Virus record (IMG/VR): IMGVR_UViG_3300009503_000039 | Span: 1-55,401 of that record | Source: a virus | Taxonomy: Duplodnaviria > Caudoviricetes | Strand: one strand, 5' to 3' | Length of the DNA stretch: 55,401 nucleotides | Shown here: positions 1 through 55,401 of the stretch, one piece after another | How positions within the stretch are numbered: position 1 is the stretch's first letter | Layout of the letters: the number at the start of each line of letters is the position of its first letter | The notes under the pieces: generated by a model | The model's database searches: none | Seen by the model: the letters and a program-made list of their open reading frames with translations, nothing else | Told to the model about the DNA's origin: nothing | Position numbers and translations under genes: made by a program

Positions 1-399
1 ACATTACCTAGTATTAGTGAATTGTTAGAAGACAGTAAAAATGTTCAAGTTGATAAACTTCAAATTCTTAATAAATTAATTTTAATTGCACTTAATAGAA
101 TACAATTAATTGAGCAGATATCTTCTTTTTCTAAAGAAGATCTCATTCCTAGATATTTAGGAGAAATTAGACAAGTAATAGAGTTATTATGTAAGTTAAG
201 CGGTGAGATAGAAGATACGAATATTGTTGTGAATATTGTGAATTCTGAAGTTGAAGGTATAATGAAGGCTATAAAACAGACTTGTATAGAAATAATACCA
301 GATAAAATGATAGATTTTGCTAAGAGTCTTAAGAAAAATCTTAATTTTTATAAGAATAAATTACAAGAACAAACTAATTTAGAAGTAAAAGTTGATTAA
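1..399 (+). CDS. Hypothetical protein, 5'-truncated by the window edge
   Basis: The frame of ORF 22..399 is open back to base 1 (TLPSISELLEDSK...). Confidence 0.7.
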   Translation, partial: TLPSISELLEDSKNVQVDKLQILNKLILIALNRIQLIEQISSFSKEDLIPRYLGEIRQVIELLCKLSGEIEDTNIVVNIVNSEVEGIMKAIKQTCIEIIPDKMIDFAKSLKKNLNFYKNKLQEQTNLEVKVD

Positions 400-436
400 A
401 TGATATAGTAAAATAATTTTTTAATAGGAGTTAAAA

Positions 437-2143
437 ATGAATATAATGAGTAAAGAGATTGTTATATTAAATCCGAAGTCTATGGAAGATTCTATAGATA
501 GTATGAAAGTATCAATGTTGTTGAAAGATAATGGAAAATACGCTATTAATATTTCGTATTTAGATAGTGAAAAAATTTTATATGAGAAAGAATTTGATAG
601 TGAAAAAGATAGTCGGTTAGAGTATTATAATATATTACGAATTGCAGATGATATACAGAAATTGATAAATTCTAGAGAAATAGATCAAGCAAAACAAAAA
701 ACCGCTGAATTGTTTACAAAATTTGATAAACCTAAGTCTAGAACTGAGTTAATAAGACATGAAATGTTATTGAATACAGACAAATTTAAAGTTATTAAAA
801 CAGCCGAAGAAAATAGTAAATTGAAATATAGTATTGAAGAAATATTAAAAGCGATAGATCGAACTAGTGAATTTGAATTGAGAGAGTCATTATTTGGTGA
901 AGATGAATATATCGATACTCCGGGTGATTGGTATATAGAAATTAATGAACGTCCAGATGAAACCCCAGATATAGTTGAATATATGAGGCGTAATATGGGG
1001 GAAAGAGAATTTAATAGATTGATTGAATGGATTAAGAATAATTCTGATAAAGTAAATAAATTTATGGAAACTCGGAAAACAGTTAAAGTTAGTTATAGAA
1101 CTTTTAAACAAGGAGGTTATTTTGTTCTCATTAGAAATATTAAACCAGAAGATATTAATAAAGTTATAGCTGAGTTAGAACAATATCCCCATATTTCTAT
1201 AGTAAAAGAGGCTTTTGGGGAAAAAGCTACTGAAGAAACCGATACAGAAAAAAAAGGAGAGTACGTATTTATTTCAGAGGAAGAAGCTGCAGCAGATCCG
1301 TCTAAAGTAAAATTTTATGTAGTTTCTATGATAATTTATGATAAGGACTTATTGGCTTGGAAGCAGAGAAAAGAAGTAGCTGGATATCCAATTAAAGTGC
1401 TGAAAGCTTTTGGAGGTATAGTTAAGATTGCCCAGCCTTTGGAGAAACCTACTATAGAAGAAATTTTAAAAGAACGGCCTTGGGTTGTTAAAAGAATTAA
1501 ACGTTATCCTCCGGGATATGCTGAAGGATTTAAAACTGCTCCTTATGCTAAAGATCCTAGAGTCGAAAAAAGTATAGAAAAAATAAATGAGTTATTAGAT
1601 TCTATTAATATTGCTAATGAGGAAATTGAAAGAATTCAGACTGAAGCATTAGAAAAAGTTATGCCTGATATAGAAAAAATAGAGGAATCTAAACGAATGA
1701 CTTGTGAAAAAATTCAACAAGAAGCTAATGAATTAGCACAAGTTTTACAAATTAGTAAAGAGACTCTTTTAAATATTAAAGAAAATCTTGCGGTATTAAT
1801 TAAGTATGGAACTGATAGAGAGGAAGTTAAATTAACAAAAGAGTGGGTACTTAATAAGTTAAATGAGATTTATCCCGAAGCTGTGAAGCAAATGTCAGAC
1901 GCGATTGACGGTTTGAAATCCCAAGCTCCCTTAATTGTAGAGAAAATTTTAGAAATTATACAAAAGCAAGCATCTGATGAACAAGAAATTAATGTTTTTA
2001 AACAGATAAAAGGATGGAAGTTTTTTGAATCTATAGTAAATTTCTTTAAAAATTTAGTTAATAAATTTAAATCTGTGTTAAGTGGGATAAATAATTTTGC
2101 TGTTGAATTAGAAAAAAGGATTAATATGATAAGTGAGAGATAA
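437..2143 (+). CDS. Hypothetical coiled-coil-rich protein, possible internal head protein
   Basis: 568 aa; AGGAG RBS; recurrent K-x-A motifs (KTA, KEA, KIA, KQA) as in the head-module proteins. Confidence 0.7.
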   Translation: MNIMSKEIVILNPKSMEDSIDSMKVSMLLKDNGKYAINISYLDSEKILYEKEFDSEKDSRLEYYNILRIADDIQKLINSREIDQAKQKTAELFTKFDKPKSRTELIRHEMLLNTDKFKVIKTAEENSKLKYSIEEILKAIDRTSEFELRESLFGEDEYIDTPGDWYIEINERPDETPDIVEYMRRNMGEREFNRLIEWIKNNSDKVNKFMETRKTVKVSYRTFKQGGYFVLIRNIKPEDINKVIAELEQYPHISIVKEAFGEKATEETDTEKKGEYVFISEEEAAADPSKVKFYVVSMIIYDKDLLAWKQRKEVAGYPIKVLKAFGGIVKIAQPLEKPTIEEILKERPWVVKRIKRYPPGYAEGFKTAPYAKDPRVEKSIEKINELLDSINIANEEIERIQTEALEKVMPDIEKIEESKRMTCEKIQQEANELAQVLQISKETLLNIKENLAVLIKYGTDREEVKLTKEWVLNKLNEIYPEAVKQMSDAIDGLKSQAPLIVEKILEIIQKQASDEQEINVFKQIKGWKFFESIVNFFKNLVNKFKSVLSGINNFAVELEKRINMISER

Positions 2144-2145
2144 TT

Positions 2146-2331
2146 ATGAATAGTTGTGGTCATTCATCACATGTAGAACGTTTATTAGAAACCGAAGCAT
2201 ATGTGCTTTTACAATGTTCAGATTGTAAAAATATTTTTAGGAAAAAACTTGATAAAGAAAGTAAGAAAGAAAAATATCTAAATGGAAAAAGTTTAGATAT
2301 AATTACTAAATTGAAGAGGAAAATAAAATGA
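2146..2331 (+). CDS. Small putative Zn-binding protein
   Basis: CGH...CSDC; stop overlaps the next start (ATGA). Confidence 0.55.
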   Translation: MNSCGHSSHVERLLETEAYVLLQCSDCKNIFRKKLDKESKKEKYLNGKSLDIITKLKRKIK

Positions 2332-2648
2332 GTAGTAAAAAATTTTATTTTGATTATTTTGATGATTGTATTGATAAAAAAAATAAAATAGATTTGAAAA
2401 AAGCTAGAGAAAAGGTATTTGATGAATATAAATATCAACTACTTTCTAATAGTATTTTTAATAAAACTTCATTTAGTGAATTTTTAGACTCTATGATGAA
2501 GATGGTTCAAAGTATTAAATTAGTTGTTGATGAGTTGTATTTTAAAGCAGAATTATCAGATACAGAATATTCAAAGCATGTAATGAAACTTGAAAAAGGG
2601 ATAGAAATATTGAATCATTTAATTTGTCAAGAAAGAATGTTGAATTAA
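2328..2648 (+). CDS. Hypothetical protein
   Basis: 106 aa, coupled to its neighbours. Confidence 0.6.
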   Translation: MSSKKFYFDYFDDCIDKKNKIDLKKAREKVFDEYKYQLLSNSIFNKTSFSEFLDSMMKMVQSIKLVVDELYFKAELSDTEYSKHVMKLEKGIEILNHLICQERMLN

Positions 2649-5647
2649 TATTTTTTACTAAGGATGATTTAATGATAATTACCCAAGAGATGTTAAATTT
2701 TCTTAGGAAAAAATATCCGGATTATATACTGCTAGATTTTAGCAGTATTTTTGTCGGTGAACATATACAGATTAATGATGCAGTTGAACCATCTACACAT
2801 AAATTAGTCAATGAGGAAGGAGTATTAAAAATAATTGCTAATGGTGAGGAATTCGCTAGTCTCGATTTGAAAAAATATATACCCCAAAAAATAGGAGATA
2901 AATATAAAAATATTGAATATAAAGCTATTATTAGAAGTGAGAAATATTCCCCATTATTTTTAGATGCTAAAGGTAGGATTTCAGAAAAAGGAAATTATAT
3001 ATATTCTAAACCTTCAGAAATAATAAATGCAAATGTTTGGAAAGATAAAAATCCGTTACAGGAACTATTAGGTATGGTTGCAGATAGTGGAAAAAAAGTT
3101 ATAATAATAGCAAATGATTATGTAAGACTATGTCCAGACAGAATTTCTATTCCTTTTAAACAAATACAACAAGAAATGAAAATGAGTAAAGAATCGTTTT
3201 TAATTTTTGCCGATCTTGAATCCCGTATGAAATCAATGATTCAGCAATATACCGCTCGAATTCCTAGCAGTACTCCCGAAGAGGCAGATATTGAGGCAAG
3301 AGCAAGAGAAAAGTTACGAGAAAAACAAAGAAAAAAAGAATCATTTTTAAGACAAGCAAGTTTAGATTTACATAATATAGTAAAAAGATATCATAGATTT
3401 TCAGACTGTTTTGAGAAATTAGCGGAAATTATTGGGGCGGAAGCTTTGAATTCTATAGCTATTGTTAATTCATGTGATTTTGAACAGCTCAAAGATTATT
3501 GTTTTCCAATTTTTATAGTTGATGATAAATATTGGCCTTTCGGAGTTTATAGTGCAAAATATAATGCTAATCCCGACTTTATTCTTTTTAAAGCATCAGA
3601 TTTTACAGAGGAGAAAAAAATAATACCTGGAATTCTTCATGAACTTTCGCATATGAAATATGAGAATAAATTTGGTAGAAAAGTTATAGAAGAAGAATGC
3701 AGAAAATATGATTATATTAAGAGGCCGCATGAACGGATTGCCTATCAGGTACAGATTTCTGAAATGATAAAGCAAGAATCCGGTAATATAGATGCTGTGA
3801 AGGAAAGATGGTATAAGGCATTTTTTCCGGATGAGACAATGATTAAAGAAATGTATATTTTAACAGAAGATGTTGTAAAGAAAGCCAGAAAGTCTTGGGA
3901 ATTGTATAAAGAATGTATAAGGGCAAAATTAAAGCAAGGCAGTAATGAGATAGGCGCTGAAAGAGCATGTAGGCACTTAAAACCTGAATTTGATGATAAG
4001 ATAGCAGAAGTAATGTTTAAGTGCGGATTCTTAAGTTTAGGGGATATGGAACAAATTAAGGAATTGTATCGTTCTCAATTAACTGGGCACGTAGATGAAG
4101 ATTTAGCTAAGTCAGTAAAATATATAATAATTGATTATGCTGAAAGATTAATAAAGGATAAAGAAGAAATGGCTGCATCTGAACCAAAAGAGATTCAGGA
4201 AGAATATAAACATATTAATAGATTTAAGTTCCTTGATAAATTTTGGAATGATTTCAAAAATAAATTATTGAAATTAAAGTTTGCTAAAAGCCCAGAAGAA
4301 ATATTATTAAGAGTAGATGAATTGATAAGTACCGCGCATAATACTGGACAAATATTAGATTGGGAGATTATAGAGGCAGAATCAAAAGGAAAACCTGTAA
4401 AATATTTAAAAAAATTAGAAGATTCTATTGCGGATATTTATGAATTAGCAGAGCAATTAAAGAATGCTAATTTTAATTCTTTTAATATTGTAAAACAAAG
4501 TGAGGTAAAATTTAGGGATGATTGGAAATCTGTGTATTCAGAATATGATGTTGTAGGACGTTCGTATTGGTCAAAAAAAGATCTTATAGAATTGATTAAG
4601 AAATATTTGATTTCCGCTGATGGGGATGCTTATAAAACTTCAGAATTAAAAGATTTATCCACTATTCAACTAAGAAAGATGTTTTTTAAATACGCTCCTC
4701 AGGAATTTGGGAAACTACCCCATGAGATACAAAATAGAATAGCAATTAAAGAATTAATTAAGAATAAAAAATATGCTGTAAAAATAAAAGAAAAAACTTT
4801 AGGTATTTACGATAATCTTAATTTTGCAGAAAAAGCTAAACAATTTTGGATGAAACAATTTACAGAAGATGACAAATTAAATGCTTTACCGGTTTCGGAA
4901 TATTCAGTAAGAGCCAAAGTGTCTAAAATATTACCTACAGGATTTATGATGGATGTAGATGGTAAGTTGTTTTATGTTGATAAAAATGTATCTTTAGATG
5001 TAAAATATTTATTGGATAAAACTGGGTTGTATAGTATGTTTAAAACATCTCAGTATCTGGATAATTTGGTAGATGTTTTGGAAGCGATTGATGATAAAGT
5101 GGTTAAAATAAATTCAATTAGGGAGTTTGATAGAGTTCTGGGAACTGAGTTTGAAAGATTATTATTAGAAATACAAAAAATAGATAAGTATAGTGCAAAT
5201 TACCAATATGATTTTTATAAGATGACACAAACTCAGTTAGAAGAATTTATAAAAGAAACTCAGAAGAAATTGAATAGAGTTTATGATTGGAAGATTAAGC
5301 AAGAACTGGAACGAAATTTAGATAAAGCAATGCAAGTTTATAAAAGTAAATATATAAAAGAGTATGCTCAAGTTAAAATTGCAGCAGATATTGAAACATC
5401 TTTATCAGATTTAAGAGATTTATTGGCTCAAGGATATGATACAGTTGAATGGATTCAAAGTTTATATCCTTGTAATAAATGTCGAGAACTTAATGGTGAA
5501 ATTTTTGATTTAGCAGATTTTATTAAAGAAACTAAATATAATGCTCCTCTTTTCACAAAATCACATCCAGGATGTAGATGTAAGGTAAAAGTTATGGGCA
5601 ATGGTTTAAAGGATGTTTTTGTAAATTATAATGGAATAATTTTATAG
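2624..5647 (+). CDS. Multidomain head-associated protein: HEXXH zincin-like domain plus C-terminal MuF/SPP1 gp7-like domain (likely start ATG 2672)
   Basis: ILHELSH...PHERIAY; C-terminal VEW..CNKCRELNGEIF...P...SHPGCRC. Confidence 0.65.
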   Translation: MSRKNVELIFFTKDDLMIITQEMLNFLRKKYPDYILLDFSSIFVGEHIQINDAVEPSTHKLVNEEGVLKIIANGEEFASLDLKKYIPQKIGDKYKNIEYKAIIRSEKYSPLFLDAKGRISEKGNYIYSKPSEIINANVWKDKNPLQELLGMVADSGKKVIIIANDYVRLCPDRISIPFKQIQQEMKMSKESFLIFADLESRMKSMIQQYTARIPSSTPEEADIEARAREKLREKQRKKESFLRQASLDLHNIVKRYHRFSDCFEKLAEIIGAEALNSIAIVNSCDFEQLKDYCFPIFIVDDKYWPFGVYSAKYNANPDFILFKASDFTEEKKIIPGILHELSHMKYENKFGRKVIEEECRKYDYIKRPHERIAYQVQISEMIKQESGNIDAVKERWYKAFFPDETMIKEMYILTEDVVKKARKSWELYKECIRAKLKQGSNEIGAERACRHLKPEFDDKIAEVMFKCGFLSLGDMEQIKELYRSQLTGHVDEDLAKSVKYIIIDYAERLIKDKEEMAASEPKEIQEEYKHINRFKFLDKFWNDFKNKLLKLKFAKSPEEILLRVDELISTAHNTGQILDWEIIEAESKGKPVKYLKKLEDSIADIYELAEQLKNANFNSFNIVKQSEVKFRDDWKSVYSEYDVVGRSYWSKKDLIELIKKYLISADGDAYKTSELKDLSTIQLRKMFFKYAPQEFGKLPHEIQNRIAIKELIKNKKYAVKIKEKTLGIYDNLNFAEKAKQFWMKQFTEDDKLNALPVSEYSVRAKVSKILPTGFMMDVDGKLFYVDKNVSLDVKYLLDKTGLYSMFKTSQYLDNLVDVLEAIDDKVVKINSIREFDRVLGTEFERLLLEIQKIDKYSANYQYDFYKMTQTQLEEFIKETQKKLNRVYDWKIKQELERNLDKAMQVYKSKYIKEYAQVKIAADIETSLSDLRDLLAQGYDTVEWIQSLYPCNKCRELNGEIFDLADFIKETKYNAPLFTKSHPGCRCKVKVMGNGLKDVFVNYNGIIL

Positions 5648-5655
5648 GAGGGTTT

Positions 5656-5940
5656 ATGAAACCAGAAGTATTAAGAACTATTATATCGGTTTTGGAACCA
5701 TTTCGTTTGTATGGTAAAATTTTGGTGCCTGATGAGAATGAAAAAGAAATGATGATTAAGCTTTCTGAATTAGTTAAACAGGCATTTAGTCCGGTTGAAT
5801 ATGATGAAATTGCTCAATATGAAAGATTAATAGATAGTAAGCAATTTACAGAAATTTATAAATTAAGTTATGTTTTGTTAGAAGAAGAGATTCCTACTGA
5901 TGATATTCCAAAACGTTGGGTAAATAGAACAAATGTATAA
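5656..5940 (+). CDS. Hypothetical protein
   Basis: AGGAGG RBS, 94 aa. Confidence 0.7.
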   Translation: MKPEVLRTIISVLEPFRLYGKILVPDENEKEMMIKLSELVKQAFSPVEYDEIAQYERLIDSKQFTEIYKLSYVLLEEEIPTDDIPKRWVNRTNV

Positions 5941-6000
5941 TATAATAAAATAATATATAGTATAACATTATTTGTAGGCGGTAACCATTAAGTTCTTACC

Positions 6001-6030
6001 AAAAGGCGGCTTAGTTTTAGCCGCCTTTTT
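6001..6030 (+). terminator. Intrinsic terminator, possibly bidirectional
   Basis: AAAAGGCGGCT-loop-AGCCGCCTTTTT. Confidence 0.85.
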
Positions 6031-6079
6031 GTTTGTAATATGTTAATTGTTTATATTTTGAAGGATTTAAAAAAGTGTT

Positions 6080-6157
6080 CAAAAATCACTTTTTTGTAAA
6101 ATAATAGCTTTTTTGTGATATAATATATATGTCTCAAAAATAATGATAAAAAGGAGA
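6080..6157 (+). promoter_or_regulatory. Repeated promoter/RBS cassette, copy 1
   Basis: 6080-6130 is identical to 10730-10780; contains extended -10 TGaTATAAT (6116-6124); followed by AAGGAG RBS. Confidence 0.75.
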
Positions 6158-6163
6158 TATAAG

Positions 6164-6400
6164 ATGAGATTTGAAGAATTTAAGAATACTTTTATAAAAG
6201 AAGGAAGATTAACCGGAACATCAACATTAAAACCAGATGGAAAAGAACCAATAAAAATTAGGGGTTATTTTAGAAACGCAATTATTGATTATCCTCATCC
6301 AGGAGTTCATAAATGGGTTGTTAATTATGGCAGATTAACTAAAAAATATAAATCTTTTGAGGAAGCATTAAAAGGTGTTTATGAGGATATTAAGAAATAG
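6164..6400 (+). CDS. Small hypothetical accessory protein (start moved to ATG 6164)
   Basis: AAGGAG at 6151-6156 precedes the second Met of track ORF 6143..6400. Confidence 0.7.
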   Translation: MRFEEFKNTFIKEGRLTGTSTLKPDGKEPIKIRGYFRNAIIDYPHPGVHKWVVNYGRLTKKYKSFEEALKGVYEDIKK

Positions 6401-6469
6401 GAGGAGTAAAATGATGGAACTGAATAGTTAATTTTTATGCTAAAAAGGTATATAAATAATTAAATTGAT

Positions 6470-6676
6470 ATGTTAAAAAATAAGATAAGAAAGATGAATA
6501 AAACAATAGAGAACTGGAGTTGGCATATTGTGAAGGAGATTAAGAGGATGAGGTTTAATTTTAAAGAAGGGTTTAAAGAGTGTATAAGGAAAGGATTTTA
6601 TCCCGAAGGAGAGAATATAAAAGAGTTACGGGAAACGGTAAAAAAGAAATTTAATCACTACTTTTTTAAAAAATAA
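6470..6676 (+). CDS. Small basic hypothetical protein
   Basis: 68-aa ORF within the accessory cluster. Confidence 0.55.
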   Translation: MLKNKIRKMNKTIENWSWHIVKEIKRMRFNFKEGFKECIRKGFYPEGENIKELRETVKKKFNHYFFKK

Positions 6677-6687
6677 AAAAGGAGACG

Positions 6688-7014
6688 ATGAAAGTGAAAT
6701 TATTAGTTTGTGCTTTTTCAGTTTCTATGATTAGAAGAGATGGAAAAGTAATGATCGAAGAAGTATCTGAAAAGGAATTCCTCAATCTTCTAGGAAATGA
6801 TTTTGTATCTGCTGTGGGGCACGAAATTACTGCTCGGATACTATCTATGCGATGGAAAAAGGAAATTCCTTTTTCCCGTAGAAATGTATCTACACAAGAA
6901 GGAGAAATTTTTGTCGCTGTTCCCCAAATTAGATTTGAGGAGGCAAGAGAGTTTAGCGAAAAAGAAGTATTAGATGCTTCTTTTCGCTTTTTTATTGTTA
7001 AGGAGGTAAAATAA
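6688..7014 (+). CDS. acrIII-1: DUF1874 (STIV B116 / SIRV1 gp29)-like protein, putative AcrIII-1 cA4 ring nuclease
   Basis: 108 aa with family motifs in order: AFSVSM, SAVGHEITA (catalytic GH), SRRNV, RFEEA, F.FF.V; AAGGAG RBS. Confidence 0.8.
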   Translation: MKVKLLVCAFSVSMIRRDGKVMIEEVSEKEFLNLLGNDFVSAVGHEITARILSMRWKKEIPFSRRNVSTQEGEIFVAVPQIRFEEAREFSEKEVLDASFRFFIVKEVK

Positions 7015-7055
7015 TAGTTCCGGCGTTAAAAGATTTATTACAGAATGGGAGGAAG

Positions 7056-7253
7056 TTGGTTATTCCTGAAATTAGAGTTTGGTGTCATCCTTACAGAATT
7101 GGAAAAAGTGGAGATGATTATTATGAGACTTTTAATAGTTTTTTAGAAGCGATGAAGTTTATCTCTGAACATAAAGAAGCAGAGAATGTGCCGCTTATTG
7201 CTTTTAGAGGATATGAATTAAATTTCTGGAAAATGAAAGAAGAAGATGACTAA
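7056..7253 (+). CDS. Small hypothetical protein
   Basis: GGGAGG RBS before a TTG start. Confidence 0.6.
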   Translation: MVIPEIRVWCHPYRIGKSGDDYYETFNSFLEAMKFISEHKEAENVPLIAFRGYELNFWKMKEEDD

Positions 7254-7285
7254 AGAATAAAGTAAAAATAAGATTTGAGGTAGAT

Positions 7286-7465
7286 ATGTTAATAGTTATT
7301 TTTCTTATTGGTATAGTTTTCGGCGTATTAATAGGTGTTATGTTAGGATATTTATTTTTTGATACTTTAACTTGTTTATTTGGAGAGAAAAGACGAAATA
7401 ATGCGAAAGTTTATGATTTAGTAGGATATAATTATCCAATTAAATTTTTGAAAAAGTTAAAATAG
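7286..7465 (+). CDS. Small membrane protein (59 aa, below the track cutoff)
   Basis: GAGG RBS; MLIVIFLIGIVFGVLIGVMLGYLFF... Confidence 0.6.
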   Translation: MLIVIFLIGIVFGVLIGVMLGYLFFDTLTCLFGEKRRNNAKVYDLVGYNYPIKFLKKLK

Positions 7466-7512
7466 ATTTATTATTTTAGTGGTGATTATAATTTAGTATA
7501 TGTCTTGTTATT

Positions 7513-8070
7513 ATGAATACGATTGTCAGATTTTTTGAAAAAGTTATTAAAATAATTACATATATTCCAATTCTTTGGAAAGATGAAGATTGGTCTTGGG
7601 AGTATATAATTAATATTCTAAACTTTAAATTAAAGAGAGTAGCTAGGTGTTTGAGAAGTAGTTTTGTAGAGGAAGAATACAAACAAGCTGATGTTATAGA
7701 TCATATAGTTGAACTTTTGAACAGAGTAACGAATGAAAATTTTTATTGTTGTCAGGAATTTAGAAATCATGAGAGAAAATGGGGGAAATTTAAGTATAAT
7801 TTTTTCAGTGAAAAAACTGGTGAGAAATGGACAATGGAGGATGAGAAAAGATGGGAAATATTAGAGAATAATGGAAAATGTGAAAAAGAAAGAATACATT
7901 CAGAGTTATTGTTAAAAGGTTATTATACTAAAGCAAGGAATGCTAATGAAGAGAAACAAGCTTGGAATGAGTATTTTAATATTTTGAAAAAACAAGAAAG
8001 ATTATTACAAAGAGATCTTGATGAAGCATTTAAATTAATTAGTAAGAATATAAGACGGTGGTGGAATTAA
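7513..8070 (+). CDS. Hypothetical phage protein
   Basis: 185 aa; W.D.DW..Y..L.FKL start and ..RRWW end, a pattern I recall from phage hypotheticals. Confidence 0.7.
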   Translation: MNTIVRFFEKVIKIITYIPILWKDEDWSWEYIINILNFKLKRVARCLRSSFVEEEYKQADVIDHIVELLNRVTNENFYCCQEFRNHERKWGKFKYNFFSEKTGEKWTMEDEKRWEILENNGKCEKERIHSELLLKGYYTKARNANEEKQAWNEYFNILKKQERLLQRDLDEAFKLISKNIRRWWN

Positions 8071-8142
8071 AAATTTGATAGGAGAAAAGATATAAATGAG
8101 GAGTAAAGGAATAACAAAGGGGCGAATTATACAGTTGTAAAA

Positions 8143-8340
8143 ATGGAACAAACATGGGTTGCTACTGATGCTGCAGATGTTATTTCTGGGGAACGTGTTC
8201 AGCAAAAAAGTTTATTTATAAATGGAAAACCAAAAAAACGGGAAACAAGTAAATGGATCATTAAAGATAACAAATGGACTAAAGTTAAGGAATTGCCAAA
8301 TGACAAAAAATCTTTATTTAAGAATGAAGAGAAAAAATGA
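8143..8340 (+). CDS. Small hypothetical protein
   Basis: 65-aa ORF. Confidence 0.5.
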   Translation: MEQTWVATDAADVISGERVQQKSLFINGKPKKRETSKWIIKDNKWTKVKELPNDKKSLFKNEEKK

Positions 8341-8342
8341 GA

Positions 8343-8450
8343 ATGAATTGCGTTAAACACTATGCAAAGAATGTGGTGTAAATTTGCCCAAAGATTGAGT
8401 GTGTTTGTAAATATTTATAAATTATCGAAACAGAATTTTATCATGATATG
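8343..8450 (+). mobile_element. Possible highly degenerate IS200/IS605-type relic
   Basis: First 29 bp identical to 15672-15700, which precede the TnpB relic; downstream reads CKECGVNLPKD/SVFVNI across a 1-nt frameshift. Confidence 0.4.
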
Positions 8451-8750
8451 AAGGAGTATATAATGATTTATGCTATAGAAGTAGTAAATTGGAAAGATGT
8501 TATATTTTGGGAAGGTGAAGTTTTAAGAAAAGAAAAATTTGTACTTCCTAGACAATTAAGTGTGGGTTTTAATTATTATGAGGATAGTGATAAATTGGTA
8601 TTAGTAAGTCTATTTGATTTAGATCCAGGTATGAAGAAAGAGTCGAATGATTTTATTGTAATACCTAAAACTCTAATTGAAGATAGGGTTACTGTAGGAT
8701 ATTATGATTCAAATACCGGTCGAATTAGCGAAAAAAAGAAGATGAAATGA
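8448..8750 (+). CDS. Hypothetical protein (likely start ATG 8463)
   Basis: AAGGAG before the second Met; beta-rich; V.W.D...SVG...IP motif. Confidence 0.65.
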   Translation: MKEYIMIYAIEVVNWKDVIFWEGEVLRKEKFVLPRQLSVGFNYYEDSDKLVLVSLFDLDPGMKKESNDFIVIPKTLIEDRVTVGYYDSNTGRISEKKKMK

Positions 8751-8871
8751 AAAATCAGAAAAAACTTCGGGAGGAACTAAAAAAGTTAGAGTTGTTTTGA
8801 AAGAAGGTAAGATAAATATTAGCAATTTTTATTTAATGAAGGCTTGAATTTTTTTTTAATGTAGAGGTATT

Positions 8872-10464
8872 ATGAAAAAAACTATAAGTGAAAATGCATT
8901 AAATAAATATTCAAATCTTTTAAAAACTGAGGAACTTATAAAGTTTAAGGTTAAACAAAGTATTGCAAATAATTTGGACAATATATTTGAGAGTACTTTT
9001 GATACTCGAAAATATTTAGAGAATAAATTTAATGTTAATTTGTATCTTAATCAAATTGAGGCATATGAAGCCATTGTTAATCCTTCTATTCCATATATTA
9101 TATTAGTTATGGCTCGAGGAGGCGGAAAAACTTTTTCAGTGAGTACAGGTTTATTAGGATTATGTGATACTTTTAGTGGAACTCCTGTTGGAATATTCGG
9201 GCCTAAACAACAGCAAGCTATGAAGATTATTGAAGAGATAGGATTGATAAGACTTAAGTCTGAATATGTTAATAGTATTATATCTCATTATTCTACAGAA
9301 AAAATTAAATTTAAAAATGGTTCTTTTATCCGTGCTTTTTCCGCAGCGGATCAAGCCGAGATTGAAGGATTTCATGGTGTTGTAGTGATGGAGGAAGCAA
9401 GTGTAATTTCGAATCATACAGTATCTAATCGTATTTTGCCAATGATTGCGTGGCCAGGATTTATCAAAGTTATAAAATTAGGTTTACCCAGAGGAAAAAA
9501 TCATTTTTATAAGAGTTTTTTAGATCCTAAATATGTGAAAATATTTAAAAAGTTTGATCAATGTCCATTGTTGAAACATAGCGGAGTCATTGTAGTTGAT
9601 GGAATAGAATACCCTAGAATTGTTGTAGATAGAATGCCTATAAGTTTAAAGAAAAAATTTTTTCCTGGTCATCCTGAACTTTGGTATGAAGGAGATATGA
9701 CAGAAGAGGATTTTTTGTCTGAATATATGCTTGAATGGTTAGAAAATATAGATAGAGAATTGAGTGAGGAACAAATTAAGAAATTATTTTCGGGGACTTA
9801 TATTCCCGAAGAAGTAGGAATTGCTGGGGTAGATTATTATTTTGGTTTAGATTTAGCTGGTAGTTCTGATGTAATTGGAAATAAAACAGATTTTACGTCT
9901 TTAACAGTTGGAAAAAAACTTGAGAATGGAGTTAAGCAGATAGTTTTTGAAAAAACCTGGAAAGGAGATACAGTAACACAAAAACAAGAGATAGATGCAA
10001 TTATAAATCCAAGAACAGGACTGTTTAAATGTAAATATGGTTGTGCAGATAGAGGATTTAATGCTGCTATGTTAGATGAGTTAAGAGCTTTAGGAAATAA
10101 TATTATAGGATTTGCTTTTAATCAGACTGATAAACTTACTGGAAAGAATTATAAGAATGTAATATTCGATCATTGGAAATGGGAGATTGATAATGACAGA
10201 TTACAATATCCTCATATTGATTTTGTAAACAAAAATCCTTATTTTAAAGAAGGAAAAATACAGTGGGAAAATATAGAAAGAGAAATTAGACCAAATACTG
10301 TTAATAGAAAGATATCAGCTCCAGATGAAGAAGGAATGCATGATGATGTAGCATGTAGTGATTGTTTGTTCGTATTTGCCGCTGATAAAATAAAACCACA
10401 AGATGTTCCAGCGGCAAGTAAGAAATTACCAAATCCTATAAAAGGACCCAAAGTTGTTAAATAA
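8872..10464 (+). CDS. terL: Terminase large subunit
   Basis: Walker A ARGGGKT, Walker B VVMEEAS, nuclease GLDLA and HDDVACS. Confidence 0.92.
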   Translation: MKKTISENALNKYSNLLKTEELIKFKVKQSIANNLDNIFESTFDTRKYLENKFNVNLYLNQIEAYEAIVNPSIPYIILVMARGGGKTFSVSTGLLGLCDTFSGTPVGIFGPKQQQAMKIIEEIGLIRLKSEYVNSIISHYSTEKIKFKNGSFIRAFSAADQAEIEGFHGVVVMEEASVISNHTVSNRILPMIAWPGFIKVIKLGLPRGKNHFYKSFLDPKYVKIFKKFDQCPLLKHSGVIVVDGIEYPRIVVDRMPISLKKKFFPGHPELWYEGDMTEEDFLSEYMLEWLENIDRELSEEQIKKLFSGTYIPEEVGIAGVDYYFGLDLAGSSDVIGNKTDFTSLTVGKKLENGVKQIVFEKTWKGDTVTQKQEIDAIINPRTGLFKCKYGCADRGFNAAMLDELRALGNNIIGFAFNQTDKLTGKNYKNVIFDHWKWEIDNDRLQYPHIDFVNKNPYFKEGKIQWENIEREIRPNTVNRKISAPDEEGMHDDVACSDCLFVFAADKIKPQDVPAASKKLPNPIKGPKVVK

Positions 10465-10470
10465 AGGAGG

Positions 10471-10683
10471 ATGTTTATGGAACAAATAATTTATCAACTT
10501 AATCGAATTTTAAAAGAATTGAATAATGTTATTTATTCTATTATGTTTAAAAATTATGATATAGATATTGATGAAGAAATAGAGACAGATAAATTAGTTC
10601 AAGCTGTGCAGTTAATTAAGGAACAGATAACTATAATACAAGAAAAAGAAGAATCTTTAGAAGAACAAGGAATTGAAGAATAG
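10471..10683 (+). CDS. Small acidic hypothetical protein
   Basis: AGGAGG RBS right after terL. Confidence 0.65.
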   Translation: MFMEQIIYQLNRILKELNNVIYSIMFKNYDIDIDEEIETDKLVQAVQLIKEQITIIQEKEESLEEQGIEE

Positions 10684-10729
10684 ATGTTATATCATATATT
10701 AGTAAAAGTGGATGTTTAAAAAAAACATC

Positions 10730-10807
10730 CAAAAATCACTTTTTTGTAAAATAATAGCTTTTTTGTGATATAATATATATATCTCAAAAATAATAATAAA
10801 AAGGGGA
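10730..10807 (+). promoter_or_regulatory. Repeated promoter/RBS cassette, copy 2
   Basis: Near-identical to 6080-6157; TGaTATAAT; AAGGGG RBS before ATG 10812. Confidence 0.75.
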
Positions 10808-10811
10808 ATAA

Positions 10812-11276
10812 ATGAAAATAACTCCAGAGATGAAGAAAATGGTAAAGGAAATTCATCCAATTTGTAAAATTTGTCGTAGAGAAAATTGTAATAAACATTC
10901 ACGACATTTTAGTATGCGTTGGTGTTCTTTAATGACTCCTAAAGTGATTTCTGAAGAAGAGTTCAAAAAGAGATTTGGAAAAAGAAATGAAATTACTGGA
11001 AAAATTGATTATGATGAAATAGCTATTAAGAATTTTTGGAAGCAGGAAGCGGAAAAAGTACCGGTAAAGTATCGTACTCGTAAAGTAAAAAAAGTTGAGA
11101 ATGTTAATTATGATTTTAAAGTCGGAGATGATGTAATATATAATGGGAAAAGAATTAAAGTAAAAGGACAAATTTGTAAAGTAGTAAAGTTAGTTCCTGG
11201 AACAGTGACACTTAAATCTAAATCAGGAGAGATATTTATTTGTTCCCCAAATAGTGTAGAAAAAACAACAGCATAG
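10812..11276 (+). CDS. Protein with N-terminal Cys/His cluster and C-terminal SH3/KOW-like barrel
   Basis: CKIC...C..H; FKVGDDVIYNGK...KGQICKVV...CSPNSVE. Confidence 0.7.
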   Translation: MKITPEMKKMVKEIHPICKICRRENCNKHSRHFSMRWCSLMTPKVISEEEFKKRFGKRNEITGKIDYDEIAIKNFWKQEAEKVPVKYRTRKVKKVENVNYDFKVGDDVIYNGKRIKVKGQICKVVKLVPGTVTLKSKSGEIFICSPNSVEKTTA

Positions 11277-11334
11277 TTAATTTTTACATAAAAAAAGCAT
11301 ATATATATATATTATAAGATTAGGAGGAAAAGAT

Positions 11335-11754
11335 ATGAATATAGAAATTGGTAAAATGTATACTTACGATAATGGTTATATGAAAGGTATTGTTAGAGTT
11401 CAGTGGATATTTGGAAATAAAGTTTCATTAGCTTTTTGTGATAAGTTATGTAAAGGTGGTTATATTGTTGTAGGGAGAGCTGAAGCAGAAAATCTATTAA
11501 AAGAGGAGGTGATTAAAATGAAAAGGATTGGTGAAAAGGAAGCGGGGGAAGTAACAGAGGTTGTTCCAACGGTTCCTAAAGATAAGGCTTCAACCGTAAA
11601 GACCTTTGCAGTAGGCGATAAAGCGATTTACAAGGGTAAGAATGATGCTCTCAAAGGTAAGCCTTGTGAGGTTATTCGAGTTCGTCCTGATGGAATTGAT
11701 GTCAAATTCAAGGACGGAAAAGTGTATGCTTGTTCAGCTAAAAGCTTAGAATAA
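11335..11754 (+). CDS. SH3/KOW-like domain protein; C-terminus paralogous to the preceding ORF
   Basis: FAVGDKAIYKGK...KGKPCEVI...CSAKSLE; strong internal RBS and in-frame ATG at 11518. Confidence 0.7.
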   Translation: MNIEIGKMYTYDNGYMKGIVRVQWIFGNKVSLAFCDKLCKGGYIVVGRAEAENLLKEEVIKMKRIGEKEAGEVTEVVPTVPKDKASTVKTFAVGDKAIYKGKNDALKGKPCEVIRVRPDGIDVKFKDGKVYACSAKSLE

Positions 11755-11782
11755 AACCAGACATTAAATATTTTCTATGCTT

Positions 11783-11821
11783 CTACACTAGCTCACTACT
11801 ATTAAAAGTGAGCTAGTGTAG
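11783..11821. repeat. Perfect 15-bp inverted repeat
   Basis: CTACACTAGCTCACT-9 nt-AGTGAGCTAGTGTAG, no U-tract. Confidence 0.85.
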
Positions 11822-11913
11822 TTATAAATAATTCGGTTGTAAACATTATAAGTGAGTAATAAAGAGATAGGGAAAAAGTAGATTATTTGATTCTTAAGGT
11901 TAGAGAGGACTAA

Positions 11914-12105
11914 ATGATTCGGGATATTATTATAGTAATTTTAGTTTGTTGGCTTCTTTTATGGGGCATTAAAATAAATAGATTAGAAATGAAGATGAAA
12001 GTTCAAGAAGCAATAATTGAATCTCAAAAAGAAGTGATTAAAACTCAAGAGAATATAATAAAAATTCAGGAATTGATTGATAGTTTAAAAGAGAATGGAA
12101 AATGA
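11914..12105 (+). CDS. Small protein with N-terminal TM helix and coiled coil
   Basis: GAGGA RBS; hydrophobic N-terminus; Q..II..Q heptads. Confidence 0.7.
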   Translation: MIRDIIIVILVCWLLLWGIKINRLEMKMKVQEAIIESQKEVIKTQENIIKIQELIDSLKENGK

Positions 12106-12185
12106 AAGTTGTAGGTATTGTATTTATTATTACAGTGTTAATTTTAGGGATTGTAAGTATTATTTTTAGTGAAAAAGTAAAATGA
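12102..12185 (+). CDS. 27-aa single-TM micropeptide
   Basis: ATGA overlap with the previous stop; MKVVGIVFIITVLILGIVSIIFSEKVK. Confidence 0.5.
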   Translation: MKVVGIVFIITVLILGIVSIIFSEKVK

Positions 12186-12223
12186 GTTAAGTAATTATTG
12201 TAGTAGATAACTGGGATAAATAG

Positions 12224-12262
12224 AAGCTAACTTTATGAAACTATGTAAAGTTAGCTTTTTTT
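12224..12262 (+). terminator. Intrinsic terminator
   Basis: AAGCTAACTTTA-loop-TAAAGTTAGCTT followed by a T-run. Confidence 0.8.
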
Positions 12263-12278
12263 GTTGTTAATGGTAATG

Positions 12279-12321
12279 ATTGTCATTTATTATACATTTT
12301 TATTATATATATAGAAAGCAG
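12279..12321 (+). promoter_or_regulatory. Putative head-module promoter motif, copy 1
   Basis: ATTGTCATTT...TATATAGAAAGCAG, also present at 21866-21909. Confidence 0.55.
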
Positions 12322-12350
12322 TGTGTAAATATAAAGGGGGTAGATGAAAT

Positions 12351-13919
12351 ATGCCAAAAGAAATAAAAAAGATTGATATGCCAAAGCCAGTTGGTATTTC
12401 GAAGACTTCATACTCAACATTTAACTATTTAAAAATTGCGAGTATGGATAAGACTTCAGCTTTAGATAATACAATTGATGTTACAACAGCAACTCCTTCA
12501 TGGTATCATCCCGCCCTCACACCTCCAAACTGGTTGTTACCTCGTTCTTTAATTGAAGTTCAGAACTGGGCAAATATTTTTTATAATAATGAACCATTAG
12601 TACAATCTATTATCAATCTTTATAGCGAATACCCGTTGAGTAAATTTGACTTAGTGGTAGAAGACGATAAGATAAAACGTGAATATGAAGATATGATGTT
12701 TAATGCAGATTTTGATTTGTATAGTTTTATAAAGCAAATGAGTTTACAATACTGGAAATTAGGAGAAGCAATTTGTTATGGTTCTTATAATGTTAATGAT
12801 AAACGATGGGATAGATTTATTTTGTTGGAGAATTCTTCCGTAGAGGTTAAAATAAATAAAATAAATGGCAAATTAAGATTTTTCTTATTACCAACAGATG
12901 CTCTAAAAAGTTTAATTCGTTCTACAGATGAACAAGATATAGAATATGTAAATTCTTTGAATCCTGAATTTGTAGAAGCGATAAGACAAAATAAACCCGT
13001 TGAATTACCTCCAGAATGTACTTCAATTATAGCCAGAATAGTAAGACCGGGAGATACTAGAGGAACACCCATTTGTGCCGCTATTTTTAAGATCTTAATG
13101 CTTCAAGATAGATTAAAAGTAGCTCAGATGGCAATTGCTGATCGACATATTACACCTATTCAATTATGGAAAATAGGATCGGTGGCTCAGGGATATATTC
13201 CTACAGATAAAGATTTAGAGAATTTTAGAGAAATGTTGAATCAAGCTTCTTTAGATCCAAGTTTTTCAATTATATTTCATGATGCAGTGCAGTTTGAAGC
13301 AGTGGGAATAAAAGATAAGATAATTCCTTTACAACCCGAATTTGAATATATAGATGAGAAAATAATGCAGTGTTTTGGGGTAAATAAAGCTATAATTACA
13401 GGAGAAGGTCCAGCTTTTACAAGTCCTCAACTTATTGGACTGCAGATATTTGTAAACAGATGTTTAGCTTGGAGAGATGAAATAGAAAATTGGATAAGAA
13501 ATCATTTTTGTAGACGTGTAGCTATAGATAGAGGATATAAAGATACAAGATAGGATCCACCAAGATTAATTTTACCTCAGATAGCGTGGTATAAAGATCC
13601 ATTGCTTGAAGATTTCCGGGAAAAAGAACAATTCTATAAATTATGGAAAGATGGAGCAATTTCAACAAAAACATTATTTAGTAAATATAAAACGTTAGAC
13701 TGGGACACGGAAAAAAGAAATCTCGAAGAAGAGAAGGGAACAATTTTTGATTCACATGATAGATTACCTAAAGCATTTTCAACAGGAGTTCCAGGAAAAG
13801 TTTCACCTCCTGTAGGTGAAGAAACATTTGTAAAAGAAACACCTACAGAAGAGATGACTGTAAAACCAATAGAAGAAACAGAAACTGCTCCAGAAGGAGC
13901 TTCTGAAGCTTCAGAATGA
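12351..13919 (+). CDS. Portal protein (522 codons) with one in-frame TAG at 13551-13553
   Basis: Portal-type segments (FYNNEPLV, YWKLGEA, RGTP, GVNKAIITGEG); the frame continues past TAG as DPPRLILPQIAWYK and joins track ORF 13602..13919. Confidence 0.85.
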
Positions 13920-14102
13920 AGCAGTAATAGTTACTTGATAATTTTATTAATTATAATCATTTGCTTCAACCTGGAAGCCCTAGGGTATATAGGGCGGTAT
14001 TCAAAAAATGATTCCTAAAGAGATTTGATGAGTTTTTGACAGTTTAACTTAAATATGGATGAGTGAAATAAAATAGCTCAAATCAATTATAAGGAGGTAT
14101 GT

Positions 14103-14369
14103 ATGGCTTTTATAAAACACGGTAGTCCTGAAGCGATTAAAGATGTGGTTTCAGGGGAAGAAGAGTTTGAAAAACTAAGAAAAAAAATTGCAGCAGAAAA
14201 TAATCTTATACGTTGTAGCAGATGCGCACATCTGCTGGCTAAAAGCGATAAAGATGGTAATATTGACTTACAACATAGAAAATTAATATTGACAATTAAA
14301 TCTTCAAATTTACAAGGAGTAGTAAAATGTCCGTATTGTAATCAGTTAAATGTAATACGGAGTGAGTAA
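14103..14369 (+). CDS. Mu Com-like zinc-ribbon protein
   Basis: IRCSRCAHLLAK...VKCPYCNQLN; AAGGAGG RBS. Confidence 0.65.
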   Translation: MAFIKHGSPEAIKDVVSGEEEFEKLRKKIAAENNLIRCSRCAHLLAKSDKDGNIDLQHRKLILTIKSSNLQGVVKCPYCNQLNVIRSE

Positions 14370-14389
14370 AAAAAATAGAAGGAGGTAGT

Positions 14390-14653
14390 ATGCAAGAAAA
14401 AGGTTTGAGTAAGATGATTGAAACTGTAGCATTAAGAGTAATGGGGTTTTCGCTGGATTTAGCTAGAATTGCACTTGGAAATGTTCAGTTTAAGCAGTTC
14501 TCTATAACATTGAAAGATCAAACATATAGTTTGATTGATCAAGCAGTAAAGAGTTTATATGATGCAGGTTATATACTAGAAACTGAATATAATGAGTATG
14601 TAGAACGGAAAAAAGAATTTGAAGCAAATAAATACAAGAAAGAAGAAAAATAA
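14390..14653 (+). CDS. Hypothetical protein
   Basis: AAGGAGG RBS, 87 aa. Confidence 0.7.
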   Translation: MQEKGLSKMIETVALRVMGFSLDLARIALGNVQFKQFSITLKDQTYSLIDQAVKSLYDAGYILETEYNEYVERKKEFEANKYKKEEK

Positions 14654-14664
14654 TTTAGGAGATA

Positions 14665-14970
14665 ATGATCATGGGTGTGTTAATTAGTATTTTGAAGATT
14701 CTGCTTATTGCTTTATCAATTGAATCAATTTCAAGTTTAATTAAGTGGATTTTGAAATGGTTTGTGCAAATTGATGATTTGGGATATATAATTTCTATTA
14801 TAGTAGGCATTGTATTATGCGTTTGGGCTGGCACTGGTTTTATCTCTATTTTGATAGGAAAATCTATATTAGTAGATAGTATAATGAGTGGAGTTGTTAT
14901 TTCCAGAATTAGTAATGTAATTAATGATGTGTTGTATTGGTTATGGAGAAAATGTAAATTGGAAGTATAA
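14665..14970 (+). CDS. Small multi-TM protein, holin-like
   Basis: About three hydrophobic segments and a basic C-terminus. Confidence 0.55.
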   Translation: MIMGVLISILKILLIALSIESISSLIKWILKWFVQIDDLGYIISIIVGIVLCVWAGTGFISILIGKSILVDSIMSGVVISRISNVINDVLYWLWRKCKLEV

Positions 14971-15112
14971 AATAGAATAGTATTTAAGCTACAAGCTATC
15001 GCTACCATGAAGGTTAATGATTGTTATAGACCAGATATGCAAATTAAAAGAGCTGAGGTCGAAAGCGATAGCTTTGGAATTATAAAATGAATTACTAAAG
15101 AGGTACAAAACA

Positions 15113-15685
15113 ATGGAAAATTTATCTAAAGAAAAAATTACAGAAGCTAATTCAGAAAAATCAATAGAGGAAGTTAAAAGAGAGATTAAATGTCCTCAAT
15201 GTGGGGAATATTTTTATGGAAATAAATGTCCAAAATGTGGATGGGAGACTGTACAGGAGAGAGAAACAGTTGGAGGTTTAAATAAAAGTTTTTTTACTAA
15301 AGTATTATCTGTTCAGGAGATATCAGAATTAACAAAGCAAGGTAGTGTAGAGGATTGGATTACTGCACTTCTTGATAATCCTTATTTAAAAAATATTATT
15401 ACATTTTTAGCAGCTTTTACATTTTCTCCTGCGGTAAAAAAAGTAATAGATTCTATAACTGATCTTTTAAAAGAGTTAGATAAAAAAAAGAAGAAAAAAT
15501 CTTCTTTAGTTTTAGAAAGTGTTCAATCACCCGAAAGTGTAGCAGAAATTATAGCAACAATAAAATACGGGAAGAAAAAAGATAGAGTGGATAGTCCAAT
15601 TAAAAGTGACATATTATTAAAAGATTTATATGAAGAAGAAGACAAAAGTAAAACTAAAAAAGAAGTTGAAGATGAATTGCGTTAA
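15113..15685 (+). CDS. Zn-ribbon-containing hypothetical protein
   Basis: CPQCG...CPKCG; the stop codon lies inside the 29-bp repeat. Confidence 0.65.
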   Translation: MENLSKEKITEANSEKSIEEVKREIKCPQCGEYFYGNKCPKCGWETVQERETVGGLNKSFFTKVLSVQEISELTKQGSVEDWITALLDNPYLKNIITFLAAFTFSPAVKKVIDSITDLLKELDKKKKKKSSLVLESVQSPESVAEIIATIKYGKKKDRVDSPIKSDILLKDLYEEEDKSKTKKEVEDELR

Positions 15686-15936
15686 ACACTATGCAAAGAA
15701 CGTTGAAAATTTAGTTTTGGGTTAGCCAATACAGCCATTTTCGTATAGTTGATCCGGCATATACAAGCCAAACTTGCAGTAAATGCGGGTTTGTCCATAA
15801 GTTATCCAGGAATGGTAGGGTATTTACGTGCAGGCATTGTGGCTGCACTTTGGATGCGGATTTTAACGCATCTGTGAATATCCTGAATCTTGTGATAGTC
15901 CGGGAGACAGAATTGGTTAACGCCAGTTCGATATGA
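15672..15936 (+). pseudogene. tnpB: TnpB (IS200/IS605/IS607 OrfB) C-terminal remnant
   Basis: Start-less frame 15715-15936 reads [14 protein letters not shown]...[20 protein letters not shown] (Zn ribbon plus RuvC-III); locally higher GC. Confidence 0.85.
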
Positions 15937-16022
15937 GTCCTGGAAGTACAGAATCCAACTCATTTAGTATCAAACAAGCTGTAACAAAACTTGATATTGA
16001 ATACCACGAAGAAGGAGTGAAA

Positions 16023-16532
16023 ATGGAAAGAATTATGACGTTTTTAGTTGATGCAGGTGTTACATGGAAAGATATTTTGGTTGAAGTTGGTGTTGTTTTA
16101 GGAATTCTATATTTATTTATCATTTTAAATAATTCTTTGTTGAAAAATTTTTTAAAAAAAGATTTAAATTTGCTGAATACGGTACTCAATGAAAGTCGTT
16201 CTAAAGTAGAAAAAAGTTTAGTTGCAATTTATTCTTTGGATAAGGAAATAACAGATTTAAAGAACAGTTTTAATCAATTTAAAAGTGATATTTTAGCAAA
16301 AGAAGATTCAAATAAATCAGAAATAATTGATGTTTTAAAAACAGAATTGTTTTCTTTAAATAATCAGACAACAAAAATAATTACTGAGCTTAAAGAAAGT
16401 GTTGCTAAAATTATAGTATTAGAGAATTCTATAAACGAAATTATAAGTAGTTTAATTTCTTCTTTAAAAGAACTGAAAGAACAATGTTCAGACAAAATTG
16501 AATATTTTTTGCATAGAATGGGTAATATCTAG
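16023..16532 (+). CDS. TM plus coiled-coil protein (start moved to ATG 16023)
   Basis: AAGGAG RBS; hydrophobic ILVEVGVVLGILYLFII; long heptad region. Confidence 0.65.
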   Translation: MERIMTFLVDAGVTWKDILVEVGVVLGILYLFIILNNSLLKNFLKKDLNLLNTVLNESRSKVEKSLVAIYSLDKEITDLKNSFNQFKSDILAKEDSNKSEIIDVLKTELFSLNNQTTKIITELKESVAKIIVLENSINEIISSLISSLKELKEQCSDKIEYFLHRMGNI

Positions 16533-16566
16533 GATCTATTCCAATATATAAAAATGGAGTAAAAAA

Positions 16567-19026
16567 ATGCGACAAAATTTTGTGAGTAATATTTTAAATC
16601 TTGTTGGTGAAAAATTAGGAGTTATTAAAACTGCAGAGTTAAAGCAAAAACAAGGGATTAAAGAATTAATAGAAGAAGTATTTTTTAAGAAAGCTGATAG
16701 AGATGTACGTTTTGATACAACGGGTCGGGTTGAGGTATGGGTTACAAGTAATGAAATAAAAGAACATAAAGACTATAAGAAGATAGTCGATTCAGATAAA
16801 TCAGATGAAGAAAAAATTAAAGAGCTGAAAGAATTAGCTGTAGATATTGCTTATGATAAAGTACAATCTGTTAGTAAGAATGGAGTTGATATTACTGTTG
16901 AATTAATTGAACAAGATATTAATATTGATAGAATAGATTGGGATAGTTTAGTAAAAAAAGAAGATAAAGAGATGACAGAACAATCTAGTATTAAGTTTTT
17001 GTTTAAAAAGAAAACTAATATAGCTTTGAGTGATTTTTGTAAAAAAGCTGAGTTTGATGTTGATAAATGGAAATCAGAACATCCTGGAATTAATCCAAAT
17101 ATGAATGACGTACTTGGGACAAATTATGAATTTTTAAATAGTGCATTTTTAGAATTACAATTTTTGCCAAAAGGAGTTGCTGTAATAAATGTTGAACCTT
17201 ATGATGAGAATTTTAAAGAGGACTGGTATAGAAAAATAATTAAATTTTTAAAAGATAATGAACAAGTGATATTGTCTAGTCTTCCAGGAGTTGATTATGT
17301 AGAAATTAATGCATTTGGATATACTAAAGTAGGTGAAGTAGACTTTTATTCTAACAATGTTAAAACCGCTGGTTGGGTTCCGGTAAAATCGATTTATCAG
17401 CTTGAATTGGGAGCTCATGTTAAAAAAGATGGTTTAGCTGGATGGGTTGAGGATATACAAGAAGATGGCAAAGTAAGAATTCATTTTGTGGATCCTGAAC
17501 ATGTAGAAATTCTGGATCCTACGACATTATGGGTATTTCAAGGTAAAGTAGCTTTTATTTATACTTGGTGTGGAACATTAGTTAAAAATTTACCGGAAAG
17601 TTTACGTAATAAATTACCTCAATTAAAAGAAACAACTGGGGAAGAAAAATTTGAGGTTGAGCTTCAGAGAGATCGATCTTACAAAATAACTTTAAATGGA
17701 AAAGAATTAGATTTTGTAAAAAAAGAAGATCCGGCCTGGGAGGATTTAAATAATTGGGTATTGATGAAGAATATGAAGATTCGAGATGAAATTTTTTCTG
17801 ATGAATTATGGAGTAAAGTAGCTTACTATATTGATAAAAATTTAATTCACGGAATGCAATCTGTTACAAGAGTATATGAAGGATTTCTTGTACCAGCAGC
17901 TCAATATGTGTTAACAAAAATTATAAATGAAGATAAACCTCAGATATTATGTAATGGTAAATTTGACAAACAAGCTGATTTAGTAGACATTCCAGTTGAT
18001 GTAGATAAAATTTGCCCTGTAGTAAATCATGTTCTGGCGATATATTCTGATAGTATTATAACAGGTAATGAACATTATGGAGATTTTATTGTTAGTTGTT
18101 TTGCTCCTACAAGAAAAGAAGCTTCTACCTGGATATCTAATTTTGAGAGAAGATTAGTTAAAGAAAATCAATATATAGGGAAATCTTTGTATATAGAAAA
18201 TGGGAAAATAAACTTTTGTAATATTCCCAAAGTTATATGGGATGATATTGTATTAGATGATAAAGTAAAGAATGATATAAGAATAAATACAGTATCATTT
18301 TTAAGTGATGAAAGATTAAAGAATACTGGTGTAATGAAAAGAGGATTAATTATTTATGGTCCTCCAGGAACTGGTAAAACTTCAATAATAAAAGCAATAT
18401 TCAATGAGTTAGATGATCGAAATATAAGTAGAATATATGTGACTGCTGAATCTTTTTCAAAAATGTCTGTAAAAAATTTATTTGATTTTATTCCTTATCT
18501 TGGTAAAGTAGTTTTAGCTTTTGAAGATGTAGATATGATCGGTCGTTCTAGAGAAACTCCATTTTCTAATAATTTACTTGGAGATTTGTTGACAAATTTA
18601 GATGGTATGAGAGCTTATGATGAACAAATTGTTGTAATAGCTTCAACGAACAAAATCGAAATGCTAGACAATGCTTTAGCAAATAGACCATGTAGATTTG
18701 ATAGACGTATTGAAATAAAGCTTCCGTCTGAAAAAGACTTAAGAAATCTGTATGAGAAATTTAGTGGAATAAATCTTCCAGAAGAAGTTATAAAAATATC
18801 TGCCGGTTTTACCGGAGCTCATGTTGTAGAAGCAGTAAATACCGCAAAAATACTATCAGCTTATAACAATAAGCCTTTGTATGAATGTATGATAGATGCT
18901 TGCAATATAATACGAAACAATTTCTTTCCTATGCAAACACAAGCCGAAATAAGAAAAGCGGCTTTAGAATCATTGAGAAAAATCGGTCTTAAGATAGAAG
19001 AAGAAGTAGAAAAAGAAATGGAATAA
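16567..19026 (+). CDS. Multidomain protein with C-terminal AAA+ ATPase
   Basis: Walker A GPPGTGKT, Walker B LAFEDVD, SRH ASTN..LDNALANRPCRFDR, GFTGAH. Confidence 0.9.
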   Translation: MRQNFVSNILNLVGEKLGVIKTAELKQKQGIKELIEEVFFKKADRDVRFDTTGRVEVWVTSNEIKEHKDYKKIVDSDKSDEEKIKELKELAVDIAYDKVQSVSKNGVDITVELIEQDINIDRIDWDSLVKKEDKEMTEQSSIKFLFKKKTNIALSDFCKKAEFDVDKWKSEHPGINPNMNDVLGTNYEFLNSAFLELQFLPKGVAVINVEPYDENFKEDWYRKIIKFLKDNEQVILSSLPGVDYVEINAFGYTKVGEVDFYSNNVKTAGWVPVKSIYQLELGAHVKKDGLAGWVEDIQEDGKVRIHFVDPEHVEILDPTTLWVFQGKVAFIYTWCGTLVKNLPESLRNKLPQLKETTGEEKFEVELQRDRSYKITLNGKELDFVKKEDPAWEDLNNWVLMKNMKIRDEIFSDELWSKVAYYIDKNLIHGMQSVTRVYEGFLVPAAQYVLTKIINEDKPQILCNGKFDKQADLVDIPVDVDKICPVVNHVLAIYSDSIITGNEHYGDFIVSCFAPTRKEASTWISNFERRLVKENQYIGKSLYIENGKINFCNIPKVIWDDIVLDDKVKNDIRINTVSFLSDERLKNTGVMKRGLIIYGPPGTGKTSIIKAIFNELDDRNISRIYVTAESFSKMSVKNLFDFIPYLGKVVLAFEDVDMIGRSRETPFSNNLLGDLLTNLDGMRAYDEQIVVIASTNKIEMLDNALANRPCRFDRRIEIKLPSEKDLRNLYEKFSGINLPEEVIKISAGFTGAHVVEAVNTAKILSAYNNKPLYECMIDACNIIRNNFFPMQTQAEIRKAALESLRKIGLKIEEEVEKEME

Positions 19027-21105
19027 GAAAAAGATAAAGAAAAAACAGAAAAAGAAGATGAAGAAGAAAAACAGGATGTTGTTAATATTATTTTAAAAAA
19101 TGTAGATACTGGCGGAGGTAACATTAAAATTAAGCCTAAAATCAAAAAGAAACCGGAGGATGAAGAAGATGAACAAAAAAACAAAGAGACTAGCGAGAAA
19201 AGTAGTGAAGCTGAAAACACTAAAGAAAATGTTACGAAAAATGCCGCAAGAGAAGATTTGAAAGAAGAACAATCTGAAAAAGACATATCAAGACCTATTA
19301 AAGAATTTGATCGTGTAAGACTTCTACTTGATGATGTTAAAGGAACTGTGATAGATATAAATCTTTCCAAACCTGGAGATGTTGATTATGTTATTTATGT
19401 TGATAAGTTAGTTCATGGTCAAGACCTTGTTGAAGCACATCCAACAGAAATTAAGCTATTAGATGAACCTGCAACAGATGAACAAATAGATAAGGCTAAA
19501 AAAAGAAAAAAATTGTATGAGAAAGAAAAAAAGAAATATGAAAAAGACTTCAAGAAAGAGATAAAAGAAGACTTCAGAGAAGAAGTAAAAGAAGACTTCA
19601 AGAAAGAGATAAAAGAAGAAGTTGAAGAGAACTTAAAAGAAGAAAACCGAAATGAAGAAGACCTAAAAGAAGAAACTGAAGAAAACTTGAACAAAAACTA
19701 CAATGAAAGTGAAAATAATAATGAACCTATAAAAAGAATTACATTTTTAGATGCACTGCTAAAAAATAATAGAATAAATAAAACAGAACAATTATCTATT
19801 AAGGAAGAAAAAAATACTCCATATATGATTGACATTAAAGACTCGGTAGGAAGACCGATGAGATTTTACGTAGGGGATAAGATAAAAATTAAGTCAACAG
19901 AAAAAGCTTCAATAGCACAAGAAGATTTAGGATATAGAACATGGATTATTGATAAAATTTTATCTAATGATTGGATAGAAATAGTAGATGAAAAAAGAAC
20001 GATGAGAGATTTGATTAAAGCTGATTATTTAAAAGATGAAATTAAAGCAGGAAGAATTATAAGAGCTGCATTAAAAGATTATAACCTTCAAGAAGAATTT
20101 AAAGAAGGAGATCGAGTAAGATTAATACATACGATCGGAGTAAGACTTCAGAAAGAAATGGTAGGAACAGTTACGAAAGTTCCGATAGATCCGAGAGACA
20201 ATAAATTAGAGGTAAAATTTGATAAGATACCGGTTCAAAAATTTAAAGTACCAGTTGAACATTTAGAGAAAGTAGAAAGATATAGTAAAATTGCCTTTAC
20301 TCGTCCATACGCTGTAGTATTCGTTGATAGAAACGATGAAATTCGAAGATTAAAAATCTCAGGAAAAAGTAAAGAGGAAATAGAACAAAAAATTAAAACT
20401 TTAGATAACGAAACTTATGGTCTACCGTGTAAAGAAATTATATCTATAGAGGATATAGGACCTGAAGAAAGAATAAAGTCACGAGCAAACAAAATATTAA
20501 CTCAAGATGAAGAAAAAATTGCAAAATATGAATCAGAAACGAAGATTGCAGAAGAAACTTCATATAAACAAAAAATAAAAAAATTTGTAGATTTTCCTTG
20601 GCAAGAAGATACAGAAATAGAATTTGTACAATTAATTAAAGAATATTTAGAAAAATATTCACAAGCATCCGATGCAACATGGCAAGATTATTTAAAGAGA
20701 TTATATGAAACAAATAAAAGTAGTATGGTTCAGTTAGTTTCAGACGAATTCTTACGTCAGTTAGAGAAATTAATTTATGGTGAAGATATTAAAAAAAGTG
20801 AGCGGGAAATAACAGCTTTGGGTAAGAAGAGCCAAGTTGACGATACTGAGTTATCAGTAATACTACCGCTGAAAGTTGGTCAATTAGGAACTGTAGAAAG
20901 AAGAATTAAGGAATTAAAGGAATTAGGAAAAACCTGGTTAGAAGTGAGAGATATTATAATAGAAGAATTTGGCGAATATAGAGTAGCGGAAACATCAACA
21001 GATTTAGGAACAAAAAAAGAAGTATATAAATATATGAATGCATCAGAATTAGAAGAATATAAAGATTTTTATGATAGTTTACCTGAGCCGGAGGATGTAA
21101 GTTAA
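19027..21105 (+). CDS. E/K-rich protein with several SH3-like barrels; in frame with the AAA+ ORF (track start TTG 19258)
   Basis: Frame open from 19027; IKEFDRVRL, FYVGDKIKI, FKEGDRVRL segments; 24-bp tandem units at about 19543-19620. Confidence 0.7.
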   Translation, partial: EKDKEKTEKEDEEEKQDVVNIILKNVDTGGGNIKIKPKIKKKPEDEEDEQKNKETSEKSSEAENTKENVTKNAAREDLKEEQSEKDISRPIKEFDRVRLLLDDVKGTVIDINLSKPGDVDYVIYVDKLVHGQDLVEAHPTEIKLLDEPATDEQIDKAKKRKKLYEKEKKKYEKDFKKEIKEDFREEVKEDFKKEIKEEVEENLKEENRNEEDLKEETEENLNKNYNESENNNEPIKRITFLDALLKNNRINKTEQLSIKEEKNTPYMIDIKDSVGRPMRFYVGDKIKIKSTEKASIAQEDLGYRTWIIDKILSNDWIEIVDEKRTMRDLIKADYLKDEIKAGRIIRAALKDYNLQEEFKEGDRVRLIHTIGVRLQKEMVGTVTKVPIDPRDNKLEVKFDKIPVQKFKVPVEHLEKVERYSKIAFTRPYAVVFVDRNDEIRRLKISGKSKEEIEQKIKTLDNETYGLPCKEIISIEDIGPEERIKSRANKILTQDEEKIAKYESETKIAEETSYKQKIKKFVDFPWQEDTEIEFVQLIKEYLEKYSQASDATWQDYLKRLYETNKSSMVQLVSDEFLRQLEKLIYGEDIKKSEREITALGKKSQVDDTELSVILPLKVGQLGTVERRIKELKELGKTWLEVRDIIIEEFGEYRVAETSTDLGTKKEVYKYMNASELEEYKDFYDSLPEPEDVS

Positions 21106-21107
21106 AA

Positions 21108-21503
21108 ATGAGCTGTAGAACTGAACTATATAAAAATTTATTAAAAATATCAATCAGTGAAGATGATATTATACGGAGTATAGCTGAAGAAGTTAAAAAA
21201 GAGATAGGAAGTTGTTCAAGAGATAGTTTAGGAAAATGTATTTATGCATCTGATAGATTGTATGAAGAATTGAAAAAAGTAGGAGTTGAAAATGTAAGAT
21301 TAGTTGAGGGATATATTCTTACAAATGCTGATCCTCCGGAAATGCAACATAATTGGGTAGAAGTAGATGGAAAAATATTAGATATTACTTGTGATCAATT
21401 TAATGATATTATGCCAGCTGGAGAAGAATTTAAACCAATAGAATATCCAGCTGATAAAAATTATTATATTGAAGAAAGAGATGTTACTCCAGAGTCAAAG
21501 TAG
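21108..21503 (+). CDS. Transglutaminase/papain-like Cys-His-Asp protein
   Basis: GKCIYAS...VEG...HNWVEVDGKILDITCDQF. Confidence 0.7.
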   Translation: MSCRTELYKNLLKISISEDDIIRSIAEEVKKEIGSCSRDSLGKCIYASDRLYEELKKVGVENVRLVEGYILTNADPPEMQHNWVEVDGKILDITCDQFNDIMPAGEEFKPIEYPADKNYYIEERDVTPESK

Positions 21504-21890
21504 AAAATATTCAGTTGATAGAAAAAGTTATAGTGGAAAAAGAGGTATAGTTTGGCTATAGGTATGATATTTTTTTAATATAAAAAATATCATACTGAAA
21601 AAAGTGATATAATTTTAGAATTGGCATAGAAAACGCTTGAATGATAAAAGAGTCATAGTGAAAAAATGACATAGCTTTAGAATCAAGATGAAAAAACATT
21701 CAGTTAATAAAAGTAGATATACTGAATTTTGAATAGGATATTTAGTTATCAGTATGATATTTTTTTAATATAAAAAATATCATACCAAAAAATGATATGT
21801 CCTCATGATCGACATAAAGAATTTTCGACTGATAAAAAAAGTTACAGTGAAAAATTAGCATAGTTATTGTCATTTGTATGATATTTTCTT
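21500..21890. repeat. Non-coding degenerate tandem array (~62-63-bp period) with two identical 34-bp palindromes
   Basis: GTATGATATTTTTT-TAATAT-AAAAAATATCATAC at 21562-21595 and 21752-21785; half-site at 21876; recurring GATA.AAAA.GT.A.AGTG.AAAA. Confidence 0.8.
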
Positions 21891-21909
21891 ATATTTATAT
21901 AGAAAGCAG
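21866..21909 (+). promoter_or_regulatory. Putative head-module promoter motif, copy 2
   Basis: TTGTCA-17 nt-TATATT, then TATATAGAAAGCAG. Confidence 0.6.
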
Positions 21910-21929
21910 AGTATATAACGGAGGATTAA

Positions 21930-22343
21930 ATGAGCGTTAATTTCAAAGACAATGTAATAAAAATAATAAAGGAATCACAGCCAGAAAAGCAAATTCTTTG
22001 GTACATTGGTAAAGATTTGACAGATCAGCAAAAATCACATCTTAGGCTAGCGATTAAAAAAAATTTGAATATTCCTGGAATAGATGTTATCATTATGCCT
22101 AGGCTCGAAAAAGGAACTATTGCTATAAGATCTATTTTTTCTCCTAAAGATTCAGAGATCGAAGAATATATGCAAAAATATGGTGTTTCAGGAACAAAGG
22201 AATATGTAAGAGAGGAATATATGAGAAAAGATTTTGAAAATCTTTCAGATTCTCAATTAGAATCGGCTGTTGCTTATGCCGTACAAGAAATTTCGCAAGA
22301 GTTAGGATTAGTAAAAGTAGCAAGTTCAAAACTTGATGCATAG
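21930..22343 (+). CDS. Hypothetical protein
   Basis: GGAGG RBS, 137 aa. Confidence 0.75.
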   Translation: MSVNFKDNVIKIIKESQPEKQILWYIGKDLTDQQKSHLRLAIKKNLNIPGIDVIIMPRLEKGTIAIRSIFSPKDSEIEEYMQKYGVSGTKEYVREEYMRKDFENLSDSQLESAVAYAVQEISQELGLVKVASSKLDA

Positions 22344-22446
22344 AATATGATTCGGTGGAACATAGCGATATTAAAGCTAAAAGAGATACTGAATGTATAA
22401 AAATACATTTTCCAATATATTTTAAAAAATAAAGTTGGGGTAAGTT

Positions 22447-25400
22447 ATGTTTATAAAATATGGTACTTTAGAAATTATTGATTCATCTGGGGACTTAGAA
22501 GAGATTGTAGATATAAATGGTATTGGTCATATTGTTGAGGAAAAGAAAGGACCATGGCTTTATTGCCGTGCAAGAGCTTTGACTTGTGATAAGCCAAATG
22601 GAAATAGAGATATATTTCCTAAAGATGAAGTAAAGAAAGCTTATCAATCATTTATAGGTAGAGGTGTTTATCTTAATCACAATAGCGGAAAAGTAGAGAA
22701 TGCGATAGGAAAAATTATAGATGCTTATTTTGTTGATACAGATCCAAATGATGTTCATGTAGAGTGTTTATTTAAGATTAATAAGGAAATGTTTCCTGAT
22801 ATTTGTAAGAGGATTCAGAATGGATTAATGTCAGCGGTAAGCATGGGGTGTATTATTCAAAGGTCGGAGTGTGTTTTACCTACGACTAATGTTTATACAC
22901 TTGATGGATGGAAACAAATAAAAGATATTAGAGTAGGTGAACAAGTATTAACTCATACCGGAAAGTTTAGAAGAGTATTAGCAACTAGTAGGAGGAGTGC
23001 TCCGGAAAAACTAATAAGGATTAGATATAAAATAGCTAATGATGATAAACATATTGGAACGTTAATTTTAACTGATAATCATCCAGTATTAACTGAAAGA
23101 GGATGGATTAAAGCTATTGATTTAGAATCTACAGACAAAATTTCTATAATGGCAAAAAATGGTTATGAATTTAAATTTGTTGATTTAGTTGGTATAGAAG
23201 TATTAGATAATATTCATCCAAATAGAGATAGAGTTAGTGGTGCTTCAGCGTTTACTGTTGTATGTAATTTACAAGTTGAGAAAGATGAATCATATATTGC
23301 TGAGGGAGTTGTAGTTCATAATTGTCAAATCTGCGGAAATATTGCAAGAAATCCTAGTGAATATTGTGAACATCTTGCAAGGTATAGAGGGCAGAAATTC
23401 AATGTTAAAAGGGATGAAAATGGTAAGTATATAGAAGCGGTATTAGATCCAAACGGGCAGGAAGAGGCCAACGAGATCAGCCATGATATTACTTATACTG
23501 AGTTATCGATTGTAGATGCTCCCGCTGATCCTACAGCAGAGATTAAAACGATATGGGCAAGTATAGATGAGAAATTCAGGAAAATGGCAATGTTATTAAC
23601 AGATGAGATCAATAAAAAGATAGATAGTAAGTTTGATGAGTTAGTGAAAACGATGAGTAGTAATAATAGTTTAGATTCTAAGGAGGTTAAAAATATGGTT
23701 GAAGCTAAGAAAAAAGATGAACCAGATATTGGTGTACAAGTAACACCAGAAGCGAAAGAAAAACCAACATTCAAAACAGACGATAAAGATATACCAGCAG
23801 ATATTAGTGTACAGGTAACGCCAGAGGCAAAAGAAAAGCCTAAAGTTGAGAAAACAGATGAGGATGTAATTGGAGTTCAAGAGGAAACGAAAACAGCAGA
23901 AGCGAAAGATGTAGATTTAGATTTAGGTAGAGGAGTAGGTGGTTCCGGAAGAAGAGGTAATCCTAAAACCGATGAAGAAAGAGCAGAAACTCATGGAGTA
24001 TCAGTAGAAGATTTACCTCCAAGAGGAACTGGATTAGGAAAAGGAAAAGGAATTAAAGATGAAGATAAGGAATCTAAAACAGTAGAAGAAAAAGAATCTG
24101 AAACTGAAGTAAATGAAATTTTAAAAGATGTTAGAAAAAAAATAGAGAAAGTATTTGAAGAGGCTTTAAAGAAAACAAAGTCAATGGTGATCTATAAGAT
24201 ATTTAAGAGTGCGGTTCGTTCAAATATTCTTGAACTAAATGAAGAATTAGAAGAAAATGAGGTAGAAGAAATAGTAAATAAAGTAGAAGAAACTGCGGTG
24301 GCAGAAGCTACTGAAGATGCGATGCAAGAATTGAATGTTAAAATTGCCGCTGATGTTGAAGAAGAAAAACCTAAAATAGATGTTCGTTTAGATATTAAAA
24401 GGGATAATTTAGAAGATGAATATATAGTTAGTGAAGATGGTAAAGACGTTATGTCAAGTACTGTAAAAGATGTATTTGGAAAATCAGCTATTCAAAACAT
24501 AGCTTATGCTATAAGTCCAGAATACTTACAGTTATTAAAAACAGCTGCTCAAGAATATGGTAAAGATGCGATTTTAGCAATTTGGGCTGCATCAGAAGAT
24601 AGTGATGCACTGAGCAAAGCAAAAAAATATTTTACTAAGGCATATCCTGACAAAAAATATGTAATTGAATGGATTAAGAAACACAAAGAAAAAGTACAGA
24701 AACCAAGTAATGTGAAGCTTGAGATGACTAAAGTAGCTGATGTTACATCTTCTAATGTAGAAGGACAAACATTACCTTTAGAACAATCTGAAGTTTCTTC
24801 AGAACCAGTAGAAGAATTTACAACACAGCAAATTGAGGAATTTGAAAATGTGACTCATAATTTAATAGAAGGTTTAAGTGATGAGGAATTAGATATAGCT
24901 ACAGATTTTATAGCTGAAGAACTTTCAACAGAAACTAAGCGATATAAACCTGAAGGGCTTGTAAAATTAGCTTCTGTATGTCCTTCTTGTTTTAAAAATA
25001 TGTTAGAAGCCGCTAAAGAGGCAGCTAGAAAAGGTAGAACAATGTCAGAAGCAGCAAAGAAAGGATTATGGAAGAAATTCAAAGGTTCAAAAAAGAAATG
25101 TATAGAATCAATGGAAGGTAAAGTAAGTAATCCAGCAGCATATTGTAGATGGCTGGAAGGTGAAGTAACAGGGGAATATGGTCCTACTCGAACAAAGCCG
25201 GGGAAAAAGAAAGTATGTGAACAAGAAGGAGAAATCAAAGAAGCAGCTTCAAATGAAAAGGGAACATCATATGTAAAAGCAGAACGACCCGGGGAATTCT
25301 TACCAGATGTAGATCTTAGTAAAGAAACTAAACGAGTTCTTTCTGGTGATAAAGGAGAATTAAAAGGAAATAAGTTTGTAGAACCAGAGGGTGGTTCAAA

Positions 25401-25941
25401 ACCTGAGCCTCAATCTATGGAAAAAGCAAAAGGCTCAGATTTACAGGGTGTTGATTATATAGAACCAGAGGGTGGAACAAAAATACAAAGTTCTATTGAA
25501 TCAGACGAATCAAAGAGATTAAAAGAAGAAAATGAGATGTTAAAAAATCAATTAGCTGCGGAACAGGCTAAAAGAGTTTTAGAAAATAAAGTTGCTCGTT
25601 GTAAAGACATTGCTACAAAGATGGCATATAAAGGATTGATAGTTCCTGATGATGCTGAAGTAAAAGATATCCTATTAAAAAGAGCAACGGAAAAAATCAG
25701 TGTTATTGATGCAAATAAAGAATCTTTCAAAAACCAGATTGAGAGACAAATATCAGATTTGATGGCTATGGACGATCATACTTTAGATGCATTTGAAAAA
25801 ACAATCGATAGAATACCTGATAAAAAGACACAAAAGATAGCTATTCTTCAAGATGGAGCAAAACAGCGGCCAGAAGATAATGAATTTTATATTCCGTTTA
25901 CAGTGAATAAGGAAGCATTGAAAAGGTTTGGAGGTAAATAA
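22447..25941 (+). CDS. Prohead maturation protease fused to a scaffold region, intein-containing
   Basis: PNGNRDIF, LNHN, IGKIIDA, SAVSMGC, ELSIVDAPADPTA; long acidic coiled-coil C-terminus; located before the capsid genes. Confidence 0.88.
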   Translation: MFIKYGTLEIIDSSGDLEEIVDINGIGHIVEEKKGPWLYCRARALTCDKPNGNRDIFPKDEVKKAYQSFIGRGVYLNHNSGKVENAIGKIIDAYFVDTDPNDVHVECLFKINKEMFPDICKRIQNGLMSAVSMGCIIQRSECVLPTTNVYTLDGWKQIKDIRVGEQVLTHTGKFRRVLATSRRSAPEKLIRIRYKIANDDKHIGTLILTDNHPVLTERGWIKAIDLESTDKISIMAKNGYEFKFVDLVGIEVLDNIHPNRDRVSGASAFTVVCNLQVEKDESYIAEGVVVHNCQICGNIARNPSEYCEHLARYRGQKFNVKRDENGKYIEAVLDPNGQEEANEISHDITYTELSIVDAPADPTAEIKTIWASIDEKFRKMAMLLTDEINKKIDSKFDELVKTMSSNNSLDSKEVKNMVEAKKKDEPDIGVQVTPEAKEKPTFKTDDKDIPADISVQVTPEAKEKPKVEKTDEDVIGVQEETKTAEAKDVDLDLGRGVGGSGRRGNPKTDEERAETHGVSVEDLPPRGTGLGKGKGIKDEDKESKTVEEKESETEVNEILKDVRKKIEKVFEEALKKTKSMVIYKIFKSAVRSNILELNEELEENEVEEIVNKVEETAVAEATEDAMQELNVKIAADVEEEKPKIDVRLDIKRDNLEDEYIVSEDGKDVMSSTVKDVFGKSAIQNIAYAISPEYLQLLKTAAQEYGKDAILAIWAASEDSDALSKAKKYFTKAYPDKKYVIEWIKKHKEKVQKPSNVKLEMTKVADVTSSNVEGQTLPLEQSEVSSEPVEEFTTQQIEEFENVTHNLIEGLSDEELDIATDFIAEELSTETKRYKPEGLVKLASVCPSCFKNMLEAAKEAARKGRTMSEAAKKGLWKKFKGSKKKCIESMEGKVSNPAAYCRWLEGEVTGEYGPTRTKPGKKKVCEQEGEIKEAASNEKGTSYVKAERPGEFLPDVDLSKETKRVLSGDKGELKGNKFVEPEGGSKPEPQSMEKAKGSDLQGVDYIEPEGGTKIQSSIESDESKRLKEENEMLKNQLAAEQAKRVLENKVARCKDIATKMAYKGLIVPDDAEVKDILLKRATEKISVIDANKESFKNQIERQISDLMAMDDHTLDAFEKTIDRIPDKKTQKIAILQDGAKQRPEDNEFYIPFTVNKEALKRFGGK
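22870..23322 (+). mobile_element. Mini-intein (151 aa, no endonuclease domain)
   Basis: Block A CVLPTTNV, block B LTDNHPVL, blocks F/G VCNLQVEKDESYIAEGVVVHN followed by +1 Cys. Confidence 0.93.
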
Positions 25942-26122
25942 AGTTAGAAAACTTGATGTTTAATCAAGTAAAGTAATACTATATGTTAATAGTTAAAAAT
26001 CTAAGAAAGATGTATAGTTCTTAGAGAACAGTTAAAGTATAAGTAAAAGGAAAGCTTAGTAGCTTTCAGATGTAGAAAGTAAGATTTTACTATTAAACAT
26101 AGACTTAAATAGGGAGTAGAAA

Positions 26123-26566
26123 ATGGCTCTCAAAGTTGTTAAGGAAGTTAATAGGTTACAAGGCTTGAAAGTTGCTCCTGGATTGACAATTTGTGCAGGT
26201 CAAGTTGCTAAACTGTTATCTACCGATACTGCTGGGGAAACCGCAACAGTAGGTAACACAGGTCCATATATAGGGCTATTTATGGACACTAATATCTCAA
26301 CAGGACTTGGACTGAATCAGCGTGATGAAACATCAGGTTCTGGTCTGGTTTCTGTTATGACAAATGGTGGTTATGTTTTAGTCTGGAATGATGGACGCGG
26401 TTCTCCTTATGTTACTACAGATACGTATACAATCGGCGCTGCATTGTATAGTGACGAAAACGGTAGAATAACTACATCAGGTTCAGGTACTACCAACTTG
26501 GTTGGATATTGCACAAAAGTCCCAGCAAGTGCAACAGATAGTCTTGGAATTAAACTCGTAGTTTAG
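26123..26566 (+). CDS. Capsid decoration/cement protein
   Basis: 147 aa, G/T-rich; DETSGSGLVSV, Y.IGAALYSDENGRIT; immediately upstream of the major capsid gene. Confidence 0.75.
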   Translation: MALKVVKEVNRLQGLKVAPGLTICAGQVAKLLSTDTAGETATVGNTGPYIGLFMDTNISTGLGLNQRDETSGSGLVSVMTNGGYVLVWNDGRGSPYVTTDTYTIGAALYSDENGRITTSGSGTTNLVGYCTKVPASATDSLGIKLVV

Positions 26567-26638
26567 CGAGAAAATAGTAATTAGTAATAAAAAGATCTAA
26601 AATATGATCGAAAAATAATTGTTCTTTGAAAGAAAAAC

Positions 26639-28443
26639 ATGGAGACTCAAATTGATCCTAGAGTACTAGATCAAAAGCTCGAAGCTTTAATGAGTACTCC
26701 AGGTGGATGGAACAAGATCGCTCAGCAGATAAATTGAAAAATTGTGTCTGAGATTATGGTGACATAATCATGGAATGTGACTATATCAGTCAAAGTCCTA
26801 CGAGATAGCATCAAGAGGATCAGACTGAGGAAAGATTAGAAACTAATTATAGTTTCAGTATCCCCAGAGACTATACGTCACACATCTCGGTAATGAGATG
26901 AAGATATAGTCCGGTCTGCATAGTAATATGCAGAGTTAAGCAGAAATGACTTAACTTCTAGAAATTTTTAAAAATTTCTAGAATAACAAAAACGGCAATC
27001 TCCCATCAAATATGACTTGCTTTATGAAGGGAGAGCTCGTCAGATTTTCAGAGTTCACACCCTTGCACAGGGAGAACCTGCAATCTTTGATCGAGATATT
27101 CGTGTTCCATCATATAAGCTTTCCAAAAGAGGTCTGCCTCCAGAACTTTATATCGAATCTGACAGGATAGAGGTAAATACATTCGAAATTGCAACTGTTC
27201 CTAAGATTCGTTATGAGGAACTGGTTTACAGGCGATTTGACGTATTGAACAGGGCTTTAGCATAGCTTGGGCCCTCTCGTCAGCAATGACGATGTACAAA
27301 ACTTTACTATATGCAAAGACGTCCTTATTTTAATAAGGATAATTTGCAGGAAAGATTATTTTATGAAGATACAATGTAAAGAAGAAGAAAATTGGTTAAT
27401 ATCAGAATATAAGAAAGTCGGTTATGATTACTTAATTATTTAGGTAAGAGGTATAAAGCATAGTAAAAGATAAGATTTTAAACTTCATAAAATAAAATCC
27501 TCAGAGACTATACGTAAAGCTCCTATATTGTTATATAGGATGAAGACATAGTCCGAACTATAGGTATATATAAAGCTATAGAGTTAAGCAGAAATGACTT
27601 AACTATTTATAATATAACTTATTATAAATATAACACTATCGCAAGAACGTGCTAAATCTCAGATAATGGAGATTGAAGATACTGAGATGCTTAGGATTCT
27701 TGATGTCGCTTCAACTGCGGTAAATAGTGCAGTTGTAGAATCAAGTTCTGATGGAAAGCTTACACTTGACTCATTAGGTCTAGCTTTTGCAGCAATTGAA
27801 TCTAGACGTTTGGTTCCAGTTACAATACTTATGCATCCTTTTCATTTGAGAGATCTTAGAACATTTAACATTCAGTCAACTGGGTCTAAAGTGTTCGATG
27901 AGATCACTCTCTATGAAGTATTGAAAACTGGAAAAGTAGGAACAATTTGGAATGCTCAGGTTTTGACCAGTCCACTAGTTAATCCTGCAAAGATATATGT
28001 CTTAAATTAAAACGCTAGGACATGTAAAATCTGACTATATCGGTGGAACTCCTACGAGATAACATCAAGAGGACAATACCGAGGAAAGATTAGAAACTAA
28101 TTATAGTTTCAATATCCGTAGAGACTATACGTCAGACATCTCAGTAATGAGATGAAGATATAGTCCGATCTGCATAGTAATATGCAGAGTTAGACAGAAA
28201 TGGTCTAACACGTCTTTAAAATAGACGATTAACAAAAATGGTGCTGCTCCTGAATTTGTGGGAGTTATGCCTATAAGGATAGACGTAACAGTGAAACCAT
28301 TCGACAATGTCGAGAAACTTTATGTTACTTTCAGCTGCTTTGAGAATGTTGGATTTTGCGTAGTTTTTTCTCATGGCATTGTTCAGATTGCTTTCACAGG
28401 TACTCCTTCTGGTGGATGGCCTAGCTACGGTCCAACTGGTTAA
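26639..28443 (+). CDS. Major capsid protein, join(26639..26730,26995..27256,27642..28002,28241..28443), 305 aa
   Basis: Exons of 92+262+361+203 nt total 918 nt, in frame; junctions KIAQQ-M-QSPIKYDL, VLNRA-QERAKSQI, KIYV-C-AAPEFVGVMP; position after protease and decoration genes. Confidence 0.9.
26731..26994 (+). ncRNA. Group I intron 1 (264 nt)
   Basis: Exon ends in U, intron in G; P1 CAGAU/GUCUG; P10 AUUGU/GCAAU; CAGAGACTA and GAAGATATAGTCC core; P3 GTGAC/GTCAC. Confidence 0.92.
27257..27641 (+). ncRNA. Group I intron 2 (385 nt)
   Basis: P1 AGGGCU/GGCCCU; P10 CUUG/CAAG; CAGAGACTA and GAAGACATAGTCC; P3 CTTTAC/GTAAAG; terminal G. Confidence 0.92.
28003..28240 (+). ncRNA. Group I intron 3 (238 nt)
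   Basis: P1 AUAUGUCU/GGACAUGU; TAGAGACTA and GAAGATATAGTCC; P3 CTGAC/GTCAG; ends AACAAAAATG, like intron 1 (AACAAAAACG). Shifting both sites by 1 nt also keeps the frame. Confidence 0.9.
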
Positions 28444-28593
28444 ATTCAGCATTCTGATTGTTTCATTGGTTTAAAAGCTAGAACATAAGAGGGAGAGTGG
28501 CCAGAGGACACTCTCCCAATACGTGTAATCCAACGTTAAGGTTAATGCAGATAAGAAGAATGTCTGCAAGTAAACCTTAAATCGGAGGTTTAA

Positions 28594-29379
28594 ATGAAGA
28601 AATATTTTTCAAATGTTCAGGGAGTTTTGACGATTGCGGATTTGATATTTACAGATCCAGTTACCAGAGAGCAAAGAATATTATTATTAAAACCTGGAGA
28701 ATCTATTCCAAATACTGTTCCGACTGAGGAAATAGAACGTTCAGCAAAAAGCGGAGTTTTAAAAGTTTTATTAGAAAAAGGAATGATAGTAGAAAAAGAA
28801 GTTCAAGAAACACCTACTATTCAATCTAAAGAAGAAACTCCAGAGGCAATAATTTCTTCAGGCGGAACTTTAACAGCAACAGAAATTCCAAAACAAGAAA
28901 AAGTGGTATTGCAAGGTGAAAAAGTTATAGAAGGATCAGATGTTCAAATTAAATATGGGTATTTAAGCCCTTCTTCTAAAGAGGGAAAGAAAATTGCAGA
29001 AAAAATAGAAGAGATAGAAAAACAGAGAATTAAAAGTGAACCTGAAGTTGAAACAGAAGAAAATGAAGCTTCTGAAGCTGAACCTACGGCAGAAGCAACA
29101 GGATATTTAACTCCTGATAGTGAAAGAAAGAAGTCAAAAGAAGATGAATTTGATTCTATATTAGGTTTAAAGAGTGAAAAAAAAGAATCTAAAGTAAAGG
29201 AAGAAAAAACAATATCGCTCGAGGAATTTAGAACATTGAAGTTATTTCCTCAATATAGCGTAATAGCTCATTGTAATAATGTAGACTTTTTGAAACAGAT
29301 AGCGGATGATGAAAGTTTACGAGAAGAAATTCGAAAAAGAGCAAGAAATAGAATAAAGAGAATTAGTAATGTCGAATAA
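28594..29379 (+). CDS. Acidic hypothetical protein downstream of the capsid gene
   Basis: GGAGG RBS; C-terminal ~50 aa paralogous to ORF 30668. Confidence 0.75.
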   Translation: MKKYFSNVQGVLTIADLIFTDPVTREQRILLLKPGESIPNTVPTEEIERSAKSGVLKVLLEKGMIVEKEVQETPTIQSKEETPEAIISSGGTLTATEIPKQEKVVLQGEKVIEGSDVQIKYGYLSPSSKEGKKIAEKIEEIEKQRIKSEPEVETEENEASEAEPTAEATGYLTPDSERKKSKEDEFDSILGLKSEKKESKVKEEKTISLEEFRTLKLFPQYSVIAHCNNVDFLKQIADDESLREEIRKRARNRIKRISNVE

Positions 29380-29501
29380 GCTTAGGAGATTTAAAAATCT
29401 CTTTTAAAGTTTGAGGACTGAAAGTAGTTCTCAAACTGGAATTATATTTTATTAGATATAAAATTGATAGTATAACGATAAATACATAAAAAGGGGTAAA
29501 T

Positions 29502-29984
29502 ATGCTTGATGATTTATTTAGTTTTAAAGCATTATTTAATACTACAGCAACGGATATTTCTACTTTAGAAAGACTATCGCCAGCAAATGGATTCTGCTTA
29601 AAAAGTTGTATTGCTGGGATGATAGGAATGCTTACATTTATGTTTGGGAAAATTGATGTGGTTTTTAAGGCATTAGTGATTTTTATAGTTCTTGATTATA
29701 TATTTGGTTTGTCTGTAGCTATAATTAAAAGAGAAGTTAGTTCAGATATTGGAAGAAGAGGAATTATAAGAAAAGCGTGCTTTTTATTAACTGTTATGGT
29801 AGGTGTATGGTTAGATAAGTTTTTAAATTCGGGAGAGATTTGTAAAAGAAGTATTATTACAGTTCTTGTTCTAAATGAAGTTAGTTCGATTCTCGAGAAG
29901 CTTGAATTTTTAGGTGTGAGAATACCTTTGATTCGAAACTTATTAAAAGTTACAAAAAGCAATAAGAAATGTCATTTAAAGTAA
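29502..29984 (+). CDS. Holin (toxin-secretion/phage lysis holin type)
   Basis: LDYIFG...SSDIGRRGIIRK...LD...NEVSSILEKL..LGVRIP. Confidence 0.85.
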   Translation: MLDDLFSFKALFNTTATDISTLERLSPANGFCLKSCIAGMIGMLTFMFGKIDVVFKALVIFIVLDYIFGLSVAIIKREVSSDIGRRGIIRKACFLLTVMVGVWLDKFLNSGEICKRSIITVLVLNEVSSILEKLEFLGVRIPLIRNLLKVTKSNKKCHLK

Positions 29985-30064
29985 TATCAGTTTATTTGTA
30001 ATATCATATTTAGTAACTTCAATTACAACAGTCCAATCATTATAAAATATATTAGGAAATAAAA

Positions 30065-30652
30065 ATGATGAGAGATCTAAATGTAGTAATTCCGAAAGAT
30101 AAAAATCTTCAACCTATAAGTATTATAGCTGGAGTTTGTCAATCTAATGTTAAAGAAGTATTAGATGAAATAATTCCAATCAATGTTACAAATAATGGTA
30201 AAGTTAGTACTTATGATTCTCACACAGAAGATATAGATAATAGACTTATTAAAGGAACGGCTATTGTTCAAGCTAATAATTATATTTGGAATGTTAATAG
30301 TTTAGCATGGGAAAAAGCAACTGGTTCTTTAACAGAAGGACAAAATGTAACAGTCAATAATTTCCCATCTAGTTATAATATTAGAGATTTTTATACAAGC
30401 GGTGAATATTTAAATGATCAAAATGGAACTGGAGGAGTTTTAACTTTTAATTTTTCTACAATAATGGATAAAGTAGTAATATTAAGTGCTGGAGGTAATG
30501 CCAGAGTAGATCCTTTTGGAGGAACTCCATCACAAACATCCGGTATTCCTTGTCCTGATGGAAGAATTTTAGAATTACCTGTTAGAACAAGTTCTGTTAA
30601 AGTTTATAGTCCACTTTTAACAACAATAAGTGTATGGGGATATAAATATTAA
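30065..30652 (+). CDS. Putative virion structural protein
   Basis: T/G/N-rich, beta-type composition. Confidence 0.6.
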   Translation: MMRDLNVVIPKDKNLQPISIIAGVCQSNVKEVLDEIIPINVTNNGKVSTYDSHTEDIDNRLIKGTAIVQANNYIWNVNSLAWEKATGSLTEGQNVTVNNFPSSYNIRDFYTSGEYLNDQNGTGGVLTFNFSTIMDKVVILSAGGNARVDPFGGTPSQTSGIPCPDGRILELPVRTSSVKVYSPLLTTISVWGYKY

Positions 30653-30667
30653 AGACGGAGGTAGGAT

Positions 30668-31177
30668 ATGGCAGAAAAATTTGTAATTAAGCGGAACTGG
30701 GATGATGTAATTATAAGAGTGGCAATTGATGACAAAGAAGTAAGAATAGAAACATCAATTGACGCTTTTCAGCGAAAATTAGAAGATTATTTAATAGAAT
30801 CTTTGCCAAGATTGACTTGGCATTTTAGAAGATCAGCAATAAATGAGAAAATAAGAAAGTCTTTTAAAGATGCTTTTTTTAAAATTACTAGAGAAATGAA
30901 AGAAGAGACTATTAAAGTGGTAGAACAACCAATAGTATCTAAACCTGTAGTTGAAAAAACACCAAAAATTGAAGAAGAGGTTATAGGTTTACAGAACGAT
31001 AAAATAAATGATTTTAAAAAATTACCTTTATTTACTCAATATAGTATTATAGCTCATTCTGAAGATATAAGTTTTTTACAATTAATTATAGATGATATAA
31101 CTTTTAATTCAGATTTAAAGAAAAGAGCTCAAAATAGGATTATAAGAATAAAAAATGGCAAATACAACTATTCGTAG
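30668..31177 (+). CDS. Hypothetical protein
   Basis: GGAGG RBS; shares C-terminal domain with ORF 28594. Confidence 0.7.
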   Translation: MAEKFVIKRNWDDVIIRVAIDDKEVRIETSIDAFQRKLEDYLIESLPRLTWHFRRSAINEKIRKSFKDAFFKITREMKEETIKVVEQPIVSKPVVEKTPKIEEEVIGLQNDKINDFKKLPLFTQYSIIAHSEDISFLQLIIDDITFNSDLKKRAQNRIIRIKNGKYNYS

Positions 31178-32201
31178 TGAGCAAATTCGTGATGGAACAA
31201 TTACAGATGCTGATATTAGTTTAACAGCAGGAATATCTGAAACTAAATTAGCTCTCGATTATCATACTGCCGGGTTATCGCAAACACTCTGGACAGCTAT
31301 TCGTAATGTACAGAGTGCAGCTGATCACTCTCTTTTACAGAATCTTGATTATGCCGTTGCTGGCCATACAGGTTTTGCTGGTACCGATGTTATTAATACA
31401 TTCACACATATTCAAGCATTTCAATCTGGTATTACAAGTACCGGATTAATATATGCAGATCAATTTCAAGGTGATGGGAGTTTATTGACTAATATTCCTC
31501 AAGGAACATTAGACCACAGCGCTTTACAAAATCTTGAGTATTCAGTCTCAGGTCATACAGGATTTGCCGGTACTGATGTAGAGAATACTTTTTCTGGAAT
31601 TCAAACATTTTCTGATGGAATTACTAGTACAAAATTATCTACGTTTACAGCTGGTATAACTTGTTCTAGTCCAATAATATTTACAGGAATTCCATCTTAT
31701 GAAGGAGAAAGACCGCAAAGAAATATAGTTTTAACAGCAGCTGGTGGGATACCTGCAACTACAAACGGCCCGGCTCAAACCAAAGTAGCGGGAACAAATT
31801 TTGAATATTATGTTTTAGATTATGATGCAACAACAAATGAAACAGCATATTGGAATTTATCTGTACCTCAAAATTATGCAGATGATAGTGATATTGCGGT
31901 AAAAATATTCTGGAAAGAATCAACATCGCAATCAAATGCTAATGTTATATGGAAATTAGGAATTCTTACAAGAGATGAAGATGACACATGGGACTCGCCA
32001 TTAAGTTATTTTTCCCTTGACGCAAGTAATACAAAAAATGATAATACAAAGGTCGCAGTTGCGACAGGGCATTTTACTTTAGGATCTGGAAAACAAAATA
32101 ATGATTTGATTATAGGAATACAGAGAGATGCAGTAAATGATACATATACAGCAGATGCAAGATTTTTGAAAGCAGTAATTTTGTATGATATTAAGAATTA
32201 A
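31155..32201 (+). CDS. Fibre/whisker-like structural protein with an internal duplication
   Basis: N-terminal QIRDGTITDADI..AGI..TKL; two copies of DHS.LQNL.Y.V.GHTGFAGTDV.NTF..IQ.F..GITST. Confidence 0.7.
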   Translation: MANTTIRSEQIRDGTITDADISLTAGISETKLALDYHTAGLSQTLWTAIRNVQSAADHSLLQNLDYAVAGHTGFAGTDVINTFTHIQAFQSGITSTGLIYADQFQGDGSLLTNIPQGTLDHSALQNLEYSVSGHTGFAGTDVENTFSGIQTFSDGITSTKLSTFTAGITCSSPIIFTGIPSYEGERPQRNIVLTAAGGIPATTNGPAQTKVAGTNFEYYVLDYDATTNETAYWNLSVPQNYADDSDIAVKIFWKESTSQSNANVIWKLGILTRDEDDTWDSPLSYFSLDASNTKNDNTKVAVATGHFTLGSGKQNNDLIIGIQRDAVNDTYTADARFLKAVILYDIKN

Positions 32202-32217
32202 AAATTAGGAGGAATAA

Positions 32218-32460
32218 ATGACAATTTTAGATAGTCAAGTAATAGAAATACAAAAAAAGAAAATTGAGATAGAGATGCTTCAAAACAAAATTGAGGAATT
32301 AAAAAGTTCTCAAGAAGCAGAGTTGGTAAATTTAGATAAAGAATATAATCTAAAGAAACAAGAATTAATAGATGCTCAAAAAATTGCATTGTCAGATTTG
32401 CAAGAGCAACTTAAAGTATTGCAGTCAGAACTAAAGACATTAATGGATAGTATAAAGTAA
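32218..32460 (+). CDS. Coiled-coil protein
   Basis: AGGAGG RBS; heptad pattern. Confidence 0.7.
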   Translation: MTILDSQVIEIQKKKIEIEMLQNKIEELKSSQEAELVNLDKEYNLKKQELIDAQKIALSDLQEQLKVLQSELKTLMDSIK

Positions 32461-32470
32461 GGAATGATTT

Positions 32471-33238
32471 ATGGCAGTATATTATAATCCAACAGAAATT
32501 TGTCAACCAAATCATATTATAGCAATGTGGTATCTTGATGAAGAGTCTGGTAACAGTGTTAGTGATGCTACAGGACATGGACATAATGGAACAGCATCAT
32601 GGTATGATGGTAGTTCAGGAACATATTCTTGGGTATCTGCAAAACTTAATAATGGATGGTATGCTAATACCAATTATTTTAACATGATAGAGATACCAGC
32701 ATCAGCTGAATTAGCTCCAAGTTCTTTTACAGTTTCGGCATGGCTTAAGCCGGTTTTTTTTGGTCCAAATGCCGGGATGATTTATTCTAATTATATAAGT
32801 GGATCTGCTTACAATGTCGCATTTATGTTAGATACATGGACCAGTCCATATAATAAATTAGCATTATGTAGTTGGTATGGTGGTTCTCATGAAGTAACAT
32901 CTTCTGACAGTCTTACCGCTAATGTATGGAATCATGTAGTTGTAACTTATAATGCAGAAACAGCAAAGGTAACTTTTTACATAAATGGAACTTCAGATTC
33001 TGGTGGTCCTCAAACTCTTGAAAATGTCTATCTTAAAGACTATGCCAATAATTATATAGGAACTCCAGCTGGAAATGTTGCAGGAACAGTTGCTGGTACT
33101 TTTGACGAAGTATTTTTTTGGAATGTAGTTTTAACCAGTAGCGAAGTTTTGGATTTATATTCGAATAATAATCCACAAAGAGAATCACCATATGTTCCAA
33201 GACAGTCCGGAGCTTGCGGTCATCCTTTGATTTTTTAA
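32471..33238 (+). CDS. LamG/concanavalin A-like domain protein
   Basis: WYLDE.SG..V.D.TG.G.NGT, FTVSAW, WNHVVVTY, FYING, GTFDEV.FWN.VL. Confidence 0.85.
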   Translation: MAVYYNPTEICQPNHIIAMWYLDEESGNSVSDATGHGHNGTASWYDGSSGTYSWVSAKLNNGWYANTNYFNMIEIPASAELAPSSFTVSAWLKPVFFGPNAGMIYSNYISGSAYNVAFMLDTWTSPYNKLALCSWYGGSHEVTSSDSLTANVWNHVVVTYNAETAKVTFYINGTSDSGGPQTLENVYLKDYANNYIGTPAGNVAGTVAGTFDEVFFWNVVLTSSEVLDLYSNNNPQRESPYVPRQSGACGHPLIF

Positions 33239-33307
33239 AGAATTTTTAAGTAAATAGAACTATAGAAATAGTAAAAATTTTTTACAACTGATCAGTCGGA
33301 GGGATAT

Positions 33308-33379
33308 ATGCTTAAAGCGATAATATTATTAGCTATAGTTATTTTAGTAATATTTATTACAAAACGGTTTACAAAATAA
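33308..33379 (+). CDS. 23-aa single-TM micropeptide
   Basis: GGAGGG RBS; MLKAIILLAIVILVIFITKRFTK. Confidence 0.5.
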   Translation: MLKAIILLAIVILVIFITKRFTK

Positions 33380-33382
33380 AAT

Positions 33383-33478
33383 ATGAAAAATTCAGATCCA
33401 TTATTTAGACCAATTGATTTGATTGTAATTTTTGTATTACTTGTAATGGCAATTATATTGACTATTTTAGGGGGTTAA
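33383..33478 (+). CDS. 31-aa single-TM micropeptide
   Basis: 3 nt after the previous stop and 1 nt before the next start; MKNSDPLFRPIDLIVIFVLLVMAIILTILGG. Confidence 0.5.
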   Translation: MKNSDPLFRPIDLIVIFVLLVMAIILTILGG

Positions 33479-33479
33479 A

Positions 33480-33752
33480 ATGAAGAATATTTTAAAAAGA
33501 ATTTTATGTAGTATTTTAACAGCACCAATATATATTTTATACTATATTCTTTGTGTTATATACATGGTAGGAGAGTGTAAGTACACTGTTGAAGATTGGA
33601 TTTATAATATACAAAATGAAATTATATATCGTGATATAATAGATGAAATGTTGGATGAAGAAGATAACTTAGAAGAGAAATCAAATATCGAAGAACAAGA
33701 TTATAAAATAGTAAAAAAGAAATTACAGAAAAAATCAAACAAAAAAAGGTAA
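33480..33752 (+). CDS. Small protein with N-terminal TM helix
   Basis: Hydrophobic N-terminus, charged tail. Confidence 0.6.
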   Translation: MKNILKRILCSILTAPIYILYYILCVIYMVGECKYTVEDWIYNIQNEIIYRDIIDEMLDEEDNLEEKSNIEEQDYKIVKKKLQKKSNKKR

Positions 33753-33758
33753 AAAGCA

Positions 33759-34052
33759 ATGATAGAATGTAAAATTTGTAAATTAATTAAAAGTAATGTT
33801 TATAAATATGTTGACAACAATGATATTGTGATTTCTGATTGTCCTGATTGCCAATGTTTAATAGGAATGAAAAAAGTGCATTCTAACTATCCTACGAAAG
33901 AAGAAATTCAAGATATTATTAATTTAGGTTCTAAAATTGCTTTAACAAAATACGGAAAAAATAAGTGGTATTTAGATATGAGAAAATCGGAAGCTCCTGA
34001 TCACTATCATTGTCATTTTCGAAAGATTGAAGAAAATAATGGAGGTATATAA
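33759..34052 (+). CDS. HIT-like Zn-binding protein
   Basis: N-terminal CKIC, CPDC, C-terminal HYHCHF triad. Confidence 0.55.
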   Translation: MIECKICKLIKSNVYKYVDNNDIVISDCPDCQCLIGMKKVHSNYPTKEEIQDIINLGSKIALTKYGKNKWYLDMRKSEAPDHYHCHFRKIEENNGGI

Positions 34053-34055
34053 ATT

Positions 34056-34748
34056 ATGATGATTCAAAATGAAACTCCAACTGGAAATATTGATAATGAA
34101 AATAAAATATTTCAAACAGAATATCAGTATTCCCCACTTAGTTTATCTGTATATTTAAATGGAATTAGACAACAAAGAGATACAGACTTTGCAGAAACTA
34201 ATCCGTCTAATGGAATTTTTACTTTTGCTATAGCACCTCAAGTAGGAGATAAATTAGTTGTAGATTACTGGACAACAGCAAGTACTTGGTCTTCTAATAG
34301 AATTGTTCAATTAGTCACAAATCTAAAAAATTTATTACCCTCAAGAATGAGTAATAAAATATCTGATGATCAGGCAGAATTAATGTTATATATAACTTTA
34401 CAAGATATTAATAATATTCCTCAAGTTACTAGTTATACTTTAGATACAGCTCCTGCAAATTGGGATAGTGCTTTATTAGTTGGCGGTCAAATGTGGGGAA
34501 TGATGTTTGTAGCAGCGGGCAGGGCAATGGAGGAATTTAATTATAGTGGAGTTGTAACGTTGAATATAGATCATTTTAGTAAAATAAATCTGCTTGTAAA
34601 TAAATTATGGGAGATTTATGGAATAGTAACTAAAAATGTTAAAAAAGGATTATTTCCAAGACCTGTTGGGTTAGGAACTCCTCAATTTTCGAGTTTGCTT
34701 GTTCGTCCTTTCAGCGTTCTTTATCCTAGCAGGTTTGCTTCAACTTAG
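34056..34748 (+). CDS. Putative head-tail adaptor with N-terminal Ig-like module
   Basis: NETPTG.ID..N..F, VYLNGIRQ, AP..GDKL.VDY, then a helical adaptor-like half. Confidence 0.6.
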   Translation: MMIQNETPTGNIDNENKIFQTEYQYSPLSLSVYLNGIRQQRDTDFAETNPSNGIFTFAIAPQVGDKLVVDYWTTASTWSSNRIVQLVTNLKNLLPSRMSNKISDDQAELMLYITLQDINNIPQVTSYTLDTAPANWDSALLVGGQMWGMMFVAAGRAMEEFNYSGVVTLNIDHFSKINLLVNKLWEIYGIVTKNVKKGLFPRPVGLGTPQFSSLLVRPFSVLYPSRFAST

Positions 34749-34807
34749 TATGTTTGATGTATAACAGTAACTCGTTCTAGAAGAATTAAATAGGAGGTAA
34801 AAAAATA

Positions 34808-35041
34808 ATGGAATTAGAAAAAAATCTTATTGGTAAGGTTAAGTTTTTTCATACTAAAAAAGGATGGGGTTTTATTAGAACAGAAGATGGAAAAGATTAT
34901 TTTGTTCATTATTCGCAAATAAAAGCGGATGGTTTTAAAAATCTTAATCGAGACGATGAGGTAGAGTTTGATATTATAGAAGGAGATAAGGGAATAATGG
35001 CTGGAAATGTAAAAGTTATAAAAGAAGCTGTAGTACAGTAA
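34808..35041 (+). CDS. csp: Cold-shock domain protein
   Basis: GKVKFF...KGWGFI (RNP1), YFVHYSQI (RNP2), GFKNL, VEFDI..G.KG..A.NV. Confidence 0.95.
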   Translation: MELEKNLIGKVKFFHTKKGWGFIRTEDGKDYFVHYSQIKADGFKNLNRDDEVEFDIIEGDKGIMAGNVKVIKEAVVQ

Positions 35042-35054
35042 GGAGATATCTATT

Positions 35055-36125
35055 ATGTCTAAACCTTCAGTAGTTTCGGGACTTTCAATTTCTGTTTTAA
35101 CTGATAGTGCTCCTGAAACTTTTACTTTAACATGGAACCAAAGTACAGATAATGCTGTTATCGGATATAATGTTTATCGGGGGTTTATACCTGAAACAGG
35201 AGAGAAGATAAATCATAGTTTAATTACTACTACTTCTTTTACAACTACTACACAAATAGTACCGGATGTTAATTTCTATTGGTTTGTTACAGCGGTAAAT
35301 TCTTTTGGAGAGGAATCTGATATTCAACTTCGAGGAATTACAACAGAAAATACTAAAGCCTTTGAATTAAATCCCATCACTAATGTTACTGATGCTTTTG
35401 AAAATGAAGCTTATAATGATGGTGAATATATGTTAGATTACTATAATGAGATTAGAAGAAGACTTTTATGGGTGTTAGAGAATACCGGATTTAATGGTGC
35501 TTTGTTAAAAAGAAAATGGATTGGTTCATCACATGTAGATGCAATGACAAGAGGAAACGGTTTAATAGATGTAATGAATCAAATAGATTTTGGAGAAAAA
35601 ATAGATATTAAAGGTGTAGGAGATATAGAAGGAAATTATAATTATGTTTATGGTAGAGATTATATTTGGTATAATACATATGGTCAAACTTGGACTTATA
35701 TACAATGGTTATCAACTGGAAATTCTCCATCAGAAGGGGAAAAATATTTTGTAAGATATCAAGATATAAATTGTAGATGTTATGAAAACGAAGCTGGGGA
35801 AGGAAACAAAACATGTCCAATATGCTATGGTACTTGGATTCAAGGAGGTTATGTTAAATTTGATATGAAAATGATGTATGAATCAACAGGAGATAAAAGA
35901 ATAGAATTCACAAATATGGGCTTTATTCCTAATTATAATCCTGTAATAATTTTACCTTGGACTGCTCATATTACAACTTTCGATGTAATTGTGGATAAAA
36001 CCACAAATAGAAGATGGGAAATAGTATCTGTGAGACCTTATCCGTGGAGGAACTTATTGATTCAACAAAATGTAGAAGTTAGATTGTTACCAGAAACACA
36101 TATTATATATCAATATCCCGTTTAA
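35055..36125 (+). CDS. FN3-containing neck/head-closure-like protein
   Basis: FN3 motifs LTW...GYNVYRG...Y.WFVTAVN..GEES; CRC...CPICYGT..GGY. Confidence 0.7.
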   Translation: MSKPSVVSGLSISVLTDSAPETFTLTWNQSTDNAVIGYNVYRGFIPETGEKINHSLITTTSFTTTTQIVPDVNFYWFVTAVNSFGEESDIQLRGITTENTKAFELNPITNVTDAFENEAYNDGEYMLDYYNEIRRRLLWVLENTGFNGALLKRKWIGSSHVDAMTRGNGLIDVMNQIDFGEKIDIKGVGDIEGNYNYVYGRDYIWYNTYGQTWTYIQWLSTGNSPSEGEKYFVRYQDINCRCYENEAGEGNKTCPICYGTWIQGGYVKFDMKMMYESTGDKRIEFTNMGFIPNYNPVIILPWTAHITTFDVIVDKTTNRRWEIVSVRPYPWRNLLIQQNVEVRLLPETHIIYQYPV

Positions 36126-36135
36126 AGAGGTTAAA

Positions 36136-36348
36136 ATGGATGAAGCATTTAGTGTTCAAGATAATATAGAAAATGAAAGTGAAGAAGAGTTTAAAAAAAA
36201 TAATAAAGAGGAATATGCTGTAATTATAAAGTTTAAAACGATTGGGGATTTTGTAGATTTTATACATGTAATTAATAGAGGAAATATTAATGAATTATTG
36301 GAACATATTCAAAAAAATAGGATAAAAAATCATTTAGAAAAAATATAG
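36136..36348 (+). CDS. Small hypothetical protein
   Basis: GAGG RBS, 70 aa. Confidence 0.55.
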   Translation: MDEAFSVQDNIENESEEEFKKNNKEEYAVIIKFKTIGDFVDFIHVINRGNINELLEHIQKNRIKNHLEKI

Positions 36349-36357
36349 GAGGCTACA

Positions 36358-36963
36358 ATTACTTGGAAAGCAGTTAAGCATGTTAAAAATATTTTTGTTA
36401 ATGCTTTACGGCTAATTTTTCAGACTCCATATGCTAAAAATATATCAGCTGACGGAAATGTAATCTATGATTATAGTTGGACTCAAAACAAACAAACCAC
36501 TAAAATAGATATACTAAGAGCATTTCCAGAGACAGCATCTAAAGTGCCGATGATTATTGTTACAGCAAGTACTGGTTCAGCTCCGCTGATGACTTATTTA
36601 GCTGATGTTGTAGAAGATACCAGAAGTACAGAGCAGCAACTTACTGTTGGAGGAAAATTTAATATAAGTGTTACTATAGATGTAATTGCAGAAACTACTG
36701 TTGATAGAGATAATATAGTCGATATTATTACTACGAATATGTTATGGCTAAATAAACGAATATTTGAAGTTGATTATAATTTATACATACAAAGTTTAAC
36801 TTATGGTCCTGAATCGCAAAGAGATTTTGGAGGAAGATTTTTTCATATTCAATCAATGACATTTGATACTTATACTGAATGGTATGAAGAGGTAGATCTT
36901 TCTTCATATCCTAACTTGACAGAAATAAATTTAACTACAGAATTAGTAGAACTAGGAGAATAA
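36358..36963 (+). CDS. Putative tail-terminator/neck protein, extended to an ATT start (201 aa)
   Basis: Frame is open 62 codons upstream of the track's GTG 36544; AGGAGG lies 5 nt before ATT 36358; FP...P.I.V and IDV.AETT.DRD motifs. Confidence 0.65.
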   Translation: MTWKAVKHVKNIFVNALRLIFQTPYAKNISADGNVIYDYSWTQNKQTTKIDILRAFPETASKVPMIIVTASTGSAPLMTYLADVVEDTRSTEQQLTVGGKFNISVTIDVIAETTVDRDNIVDIITTNMLWLNKRIFEVDYNLYIQSLTYGPESQRDFGGRFFHIQSMTFDTYTEWYEEVDLSSYPNLTEINLTTELVELGE

Positions 36964-36964
36964 T

Positions 36965-37351
36965 ATGGAAAGCTTTAAACAAAATATTATAAATTTAATT
37001 AAAACTTCAGCAGGACTAACTCAACAAGATATGGATTTAGTTGCCGAAAGAGCTGCTAAGCAAATGGCAATTACATATCTTAAAGAAATAGGTATTTTAA
37101 TAACAGATGAAAATTCAGTAATTGTGAAGTTATTGCCTGAAATTATAAAGAAAGAAAAAGGCCTTAAATATTATATGCATGGAATTGTATATGTAACTGT
37201 ATTAGGAAAACCTAAAATTTCTTTTAAATTTAGGTTTACTCCAACAGATTATATGTATCCGAATGTATTAGAAATAGATGGAAAAATCTATGAATTTTCC
37301 CCAGAAGGAGTAGAGAAATATAAATCAGAACAAGAACAACAATCGAAATAA
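36965..37351 (+). CDS. Hypothetical protein
   Basis: AGGAG RBS, 128 aa. Confidence 0.7.
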   Translation: MESFKQNIINLIKTSAGLTQQDMDLVAERAAKQMAITYLKEIGILITDENSVIVKLLPEIIKKEKGLKYYMHGIVYVTVLGKPKISFKFRFTPTDYMYPNVLEIDGKIYEFSPEGVEKYKSEQEQQSK

Positions 37352-37376
37352 TGAATAGTTTTTAAAGGAGGTAAAA

Positions 37377-39026
37377 ATGTCACCAGTAATAAGTACATAT
37401 GATGCACCTAGTGCTAGATCAAGAAGATTGCCGGATCTTGGAGGACCAGCTTTACCGGGATCTATTCAAGTTTTAGGTTTGGTCGGAAAGGGGCAGAATT
37501 ATTATACAGCCGAAGATGAACAGGTAGTTAGAGGATCTACAGAAAATGGAGTAGATGCTTTAACACATACCGGAGTATTACGAATTCTAAACATTATAGA
37601 TGAATATGGAGAAAGTTATACTCAGGGTCCAACAGCAGATTATGTTTTATCTGGAAATAGTGTAAGTTGGGAATATGTTGGTAGTGGTTCTTTAGGAACT
37701 CCCACAAATTATATTAATAATACTATGGCTAGTAAAACTCATGTTTCAAGAAAAGGAGGAGAATATTTAAGTTCAGATGTTTACATGGTTCATTGTCATT
37801 CTCCAGGATCAGCGGGAGTAGGAACTTACAGTGTTCGTTCTTTAATAGAAGGAATTACTGCTACAAATGTAATAAGTGGTACTACAAGAACAGATATTAT
37901 TCCTGGAGTTCAATTATACGTTCAGGATACTTTAGGAGCTGCCGTAGGAGATGGTTGTTCTTTTACTAATGTGTATGGTTATAATGCAAAAGAACCTGCT
38001 CCTGGGGTAAAATATTTTGTGACATATGATTACTTAAAATCAGAAACAGATTATGAACCAAAAACATTTTATAAATTAGATGATGTTAGAAAAGAGTATG
38101 GTGAGGAAAGTTCAGATAATACTTTGACAATTGGAGCAAATCTGGCTTTTCAAAATAGTGCTCAAAAAATAGTTTGTGTTCCAGTTTATGGTTTAGTAGA
38201 AGGGATGGCAGAACCTCAGATTGTTGCTCGATATAAAGAAGCAATTGATAAGTTGAAAGAAGAAGATATTAATGTATTAGTTGTGCTTTATCCAAGCGAT
38301 ACATTAGCCGCTTATATTAAAGCTCATGTAGACCAAATGAGTTCAACTCTTGAGAAAAAAGAAAGAATTGCGGTTATTGGAGCACCTATAGGTACTTCTA
38401 TTGAAAACTTCATTGCAAAAGCACGAGCATTATCAGATTCACGATGTATATATGTTGCTCCTGATGGAGGAGTTGCAACTATTAATGATGTAACTTATAC
38501 TCTGGATGGAACTTATTTAGCCGCTGCTTTAGGTGGTTTATTGACAAATCCTAATTATGATGTTGCAGAAACTCCAACCTTAAAAGAAATAGTTGGATTT
38601 GATAGTTTAAATTCAACTTATATTAGAAGTCAAATGAATAGTATGGCTGCTGCAGGAGTATGCATATTAGAAAATAAAAATGGAATAATTCGTGTAAGGC
38701 ATGCTCTTACTACTGATACATCGACTGTGAATAGGCAAGAAATTAGTGTTCAAAGAATTACAGATTATTTAGCAGTAACTTTAAGAACTATCTTGGAAAA
38801 AATTTACATTCCAGTAAAAATAACTTCTGAAGTTCCAGGACAGGTTAAAAAGACAACTACTATAGTTCTTGATATGCTTGTTTCTGCAAGAATTATTAGT
38901 AATTATTCTGATGTAGATGCAATACAGAATGCACAAGATCCAAGAATTATTGATGTAACACTTAAAGTAAAACCAGTTTATCCTTTGAACTGGATTGATA
39001 TTTCTTTTGCTTTAGGAACATTTTAA
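37377..39026 (+). CDS. Contractile tail sheath protein
   Basis: HVDQMS...KKER, YLAAALGG, AAGVCILE...IRVRHALTT, EISV, KPVYPLNWI. Confidence 0.92.
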   Translation: MSPVISTYDAPSARSRRLPDLGGPALPGSIQVLGLVGKGQNYYTAEDEQVVRGSTENGVDALTHTGVLRILNIIDEYGESYTQGPTADYVLSGNSVSWEYVGSGSLGTPTNYINNTMASKTHVSRKGGEYLSSDVYMVHCHSPGSAGVGTYSVRSLIEGITATNVISGTTRTDIIPGVQLYVQDTLGAAVGDGCSFTNVYGYNAKEPAPGVKYFVTYDYLKSETDYEPKTFYKLDDVRKEYGEESSDNTLTIGANLAFQNSAQKIVCVPVYGLVEGMAEPQIVARYKEAIDKLKEEDINVLVVLYPSDTLAAYIKAHVDQMSSTLEKKERIAVIGAPIGTSIENFIAKARALSDSRCIYVAPDGGVATINDVTYTLDGTYLAAALGGLLTNPNYDVAETPTLKEIVGFDSLNSTYIRSQMNSMAAAGVCILENKNGIIRVRHALTTDTSTVNRQEISVQRITDYLAVTLRTILEKIYIPVKITSEVPGQVKKTTTIVLDMLVSARIISNYSDVDAIQNAQDPRIIDVTLKVKPVYPLNWIDISFALGTF

Positions 39027-39049
39027 GTAATTTATAGGAGGTGATTTAA

Positions 39050-39544
39050 ATGCCAGTAGCTCAGACAAAAGCAAGAACAGCTAAAAGTATTACTTTGTAT
39101 GTTTTACCCGACATTAATGCAGATATTGCTAACATGTCTCTTGCAGAATTAACAGCACAGTTTAAAAATGGGGTAAAAATAGGAGGAGCGCAGTCTATAT
39201 CAATATCAGACGATATATCATTAGGAAGGGTAAGAGAGTTAGATGCTTCTGAAGAAGGAGAAACTCTTGAAATAGTACCCGGAGTAGAAGATATAACTTT
39301 GACTTTAAGAAGAGTTGAATTTTATGATTCTACTATAGCAGAAGCTTTAGGATATAGTACAGAGGAATTGATTAGGCATAGAACTCCTTTTGCAATTCAA
39401 ATAGAAAAAAGTGCTCCAGATGGAACTACAAAGTATGAATACTTTTTAGGCTGTAGATTAAAATCAAATCCGGTAGGATATGATATTACTGCAGATCCGC
39501 CAGTATATCAAGAAGTAACAATTTGGGCAGCAAAGCGTAGATAA
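39050..39544 (+). CDS. Tail tube protein
   Basis: Follows the sheath; IGGAQSIS...RVREL...EIVPG...TLRRVEFY. Confidence 0.85.
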   Translation: MPVAQTKARTAKSITLYVLPDINADIANMSLAELTAQFKNGVKIGGAQSISISDDISLGRVRELDASEEGETLEIVPGVEDITLTLRRVEFYDSTIAEALGYSTEELIRHRTPFAIQIEKSAPDGTTKYEYFLGCRLKSNPVGYDITADPPVYQEVTIWAAKRR

Positions 39545-39563
39545 ATAATAAGGAGGTTAGACG

Positions 39564-39908
39564 ATGAATATTGAGAATTTGATAGAACTAGGTAGAGTTA
39601 CAAAAAGTATTAAGATTAATGGTATTGAAATACAAATGCATACATTATCTACTGAAGAAGAGTTAAAAGCATATGAAGCCACATCTAATAAGATTCTGGA
39701 TACTTATAGTAGATTAAGAGCTTTAGAGGTAGAAACTTTAGTGAATGCTATAGATAAAATTAATGGTATACCTGTATCAGAAAATGAAAAAAGAGAATTT
39801 TTAAATAAAATGCAGAAAGCTACTAAAGATAAATTAGTAGATTTTTACAATCAATTAGATCAAGAAAGTATTCAGAATATTAAAATTGAAAACGTAAAAA
39901 ACGGATAA
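39564..39908 (+). CDS. Tail assembly chaperone (G-like)
   Basis: Between tube and tape measure; ends in slippery A AAA AAC. Confidence 0.75.
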   Translation: MNIENLIELGRVTKSIKINGIEIQMHTLSTEEELKAYEATSNKILDTYSRLRALEVETLVNAIDKINGIPVSENEKREFLNKMQKATKDKLVDFYNQLDQESIQNIKIENVKNG

Positions 39909-40180
39909 AGGAGTCGTTCAATCGTTTTATCTGGTTTTTGTGTAAAACTTATAGAACGACTCCTAATTCAGAATTTATTCGTAGTATTTCGAAAAATGAA
40001 TTAATGTGGATGTATTTTCACTGGTTGCAAGATCGGGAAGATGAAATATCAAAGTTAGAATATTTAGCGGGAATAATTAATCCAGATTTTGGAAAATATT
40101 TGAGAAGTAAACAAACTGAAGAGACTTACGAAGTAGTAAATGAAGATCAGTTAACTGAGTTTAATATTGAGGAAAAATAA
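39902..40180 (+). CDS. Tail assembly chaperone extension (T-like), reached by -1 frameshift
   Basis: The -1 frame is open from the slippery site: RIKESFNRFIWFLCKTY... Confidence 0.7.
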   Translation, partial: RIKESFNRFIWFLCKTYRTTPNSEFIRSISKNELMWMYFHWLQDREDEISKLEYLAGIINPDFGKYLRSKQTEETYEVVNEDQLTEFNIEEK

Positions 40181-41664
40181 TGGCTGATAACGAAAACACT
40201 TCTAAAATTTTAACTCCACAACAAGCTGAAAGAAATATAGCTGAACGGATAATGCTAGAAGAGCGATTAGCGAAAAGAATATCGCAGCTTTCAAGAGATA
40301 GATTTTCTGAAGAAACATCTCAGCTTAAAAAGTTAAGAGATGAATATAAAAAATTAGCTGATGAAAAAATAGCAAGCATTACTAAGGAAATAGAAACAAG
40401 AAAAGAGACTTTAAAAATGTTGAACAAAGAAAGTGAGGCTGCTAAACAACTTGAAGAAGAAATAAAAAAATACTCTACTGAACGCGCAAATGTTGAGGTA
40501 GAAAGGGATCAAAAAATTGATGCTATTAATCAAAAATTGAGTGAAAATAGGAAAGATAGAATAAAAAGTGAAGCTGGAGAAATACAACGTACATTTTTAA
40601 GTTTTTTGCACACAGGAACTTATGTTGCATTCGGCTTATCTCTTATGTATTTAACTGGTATGCAACGAATGACTGAAGCCTCAGTAGAAAGATTAGGATT
40701 AGTTACAGGTAAAGGAGCTGGAAATTTAAAAGATTTGGCTAAAGCAAGTACAGATTTAGGTATAAGTATGTATCGTATTATAGACGAAATTGCCCCATAT
40801 ATGCTTGAATTTACTGCTACAGTAGGGGGAGCTACAGCAGAAGCAACAAAAGATTTGATGACTACTGCTTACAATTTTTCAAAAGCTTGGGGAATAAATG
40901 TAGATACTATAATTGATTCTTATACAAATTTAAGATTACATTCACGAATTGCTAATGAAGATATATCTAGAACTTTTGCACAATTATTAGCATATTCCAC
41001 GGAAGCTCATGTTCCAGCACCTGAATATTTAAGTTTTCTTAATGAAATGGCTGATTCTTATCACTTAATAGGAGTAAATGTTATTACAGCCGCTAATGCA
41101 TTTGATAAATTAAAAGATAAAATTATAGGTGTTAGACAAGCTGGTAGAATGACTAAATCTGATGTTGAGTCAGTTATTAGAGGAATTTCCGGAGCGGTTA
41201 GTGGAATGGGTATTGGACAATTATTTGGTTATGGAGCATTAGCTGGATATTCTCCAGAAAGGATAGTAAATGCCTTAGAAAGAGGAGGACCTGGAGAATT
41301 GATGAAAATGATACTTCCAGGCATAGAAAGACAATTAGCCGCTACTGGAAATACAGCTTTTGGTCGTGCAGTACGTTATGCTACTGAACAAAGAATATTT
41401 GGTAATACTTTAGCATTGTGGGCAGCAATGGGTAGAACATCTATAGGTGATATAATGACAAACAAAAATTTAGAAAAATATCTTTCTGTTAGTGATCGAT
41501 TACAAAAAGAAGCTGCAATTAATGCTAGAGACTCCGTGAATATATTAAATAGAATAATTGAATATGTAGAAAATTGGGCTAAAACCGGAGTTGGAGTAAC
41601 TATTATGAAAATTGCTCCTAGTGTTTGGGGTGGTGGTGAATCTTCAGTTATACCGGTGAGATAA
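40180..41664 (+). CDS. Tape measure protein (short, 494 aa)
   Basis: Position; coiled-coil N-terminus, then A/G-rich helical body. Confidence 0.75.
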   Translation: MADNENTSKILTPQQAERNIAERIMLEERLAKRISQLSRDRFSEETSQLKKLRDEYKKLADEKIASITKEIETRKETLKMLNKESEAAKQLEEEIKKYSTERANVEVERDQKIDAINQKLSENRKDRIKSEAGEIQRTFLSFLHTGTYVAFGLSLMYLTGMQRMTEASVERLGLVTGKGAGNLKDLAKASTDLGISMYRIIDEIAPYMLEFTATVGGATAEATKDLMTTAYNFSKAWGINVDTIIDSYTNLRLHSRIANEDISRTFAQLLAYSTEAHVPAPEYLSFLNEMADSYHLIGVNVITAANAFDKLKDKIIGVRQAGRMTKSDVESVIRGISGAVSGMGIGQLFGYGALAGYSPERIVNALERGGPGELMKMILPGIERQLAATGNTAFGRAVRYATEQRIFGNTLALWAAMGRTSIGDIMTNKNLEKYLSVSDRLQKEAAINARDSVNILNRIIEYVENWAKTGVGVTIMKIAPSVWGGGESSVIPVR

Positions 41665-41665
41665 C

Positions 41666-42367
41666 ATGGCTGAAATATTTTCAAAAACAATAAAAAAGTA
41701 TTTGCCATCTCCTACAGCTGGTTTAGAGATGGCATATCAGGATGTAACAAAGGGATATTCTTCAAACAGAATACCTTTGTCTTTTGAGATATCTTATTTA
41801 GATAATGAGAAGAAAAAAGCAACAAAAGTTATTTCAATGCTTGTTAATCCGAATAATATGAGTGTAAAAAGACAATCAACTGTAACTTCTTATTTAACTA
41901 GAGATGGTTTAGTAAATCAGTATTGGCGTCCTCAAGCAGATCAAATAGTTTTTAAAGGAATAGCGGCGGGTGATAAGTCGATGAGAATTTTATGTGATTT
42001 AAAAAATATTGTAGACTCTATTAATCTAAAAACTCAAATTGCTAATAATACTGTAAAATTAAAATATAAAGGTAATTCTTATGAAGGTTATTTATCTGGT
42101 ATTACTATTGAAGTAGATGCAGAAAACCCTAAAATATTTAATTATGAATTTACATTCACAAATACTGGCGAAAATTCGTTTGATTTTTCAGATATGAGTT
42201 TACGTTATGATACATTAAAAATTAATTATGAGGCATCAAAAGAAGTTTTATCAAGAATCACAGGAGCTGCTGAAGTTACAAAAAAAATACCAAAATATAT
42301 AGATACAACAGTTAAAATGCTTTCAGTTTCTGAAAAAATAATTCAACAGATACAAGGGAAAATCTAA
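41666..42367 (+). CDS. Tail tube initiator-like baseplate protein
   Basis: LVNPNNMSV...LTRDG...YW...IVFKG; after the tape measure. Confidence 0.6.
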   Translation: MAEIFSKTIKKYLPSPTAGLEMAYQDVTKGYSSNRIPLSFEISYLDNEKKKATKVISMLVNPNNMSVKRQSTVTSYLTRDGLVNQYWRPQADQIVFKGIAAGDKSMRILCDLKNIVDSINLKTQIANNTVKLKYKGNSYEGYLSGITIEVDAENPKIFNYEFTFTNTGENSFDFSDMSLRYDTLKINYEASKEVLSRITGAAEVTKKIPKYIDTTVKMLSVSEKIIQQIQGKI

Positions 42368-45300
42368 TGTTAGAAAAAATTTCATCTGATAAAGAAACTA
42401 GAGTAGTATACAATTATAAATATGATGTTAAAGGTTATATTTATTCTTTAAGACTGAAACCTAGAACAGATACACCTAATATATATGACGTGTTTAAAGA
42501 TGTAGAGAATTATAAGTATAAAGATGCAACTCAAATGTATGCAATTGACTTGATATTTGAAAATAATGAAACTTTAGAATTTGAAAAATATGATTACAGA
42601 AAATTCGATTTAAAATATATTAAAAGTTATAGTTATCAAAGATCTTTAGAAACAAGACCTGCAACGTTAGATATTGTATTGGCAAATCCAGTACAATCTT
42701 ATGCTTCATCTGAATTTACTTATACCAAATCTCAAACTATAACAACACATTTAGGACAATCTAATAATCCTTTAACTAATGTTAGATTTGAAAATATTCC
42801 TAAACGATATTATGATATTTTTGATCCATACAGCGGAATTTTTAGATTAGGAATCCAGCCATTAGACTACATAGAATTATATGAAGCTAAAGTCGATATA
42901 GATAAGGATTTTGAAGAATCTGATTATAAACCTATTTTCAGAGGATTTATTACTACTGTTAGTGATGATTATAATAATAATGAATTTACTGTTAGTATAA
43001 ATGCTGAAAGTATTTTGTCACTTTTTGATCAAAGTCAAGTAGTTACTAATCAAGCGGTGTTTCAAGATATAAGTTTGGGAAATGAAGAAAAATCACCGCT
43101 TGCATATGACAATACTTTTTCTATAAGATTAGATAAACTAACATTATTTAAAGATATAGCTCTTCCTCTAGAAACTAGAAATCCATCTGACATCATTATG
43201 CAAATTATATCTTGGGTTTTTAGAGCTAGATATAAATATTCTGAACTTTTAAAATTAAAAAAAGAAGATGTAAAACCTCCTATGGAATTACCAATTTCAG
43301 AATCTGATTGGATACGTGAAATTACAGAACTTAATTCAACAGAAAAACTGTTATTTAGTGATAATCCTGCTATAGATTTTGAAGAAACTCAAAAGTATAA
43401 TGAATATCATGTTTTAAGATATAGAAGAGATTCAATGATAGCAAAAATAAAAGAATTGAAAAATAAATTAGAAAAGTTTACTTTAGAAAGAAAAATTTCT
43501 GATGATAAAAAAGAAACATATTTAGAAACAAAACCTGATGAATATCAAGCAAATTTAATTTTGGTGCTTTTGTATTTTATTGGTCTTTATGAAAATGCAA
43601 GAAGAAATAATGAAGATTTTATTGAATTAGCACGAATTAAAAAAACTAATCTCAAAGGATTTGAATTATCTTTTAGCACCGATTGGGAAACCGTTATATC
43701 GTCATTTCATTCTGCTATAGATATTTTTAATAATGTATCAGAAATGATTCATTATGTATGTTATGAAGATGAAATTGGAAGAATAATATTTGATTATCCT
43801 CAACTTAACGGTGATATAAATGATTTTAGTAGTGAGATAGCTGAAAAGCATATTATAGATACAACACAAGAAATTAGTTCAAATATAACTTATACTGAAA
43901 AAGATTTTATCACAACTGTTATTAATGATTGGGCTACTGAATGGGGTGATATGAATGATCCAAGTACTTTTAAGACTTTAGGTGTAGCTTCAAAAACCTA
44001 TGCTATGTTTACCCCAGATGAACTAGCTAGATACGGATTTAGAATTGCAGAAATAAGAAATATAAATATTTTCGAGAATGTAGAATTTGGAAAATTACAT
44101 GCTCTGGCATATAAAGCTTTAAATAATGTTCGTTGTACTACATTAACTATAAATATCCCAAATGAACCATTTATTTTAATAAATGAACCTGTTTATGTTA
44201 AATTTAAAGGTTTAATGGGGCTTACAATAAATATTTCTAAAAACTTTACTTACGGTTCACAAGCTACTGAAACTTTAACTTTAGTTTATTTACGCAGAGT
44301 ATTTGTTGAAGATCCGCTTTTAATTCATAAATCAGCGAACGATTATACTTTAACCCCCTTGTACCCAGAATATTTACCAACATATCAGTTTATGGACGCA
44401 ATTCCTATCAAACCCCAAAAACCTAAAACTGTAGTAGAAAAACCAAGTGAACCCAAAGCTAAAAAAAGTTCTGATAAACCAAAAACAAATTTATATAGCT
44501 ATCCTTTAATTACAATAATTGTAGATAAAAACATAATAACTAGTAAAACTGAAGTTAATAGTTATACAACAGAAAATATAGGAATCAATAAAGTTCCTTG
44601 TGAGTTGTATCATATTTGTGAAGATGGTTTTTTATGCGTATCTCCTTCAGTAGTTAAGATACCTTGTAAATCTAGAATTATACAGTTTATAAAAAATGAT
44701 GAATATTGTGGTGATATTTTATTACTTATGGACGATAGAACTTCAGGATCAAAAGAAAATTACTACTTTTTTCTTTTAGCGAATCTTGATACCTATAACA
44801 TTTCACCTTTTAATAAAAAAGATTATTATCTTTCTGTATTGAATCAAGATCAAGAAATAGGAGATGTAGCAATTAATAGATATGATCCAGTAAAAGGAAA
44901 TTTCTCACATATAAAATCAGTATTAAACTTAGGTATAGAACAATTTGGCTCAGTTATTAATCTTAAAAACTCTTTTTTTGGAAAATATTTAACATCTTCA
45001 AAAATGTATAGTTTTATAACAGCCGCTATGACAGAAAGAGTATCCTTTAAAGAAAAAGAAAGAGGGCAACAAGTTGAAAAAAATTTATCAGATTTACTTA
45101 CGAGTAAAAATCGGCCTAAAAGTGAAGATTGGTATTCTTGGATGGAAGCTTTTTATAATAAACATATAGGTTTAAAAGATTATTTAGAAGAATTTCAAGA
45201 AATTATGAAAACAATACTTTACGGAATTGTTGAAAAAATACAATTTAAAGATTATTTTAAAAAAGTTTCATCTCCATTAGGATTATATGTAAATATTTAT

Positions 45301-45450
45301 AAAATTTCCCATAAGATAAAATCTAATCAGCTAAAAGATTTTAACATTATTAGAACAAAAGATAAAATTAAAGTTACACATAAAGATTTACATTTAGATT
45401 TATTATCATATGATAGTAAAGAAGTTTACCCAAACGCTAAAAAAGTTTAG
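42367..45450 (+). CDS. Baseplate hub-like protein
   Basis: IFRGFITTVSD.Y, YEDEIGRIIF..P, RYGFR; position. Confidence 0.7.
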   Translation: MLEKISSDKETRVVYNYKYDVKGYIYSLRLKPRTDTPNIYDVFKDVENYKYKDATQMYAIDLIFENNETLEFEKYDYRKFDLKYIKSYSYQRSLETRPATLDIVLANPVQSYASSEFTYTKSQTITTHLGQSNNPLTNVRFENIPKRYYDIFDPYSGIFRLGIQPLDYIELYEAKVDIDKDFEESDYKPIFRGFITTVSDDYNNNEFTVSINAESILSLFDQSQVVTNQAVFQDISLGNEEKSPLAYDNTFSIRLDKLTLFKDIALPLETRNPSDIIMQIISWVFRARYKYSELLKLKKEDVKPPMELPISESDWIREITELNSTEKLLFSDNPAIDFEETQKYNEYHVLRYRRDSMIAKIKELKNKLEKFTLERKISDDKKETYLETKPDEYQANLILVLLYFIGLYENARRNNEDFIELARIKKTNLKGFELSFSTDWETVISSFHSAIDIFNNVSEMIHYVCYEDEIGRIIFDYPQLNGDINDFSSEIAEKHIIDTTQEISSNITYTEKDFITTVINDWATEWGDMNDPSTFKTLGVASKTYAMFTPDELARYGFRIAEIRNINIFENVEFGKLHALAYKALNNVRCTTLTINIPNEPFILINEPVYVKFKGLMGLTINISKNFTYGSQATETLTLVYLRRVFVEDPLLIHKSANDYTLTPLYPEYLPTYQFMDAIPIKPQKPKTVVEKPSEPKAKKSSDKPKTNLYSYPLITIIVDKNIITSKTEVNSYTTENIGINKVPCELYHICEDGFLCVSPSVVKIPCKSRIIQFIKNDEYCGDILLLMDDRTSGSKENYYFFLLANLDTYNISPFNKKDYYLSVLNQDQEIGDVAINRYDPVKGNFSHIKSVLNLGIEQFGSVINLKNSFFGKYLTSSKMYSFITAAMTERVSFKEKERGQQVEKNLSDLLTSKNRPKSEDWYSWMEAFYNKHIGLKDYLEEFQEIMKTILYGIVEKIQFKDYFKKVSSPLGLYVNIYKISHKIKSNQLKDFNIIRTKDKIKVTHKDLHLDLLSYDSKEVYPNAKKV

Positions 45451-45459
45451 AGAGTTAAA

Positions 45460-46392
45460 ATGGCTATAAGAACTGCTTCAGATATAGTGAAAGATGTTTT
45501 TTATAATATACCATATAGAAAAATTAGACTAGGTATTATTACTAGAGGATTATACCAAAGTATTCCTAGAACAAAACAAAAAATATTAACTCAAGATAAA
45601 AATTCAGATAAATATAAAAAGTATTATGTTGATGTAGCTTGGATTGATGGAATATCTCACAAAGAATCGAAAGATTCATATGAAAGAGTAGAAGTAACTG
45701 CTTTAGGATATGGAATTTGTTATACAAATAAGAATTCTGGAGAACTAGTAGAATTAGATGAAGCGACAAGAGAAAATTGTTATGCGAACCCCTGGGGTAT
45801 TCAAATTGGTTTAGATAAAGGAACTTTAGTTTTGTGCGGAATTAGAAATAATAATACTGCAGTGATTTTGAGCTGTATAATACCGATGATAGAACTTAGT
45901 AAATTTTTAGATCCAACTTTAAATGAACAATGGACTGGTACAGCAGAAAATAATTTACAAAAAATAGGAAATCCTGAGAAAATTTCGAAATCAGAATTGC
46001 AACCGGGAGATGTTAAATTAAGAAGTAAAAAAGGTTCTTCAGTAATTTTAAATGATAAAGCAACAATATGCAGTAAATTTTTAAAAGGTCAAAAAGAGTT
46101 TCCCGACACTTTACAACTAAGAGTAGATGGAACTACTTTAAAAACACATAAATTAGAAATAATTGTAGCTAATGATGATTTGGCGAATGATGAGAAAGCT
46201 AAGATTACAATCGATAAAGATGGAAATGTAATAATTAAAACAAATGGTGAAATTAGATTAGGTGAAAATGCAACAAATAAAGTAGTAACAGTTTCACCTA
46301 GCCAAGAAGCGCTGTGGGGAACTTATATGTCACAATCAGGTACTCCATTGTCAAGTGTATTATCTACATCATCTAAATCAAAGGCAGAGTAA
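45460..46392 (+). CDS. Baseplate spike (gpV/gp5-like)
   Basis: OB-like N-terminus; LQPGDVKLRS..GS; ITIDKDGNVII beta-repeat. Confidence 0.65.
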   Translation: MAIRTASDIVKDVFYNIPYRKIRLGIITRGLYQSIPRTKQKILTQDKNSDKYKKYYVDVAWIDGISHKESKDSYERVEVTALGYGICYTNKNSGELVELDEATRENCYANPWGIQIGLDKGTLVLCGIRNNNTAVILSCIIPMIELSKFLDPTLNEQWTGTAENNLQKIGNPEKISKSELQPGDVKLRSKKGSSVILNDKATICSKFLKGQKEFPDTLQLRVDGTTLKTHKLEIIVANDDLANDEKAKITIDKDGNVIIKTNGEIRLGENATNKVVTVSPSQEALWGTYMSQSGTPLSSVLSTSSKSKAE

Positions 46393-46393
46393 A

Positions 46394-46831
46394 ATGGATA
46401 TAATGTTAGCAGAAAAAACAACTGACTCATACAATATAGTATCAGATAAATATAATGATATTTTTTATGATGAATTAGGAAAAATTAAAACTGTATCAAA
46501 TGAAAGATTTGTCGAACAGCAAACTAAAAAATTTTTACTTACTGAAAGAGGAACAGACAAACTGCATCCTTGGTATGGTACTACTATTCCAATTATGGTA
46601 GGAACCCCTATAGAAGATCTAGAAACTATGGCTACATTAAGAAGTGAAATAGAAACTGCTTTGCAGTATTTGGTTGCAATGTTTAAAGATAAGACGAATA
46701 AATACGAAAAAATATCATCATACAGAAATTTTACAATATATCAAAATGAAAATGATCTTACAAAATATTATGTTTATTTCGATTTAGCTACTGAGGCTGG
46801 AACTTTAAGTGCTATAAGTATGGAATTATAA
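46394..46831 (+). CDS. Baseplate wedge gp25/W-like protein (start moved to ATG 46394)
   Basis: KFLLTERGTDKLHPWYGT. Confidence 0.8.
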   Translation: MDIMLAEKTTDSYNIVSDKYNDIFYDELGKIKTVSNERFVEQQTKKFLLTERGTDKLHPWYGTTIPIMVGTPIEDLETMATLRSEIETALQYLVAMFKDKTNKYEKISSYRNFTIYQNENDLTKYYVYFDLATEAGTLSAISMEL

Positions 46832-46847
46832 AAAACAGGAGTTTAAA

Positions 46848-48257
46848 ATGGCTATATCTCAAAACGATATACTACAATCTTTAATAAATATTTTAAAGTC
46901 TAAAAATGCGAATATCGATACAGAAGAAACTGTTATTAATGATATTTTAGAAACTGTAGCGGGAGAAGTAAAAACGATTTATGATTTTGTAGATCATACT
47001 GCTATACTTAATAGTTTAAAATATGCTTCTATTATGACGAAAGATGAGTTAGATAATTTTGCAGCTAATTTTGGTTTTTCGAGAAAAACAGCTACAAAAG
47101 CATCAGGAACTGTAGTATTTTACAGAAACACTAATTTGGGAGCTACAGAAACTATTGAAATACCGGCTGGATTCAAAGTTTCTACTGCAACAACTACAAA
47201 AATTAATTTTATAACTACAGAGTCTAAAAGTCTAACGGGAGCAGATCTTAATTCTTATTACTCTCAAGAGAATTTAAGATATGAAATTCCTGTATCTGTA
47301 GAAGCTGAATTGGCCGGAACTAGTAGTAATGTTGGAGCACATACAATATCAGCAATGGAATCATCAATTACTAATATAGATGGTGTAGATAATTTAGTAT
47401 CTATAAGTAATGGAACAGATGATGAAACAAATGAAAGGTTTGCTACTAGATTATTAGGTGTTTTGAGCGGAAATAATGTAGGTACAAAAGATGGATATAA
47501 ATCTCTAGTTGAATCTCAACCTAATGTAATTTCCGCTTATGTAGCTACTGCTGATGATCCATTTATGTTAAGAGATGCAAATTTTGGTGGTAAAGTAGAT
47601 ATTTATATTCAAGGACAAGATTTAGTTAGTTATTCTGATAGTTTTACTTATGAAGGTCAAAACTATTTTGTTTTAACTAAACAACCTGTAAATAAAGTTA
47701 GTTCAGTAATTGGGGCATATGGAGGAAATTTAACTTATACATTTTTGACTCCTAATGATTATGTTTTAACAAAAGATACAACTTCAGTATATGCCGGAAG
47801 CATAAATGCTCAATCTAGAATTACTTGGGTTGCTGGAGGAGCAAAACCAAATAATAATGGAAATGTGATAGTAAATTATATTTATAATGCATTACCAGAA
47901 ACTATTCAAAATTTAATAAATCAAGACTCAAATCACATAGTAAATGCTGATATTTTAGTAAAAGAAGCAACTCCTATTGAAATAGATGTAGCAGCAACTA
48001 TAGCAGTAAAACCAGGATACAACAAATCTACAGTTATTGAGGATGTGAAAACTGCAGTTTCTGTAGCCTTAAATAACTATGGATGCGGACAAAATGTAGA
48101 ACAAAGTGATATTTTAAATGTAATGTATGTTGATGGTGTAGATAGAATAGATTTACCCTTATCTAAGTTTTGTAAATCTGGAGAAAATACAGTAGAGAAT
48201 ATTATAGAAATTGAAGGATTACAATACGCCGTAGCAGGAACTATAGCAATTGGTTAA
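46848..48257 (+). CDS. Baseplate J-like wedge protein
   Basis: LDNFAANFG.SRK.ATKASGTV.F, AGTSSNV, NGTDDETNE, GGKVDIYI. Confidence 0.9.
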   Translation: MAISQNDILQSLINILKSKNANIDTEETVINDILETVAGEVKTIYDFVDHTAILNSLKYASIMTKDELDNFAANFGFSRKTATKASGTVVFYRNTNLGATETIEIPAGFKVSTATTTKINFITTESKSLTGADLNSYYSQENLRYEIPVSVEAELAGTSSNVGAHTISAMESSITNIDGVDNLVSISNGTDDETNERFATRLLGVLSGNNVGTKDGYKSLVESQPNVISAYVATADDPFMLRDANFGGKVDIYIQGQDLVSYSDSFTYEGQNYFVLTKQPVNKVSSVIGAYGGNLTYTFLTPNDYVLTKDTTSVYAGSINAQSRITWVAGGAKPNNNGNVIVNYIYNALPETIQNLINQDSNHIVNADILVKEATPIEIDVAATIAVKPGYNKSTVIEDVKTAVSVALNNYGCGQNVEQSDILNVMYVDGVDRIDLPLSKFCKSGENTVENIIEIEGLQYAVAGTIAIG

Positions 48258-48367
48258 GAATTAAGTTTTAGGATATAGCCTAGTATTCCCCAGTTGAGGC
48301 AGGAGGACGCGAGTTGAATAATTTTATAATTTCTATATACTAATTACAAGGATGGCTATAAACTCAC

Positions 48368-51286
48368 ATGACGCATTTTATTACTTATGAAACAAAATTT
48401 GATTCTTTACACTACGCTAATCAAAATAAATTTTTATTAGATAGCGATAACATACTTCATGCTTTTTATGTAACACATGATAATAAGTTGTGCAGATCAT
48501 CTAAAATATTCGGTTCATGCTGGACCGATGCAATTGATTTGTGTCCTGGATTATCAGCATCAAGTTGTTCTGCAGATATAGATAATGATAATAAAATACA
48601 CATTGCTTTTACAACATTATATGGTTCGAGTTTATGTTATTTAGTAGGTTCTACATATTTATGGAATTTATCTATATTAGATAGATGTGATGAAGATAGC
48701 ATACCCGATATTTGTTTGACTGATACAGACGAATATCACATTGCTTATAAGAAAGATGGAAAAATATATAGTTATCATAATATAGATGGAACTACTTCTA
48801 TAAATTTAGTAAGCATGAATGAAGGAATGACATTAACTGCAAATTATCCTGATATAGAACCAATAGATAATAATATTCATTGTGTATGGACAGAAAGTGA
48901 TGGACAAATTAATTATAGAAAAGCAACTATAGATGAACTTACAAAAAAATGTAATTGGATTGGAGGAGCGGAAAGTTTAACAAATTCAAAAATATTTCCA
49001 ATAGCACCGTCTTTAGATTCAACTAAAAATAATACTTTACAACTATCAGTGCCTGGATTATCTAAATTAGAAGTTGGAATAGATACTTATGAGGATTGGT
49101 CTAATAATATTGAAAATTATCATGTTGATATTGATTCATCACCCGGATATGCTAAGTTAGTAGATGGGGAAACTTTTGGCTATATCATTAATGAATTAGC
49201 TTTAAATTTTGTTCCAATAAATCCGGGGGAATTCATCGGTGATCAAGGACGTTTTGTTTCTGGACTGAGTCAAACAATTACAGCTTTAAATATTGCGTAT
49301 AGTATTACAGATGGTACTACAATAACTGCATTAACAGAAAGAATGGGATTAAGTGGAAGTATTTTACCAAGTCAGGCAAACTTTGTTAGATTAAGAATAT
49401 CTTCTACGGCAGAAGATGGATTATCAATATCAAATTTATCTATAGGGGAAAGGGAGAATAATACTCGCAATGTTTCAGGAAATTTAAGTTATTTTACATT
49501 TAATGGAGCTAGAAGTGTTATTTTAGGCCCGTCTCAATCCGTTTGGACAGATTGGATTCCTTATAATATAGATCCAAATAAAAATTATTTTATAACTTAT
49601 TTTGCTGCTGGCGGATTAAGACCATCAACAGATGGAACAACATTGACTTTAATAAATGGAAGATATTATCCAAATGAACCAACACAAGGATATGATTATT
49701 CAAATTATTTGAGTTGGAGTAAACCAAATGAGAATGGAATTATAATTATTGATAAAAGTATTCCTATTGGTACAGGATTAACTCATTCTATTGTATATAG
49801 TAATAATGGTATAACAGAGGCTACATCATGGTCAGATATTGACAATAACTCAACTATTTTAGGAAATTATAATTACATTAAATTGCAATCAGGTTTTTCT
49901 ATAACAACATTAACAGAAACTCCTGTATTATCTAAAATCACATTTAAATATCCTCAAAAAGACTATATTATCGATTCTCAAAGTGAATGGAATGAAGGAA
50001 CTTTCATCAATACTGAATCGGAAAGTAGTCCTGGAGATGTGAAACATAATTTAGGATGGACTGCAATTTATAATGCTGCAGTTTTTCCAGAATCCGCTTC
50101 TCCAGCTTGGTCTTTAGAATTAGGACTAAATGCGGTAATAGATGTTAAGGAAATTATAGATAATCGATATTTACACTTTAAATTTCATACAACTGAAGTT
50201 TTTAGTAGCTATTGCTATTATATTCGATCAAATATTTTTCAAAGCAATACCAATGGAAATACTGTAGAAATTAAAACAAAAATAGTTTCTGGAGGCGCCT
50301 ATCTTTGTTTGTATTTTGCTGATGGTACTAGAGAAGTTTATGTAAGATTTTATAACGATTATATTCGAGCTGGATATGCAAATTATTATATGGATACTAC
50401 TGATGATTATCATATATATAGAATTACTCAAAAAGGAACAGAAGTTAAGGTTTATGTAGATAATATATTAAGAATAACAACAACAAATGACTCAGCTTAT
50501 TTAAATCGTCATCAATTATGGTGGTTAGGAACATATGATGGAGCAAGAGAAGGATTAACTTATGAATGGTATGTAGAATATGTAAAATATTTTAGGGGTA
50601 TATTAATTCCTCCAGAACCTACATTAACAATGGGAACATATACAACAAAATGGATTCCTCTTTCACTCCATCCTACGGGTTTTGCTTATGACGGTAAATG
50701 GCAGGTTGTAGATAGAATGCAAATTAGAACTCCATCTTTTATAACATATGATATTAAGTATAATACTGAAGATAATTATGAAACAGCAAGTGATTGGAAT
50801 ACGATTTCATCTGGATCAAGAGTAGAACCTTATCGTTATAATTGGATTAGAGTAATTTTTGCAAATTCTACTAAAGAAATGATTGATAAGTATTCTATAA
50901 CATATTTTCAAGATTTTAATAGAATTTATTGGAATAAAAATTTTAATGATAGTTGGAATCCAACATTTTCAGAACTAATTAAGACAACCCAGGATATAGA
51001 TTCTTTAACAACAGTAGCAGGACAAACTGAAAGTTATATTGGTTATATAGAAGGAGGGAAAGCAAAACTTTTGGAATGTTTTGATGGATCTACTAATCTA
51101 TTGAGTTTAACAACAACTGGTTTTGATACTGGTATTACAGCCTGTAGGAATATAAACGATGGAAACATAAAATATCTTACAGTTCAAGGATATCCAGCTA
51201 TAAGCACAAAATTCGCTTTAATAGAAGATTCAAAAAAAGTAATAGATGTTGAATTACCAGATACTCCTAATTTACAAGGATTATAA
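48368..51286 (+). CDS. Large modular tail/baseplate appendage protein: propeller-like repeats plus beta-sandwich modules
   Basis: Repeats LDSDNILHAFY, IDNDNKIHIAF, NNIHCVWTE; lectin-like YHIYRIT..G..VKVYVD. Confidence 0.7.
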   Translation: MTHFITYETKFDSLHYANQNKFLLDSDNILHAFYVTHDNKLCRSSKIFGSCWTDAIDLCPGLSASSCSADIDNDNKIHIAFTTLYGSSLCYLVGSTYLWNLSILDRCDEDSIPDICLTDTDEYHIAYKKDGKIYSYHNIDGTTSINLVSMNEGMTLTANYPDIEPIDNNIHCVWTESDGQINYRKATIDELTKKCNWIGGAESLTNSKIFPIAPSLDSTKNNTLQLSVPGLSKLEVGIDTYEDWSNNIENYHVDIDSSPGYAKLVDGETFGYIINELALNFVPINPGEFIGDQGRFVSGLSQTITALNIAYSITDGTTITALTERMGLSGSILPSQANFVRLRISSTAEDGLSISNLSIGERENNTRNVSGNLSYFTFNGARSVILGPSQSVWTDWIPYNIDPNKNYFITYFAAGGLRPSTDGTTLTLINGRYYPNEPTQGYDYSNYLSWSKPNENGIIIIDKSIPIGTGLTHSIVYSNNGITEATSWSDIDNNSTILGNYNYIKLQSGFSITTLTETPVLSKITFKYPQKDYIIDSQSEWNEGTFINTESESSPGDVKHNLGWTAIYNAAVFPESASPAWSLELGLNAVIDVKEIIDNRYLHFKFHTTEVFSSYCYYIRSNIFQSNTNGNTVEIKTKIVSGGAYLCLYFADGTREVYVRFYNDYIRAGYANYYMDTTDDYHIYRITQKGTEVKVYVDNILRITTTNDSAYLNRHQLWWLGTYDGAREGLTYEWYVEYVKYFRGILIPPEPTLTMGTYTTKWIPLSLHPTGFAYDGKWQVVDRMQIRTPSFITYDIKYNTEDNYETASDWNTISSGSRVEPYRYNWIRVIFANSTKEMIDKYSITYFQDFNRIYWNKNFNDSWNPTFSELIKTTQDIDSLTTVAGQTESYIGYIEGGKAKLLECFDGSTNLLSLTTTGFDTGITACRNINDGNIKYLTVQGYPAISTKFALIEDSKKVIDVELPDTPNLQGL

Positions 51287-51289
51287 ACT

Positions 51290-54200
51290 ATGATAGTTTT
51301 ACAATGGAATCAAATTAATGATATATCAAAATATTTTATCTATCGTTCTGACTATCCTGAAAAAGAATTTGAGAAAATAGGTGAAGCTAAGTATTTTGAT
51401 ACAATCTACATAGATGAAAATGTAGAAAAGGATAGATATTATTATTACTACATTGTAGCTGTTAAAAATGGTGTAATGAGTAATAATTCCAATATCGTCA
51501 AAATGATAGATAATAGTAATTTGCCTGATTTGTGTGTAAGAGGAGAATTTTATAATAAATTTTATTATAATTTAATTAATGAACTTCCAAGTATATACAA
51601 TAAAGAAACTAATGTTGTACCATACTCTCCTAGTAAAAAAACTTTAATTTTATTTTCCGATACCGCTGATGGACTAACTGAAATCTATCTAAATAATAGA
51701 TTACAGTCTACAATAAGATATAATGGAGATGGTAATTATGTTTATACGAAAGCCAAGTTATCTTATGGTGAAAATATTATAGAACTTAAGAAAAATAGAC
51801 AGACTATAAAAACTTGTTATATTAGAACTTCTAATTTAAATTTATGGTTAGAAGCTTTTTCAAAAATATTAGTAGATTTAGATGAACAAGTTTTATTAAT
51901 GAAAGCTGATAAATTTATAGATCAAGCAAGATACAGTAAGATTTATGATAATTTTGGTCATTTAGTAAATGTTACTCAACAATTTAATTGGACTAACTTT
52001 AGATACAAAGAGGTAATAAAGGGATTATTACAAAGTTATTTGAAAGGTTCCACAGCTGAAGGAATTAAAAAAACAATTCAAATTTTAACTGGAAAAGAAC
52101 CTGATATTGTAGAAAACTATTTAAGTAACGAATTAGATAAAGCAAAAGAAGAAAATGATATTGAAATAATAAATCCTGGTTTTACTGATGAACAAGAGTT
52201 TAATGGATGGAGTTGTAGTAGAGAAGCGGATGTTGATGTAAAGGATTATGTAGATTTTGCAAACAGTATTTCAAAAGATAATGTAGATTTAGAAACAGAT
52301 CCTGGAAAAGTAATGTTACAAAAAGAACTTTTATTAAAAGATACATTTGATACTACTTTAGATAATTGGAATCTGATTGGTAGTAAAAGTGGATGTTTAA
52401 CTATTAGTGATAATAAAGTTGTAGTTAGTGAAACTGTAGCAGAAACTACGCTTGAATGGGGAAATCCTGCATTATATTCTAAGCAAGCATTTAATCTTTA
52501 TAAATATCCAATAATCTTAGACATGGTTGTAAAGCAAACATCCGGAATATGTATTTATGGTATAAGTACTTCAAATACTGGTGGACCATCAGCATACCAG
52601 AATATTGCATTTGGTTTTTATTTTAGTTCAAGTGAAGATGGATATAAAATTAAAATTAAAGAATTTAAAAAACCGTATAACCTTATAGAAACTGGCTATA
52701 CTTGGAGTCCTGGAAAATATTATCAATTAAGAATCGAAACCTTGTTTAATGATAATAGTAATGTTGGGCAAAATGGAGCAATATATAGATTAAGATCAGC
52801 TGTAACAAAATCGGAACTAAATGGACAACCTTGGACATTAGTGTATACTACAACAAGTTATGGAAATTTAACATCTGATTATAATGTTTATATTACTCCT
52901 GTGTTCGAGTATAGTGCTCCAACAGAAGTTGACGATGTATACGTCTATAAAGCAAATTCGTATTTATATTCCTCAGTAATTATAGATAGTCAAAATGACT
53001 GGCAAAGTTCTACAGGAAATATAGAAAGAGTATCTTCTTCGAATATAGATTTTATAACAAACTCAGGAAAGATACAGTTAAATAAAACAACACCAGAAAA
53101 TAAGGCAGCTCCTTCTTATGGAGGAATTTGTCAAAAATATGAGAGAGGGAATGTTGAAACTAGTTATGCTGCTTTTGATGGTTCTCTTTCTACATGGGTT
53201 GAATTTCCATATACCAGAAACTATGATCCGGGTTTTAAAGCAGATGATATAGGAGTGGGTCGGGGGGTGCAAAGAATTTGGTTAATAAAAAGATTTGTAT
53301 CTGGTGTTACAATTAATTGTAATTTAAGAGTTTATTGGCAACAAGAGTTAAATATAAAACCTTATGTTTATTTTTTAGATGACAATGATAATTGGAGATT
53401 TATTTGTAGTGGTGATACAATAACAACCGCTGGAATATATTATTGGTGGAATGACGAAAATAAAATACGATCTATAACTTTTCCCTCTAAGTATACTAAA
53501 GGAATAAGAGTTGATTTTATAGTAGTAGAACCTTTACATGGCGGTAGTAATACACTTAAAGTAAACGAAGTATCTATTATTGCCTGTGAATATTATTCAC
53601 TGGGATCTGTAATTTACAAATTAACTCAACCTCAAACTATTAGTTCAGATGATGTAGGTTATTTCGAAAAATCAGACACTTCTAACGGGGAAGTTGTTGA
53701 GTATTCAATACGGTATTCTAATGATCCTGATAAATCTTGGGGTTCAAATTCCCCAGATTTTAATGATGGTAACTTTACATCAGTATCATTTCCTTTTTAC
53801 CATCTTGAGGCTGCTCAATATGCACAATTAAAGATTGAATTATTTTCTTATAATGGAGATACTCCAGTTATTGATATGATAAAAATTGGTTATTTTAGAA
53901 AAGGTAATATTACTAATAGACTATCATTAGATTTAGTACCTGTCACAATAGGAAAATTTTCTTATAGTTTAGCAGAAGAACCAATAAATACTATTGTTAC
54001 ATTTTTACATAGATATTCTGATGATAACGTTAATTATTCACCAAGTAATGGTGAATCTATTGAAAATCTTTCTAATTTAACACCTCATAGATATCATGAA
54101 ATAACAGCAATTTTAAGAACTGAAAATGTTAAAAAAACTCCGATATTAGATAGTTATTCTATTCATTATGATCCCTCTACTTTTAATAATGAAGGAATTT

Positions 54201-55401
54201 ATCTTGATTCTGACGGTGCATTGACAAATAATTCCGCTAGAATAACAGAATATGGATTCAATAAGACTTTATATCAAAAATTAGAAGTAGAACAAAATAC
54301 TCCATATGAACTTTCAGCTTTTATAAAATCAGATATAGATGAAGATAACAATGCAAAATTGATTGTAAGGCATGCTGATAAAGATTATATTCTTGCTCAG
54401 AAAACAATTACAGCTTCTGCAGACTGGGTAAGATATAGATTACCTTTTATGATATTTGAACCTATGACAATTAAAATTGAATTAGCTAAAAATACTTCTA
54501 CAGAAGGAAGTGTATGGTTTGATGATATAAGAATAGATAGACACGAGTATATGTTTAATTCCAATGCGCAAATTCTTATTTATAACAGTGAAGTTTATGT
54601 AAATGATGAGGTTGTTCTAAAAGGTCCGGAATTTGGTACTGATAGTTTAGCTAATCAATATATTTTTCCAGTTTTTGATAAGTCTGGTATTCAGAAAATT
54701 AGAGATGAAGATGGAAATATCTATCAAGAAAATGTAGACTTTACAGTTGATTATGATGAAGGAAAAATTACTTGGTATGTTTTAAGTCAAACCGCAACAG
54801 AAATATTAGATCAAGATTTTAATGAAGTTCATCGAACATCTCAATATGATTTATTATCTACTATAAGTAATTTTGAAAAATTAGCTCAAAGTTTTAAAGT
54901 ATCAAATAATGGTAGATGTGGTAAAGTAAAATTATATCTTAAAAGAAATGGTTCATTTACTGGTTCTGTATATATTACTATTAATGAAGATGATAATGGA
55001 CATCCAGGAACTATTTTAGCAACTTCTAAAGATGTAAATTGTATGAATATTAGTGTCTCTAATTGGGATTGGATAGAGTTTTCTTTTGACTCTTCTAATA
55101 TGCCAATATTAACTACAGAAAAAATATACTATCTAGTTTTAAATGGAACTTATACAATATCTTCATCAAATTATATATTATGGGGAATTGCTACAGGTTC
55201 TTCTGGAAGTTATGCTAATGGATATCTTGAAAGTTATAGTAATAATTCTTGGACTATTGAATCTGGTTATGATGGTATTTTTAAAGTTTATTCATATGCC
55301 GATCTTTTAGGAACTCAACCTGAAACTGGAAAAATGTATTATGTAACATATTCATACATTCCAAAAGATTTTTATCAAAATGTTTTAGATAAAGTAAAAC
55401 C
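51290..55401 (+). CDS. Giant baseplate wedge (gpI-like) protein with inserted adhesin-like domains, at least 1370 aa, 3'-truncated; absent from the ORF track
   Basis: ATG 51290; same frame confirmed at several spot checks and at the end (..VLDKVKP); N-terminal FN3-like; IYDNFG...RY...KGSTAEGIK..I..LTG; CBM4/9-like segment. Confidence 0.8.
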   Translation, partial: MIVLQWNQINDISKYFIYRSDYPEKEFEKIGEAKYFDTIYIDENVEKDRYYYYYIVAVKNGVMSNNSNIVKMIDNSNLPDLCVRGEFYNKFYYNLINELPSIYNKETNVVPYSPSKKTLILFSDTADGLTEIYLNNRLQSTIRYNGDGNYVYTKAKLSYGENIIELKKNRQTIKTCYIRTSNLNLWLEAFSKILVDLDEQVLLMKADKFIDQARYSKIYDNFGHLVNVTQQFNWTNFRYKEVIKGLLQSYLKGSTAEGIKKTIQILTGKEPDIVENYLSNELDKAKEENDIEIINPGFTDEQEFNGWSCSREADVDVKDYVDFANSISKDNVDLETDPGKVMLQKELLLKDTFDTTLDNWNLIGSKSGCLTISDNKVVVSETVAETTLEWGNPALYSKQAFNLYKYPIILDMVVKQTSGICIYGISTSNTGGPSAYQNIAFGFYFSSSEDGYKIKIKEFKKPYNLIETGYTWSPGKYYQLRIETLFNDNSNVGQNGAIYRLRSAVTKSELNGQPWTLVYTTTSYGNLTSDYNVYITPVFEYSAPTEVDDVYVYKANSYLYSSVIIDSQNDWQSSTGNIERVSSSNIDFITNSGKIQLNKTTPENKAAPSYGGICQKYERGNVETSYAAFDGSLSTWVEFPYTRNYDPGFKADDIGVGRGVQRIWLIKRFVSGVTINCNLRVYWQQELNIKPYVYFLDDNDNWRFICSGDTITTAGIYYWWNDENKIRSITFPSKYTKGIRVDFIVVEPLHGGSNTLKVNEVSIIACEYYSLGSVIYKLTQPQTISSDDVGYFEKSDTSNGEVVEYSIRYSNDPDKSWGSNSPDFNDGNFTSVSFPFYHLEAAQYAQLKIELFSYNGDTPVIDMIKIGYFRKGNITNRLSLDLVPVTIGKFSYSLAEEPINTIVTFLHRYSDDNVNYSPSNGESIENLSNLTPHRYHEITAILRTENVKKTPILDSYSIHYDPSTFNNEGIYLDSDGALTNNSARITEYGFNKTLYQKLEVEQNTPYELSAFIKSDIDEDNNAKLIVRHADKDYILAQKTITASADWVRYRLPFMIFEPMTIKIELAKNTSTEGSVWFDDIRIDRHEYMFNSNAQILIYNSEVYVNDEVVLKGPEFGTDSLANQYIFPVFDKSGIQKIRDEDGNIYQENVDFTVDYDEGKITWYVLSQTATEILDQDFNEVHRTSQYDLLSTISNFEKLAQSFKVSNNGRCGKVKLYLKRNGSFTGSVYITINEDDNGHPGTILATSKDVNCMNISVSNWDWIEFSFDSSNMPILTTEKIYYLVLNGTYTISSSNYILWGIATGSSGSYANGYLESYSNNSWTIESGYDGIFKVYSYADLLGTQPETGKMYYVTYSYIPKDFYQNVLDKVK

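Follow-up and report, generated by a model that had tools for sequence, protein, structure and literature searches.

A DUF1874 (AcrIII-1/Crn2) family gene in a tailed-phage genome fragment, and the apparent sister clade to which its lid motif points

The closest described relatives of the gene studied here are ring nucleases of the AcrIII-1 and Crn2 type. For the AcrIII-1 protein of the archaeal rudivirus SIRV1 (gp29, also called ORF114), the available portion of bioRxiv 10.1101/778746 names H47 as the general acid, whose replacement in the H47A variant lowers activity more than 2500-fold, and R85 as the residue that locks the closed dimer. The same portion lists R85, R66, N8, Q81, S11, T50, S49 and N13 as the side chains in contact with cyclic tetra-adenylate (cA4), terms them 'semi or fully conserved', and reports that the Bacillus subtilis protein YddF cleaves cA4. 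According to an excerpt of a review (PMC8284326), the Marinitoga fusion protein Csx1-Crn2 degrades cA4 constitutively, and type III immunity requires transcription and takes effect in the middle to late part of infection. AcrIII-1 is given as the commonest ring nuclease of phages, at 36 of 28,114 genomes, in the accessible part of 10.1101/2024.09.24.614671. SIRV2 gp37, closely homologous to AcrIII-1, is described in extracts of 10.1101/2023.01.10.523387 as the product of a middle/late gene, as lacking an anti-CRISPR effect during native infection and as an inhibitor of a host lysine methyltransferase. The same extracts count two of 24 crenarchaeal viral ring-nuclease genes under an early anti-defence promoter.

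We analysed a window of 55,401 nucleotides, which is the whole of the IMG/VR virus record IMGVR_UViG_3300009503_000039. The record is linear, with 29.8% G+C, a CheckV completeness of about 37% and no terminal repeat, and all its long ORFs lie on one strand. The following genes could be named:

2624 to 5647: Mu-F-like head protein, below the Pfam cut-off
8872 to 10464: large terminase
12351 to 13553: portal
16567 to 19026: AAA ATPase
22447 to 25941: protease-like protein with a HINT domain
around 26600 to 28450: major head protein, in pieces
29502 to 29984: holin
37377 to 39026: tail sheath
46355 to 48257: baseplate proteins

Both the terminase (33% identity) and the sheath (27%) are closest to those of the 497-kb Bacillus phage G, and the large terminase used as query found no close relative in IMG/VR. 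The record seems to represent a poorly sampled lineage of large myoviruses. Its holin matches 193 phage records, and since the organisms listed for these matches belong to genera of Firmicutes (Streptococcus 95, Clostridium 15, Paenibacillus 13, Bacillus 12, and others), a Firmicute host is a reasonable guess and no more. An IVYWREL fraction of 0.411 translates into a rough estimate of 50 C, a weak hint of thermophily; the temperature formula is reportedly that of Zeldovich 2007.

Within this record, the gene of interest and its ribosome-binding site are:

6688 to 7014, + strand: DUF1874/AcrIII-1-family gene, from ATG to TAA (7012 to 7014), encoding 108 amino acids
6680 to 6684, + strand: Shine-Dalgarno-like AGGAG, 3 nt 5' of the ATG at 6688

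A GTG at 6694 is an alternative start and would lengthen the spacer to AGGAG to 9 nt. A sequence-only reading had proposed that this ORF encodes an AcrIII-1-like protein of the DUF1874 family, from its length and the order of a few motifs, and had named an HMM search and a structural alignment to SIRV1 gp29 among the ways to check it. The ORF is as described, an exact frame from ATG to TAA, and the motif residues are present in the protein: A9-F10-S11-V12-S13-M14, S41-A-V-G44-H45-E-I-T48, S63-R64 and R82-F83-E84-E85-A86. The motif written as S.GH..T is there in substance, with two spacer residues between S and GH instead of one. The family assignment itself was confirmed by the Pfam family, by a family profile and by the predicted fold. 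In the Pfam search, the protein matches PF08960 (STIV_B116-like, the former DUF1874) at E 3.8e-9 and 37 bits, above the gathering cut-off of 26, with residues 8 to 99 aligned to positions 5 to 99 of the 101 of the profile. PF08960 stands alone, as no second Pfam family matches at E<=1, and a six-frame Pfam search of the whole record recovers it at 36.3 bits, again above the cut-off. A PHROGs search gave phrog_5063, a family of unknown function, at 7.8e-12, and no NCBIfam model matched this protein or the three relatives that were tried.

Solved structures of the family can be reached from the single sequence. A phmmer search of the PDB gives SIRV1 ORF114 (2x4i) at 1.5e-4 and STIV B116 (2j85) at 1.8e-4, followed by weaker matches to AFV3-109 (0.012) and to chains of Marinitoga Csx1-Crn2 (0.035 and 0.077); the four remaining rows (E>0.8) were dismissed as noise. 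With a profile of 70 family sequences (alignment A1, which also served for AlphaFold2), the matches become strong: 2j6b at 4e-26, 2x4i at 1e-25, 6scf at 3e-23, 2j85 at 4e-22 and 8y7f at 8e-13. The immediate kin of this protein are few. A HMMER search of 1.84 billion cluster representatives gave 205 proteins at E<=1e-3, of which 21 reach E<=1e-10. A word-indexed search gave no more than two close relatives, 64% and 61% identical to the protein, whose contigs measure 553 and 750 bp. Ten relatives looked up by cluster lie on contigs no longer than 3 kb. A search of viral contigs with the 108-residue protein as query gave no relative. An alignment of five sequences (A3) leads to one Microgenomates MAG contig of 1.6 kb among genome contigs and to three IMG/VR contigs, at 38% identity. 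By sequence and fold, the ORF at 6688-7014 is thus a genuine member of the DUF1874 (PF08960, AcrIII-1/Crn2) family. Enzymes of the AcrIII-1 type are already known as a kind, and in this respect the phage gene is an ordinary further member.

The fold was modelled with AlphaFold2 at high confidence (pLDDT 93.5, pTM 0.86). The least confident block of the model, residues 81-90 with a pLDDT of 76, fits a mobile lid loop. All of the top 17 rows of a Foldseek search are family entries (6scf, 2x4i, 2j85, 2j6b and Csx1-Crn2, with TM 0.62-0.77); they hold each of the 16 matches at E<=0.001, and unrelated chains appear from E 0.6 on. For 6scf, 2x4i, 2j85, 2j6b and 8y7f the Foldseek probability is 1.00 and the TM score 0.71-0.77. 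Structural alignments with VIA-align agree, with a Z of 14.1 for 2j85, 13.8 for 6scf (SIRV1 gp29), 13.3 for 8y7f and for 2x4i (also gp29) and 11.8 for 2j6b, against 2.7 for the top unrelated chain.

The prediction of a homodimer reached an ipSAE of 0.73, against 0.00 for the best of three controls, and so passed a mark that, in our calibration, 20 of 30 proteins solved as pairs and one of 23 solved as single chains attain. Contacts agreed between runs at 96% or more, and the partner pLDDT was at least 87. The predicted interface comprises residues 9-13, 15, 17-25, 76, 78, 80, 100, 102 and 107. The model thus supports a symmetric dimer that pairs via strand 17-25 and the 9-13 motif, and since solved dimers of the DUF1874 family exist, this pass may reflect mere likeness to them.

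The residues with known roles in gp29 can be placed by the phmmer alignment, and three of them are encoded as follows:

6820 to 6822, + strand: codon of His45, equivalent to the catalytic His47 of SIRV1 gp29
6877 to 6879, + strand: codon of Arg64, equivalent to the cA4-contacting Arg66 of gp29
6931 to 6933, + strand: codon of Arg82, equivalent to the lid-loop Arg85 of gp29 and first residue of an R-x3-A-R-E-F motif (residues 82-89)

The histidine of the GH motif, which the earlier reading had singled out, is hence retained at the catalytic position. The A1 profile concurs: 6scf is the H47A variant, and the H column of the profile lands on the mutated residue. In the phmmer alignment, S11 of gp29 is S11 here and T50 is T48. 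N8, Q81, S49 and N13 are replaced by C8, V78, I47 and S13, and four of the eight cA4 contacts are therefore kept and four replaced. An A1-profile alignment of 152 family sequences gave the following conservation:

H45: 150 of 152
T48: 149 of 152
R64: 149 of 152
R82: 149 of 152
E93: 143 of 152
M14: 138 of 152
S11: 122 of 152

By analogy with SIRV1 gp29, the gene product would be a homodimeric, metal-independent ring nuclease whose two subunits pair via central beta-strands and so form a cleft that binds cA4. S11, T48 and R64 would grip the ring, the loop starting at R82 would shut over it, and H45 would protonate the leaving group, cutting cA4 into linear A2>P halves. A phage carrying such an enzyme could drain the cA4 made by a type III CRISPR complex of its host, and effectors such as Csx1, Can and the like would stay off. 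We regard the degradation of cA4, blunting type III CRISPR signalling, as the probable function. On this analogy cA4 would be the ligand, would be turned over, and its turnover would benefit the phage during infection. The setting is in keeping with a viral AcrIII-1 rather than with a CRISPR-linked Crn2, as the gene sits in a virus record with no Cas domain in any of the 53 ORFs scanned; nor does the window hold a CRISPR-like array. If the enzyme is active, this large uncultured phage would meet type III CRISPR immunity that signals by cA4, which narrows the search for its host, and a phage-G-like myovirus would join the short list of tailed phages with AcrIII-1.

With gp29 the phage protein shares the Pfam family, the fold, a viral origin, a similar length (108 against 114 residues), the catalytic histidine with the equivalents of S11, T50, R66 and R85, and the predicted symmetric dimer via central strands. 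Yet the two are only about 21-23% identical in structural alignments, the lid reads RFEEAREF in the phage protein and RLEEGKIL in gp29, the residues at N8, N13, S49 and Q81 of gp29 are C, S, I and V, and the carrier is a bacterial tailed phage instead of an archaeal rudivirus. STIV B116 (2j85) is the top structural match, with an rmsd of 2.4 over 106 residues, and AFV3-109 (2j6b) is the best match of the A1 profile, but both are proteins of archaeal viruses with a lid like that of gp29. The Crn2 domain of Marinitoga Csx1-Crn2 (8y7f, 8y7g, 8y6z) has the same fold (Z 13.3 and 12.9). It is however cellular, CRISPR-linked and fused to a CARF-HEPN RNase, with the lid RPEEGKIY, whereas the phage protein stands alone. 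The YddF family of ICEBs1-type conjugative elements in Bacillus provides another DUF1874 member on a mobile element. A protein of a B. velezensis plasmid annotated as YddF family, which stands in here for B. subtilis YddF, has the GH..T and NR motifs and an ICEBs1-like gene order, but its lid RFPEWKVLT is nearer to that of gp29, with W for G, and BLASTP gives no alignment between it and the window's protein at E<=100.

These differences in the lid reflect a wider division. The sequence-only reading had taken the SR in place of the family's NR, and the RFEEA in place of RLxEG, as deviations that might alter activity. This does not stand, as both are typical of part of the family: at the NR position 108 of 152 sequences have N and 17 have S, and at the G of RLxEG alanine is commoner (82 of 152) than glycine (44 of 152). 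Two lid types can be defined. Of the 152 cluster representatives sampled, 96 carry the AREF type, P-x-x-R-x3-[AST]-R-E-[FY], 44 carry the EG type, L-x-x-R-x-x-E-G-[KRQ]-[VI]-L, and 12 carry neither; these proportions are biased towards AREF, because the sample consists of the best matches to the window's protein. In a FastTree phylogeny of 151 of the 152 sequences (one with more than 35% gaps was left out), one clade gathers 44 EG, one AREF and three other sequences with a support of 0.99, and another gathers 92 AREF and eight other sequences, with no EG, at a support of 0.86. From these sequences, SR and RFEEA appear as marks of a large sister clade, not as peculiarities of one gene, and so they say nothing specific about lost activity.

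All four solved family proteins carry the EG-type lid motif in the profile alignments, and the same type is found in the translated homologues of Aquificae Conch Spring virus, phage THSA-485A and plasmid pMU3262; no AREF-type member occurs among the four solved proteins or the four named homologues that were translated. A search of 50,697 records of isolated phages gave one match for the window's protein, 21 for P0033 and six for P0014. All matches score 51 bits or less and come from archaeal viruses, phage THSA-485A, Hydrogenobaculum phage 1 or Aquificae Conch Spring virus, and the two that were translated (THSA-485A and Aquificae Conch Spring virus) are both of EG type. A literature search that was not aimed at the motif itself found no AREF-type member. 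Pfam scores differ as well: among 23 long family forms, the 15 of AREF type score 22-44 bits, and seven of the eight of EG type score 72-101, the eighth 45. None of these 23 forms has a CARF or HEPN domain, and a search among longer proteins for a fused relative, which is weak evidence, found none. Among the members examined, the window's protein therefore lies on a branch without a structure or assay tied to it.

One might thus ask whether proteins of the AREF clade keep the fold and the chemistry but act on another ligand, such as cA3, cA6 or a CBASS-type signal, or serve as a sponge that sequesters the signal. Four of the gp29 contacts with cA4 differ, as seen above, and the clade has polar residues of its own. 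In the 13 closest sequences, P79, Q80, R87, E88 and R100 are invariant beyond the family-wide residues, and two of these positions, 80 and 100, fall within the predicted dimer interface, beside the S11 motif. The lack of clade members among the solved structures and the four translated named homologues leaves room for this idea. But both clades retain, almost without exception, the catalytic histidine and the pair of arginines gripping cA4, the lid loop is of equal length in both (the phmmer alignment has no gap from R82 to E93), and a pure sponge would have no need of the histidine. We consider a different ligand rather unlikely, and keep cA4 degradation as the preferred reading. There is a similarly small chance that the AREF clade as a whole forms a branch of the ring-nuclease fold with a function of its own, with another specificity for cyclic oligonucleotides or with a role tied to late expression, the latter idea stemming from the apparent co-transcription of our gene with the large terminase gene and from its unusually structured mRNA. 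A single biochemical test of any AREF member would tell whether the cA4 annotation carries over to the whole branch.

The transcriptional context bears on when the protein would be made. Around the gene we found:

6001 to 6029, + strand: terminator-like hairpin with an 11-bp stem (6 G-C pairs) followed by a T run, closing the upstream unit
6059 to 6157, + strand: 99-nt promoter/leader-like element, copy 1 (repeat D3), heading the cluster of small genes that includes the DUF1874 gene
6164 to 8750, + strand: eight small co-oriented ORFs, between the 99-nt element and the large terminase gene
10709 to 10807, + strand: 99-nt element, copy 2, 89% identical to copy 1, 3' of the terminase gene and heading the next cluster

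The 99-nt element holds two tandem 19-mers, matched four times in the window where chance predicts 0.33, and a TGnTATAAT box lies at 6116-6124 within copy 1. A generic sigma-70 scan of 5400-9000 is not above chance (25 sites against 20.2 +/- 3.7 expected). As a conserved leader containing a Shine-Dalgarno site closes the element, the ATG at 6164 is the likely start of the first ORF, and the DUF1874 gene is then the third ORF of the apparent unit. The spacer behind the first gene of each unit is duplicated too (6418-6458 and 11267-11307, 78% identical, repeat D11), and the first genes themselves are barely similar (BLASTP E 0.019 over 15 residues). Element and spacer together look like a regulatory cassette that was reused. 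The hairpin at 6001-6029 is the only + strand terminator-like site in 5400-9000; the next is at 12222-12259, with none in 6030-12221. Hence, the unit of the DUF1874 gene appears to continue into the large terminase gene. For the other seven small ORFs, no match to a Pfam or PHROG family reaches E<=0.001, none up to E<=1 is credible, and their look-alikes in the atlas are viral hypothetical proteins only.

This arrangement suggests that the DUF1874 gene may be a middle or late gene, because it is apparently co-transcribed with the terminase gene, with no + strand terminator-like site between the two. Timing matters here in view of SIRV2 gp37 and of the small count of early promoters among crenarchaeal viral ring-nuclease genes, both as given in the extracts of 10.1101/2023.01.10.523387. 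A DUF1874 protein, active or inactive, might then benefit the phage otherwise than by early anti-CRISPR action, through late binding of a host protein or a late tidying up of cA4. The position of the gene between the Mu-F-like head protein and the large terminase, the lack of a predicted terminator ahead of the latter, the same 99-nt element at the head of the next cluster in the structural region, and the two archaeal precedents all point this way. But the methyltransferase partner is, in the same extracts, confined to Crenarchaeota, and the TGnTATAAT box is of the host sigma-70/sigma-A type, which would also allow early transcription. Type III immunity itself, according to the review excerpt given above, operates in middle to late infection. 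In three IMG/VR contigs, moreover, the 38%-identical homologue is flanked by helicase or sigma-like genes and a primase gene, which indicates that the DUF1874 family moves between genome modules. Hence we hold a role of this kind to be quite unlikely, and an enzyme that degrades cA4 to be the better account of the gene.

The gene also differs from its neighbours in composition and in the folding of its RNA. Its first 300 nt fold at -81.5 kcal/mol (z -3.47), and none of 200 shuffles folds as well; in 37 spaced control windows z averages -0.39, with a standard deviation of 1.38 and a minimum of -3.39. Among 552 windows of 300 nt, that at 6701-7000 ranks 10 by free energy and 5 after G+C correction, and the higher ranks belong only to a group I intron region and to 15701-16000. 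The G+C content of the gene is 34.3%, against 22.8-31.3% in eight neighbouring genes, which suggests a foreign origin. Together with the scarcity of close relatives (two, at 61-64% identity), this might make one suspect a decaying or non-functional passenger gene. Yet the frame is intact and has a ribosome-binding site, every clade-invariant residue is kept, and the structure model is confident, all of which makes such decay very improbable. A working ring nuclease that acts on cA4 thus stays our favoured interpretation.

Several observations concern other parts of the window. Nowhere in the window is the predicted RNA fold more stable than at 15701-16000 (-96.1 kcal/mol), a region matching no Rfam family. 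At 15751-15900 it encodes a C-terminal TNB/zinc-ribbon domain of 50 residues, from a TnpB/Cas12f-like protein (PF07282, 1.1e-16, 61 bits), and there is no full-length TnpB ORF around it. The region is probably a TnpB remnant plus a guide-RNA region. A 48-nt direct repeat (D8) has copies at 8327-8374 and 15656-15703 that are 83% identical. Each copy falls at the 3' end of an ORF, the two ORFs being unrelated, and one copy immediately precedes the TnpB fragment; the repeat may mark where a transposable element ends.

The 1164-residue protein encoded at 22447-25941 has a prohead-protease-like N-terminus (phrog_18299, 1.2e-10; phrog_2774, 3.4e-21) and, at residues 149-232, a HINT domain (PF07591) at 22.5 bits, below the cut-off of 27.7. 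It may contain an intein or be a polyprotein processed by HINT. Two copies of an A/T-rich palindrome of 52 nt (D7; 21551-21602 and 21741-21792, 88% identical, 190 nt apart) lie in an intergenic region, and the window enclosing them folds with a z of -3.39.

Fragments of the major head protein at 27017-27265 and 27666-28010 match positions 74-153 and 162-266 of the 318 of phrog_2522. Group I introns (RF00028) part the fragments of the head gene, with matches above the gathering score at 26721-26933 (73.9 bits) and 27952-28187 (85.3 bits). A weaker third match to RF00028 lies at 27248-27574 (34.2 bits, E 4e-7), and the first and the third are 88% identical over 182 nt (repeat D1). A capsid gene with three group I introns would be unusual.

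Follow-up and report, generated by a model that had tools for sequence, protein, structure and literature searches.

Three predicted group I introns in the phage G gp27-like major capsid gene of an uncultured hot-spring-metagenome phage

The interrupted gene and its joined product

The window analysed here is the whole 55,401-nt stretch of the IMG/VR record IMGVR_UViG_3300009503_000039, in which the predicted capsid gene spans positions 26639-28443 (1805 nt). The gene is divided into four exons and lies directly downstream of a gene for a head decoration protein. The features are listed below; L006 and L009 are two related viral contigs used for comparison.

26123..26566, plus strand: head decoration/cement protein gene, directly 5' of the capsid gene (Pfam Phage_cement_2)
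26639..26730, plus strand: exon 1, 92 nt, with the ATG start, ending in phase 2 after U26730
26731..26994, plus strand: predicted group I intron 1, 264 nt, without ORF (RF00028, 73.9 bits)
26995..27256, plus strand: exon 2, 262 nt, with a phrog_2522 match, colinear with L006 and gp27
27257..27641, plus strand: predicted group I intron 2, 385 nt, without intact ORF (RF00028, 34.2 bits)
27393..27486, plus strand: decayed homing-endonuclease gene remnant in the P6a loop of intron 2 (tblastn and blastn against L009)
27642..28002, plus strand: exon 3, 361 nt, ending in phase 1 after U28002, with phrog_2522 and 6wkk_A matches
28003..28240, plus strand: predicted group I intron 3, 238 nt, without ORF (RF00028, 85.3 bits)
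28241..28443, plus strand: exon 4, 203 nt including the TAA stop, with a phrog_2522 match

Joining the four exons produced a 918-nt frame encoding 305 aa with a single terminal stop, and the introns make up 887 of the 1805 nt (264 + 385 + 238). Both figures of the preliminary description were reproduced, as were all its coordinates and counts. Its statement that standard gene calling misses the capsid gene also held, as the public protein collection contains just the 114-aa exon-3 ORF (P0001) of this contig. Since gene callers see only this fragment, MCP-based classification and completeness estimates would fail for the lineage unless the introns are modelled. A promoter and terminator scan of positions 25900-28700 yielded fewer promoter-like sites than shuffled sequences and no terminator 3' of the gene. 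That the exon pieces represent separate small capsid proteins was considered and rejected: exons 2 and 4 are without a 5' start, and the pieces abut exactly on the phrog_2522 profile.

This profile, phrog_2522 'major head protein', was matched in colinear order: exon 2 covers profile positions 67-153, exon 3 positions 154-265 and exon 4 positions 267-315. The E-values were 6.3e-11 for exon 2 and 1.5e-15 for exon 3, and the profile positions continue from exon to exon, from 153 to 154 and then from 265 to 267 over the split codon. The joined protein aligned to gp27 of Bacillus phage G with 40% identity over 273 aa (E 2e-68) and no gap at the junctions; of exon 1, residues 18-30 align to gp27 and residues 8-30 to the L006 ortholog. 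Exon 3 alone matched PDB 6wkk_A, 'Gp27 major capsid protein', along gp27 residues 118-229 (E 1.1e-14) and showed 38% identity to phage G by tblastn, and the L006 ortholog matched the same chain with an E-value of 3.8e-53. Against L006 the joined protein gave one tblastn segment in one frame, covering residues 8-305 to the last residue (67.45% identity, E 2.7e-144), and against LR745208 one segment covering residues 3-291. An AF2 model of the intron-less L006 ortholog, which is 67% identical to but distinct from the joined protein, reached a pLDDT of 78 and a pTM of 0.73, and its top Foldseek matches were HK97 capsid chains (E 2.6e-12, probability 1.00); the HK97 fold is thus predicted on the model of this ortholog.

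Searches with isolated exons were less informative. Pfam assigned no family to the four single exon peptides; a word-index protein search with exon 3 gave 394 candidates, none with E <= 0.001, and overlooked even phage G; and none of 44 pattern matches of exon 3 alone in viral contigs was confirmed. In the gene directly upstream, Phage_cement_2 was matched with 25 bits against a cut-off of 24. The order of decoration gene and capsid gene is common to L006 and phage G, where gp26, annotated as capsid decoration, is followed by gp27. A protease-scaffold gene is also located upstream, as in phage G and L006, and the neighbouring structural genes are intact. Altogether, the phrog_2522 matches, the 40% identity to gp27 and the HK97-fold model of the 67%-identical ortholog support the earlier assignment as a major capsid gene, predicted to be of the HK97-fold, phage G gp27-like type, and the joined protein is capsid-like by its gp27 and phrog_2522 matches.

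Group I features and history of the introns

Searches with the Rfam group I intron covariance model RF00028 (gathering score 50 bits) matched all three introns. The matches at 26721-26933 in intron 1 (73.9 bits) and 27952-28187 in intron 3 (85.3 bits) exceeded the gathering score, which was thus reached by two of the three introns, and the match at 27248-27574 in intron 2 stayed below it with 34.2 bits (E 1.7e-6). Eight candidates were scored in the 55-kb contig, whose completeness is put at 37% by CheckV; the three that matched all lie in the capsid gene, and outside it none had E <= 0.001.

The preliminary description had ascribed to each intron a U.G 5' splice site, a guide sequence matched to its own exons, a P7 core and a terminal G, and each of these elements was recovered, the guide match to the downstream exon being weak in intron 3. 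All three introns are preceded by T and end with G. The predicted P1 of intron 1 pairs exon positions 26726-26730 with 26746-26750 (5 bp), that of intron 2 pairs 27251-27256 with 27270-27275 (6 bp) and that of intron 3 pairs 27998-28002 with 28018-28022 (5 bp), each with a terminal U.G. P10 is formed in intron 1 by 26741-26745 and exon positions 26995-26999 (5 bp), directly abutting P1, and in intron 2 by 27266-27269 and 27642-27645 (4 bp), likewise abutting P1; in intron 3, where 28013-28015 pairs with 28241-28243, it comprises just 3 bp with a 2-nt offset. The P7 strands GACUAUA and UAUAGUC are present in all three introns, with one mismatch in intron 2. The centroid fold of intron 2 includes P2, P4-P5, a long P6a, P8, P9, P9.1 and P9.2 (z = -3.5).

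Covariation was analysed in an alignment of four sequences, namely introns 1 and 3 and two introns of L009. It comprised 51 pairs in 10 helices, with 99.5% of the cells paired and double changes in 20 of the 51 pairs. None of 500 shuffles matched the observed covariation, and slid controls were 32-40% paired, a comparison that is flattered by the derivation of the structure from the same four sequences. P7 is invariant in this alignment and therefore uninformative there. RNAalifold likewise indicated that helices of introns 1 and 3 covary with related introns. By blastn, the P7-P3'-P8-P7' core shares 81-84% identity, along roughly 55-60 nt, with introns of T4 nrdD, AR9/PBS1 and crAss-like phages, and no insert between P7 and P3' was seen in the intron sequences. 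Because of the Rfam E-values and the covariation, chance can be excluded as an origin of these features, which support the interpretation of the three interruptions as group I introns.

Among five homologous MCP loci compared at the DNA level, three are intron-free (phage G, LR745208 and L006), the window has three introns and L009 has at least four. The L006 capsid gene contains no intron, and RF00028 had no match in the 10.3 kb of that contig. Two of the L009 introns carry ORFs of 267 aa and 238 aa, for which DUF7487 scored above and DUF559 just below the cut-off. One insertion site, that of intron 2, is shared by the window and L009, where it is occupied by the endonuclease-bearing intron Ib, and the two introns are connected by colinear DNA matches. 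At this site the exon reads AGGGCU and the guide GGCCCU in the window, as compared to AGAACU and GGUUCU in L009, and the P10 pairing CAAG/CUUG is kept in both.

The P6a element of intron 2 holds an AU-rich remnant of about 130 nt. By tblastn, aa 231-254 of the 267-aa L009 ORF correspond to 27393-27464, with 14 of 24 residues identical and an internal stop codon; the E-value is 2e-5 when the gene region is searched and 5e-4 for the whole window. Next comes a 7/8 match in another frame, and the blastn pieces are colinear with the 3' end of this ORF. The claim that the introns are ORF-less consequently stands insofar as none of them contains an intact ORF, and needs qualification for intron 2, in which this state is secondary, a decayed 3' endonuclease remnant being left. 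Neither strand of the introns contains an ORF of 61 aa or more, and a 58-aa ORF in intron 2 had no Pfam match. Searching the whole window with the two L009 endonuclease ORFs by tblastn detected nothing beyond the intron 2 remnant, and no free-standing endonuclease was found among 10 small upstream ORFs (of 57 listed ORFs of at least 90 aa). The best explanation is that intron 2 derives from a mobile intron with an endonuclease gene and has lost about 700 nt of the endonuclease gene, which would place it at a late, degenerating stage of the homing cycle. New here are the second relative, L009, whose capsid gene has at least four introns, including an endonuclease-bearing one at the middle site, and the decayed remnant of that endonuclease gene in the middle intron of the window.

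Introns 1 and 3 are identical in 206 of 268 aligned columns and are best explained as paralogs that arose by spread inside the gene. Around insertion site 1, the DNA is poorly conserved relative to L006 (53% in 30 nt, 9th percentile); not all insertion sites, as judged from this comparison, resemble conserved homing targets. Across the window and L009, introns occupy six different sites, as opposed to none in L006. Moreover, in both intron-bearing genomes an ORF-less intron has its nearest relative within the same gene: this holds for introns 1 and 3 in the window, and in L009 for Id, which lacks an endonuclease gene and is closest to the endonuclease-bearing Ic. It is a tentative and rather doubtful proposal that, in this phage G-like lineage from hot springs, the capsid gene acts as a hot spot for group I intron multiplication within one gene. 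The pattern would fit ectopic spread without an endonuclease of the intron's own, either by reverse splicing, with a mutated guide fitting new sites, or through endonucleases acting in trans. A use of capsid-gene introns as weapons or markers in the competition of co-infecting phages would likewise be consistent with this pattern.

The three relatives provide a compact natural series of invasion, fixation and endonuclease decay in a gene that needs very high expression, ranging from no intron in L006 through three ORF-less introns with one endonuclease fossil in the window to at least four introns with two intact endonuclease genes in L009, and including co-variation of exon and guide sequence at the shared site.

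Splicing and rival explanations

We consider it highly probable (about 0.9) that the locus is a phage G gp27-like HK97 capsid gene of an uncultured phage from a hot-spring metagenome, interrupted by three group I introns. As far as sequence comparison can tell, ribozyme structure with covariation, the exact junctions given by colinearity with three uninterrupted homologs, and capsid identity are established. Ligation of the exons is deduced from their colinearity with intron-less homologs; that splicing actually occurs and is autocatalytic is inferred. The gene would be transcribed into one pre-mRNA of about 1.8 kb, in which each intron would fold as a P1-P10 ribozyme. The guide sequence would pair with the end of the upstream exon, with U.G at the cleavage site, and with the start of the downstream exon, and two guanosine-initiated transesterifications would release the intron and join the exons, yielding the 918-nt frame and a 305-aa capsid protein. 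When unspliced, all three introns present an in-frame stop 7-9 nt inside the intron, the frame of exon 1 ending 7 nt into intron 1. A ribosome running on into an unspliced intron would thus meet a stop 7-9 nt past the 5' splice site, and an excerpt of a review ties in-frame stops early in an intron to ribosome stalling (PMC3984707).

No RNA run was listed with this stretch, and two DNA runs labelled hot springs metagenome were, which are possibly its source. Among the contigs of these two DNA runs, no intron-skipping joint indicative of an intron-less DNA allele was found, and no listed piece spans the whole gene. As a separate observation, the same intron core is abundant in that hot-spring community.

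Splicing in vivo might require a protein helper, such as a host or phage chaperone or a maturase, the RNA structure then being necessary and not sufficient. Folding at high temperature might need help because the introns are AT-rich (28-34% G+C) and the sample is labelled 'hot springs', and the weak P10 of intron 3 points in the same direction. Against this stand the full set of core helices, the high Rfam scores of introns 1 and 3, and the lack of a maturase-like ORF within or next to the gene. Self-splicing in vitro is known for phage introns whose cores are similar (T4 and Twort type), which also counts against a helper, and we regard this requirement as unlikely. Loss of splicing from at least one genuine intron, most likely intron 2, would instead turn the capsid gene into a pseudogene, in a phage lineage that is defective or dying out; the score of 34.2 bits relative to the gathering score of 50, the P7 mismatch and the decayed endonuclease remnant are compatible with such a loss. 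However, none of the four exons contains a premature stop or a frameshift, and they are 67% identical over the full length to an intact ortholog; every helix of intron 2 is preserved in the centroid fold, the guide of this intron perfectly matches its own exons and differs compensatingly from that of the L009 ortholog, and the adjoining structural genes are intact. A decayed gene therefore appears improbable.

The order of the four exons could also be an assembly artefact created through a stretch of about 29 nt common to introns 1 and 3 and exist in no one genome. The Logan contigs of both runs do break exactly in this stretch (26828-26856 and 28082-28110), and, as noted, the gene is covered by several pieces. 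Nevertheless, depth is comparable among the three unitigs (6.6, 5.3 and 7.1 in one run; 9.5, 7.1-8.4 and 5.9 in the other), and each is used once, in the given order only. P3 is complementary in both introns in this order only; a swap would break it, since alignment columns 58/165 are G-C in intron 1 and C-G in intron 3. The given order furthermore results in a protein that is colinear from end to end with three homologs, and a misjoined locus is very hard to reconcile with these data. An intact capsid gene with three introns that are probably spliced autocatalytically remains our preferred reading.

Comparison with known systems

The closest characterised protein is gp27 of Bacillus phage G (PDB 6WKK; NC_023719, 23289-24137), likewise with the decoration gene directly upstream. 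In phage G the capsid gene is one uninterrupted 849-nt CDS, in contrast to the four exons of the window.

According to excerpts of PMC7886860 (Yutin et al. 2021), MCP genes of crAss-like phages of the Delta and Zeta groups carry group I introns, one Zeta MCP being split into five fragments. As in the window, several group I introns per MCP gene occur there and standard annotation is defeated (PMC7886860), and the P7-P8 core of the window introns matches the crAss-like records cr55_1 and cr1_1 with 81.7% identity over 59 nt by blastn. As described in those excerpts, the introns were recognised via encoded endonuclease domains in gut crAss-like podoviruses (PMC7886860). The window introns, in contrast, contain no intact ORF and were identified from their RNA structure; the gene that they interrupt is a phage G-like capsid gene, and the sample is from hot springs.

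Mycobacteriophage LittleE contains a spliced capsid-gene intron, alongside which the excerpted text cites a capsid intron of Tuc2009 (PMC3706429, Pope et al. 2013). LittleE resembles the window in that the most highly expressed structural gene is affected, splicing takes place after U, the intron has a terminal G and an intron-less close relative sets the junction; its single 819-bp intron carries an HNH gene, and RT-PCR together with N-terminal sequencing of the protein proved that this intron is spliced, as the same excerpt states (PMC3706429). The window, unlike LittleE, has three introns and no intact endonuclease gene, and its splicing is deduced. A gene with three group I introns is also known from Staphylococcus phage Twort, in which orf142 reportedly combines this arrangement with exon skipping; to our knowledge orf142 is not a capsid gene.

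Small introns have been described in jumbo gut ('Jug') phages, where, in the excerpted text of PMC12880540, many of them (mean about 206 nt) are located in essential genes, terL is present in 2-3 fragments and metatranscriptome reads verified 37 of the 76 intron predictions. The interrupted genes named in that text are terL, nrdD and DNA polymerase (PMC12880540), as opposed to the MCP in the window. Our literature search, which stopped short of the supplementary Jug and crAss-like tables that perhaps list more MCP introns, retrieved no paper on introns in capsid genes of phage G-like or hot-spring phages.

The preliminary description had called three endonuclease-free introns in this gene unusual, which was overstated given the capsid introns of crAss-like phages, LittleE and Tuc2009 and the small introns in essential genes of Jug phages. 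As capsid-gene group I introns are already known from crAss-like phages, LittleE and Tuc2009, the window represents a further case of a known phenomenon; it reveals no new mechanism and broadens the known range of capsid-gene introns by the phage G-like group and a hot-spring community.

Architecture of the interrupted gene

The listed long ORFs of the 55,401-bp IMG/VR contig (G+C 29.8%, CheckV completeness estimate 37%) are all encoded on the + strand and form a phage-like array. In the 2 kb from the head-decoration gene to the next large ORF, starting at 28594, only short ORFs were called. A preliminary description had placed here a major capsid gene split by three group I introns, and the exon boundaries that it implied are listed together with two upstream head genes.

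Capsid gene exons and upstream head genes of the window
22447-25941, + strand, ORF of the prohead protease/scaffold fusion gene, 1164 aa
26123-26566, + strand, head-decoration gene (Pfam Phage_cement_2)
26639-26730, + strand, capsid exon 1
26995-27256, + strand, capsid exon 2
27642-28002, + strand, capsid exon 3
28241-28443, + strand, capsid exon 4

The Rfam group I intron model RF00028 matched all three introns on the + strand (intron 1, 73.9 bits; intron 2, 34.2 bits; intron 3, 85.3 bits), the middle match (intron 2; E 1.7e-6) falling below the gathering score of 50 bits. The window-wide search gave no further RF00028 match at E <= 0.001 in the rest of the contig. Introns of 264, 385 and 238 nt make up 887 of 1805 nt, and the joined exons (918 nt) encode 305 aa with a single, terminal stop codon. 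The proposed architecture is confirmed. Without splicing, an in-frame stop codon follows 7, 9 and 8 nt past the 5' ends of introns 1, 2 and 3, respectively; PMC3984707 links such early stops to ribosome stalling that gives the ribozyme time to fold.

Each intron is preceded by T and ends in G. The guide of intron 1 (26741-26750) forms a 5-bp P10 with exon 2 and then, contiguously, a 5-bp P1 with the end of exon 1, the U.G pair coming last. The guide of intron 2 (27266-27275) is arranged in the same way, with 4 bp in P10 and 6 bp in P1. Intron 3 forms a 5-bp P1 (27998-28002 with 28018-28022) and a weak P10 of just 3 bp with a two-base offset. Of the splicing signals described earlier, a P1 with U.G and a terminal G were recovered in three of three introns.

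Contigs from both hot-spring runs containing the sequence end within the stretch common to introns 1 and 3. The given exon order is supported by the similar unitig depths, by P3 complementarity in introns 1 and 3, which both have it only in this order, and by the colinearity of the spliced product with three homologs.

Several further features were observed. About 50 nt past the end of the capsid frame is a G+C-rich 9-bp inverted repeat with a 9-nt loop (28491-28517), which was not called in the terminator scan because it lacks a following T-run. A 108-aa ORF at 6688-7014 matches the Pfam family STIV_B116-like, whose name comes from a protein of an archaeal virus, with 37 bits against a cut-off of 26. 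The protease/scaffold fusion has an insert of about 150 aa (22870-23319) that begins with Cys, ends with His-Asn and is followed by Cys, with sub-threshold matches to the Hint-domain families PT-HINT, Hint_2 and Vint. The ortholog in L006, a related viral contig, has 993 aa and runs through this point without the insert, which is most likely a mini-intein; a single intein and three introns would then set the two contigs apart in neighbouring head genes.

Capsid identity and exactness of the junctions

Exons 2, 3 and 4 match positions 67-153, 154-265 and 267-315 of phrog_2522 (major head protein), the exon 4 match beginning one residue past the split codon. Since these ranges run on across the exons, the pieces abut exactly. 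Exon 3 found the major capsid protein gp27 of Bacillus phage G by tblastn and also matched PDB 6wkk_A ('Gp27 major capsid protein'). Along 273 aa, the computationally joined protein and gp27 are 40% identical (E 2e-68) in an alignment that is gap-free at all junctions, and the Met that the split codon of junction 1 restores is aligned with a Met. In L006, the capsid gene (307 aa) is uninterrupted, matches residues 8-305 of the joined protein in one frame (67.45% identity, E 2.7e-144) and is preceded by decoration and protease-scaffold genes as in the window; no RF00028 match was found in its 10.3 kb. The capsid gene of the third and more distant homolog, LR745208, is likewise uninterrupted.

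The L006 ortholog, similar to 6wkk_A (E 3.8e-53), was modelled from a 12-sequence alignment (pLDDT 78, pTM 0.73) and models as an HK97 fold, its best Foldseek matches (E 2.6e-12, probability 1.00) being capsid chains of HK97. On this model, junction 1 falls in the N-terminal arm, junction 2 where the long spine helix (H116-146) begins and junction 3 in the strand immediately ahead of a conserved motif. The capsid assignment of the preliminary description therefore holds. We put at about nine in ten the probability that the locus is a capsid gene whose expression requires splicing at 26730/26995, 27256/27642 and 28002/28241; splicing itself, and its autocatalytic nature, we infer.

Ribozyme structure and history of the introns

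Introns 1 and 3 were aligned with two introns of L009, a related metagenome contig (Ga0210051_1040340, 1-3278, 3.3 kb), over P3, P4, P5, P6/6a, P7 (written as a pseudoknot), P8, P9 and P9.1. In this alignment of only four sequences, from which the structure was also derived and in which P7 is invariant, 99.5% of cells in the 51 pairs were paired and 20 of 51 pairs had double-sided changes, a level reached by 0 of 500 shuffles; sliding the partner by 1-3 columns left 32-40% paired. Intron 2 is longer because an insert sits in P6a, and its centroid fold (z = -3.5) contains P2, P4-P5, a 13-bp P6a, P8, P9, P9.1 and P9.2. Over about 55-60 nt, the P7-P3'-P8-P7' core shares 81-84% identity with introns of T4 nrdD, AR9/PBS1 and crAss-like phages.

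L009 carries the same capsid gene with at least four introns (RF00028 scores 69.6, 51.0, 40.6 and 27.4 bits), the 27.4-bit match being an intron 3' end whose remainder is lost at the contig end.

Introns and intron ORFs of L009 (insertion sites in window residue numbering)
Ia, ends near 113, splits codon E90
Ib, 204-1225, A118|Q119, exactly the site of window intron 2
Ic, 1258-2194, within codon I129
Id, 2463-2675, G218|219
Ib ORF, 337-1140, 267 aa
Ic ORF, 1470-2186, 238 aa

L009 has no intron at window site 3, and the region equivalent to site 1 is missing from the contig; the comparison thus gives six occupied sites across two genomes. The Ib and Ic ORFs, which are related (23% identity to one another, E 7e-17), match DUF7487 over the cut-off and DUF559 (PD-(D/E)XK-type) slightly under the cut-offs, and are probable homing endonucleases of the PD-(D/E)XK type. 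Intron 2 retains 72 nt that match the Ib protein at residues 231-254, with 14 of 24 residues identical and an internal stop codon, and the next 8 residues continue in a different frame. From the colinear blastn pieces, about 700 nt of the ORF have been lost. The label 'ORF-less' stands insofar as none of the three introns has an intact ORF, but for intron 2, which keeps an endonuclease-gene remnant, it describes a secondary state.

At the shared site 2, the exon reads AGGGCU in the window and AGAACU in L009, and the guides read GGCCCU and GGUUCU; these differences compensate each other, which argues for selection on P1 in both lineages. Introns 1 and 3 are more closely related to each other than to any other intron, with 206 identical columns out of 268, and Ic and Id share 86% identity in the 5' core.

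Exon 3 matched 27 library proteins at E <= 0.001; the 13 that were inspected include the window's own 114-aa fragment (P0001), a 106-aa fragment starting at site 2 and stopping at the Id site (P0002) and a 54-aa fragment continuous across site 3 (P0016). Another capsid fragment, P0003 (86 aa, representative library; 68% identity to exon 3), diverges abruptly past an FDEV motif, which may mark a further insertion site in another relative. Comparison of the intron cores (26860-26917, 27478-27554 and 28094-28190) with both runs revealed many other contigs sharing the conserved P7/P7' flanks but with different P8 hairpins (12 run/hairpin combinations, some hairpins common to both runs), at depths up to 108.8 versus 5-9 for the window contig. 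Introns of this family are therefore abundant either in the community or in other parts of the incomplete genome.

Comparison with known phage introns

Phage Twort reportedly has three introns within one gene. In phage G itself, a late gene appears to be interrupted, since the endolysin (gene 23, 2226-3895 of the phage G locus L001) is annotated as two joined pieces; the phage G capsid gene is intact. Group I introns in capsid genes have been published for Delta and Zeta crAss-like phages, with one MCP in five fragments (PMC7886860), and for mycobacteriophage LittleE, where splicing was proven and the Tuc2009 capsid-gene intron is cited (PMC3706429). The present case therefore belongs to an already known kind, and its unusualness had been overstated. 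PMC12880540 and PMC3984707 describe, respectively, short introns in essential genes of jumbo gut phages, which carry a mean of 18.5 of them, and the mobilisation of ORF-less introns by endonucleases acting in trans. Our literature search of main texts found no paper describing the window's lineage. Particular to the window are its phage G-like lineage and hot-spring origin, three introns in one capsid gene, none with an intact ORF, and, together with its relatives, a comparative series of intron gain, endonuclease decay and intragenic paralogy.

What the first reader, a model, noticed from the sequence alone, without database searches (positions are those of the whole stretch)
26731..28240. 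Introns 1 and 3 are close paralogues retargeted to different sites in the same gene
Seen: shared blocks (CCTACGAGATA.CATCAAGAGGA; GAGGAAAGATTAGAAACTAATTATAGTTTCA; TAATGAGATGAAGATATAGTCCG.TCTGCATAGTAATATGCAGAGTTA) with compensatory changes (P3 GTGAC/GTCAC versus CTGAC/GTCAG; GTTAAG/CTTAAC versus GTTAGAC/GTCTAAC), but entirely different P1/IGS. Inference: intron spread to a new site without an endonuclease, by reverse splicing or by core exchange/gene conversion between introns.
Basis: partly seen in the sequence, partly recalled or inferred. Interest (0 to 1): 0.7.

Follow-up and report, generated by a model that had tools for sequence, protein, structure and literature searches.

The report
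Twin self-splicing introns in capsid gene
Two of the three self-splicing introns that interrupt this uncultured phage's major head protein gene are near-copies of one ribozyme carrying different guide sequences, a tighter example of something already known from phage Twort.

Summary
The window is a 55-kb viral contig. Its major head protein gene (26639-28443, four exons, 305 aa when spliced) holds three group I introns: 26731-26994, 27257-27641 and 28003-28240. Introns 1 and 3 are 88.5% identical over a 182-nt gap-free core (P3 to P9.1). Five base pairs are changed on both sides, all still pair, and none is broken. Their guide sequences and target sites share nothing. They are each other's nearest relatives among about 150 related introns sampled and form a clade (support 84/92.7). 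So "paralogues retargeted to different sites" holds.

The mechanism is not settled. Reverse splicing by the present guides is not supported. "Without an endonuclease" is not shown: a sister intron in a relative carries an endonuclease gene exactly where introns 1 and 3 are unalike (P9.2), intron 2 keeps an endonuclease remnant, and the sites lie in conserved codons. I favour recombination that swaps ribozyme bodies and guides among co-resident introns of one family.

Similar twin introns recur in capsid genes of other uncultured phages. Twort orf142 introns 2 and 3 are the published precedent (70.8% identical). No RNA data were available, so splicing is inferred. This is a new member of a known kind, of moderate interest.

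The parts
26639..26730 (+). Exon 1 of the major head protein gene (30 codons + 2 nt)
   Evidence: ATG at 26639. It ends at a U that pairs with G in P1. IAQQ|M matches IAQRM of the intronless homologue L123.
26731..26994 (+). Intron 1, group I, 264 nt, no ORF. P1 guide is GUCUG; the P2 hairpin (26752-26769) has a GUGA loop; the core is 26774-26955; the P9.2 hairpin is 26956-26983; the tail TAACAAAAACG ends in the terminal G at 26994.
   Evidence: RF00028 73.9 bits. Folds of P1, P2 and P9.2 are. No ORF of 30 aa or more on the sense strand inside it.
26995..27256 (+). Exon 2
   Evidence: Matches phrog_2522 major head protein, profile positions 67-153, E 6.3e-11. It tiles L123 residues 34-120.
27257..27641 (+). 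Intron 2, group I, 385 nt. It is a different sub-lineage, with a P2 (GCAA loop) and a 110-nt insert in P6 that holds a decayed endonuclease gene remnant (27393-27464).
   Evidence: RF00028 34.2 bits, E 2.5e-6, below the gathering score. An intron at the same site in L125 (LNRT|QERAK) has an intact 267-aa ORF. The remnant is 58% identical over 24 aa to the end of that ORF, E 5e-4.
27642..28002 (+). Exon 3 (120 codons + 1 nt)
   Evidence: Matches phrog_2522 profile positions 154-265, E 1.5e-15. It tiles L123 residues 121-240.
28003..28240 (+). Intron 3, group I, 238 nt, no ORF. P1 guide is AGGACAU; there is no P2; the core is 28028-28209; the P9.2 hairpin is 28211-28227; the tail TAACAAAAATG ends in the terminal G at 28240.
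   Evidence: RF00028 85.3 bits.
28241..28443 (+). Exon 4, including the stop codon. The junction codon T|GT encodes Cys.
   Evidence: Matches phrog_2522 profile positions 267-315. YV-C-AAPEFVG matches VFVCGSPEFLG of P0006 and YVMAAPELVG of L123. The spliced ORF is 918 nt and has no internal stop.

Best explanation
Introns 1 and 3 are sister copies of one compact, ORF-less group I ribozyme. Both are still kept foldable by selection.

Each copy is aimed at its own conserved codon of the major head protein gene by its own internal guide. In intron 1, GUCUG pairs with exon CAGAU. In intron 3, AGGACAU pairs with exon AUGUCU. Removing both introns, together with intron 2, restores a 305-aa capsid reading frame. 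The splicing itself is inferred, not observed.

The two copies belong to a family of small introns that lives mainly in capsid genes of uncultured phages and often has its nearest relative in the same gene.

I think the pair most likely arose at the DNA level, by recombination among co-resident family introns, so that one ribozyme body (P3 to P9.1) came to sit on two different site-specific ends (guide with or without P2, and P9.2). The sites themselves were first colonised by endonuclease-driven homing.

Intron 3 keeps the family's usual sequence. Intron 1 is the derived copy.
For: What it is:
- Rfam matches of 73.9 and 85.3 bits.
- P1 folds place U-G at both 5' splice sites, and both introns end in G.
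- The exons tile an intronless homologue (L123) and the phrog_2522 profile without gap or overlap.
- The core has 21 substitutions in 182 columns; 5 pairs changed on both sides and none is broken, random P about 1e-4.

Sister status:
- Introns 1 and 3 score 235 bits against each other. The best of the 118 loci then held scored 93 bits. No locus fetched later scored higher; the best was 96 bits.
- They form a clade with support 84/92.7 among 34 family introns.

The family and its habit:
- A covariance model of the core finds 77 + 75 + 28 matches.
- The hosts I checked are capsid proteins: L061, L012, L018, L078 and L047 by Pfam, and L125, L112 and L134 by tblastn.
- For 18 of 30 introns in multi-intron loci the nearest neighbour lies in the same locus, against 2.06 expected under shuffled labels.

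Recombination of modules:
- The guides differ at every position, so a stepwise change would pass through non-splicing forms of a gene that is presumably indispensable (inference).
- Intron 1 has a P2 hairpin; intron 3 and the relatives L125 C and D have none.
- The P9.2 stems are unrelated.
- An otherwise unrelated HNH-bearing intron in an RNA polymerase gene of a 314-kb phage contig (L122) shares 43 of 45 nt of P4-P5 with intron 3. Intron 1 shares only 36 of 45.

Homing at the sites:
- Seven insertion sites of this capsid family lie in conserved segments, P 0.002.
- Intron 2 keeps an endonuclease remnant.

Polarity:
- Of the 21 differences, intron 3 keeps the outgroup-majority base at 14, intron 1 at 4, and 3 are ambiguous.
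Against: - No RNA data exist, so splicing is inferred.
- Body swapping needs an earlier resident intron at the recipient site, and none was found at site 1 or site 3 in any relative.
- The first 10 and last 11 bases of the two introns are also alike. This fits a copy of the whole intron better than a swap of the core alone, although the tail is conserved across the family.
- The 21 differences are spread evenly, with no long identical tract that would mark a recent conversion.
- Clade support (84/92.7) is moderate. In a first tree on 141 conserved columns the pair was not resolved at 80% or more.
- The nearest-neighbour count is confounded by shared base composition and by related phages in the sample.
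- Only about 37% of this genome is in hand, so an endonuclease acting in trans cannot be excluded.
Confidence: 0.5

Rival explanations
1. Copy of the whole intron to a second site at the DNA level, helped by a homing endonuclease that the ancestor carried in P9.2. The endonuclease gene was later lost from both copies and the guide was replaced.
For: - L125 intron C, in the sister clade, has a 238-aa Vsr/DUF559-like ORF between P9.1 and the conserved tail.
- P9.2 is the one internal segment where introns 1 and 3 are unrelated.
- The sites lie in conserved codons.
- The intron ends are also alike.
- Intron 2 shows that endonuclease genes decay in this gene.
Against: - A copy landing at a new site with the old guide could not form P1. 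Intron 3's guide pairs with only the final U of site 1 (read by eye). In a gene that is presumably indispensable, such a copy should be lost.
- The two 40-nt targets share nothing that one endonuclease could recognise.
- No endonuclease gene related to those of the relatives is present in the 55 kb in hand.
Confidence: 0.25
2. Reverse splicing of the excised intron RNA into the capsid mRNA at a new site, followed by reverse transcription and recombination into the genome.
For: - Both copies lack an ORF.
- Homology reaches both intron ends.
- Related introns at different sites of one gene are the usual circumstantial argument for this route (Hausner et al. 2014, PMC3984707, passages read).
Against: - The route requires 4-6 nt of the new 5' exon to fit the guide. 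GCAGAU and AUGUCU share only the last U, and the guides differ throughout.
- With about 11% core divergence, a 5-7 nt guide would be expected to differ at no more than about one base.
- I did not look for a reverse transcriptase in the window.
- The bias of sites towards conserved codons is not predicted.
Confidence: 0.1
3. The pair did not arise in this genome. Each intron was acquired separately by homing from other phages that already carried site-specific members of the family, and the likeness reflects an older duplication elsewhere.
For: Intron turnover is fast.
- L123 has none, while its close relative L125 (86-90% identical capsid protein) has at least 4.
- The record of L134 has 7 model matches in and around its capsid gene, at mostly other sites.
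- Apart from site 2, no site is shared between the window and its relatives.
Against: - No same-site intron was found for site 1 or site 3. The searches were two exact-block scans of IMG/VR, protein-guided scans and exon 3 against 1.84 billion representatives.
- The two introns are each other's nearest relatives, and the same holds for pairs in several other genes.
Confidence: 0.12
4. Artefact: the likeness comes from a chimeric assembly across a repeat, or merely from shared structural constraint.
For: Independent Logan contigs of two runs break at the shared 31-mer (26828-26856 and 28082-28110), so the repeat is hard to assemble.
Against: - The assembled order gives a complete four-exon capsid frame.
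- In each intron the P3 strands, which lie on opposite sides of the repeat, match each other: GUGAC/GUCAC and CUGAC/GUCAG.
- Shared peripheral elements (the P5 extension and P6a) are not conserved in the family.
Confidence: 0.03

Closest known systems
Staphylococcus phage Twort orf142 introns 2 and 3 (Landthaler & Shub 1999; that paper is not held, so it is cited through PMC10136302 and PMC11878797, passages read)
   Same: [quoted passage not shown] The gene was later called a tail tube protein gene (PMC11878797). That the Twort introns lack ORFs is recalled, not checked here.
   Different: - Twort I2 and I3 are 70.8% identical over 281 aligned columns, against 89.7% over 175 ungapped nt here.
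- They are separated by a 23-nt exon and show exon skipping. Here 1,008 nt lie between the twins, made up of two exons and another intron.
- There is no blastn similarity between the Twort introns and the window's introns.
- The host gene here is the major head protein gene.
Capsid genes with several group I introns in crAss-like (Zeta, Delta) and Jug phages
   Same: Uncultured phages have core genes, including the MCP gene, split by several group I introns. One Zeta MCP is in five fragments (Yutin et al. 2021, PMC7886860, passages read). Jug phages carry 18.5 introns per genome on average (PMC12880540, passages read).
   Different: In the passages I read, those reports count introns and name host genes. 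They do not describe sister introns within one gene or compare guides. Their supplementary tables were not open to me.
Related rDNA group I introns at different sites (the circumstantial case for reverse splicing)
   Same: Related introns occupy two different positions of one gene (Hausner et al. 2014, PMC3984707).
   Different: Here the host is a protein-coding phage gene, the targets do not share a guide-complementary motif, and family members carry endonuclease genes.
Homing-endonuclease gain, decay and loss in mobile introns
   Same: Intron 2 has a decayed endonuclease gene, whereas its same-site relative in L125 has an intact one. Intronless alleles exist (L123).
   Different: Introns 1 and 3 show no trace of an ORF, so their place in such a cycle is inferred from L125 intron C only.

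Membership tests
Group I self-splicing intron (Rfam RF00028) | Match to the covariance model at or above the gathering score | tested here: met
   Intron 3 scores 85.3 bits and intron 1 scores 73.9 bits against a cut-off of 50. Intron 2 scores only 34.2 bits.
Group I self-splicing intron (Rfam RF00028) | The 5' splice site follows a U that pairs with G in P1, formed with an internal guide; the intron ends in G | tested here: met
   The folds of 26724-26773 and 27995-28027 give P1 with U-G at 26730 and 28002. G is at 26994 and 28240.
Group I self-splicing intron (Rfam RF00028) | Conserved core helices P3-P9 supported by covariation | tested here: met
   Across four family members, 21 of 50 predicted pairs show a change on both sides that keeps the pair. 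Between introns 1 and 3, 5 pairs changed on both sides and none is broken.
Group I self-splicing intron (Rfam RF00028) | Removal restores the host reading frame | tested here: met
   The ORF is 918 nt and encodes 305 aa. The exons tile L123 and phrog_2522.
Group I self-splicing intron (Rfam RF00028) | GTP-dependent self-splicing activity | not testable with these tools
   No RNA run holds the stretch.
Group I subgroup IA2 (the usual phage type) | P7.1/P7.2 between P3' and P8 | tested here: inconclusive
   By eye, P8 follows P3' directly in both introns, so there is no room for P7.1/P7.2. No subgroup models were available, so the subgroup is left unassigned.
Twort-type twin introns in one phage gene | Two or more similar ORF-less group I introns at different sites of one gene | tested here: met
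   The Twort pair measured here is 70.8% identical.
Twort-type twin introns in one phage gene | Exon skipping by cooperation of the twins | not testable with these tools
   There are no RNA data. By reading the frame, an exon 1-exon 4 join would be out of frame.
Spread by reverse splicing | Old and new 5' exon ends fit the same guide (4-6 nt) | tested here: not met
   GCAGAU versus AUGUCU. The guides are GUCUG and AGGACAU.
Mobile intron with its own homing endonuclease | Endonuclease ORF inside the intron | tested here: not met
   There is no sense ORF of 30 aa or more inside intron 1 or intron 3. tblastn with 8 intron ORFs from relatives finds only the remnant in intron 2.

The most novel reading that the evidence does not exclude
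Capsid genes of uncultured phages may host a dedicated family of compact group I introns that multiplies inside a gene by swapping one ribozyme body onto different guide ends. That would be a natural form of ribozyme retargeting.

The sister copies may then be driven apart by compensatory changes in P3, P4 and P9.1 so that the two ribozymes in one transcript do not mis-pair and skip the exons between them.

The uneven divergence (14 derived changes in intron 1, 4 in intron 3) and the recurrence of same-gene sister pairs (18 of 30) are compatible with this reading. The second part is weakly supported, because only 1 of the 5 or 6 P3 pairs differs.
Probability: 0.2. Interest if true: 0.7.

Novelty: new member of a known kind. 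Interest (0 to 1): 0.45.

Why it matters
How group I introns reach new sites is an old open question. [quoted passage not shown]

This locus gives a clean natural pair. The ribozyme body is the same, the guides are entirely different, and there is an intronless allele in a relative (L123). A sister pair with and without an endonuclease gene exists in another relative (L125 introns C and D). Together these make body/guide swapping directly testable at the bench.

The wider pattern is useful for annotation. Capsid genes of several Pfam families carry from 2 to at least 9 matches to the core model, and an intron's nearest relative often lies in the same gene. Gene callers split such genes into fragments.

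The pattern also suggests that capsid genes are a preferred home of one intron lineage.

Tried and rejected
**RNA evidence.** No RNA holder was listed. Laying the Logan contigs of the two DNA runs showed no intronless joint. It showed only contig breaks at the shared 31-mer and pieces of other organisms' introns.

**Searches that found nothing close.**
- Blastn of 26000-29000 against 50,697 phage records gave no match.
- A protein-guided scan of IMG/VR with exon 3 alone gave 0 confirmed relatives.
A three-row alignment was used instead.
- The exact 31-mer of P6 has 0 hits in IMG/VR.
- The P7-P9 pattern gave 12 viral hits and 10 genome hits. All 10 genome hits are in Patescibacteria MAGs and none is closer than the twins are to each other.

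**Gene conversion between introns 1 and 2.** I considered this because they share an identical 23-nt P9.1. I rejected it because the same 23-mer is 100% identical in L100 and is the majority state in the family.

**L112 as a same-site intron for site 1.** Rejected: its intron lies 10 nt downstream, at P36|I37.

**L134 as a same-site intron.** Rejected: sites 1 and 3, and the site of L125 intron D, are uninterrupted there.

**First tree.** On 141 conserved columns the pair was not resolved at 80% or more. A tree on 163 columns and 34 rows gave 84/92.7.

**Selection against cross-pairing of the twins.** This is kept only as the novel case, because the differences in long-range helices are few.

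**Landthaler & Shub 1999 (PMC22036).** The paper is not held.

**Earlier findings of this scan.** None were on record for this genome.
Full report
**1. The locus**

The window is a single IMG/VR virus record of 55,401 nt with 29.8% G+C. CheckV estimates it as 37% complete. Two DNA runs labelled hot springs metagenome hold the stretch, and these may be its own source.

Rfam finds two group I introns above the gathering score: 26721-26933 at 73.9 bits and 27952-28187 at 85.3 bits. A permissive search adds a third at 27248-27574, at 34.2 bits and E 2.5e-6. These three are the only matches in the record.

I set the boundaries by three criteria: the U-G pair in P1, the terminal G, and the reading frame. 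This gives:
- exons 26639-26730, 26995-27256, 27642-28002 and 28241-28443;
- introns of 264, 385 and 238 nt;
- a spliced ORF of 918 nt, or 305 aa.

Exons 2, 3 and 4 match PHROG 2522 (major head protein) at profile positions 67-153, 154-265 and 267-315, with no gap or overlap. A syntenic relative, L123 (IMGVR_UViG_3300029288_000189), has an uninterrupted 307-aa homologue. It reads IAQRMQSP, LNRTQERAK and YVMAAPELVG across the three junctions.

The neighbouring genes fit a head module. The ORF just upstream of the capsid gene is a cement protein. Upstream of that lies a protease-scaffold fusion.

**2. The observation**

- Introns 1 and 3 align at 89.7% over 175 ungapped nt.
- Over the 182-column core from P3 to P9.1 there are 21 substitutions and no indel.
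- 11 of the 21 fall in six base pairs. Five pairs changed on both sides and all still pair: one in P3, two in P4 and two in P9.1. One is a G-U/A-U change. None is broken.
- About 1 in 10,000 random placements gives as many double-hit pairs.

Both copies have therefore been kept foldable since they diverged.

The ends differ:
- Intron 1 pairs exon CAGAU with GUCUG and has a P2 hairpin with a GUGA loop.
- Intron 3 pairs exon AUGUCU with AGGACAU and has no P2.
- The P9.2 hairpins have unrelated stems.

The first 10 and the last 11 bases are nevertheless alike.

An assembly artefact is unlikely. Logan contigs do break at the shared 31-mer. But the P3 strands, which lie on opposite sides of that repeat, are complementary within each intron as assembled.

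**3. Are they each other's closest relatives?**

I then added 22 loci that hold a P7-P9 pattern.
- By blastn the best outside hit scores 96 bits, against 235 bits between the twins.
- A covariance model was built from introns 1 and 3 and L125 introns C and D. It finds 77, 75 and 28 matches in three searches.
- In a tree of 34 family members on 163 columns, introns 1 and 3 form a clade with support 84/92.7, and L125 C and D form one with 97/99.
- A first tree on 141 conserved columns left the window pair unresolved at 80%.

No same-site intron was found.
- Site 3 is uninterrupted in 6 of 6 homologues that cover it: L123, L125, L134, L112, P0016 and P0006.
- Site 1 is uninterrupted in 3 of 3 DNA loci that cover it: L123, L112 and the record of L134. 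L112 has a LAGLIDADG-type intron 10 nt downstream; that label is read from the ORF sequence and was not run against Pfam.

Only 3 proteins at E 1e-10 or better, one of them the window's own, were found among 1.84 billion representatives.

**4. Context that changes the reading**

*(a) Intron turnover in this capsid family is fast and the sites are many.*
- L125 is a 3.3-kb metagenome contig whose capsid exons are 86-90% identical to L123. It has at least four introns.
  - One is cut at the contig end.
  - One sits at the window's site 2 and carries an intact 267-aa ORF.
  - One sits at EIE|DEEGF and carries a 238-aa Vsr/DUF559-like ORF placed between P9.1 and the conserved tail.
  - One ORF-less intron sits at KMG|KIW.
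- The record of L134 has seven model matches in and around its capsid gene.
- P0003 and P0016 imply another site.
- The seven mapped sites lie in conserved protein segments. The mean window score is 1.89 against 0.88, P 0.002. For the window's three sites alone, P is 0.016.

*(b) Intron 2 is a decayed homing intron.* It is the same-site relative of L125's ORF-bearing intron and keeps 24 codons of that ORF's end, at 58% identity and E 5e-4.

*(c) L125 C and D are sister introns at different sites, like the window's twins.* They differ by 27 substitutions, with 9 pairs changed on both sides. One has the endonuclease gene and the other has a short hairpin in its place.

*(d) The pattern is general.*
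- The hosts of the best-scoring matches that I checked are capsid proteins of several Pfam families: Phage_capsid, Phage_capsid_4 and, below Pfam's cut-off, SU10_MCP.
- L047 has at least 9 model matches within 4 kb.
- After dropping three duplicate loci (L088, L048, L110), 18 of 30 introns in multi-intron loci have their nearest neighbour in the same locus, against 2.06 under shuffled labels. Shared base composition and related phages in the sample inflate this figure.

*(e) Modules move.* An HNH-bearing intron in an RNA-polymerase-like gene of a 314-kb contig (L122) shares 43 of 45 nt of P4-P5 with intron 3. Intron 1 shares only 36 of 45. Elsewhere the L122 intron is unrelated.

*(f) Polarity.* Of the 21 differences, intron 3 keeps the outgroup-majority base at 14, intron 1 at 4, and 3 are ambiguous. 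Intron 1 is therefore the derived copy.

**5. Mechanism**

The splicing mechanism is the standard group I pathway and is inferred from sequence and structure only.

For the origin I weigh four routes.
- **Reverse splicing by the present guides does not fit.** The 5' exon ends GCAGAU and AUGUCU share only the final U. The 40-nt targets are no more alike than shuffles (P 0.91). With 11% core divergence a 5-7-nt guide should hardly have changed.
- **A DNA-level copy of the whole intron meets the same obstacle.** The copy could not form P1 at the new site, and the gene is presumably indispensable.
- **Recombination that places one ribozyme body on ends already fitted to a site avoids this obstacle.** It also accounts for the P2 difference, the unrelated P9.2 stems and the mosaic seen in L122. 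It needs a resident intron at the recipient site, which homing into conserved codons could have supplied.
- **Separate acquisition from unsampled phages cannot be excluded.**

I give about 0.5 to the recombination reading, within a 0.9 confidence that the two are retargeted paralogues. I give 0.25 to endonuclease-assisted whole-intron copying followed by loss of the gene from P9.2, 0.1 to reverse splicing, and about 0.12 to separate acquisition.

**6. Comparison with what is known**

- **Twort.** Orf142 has three group I introns, and introns 2 and 3 are described as highly similar and able to skip the 23-nt exon between them (PMC10136302, passages). The gene was later called a tail tube protein gene (PMC11878797, passages). 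I located the three introns in the Twort genome and measured introns 2 and 3 at 70.8% identity over 281 columns. They have no detectable similarity to the window's introns.
- **Multi-intron capsid genes.** These are reported for crAss-like phages (PMC7886860, passages). Intron-rich genomes are reported for Jug phages (PMC12880540, passages).
- **Reverse splicing.** Its circumstantial status is taken from PMC3984707 (passages).
- **Sister introns with different guides inside capsid genes.** Searches listed no paper with such a title or abstract.

**7. Verdict**

The mechanism is open, with reverse splicing disfavoured and 'no endonuclease' unproven. This is a new and unusually tight member of a known kind, set within a recurrent pattern that deserves a systematic survey. 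Interest 0.45.

Noticed in passing
window 22447-25941 (+), insert about 22870-23322: The 1164-aa protease-scaffold fusion two genes upstream of the capsid gene (a cement-protein ORF lies between them) carries a roughly 151-aa insert. The insert starts with Cys142, ends in His-Asn, and is followed by Cys293. It gives weak Hint-domain hits (PT-HINT E 1.5e-4, Hint_2, Vint), all below Pfam's cut-offs. It looks like a mini-intein without an endonuclease domain.
   Followed up: partly
L047:1152-5069 (-), IMGVR_UViG_3300037067_001909: A capsid gene has at least 9 matches to the intron core model within 4 kb, plus two Vsr/DUF559-like ORFs. It lies downstream of a protease-scaffold gene, and one exon gives a weak SU10_MCP-like hit below Pfam's cut-off. 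Several of its introns are each other's nearest relatives.
   Followed up: partly
L125:1-3278 (metagenome contig Ga0210051_1040340): At least four group I introns lie in 3.3 kb of a capsid gene that is 86-90% identical in protein to the intronless L123. Introns C and D are sister copies at different sites. C has a 238-aa endonuclease ORF in the P9.2 position and D has a hairpin there.
   Followed up: yes
L122:3599-4500 (+), IMGVR_UViG_3300044712_000810 (314,837 nt): A group I intron with an HNH-type ORF splits an RNA polymerase beta'-like gene of a jumbo-phage contig. Both labels are read from the ORF sequences and were not run against Pfam. Its P4-P5 is 43 of 45 nt identical to the window's intron 3, while the rest of the intron is unrelated.
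   Followed up: partly
L139-L148 (genome contigs): All 10 genome hits to the P7-P9 pattern TAGTCCGNNCTGCAYAGYAATRTGCAG are in Patescibacteria (CPR) MAGs. Some score 70-108 bits with the capsid-intron model. I did not determine their host genes.
   Followed up: no
window 26934-26955, 27582-27603, 28188-28209; also L125, L100, L134: The P9.1 hairpin has an invariant loop CAGAAATG in every family member examined, while its stem covaries freely. This suggests a tertiary contact. The partner was not identified.
   Followed up: no
L121:4480-5065 compared with L107:806-1320 and L018:9732-10238: In a group of related high-G+C phages, the second capsid intron sits at different sites. In L107 and L018 it lies before KKTELG. 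In L121 it lies within NFMR..NLG, a stretch that is continuous in L018 and L107. In L121 and L107 its nearest relative is the first intron of the same gene.
   Followed up: partly
window 26828-26856 and 28082-28110: Logan contigs of both DNA runs end or begin at the 31-mer shared by introns 1 and 3. Short-read assemblies of such genes are therefore prone to fragmentation.
   Followed up: yes
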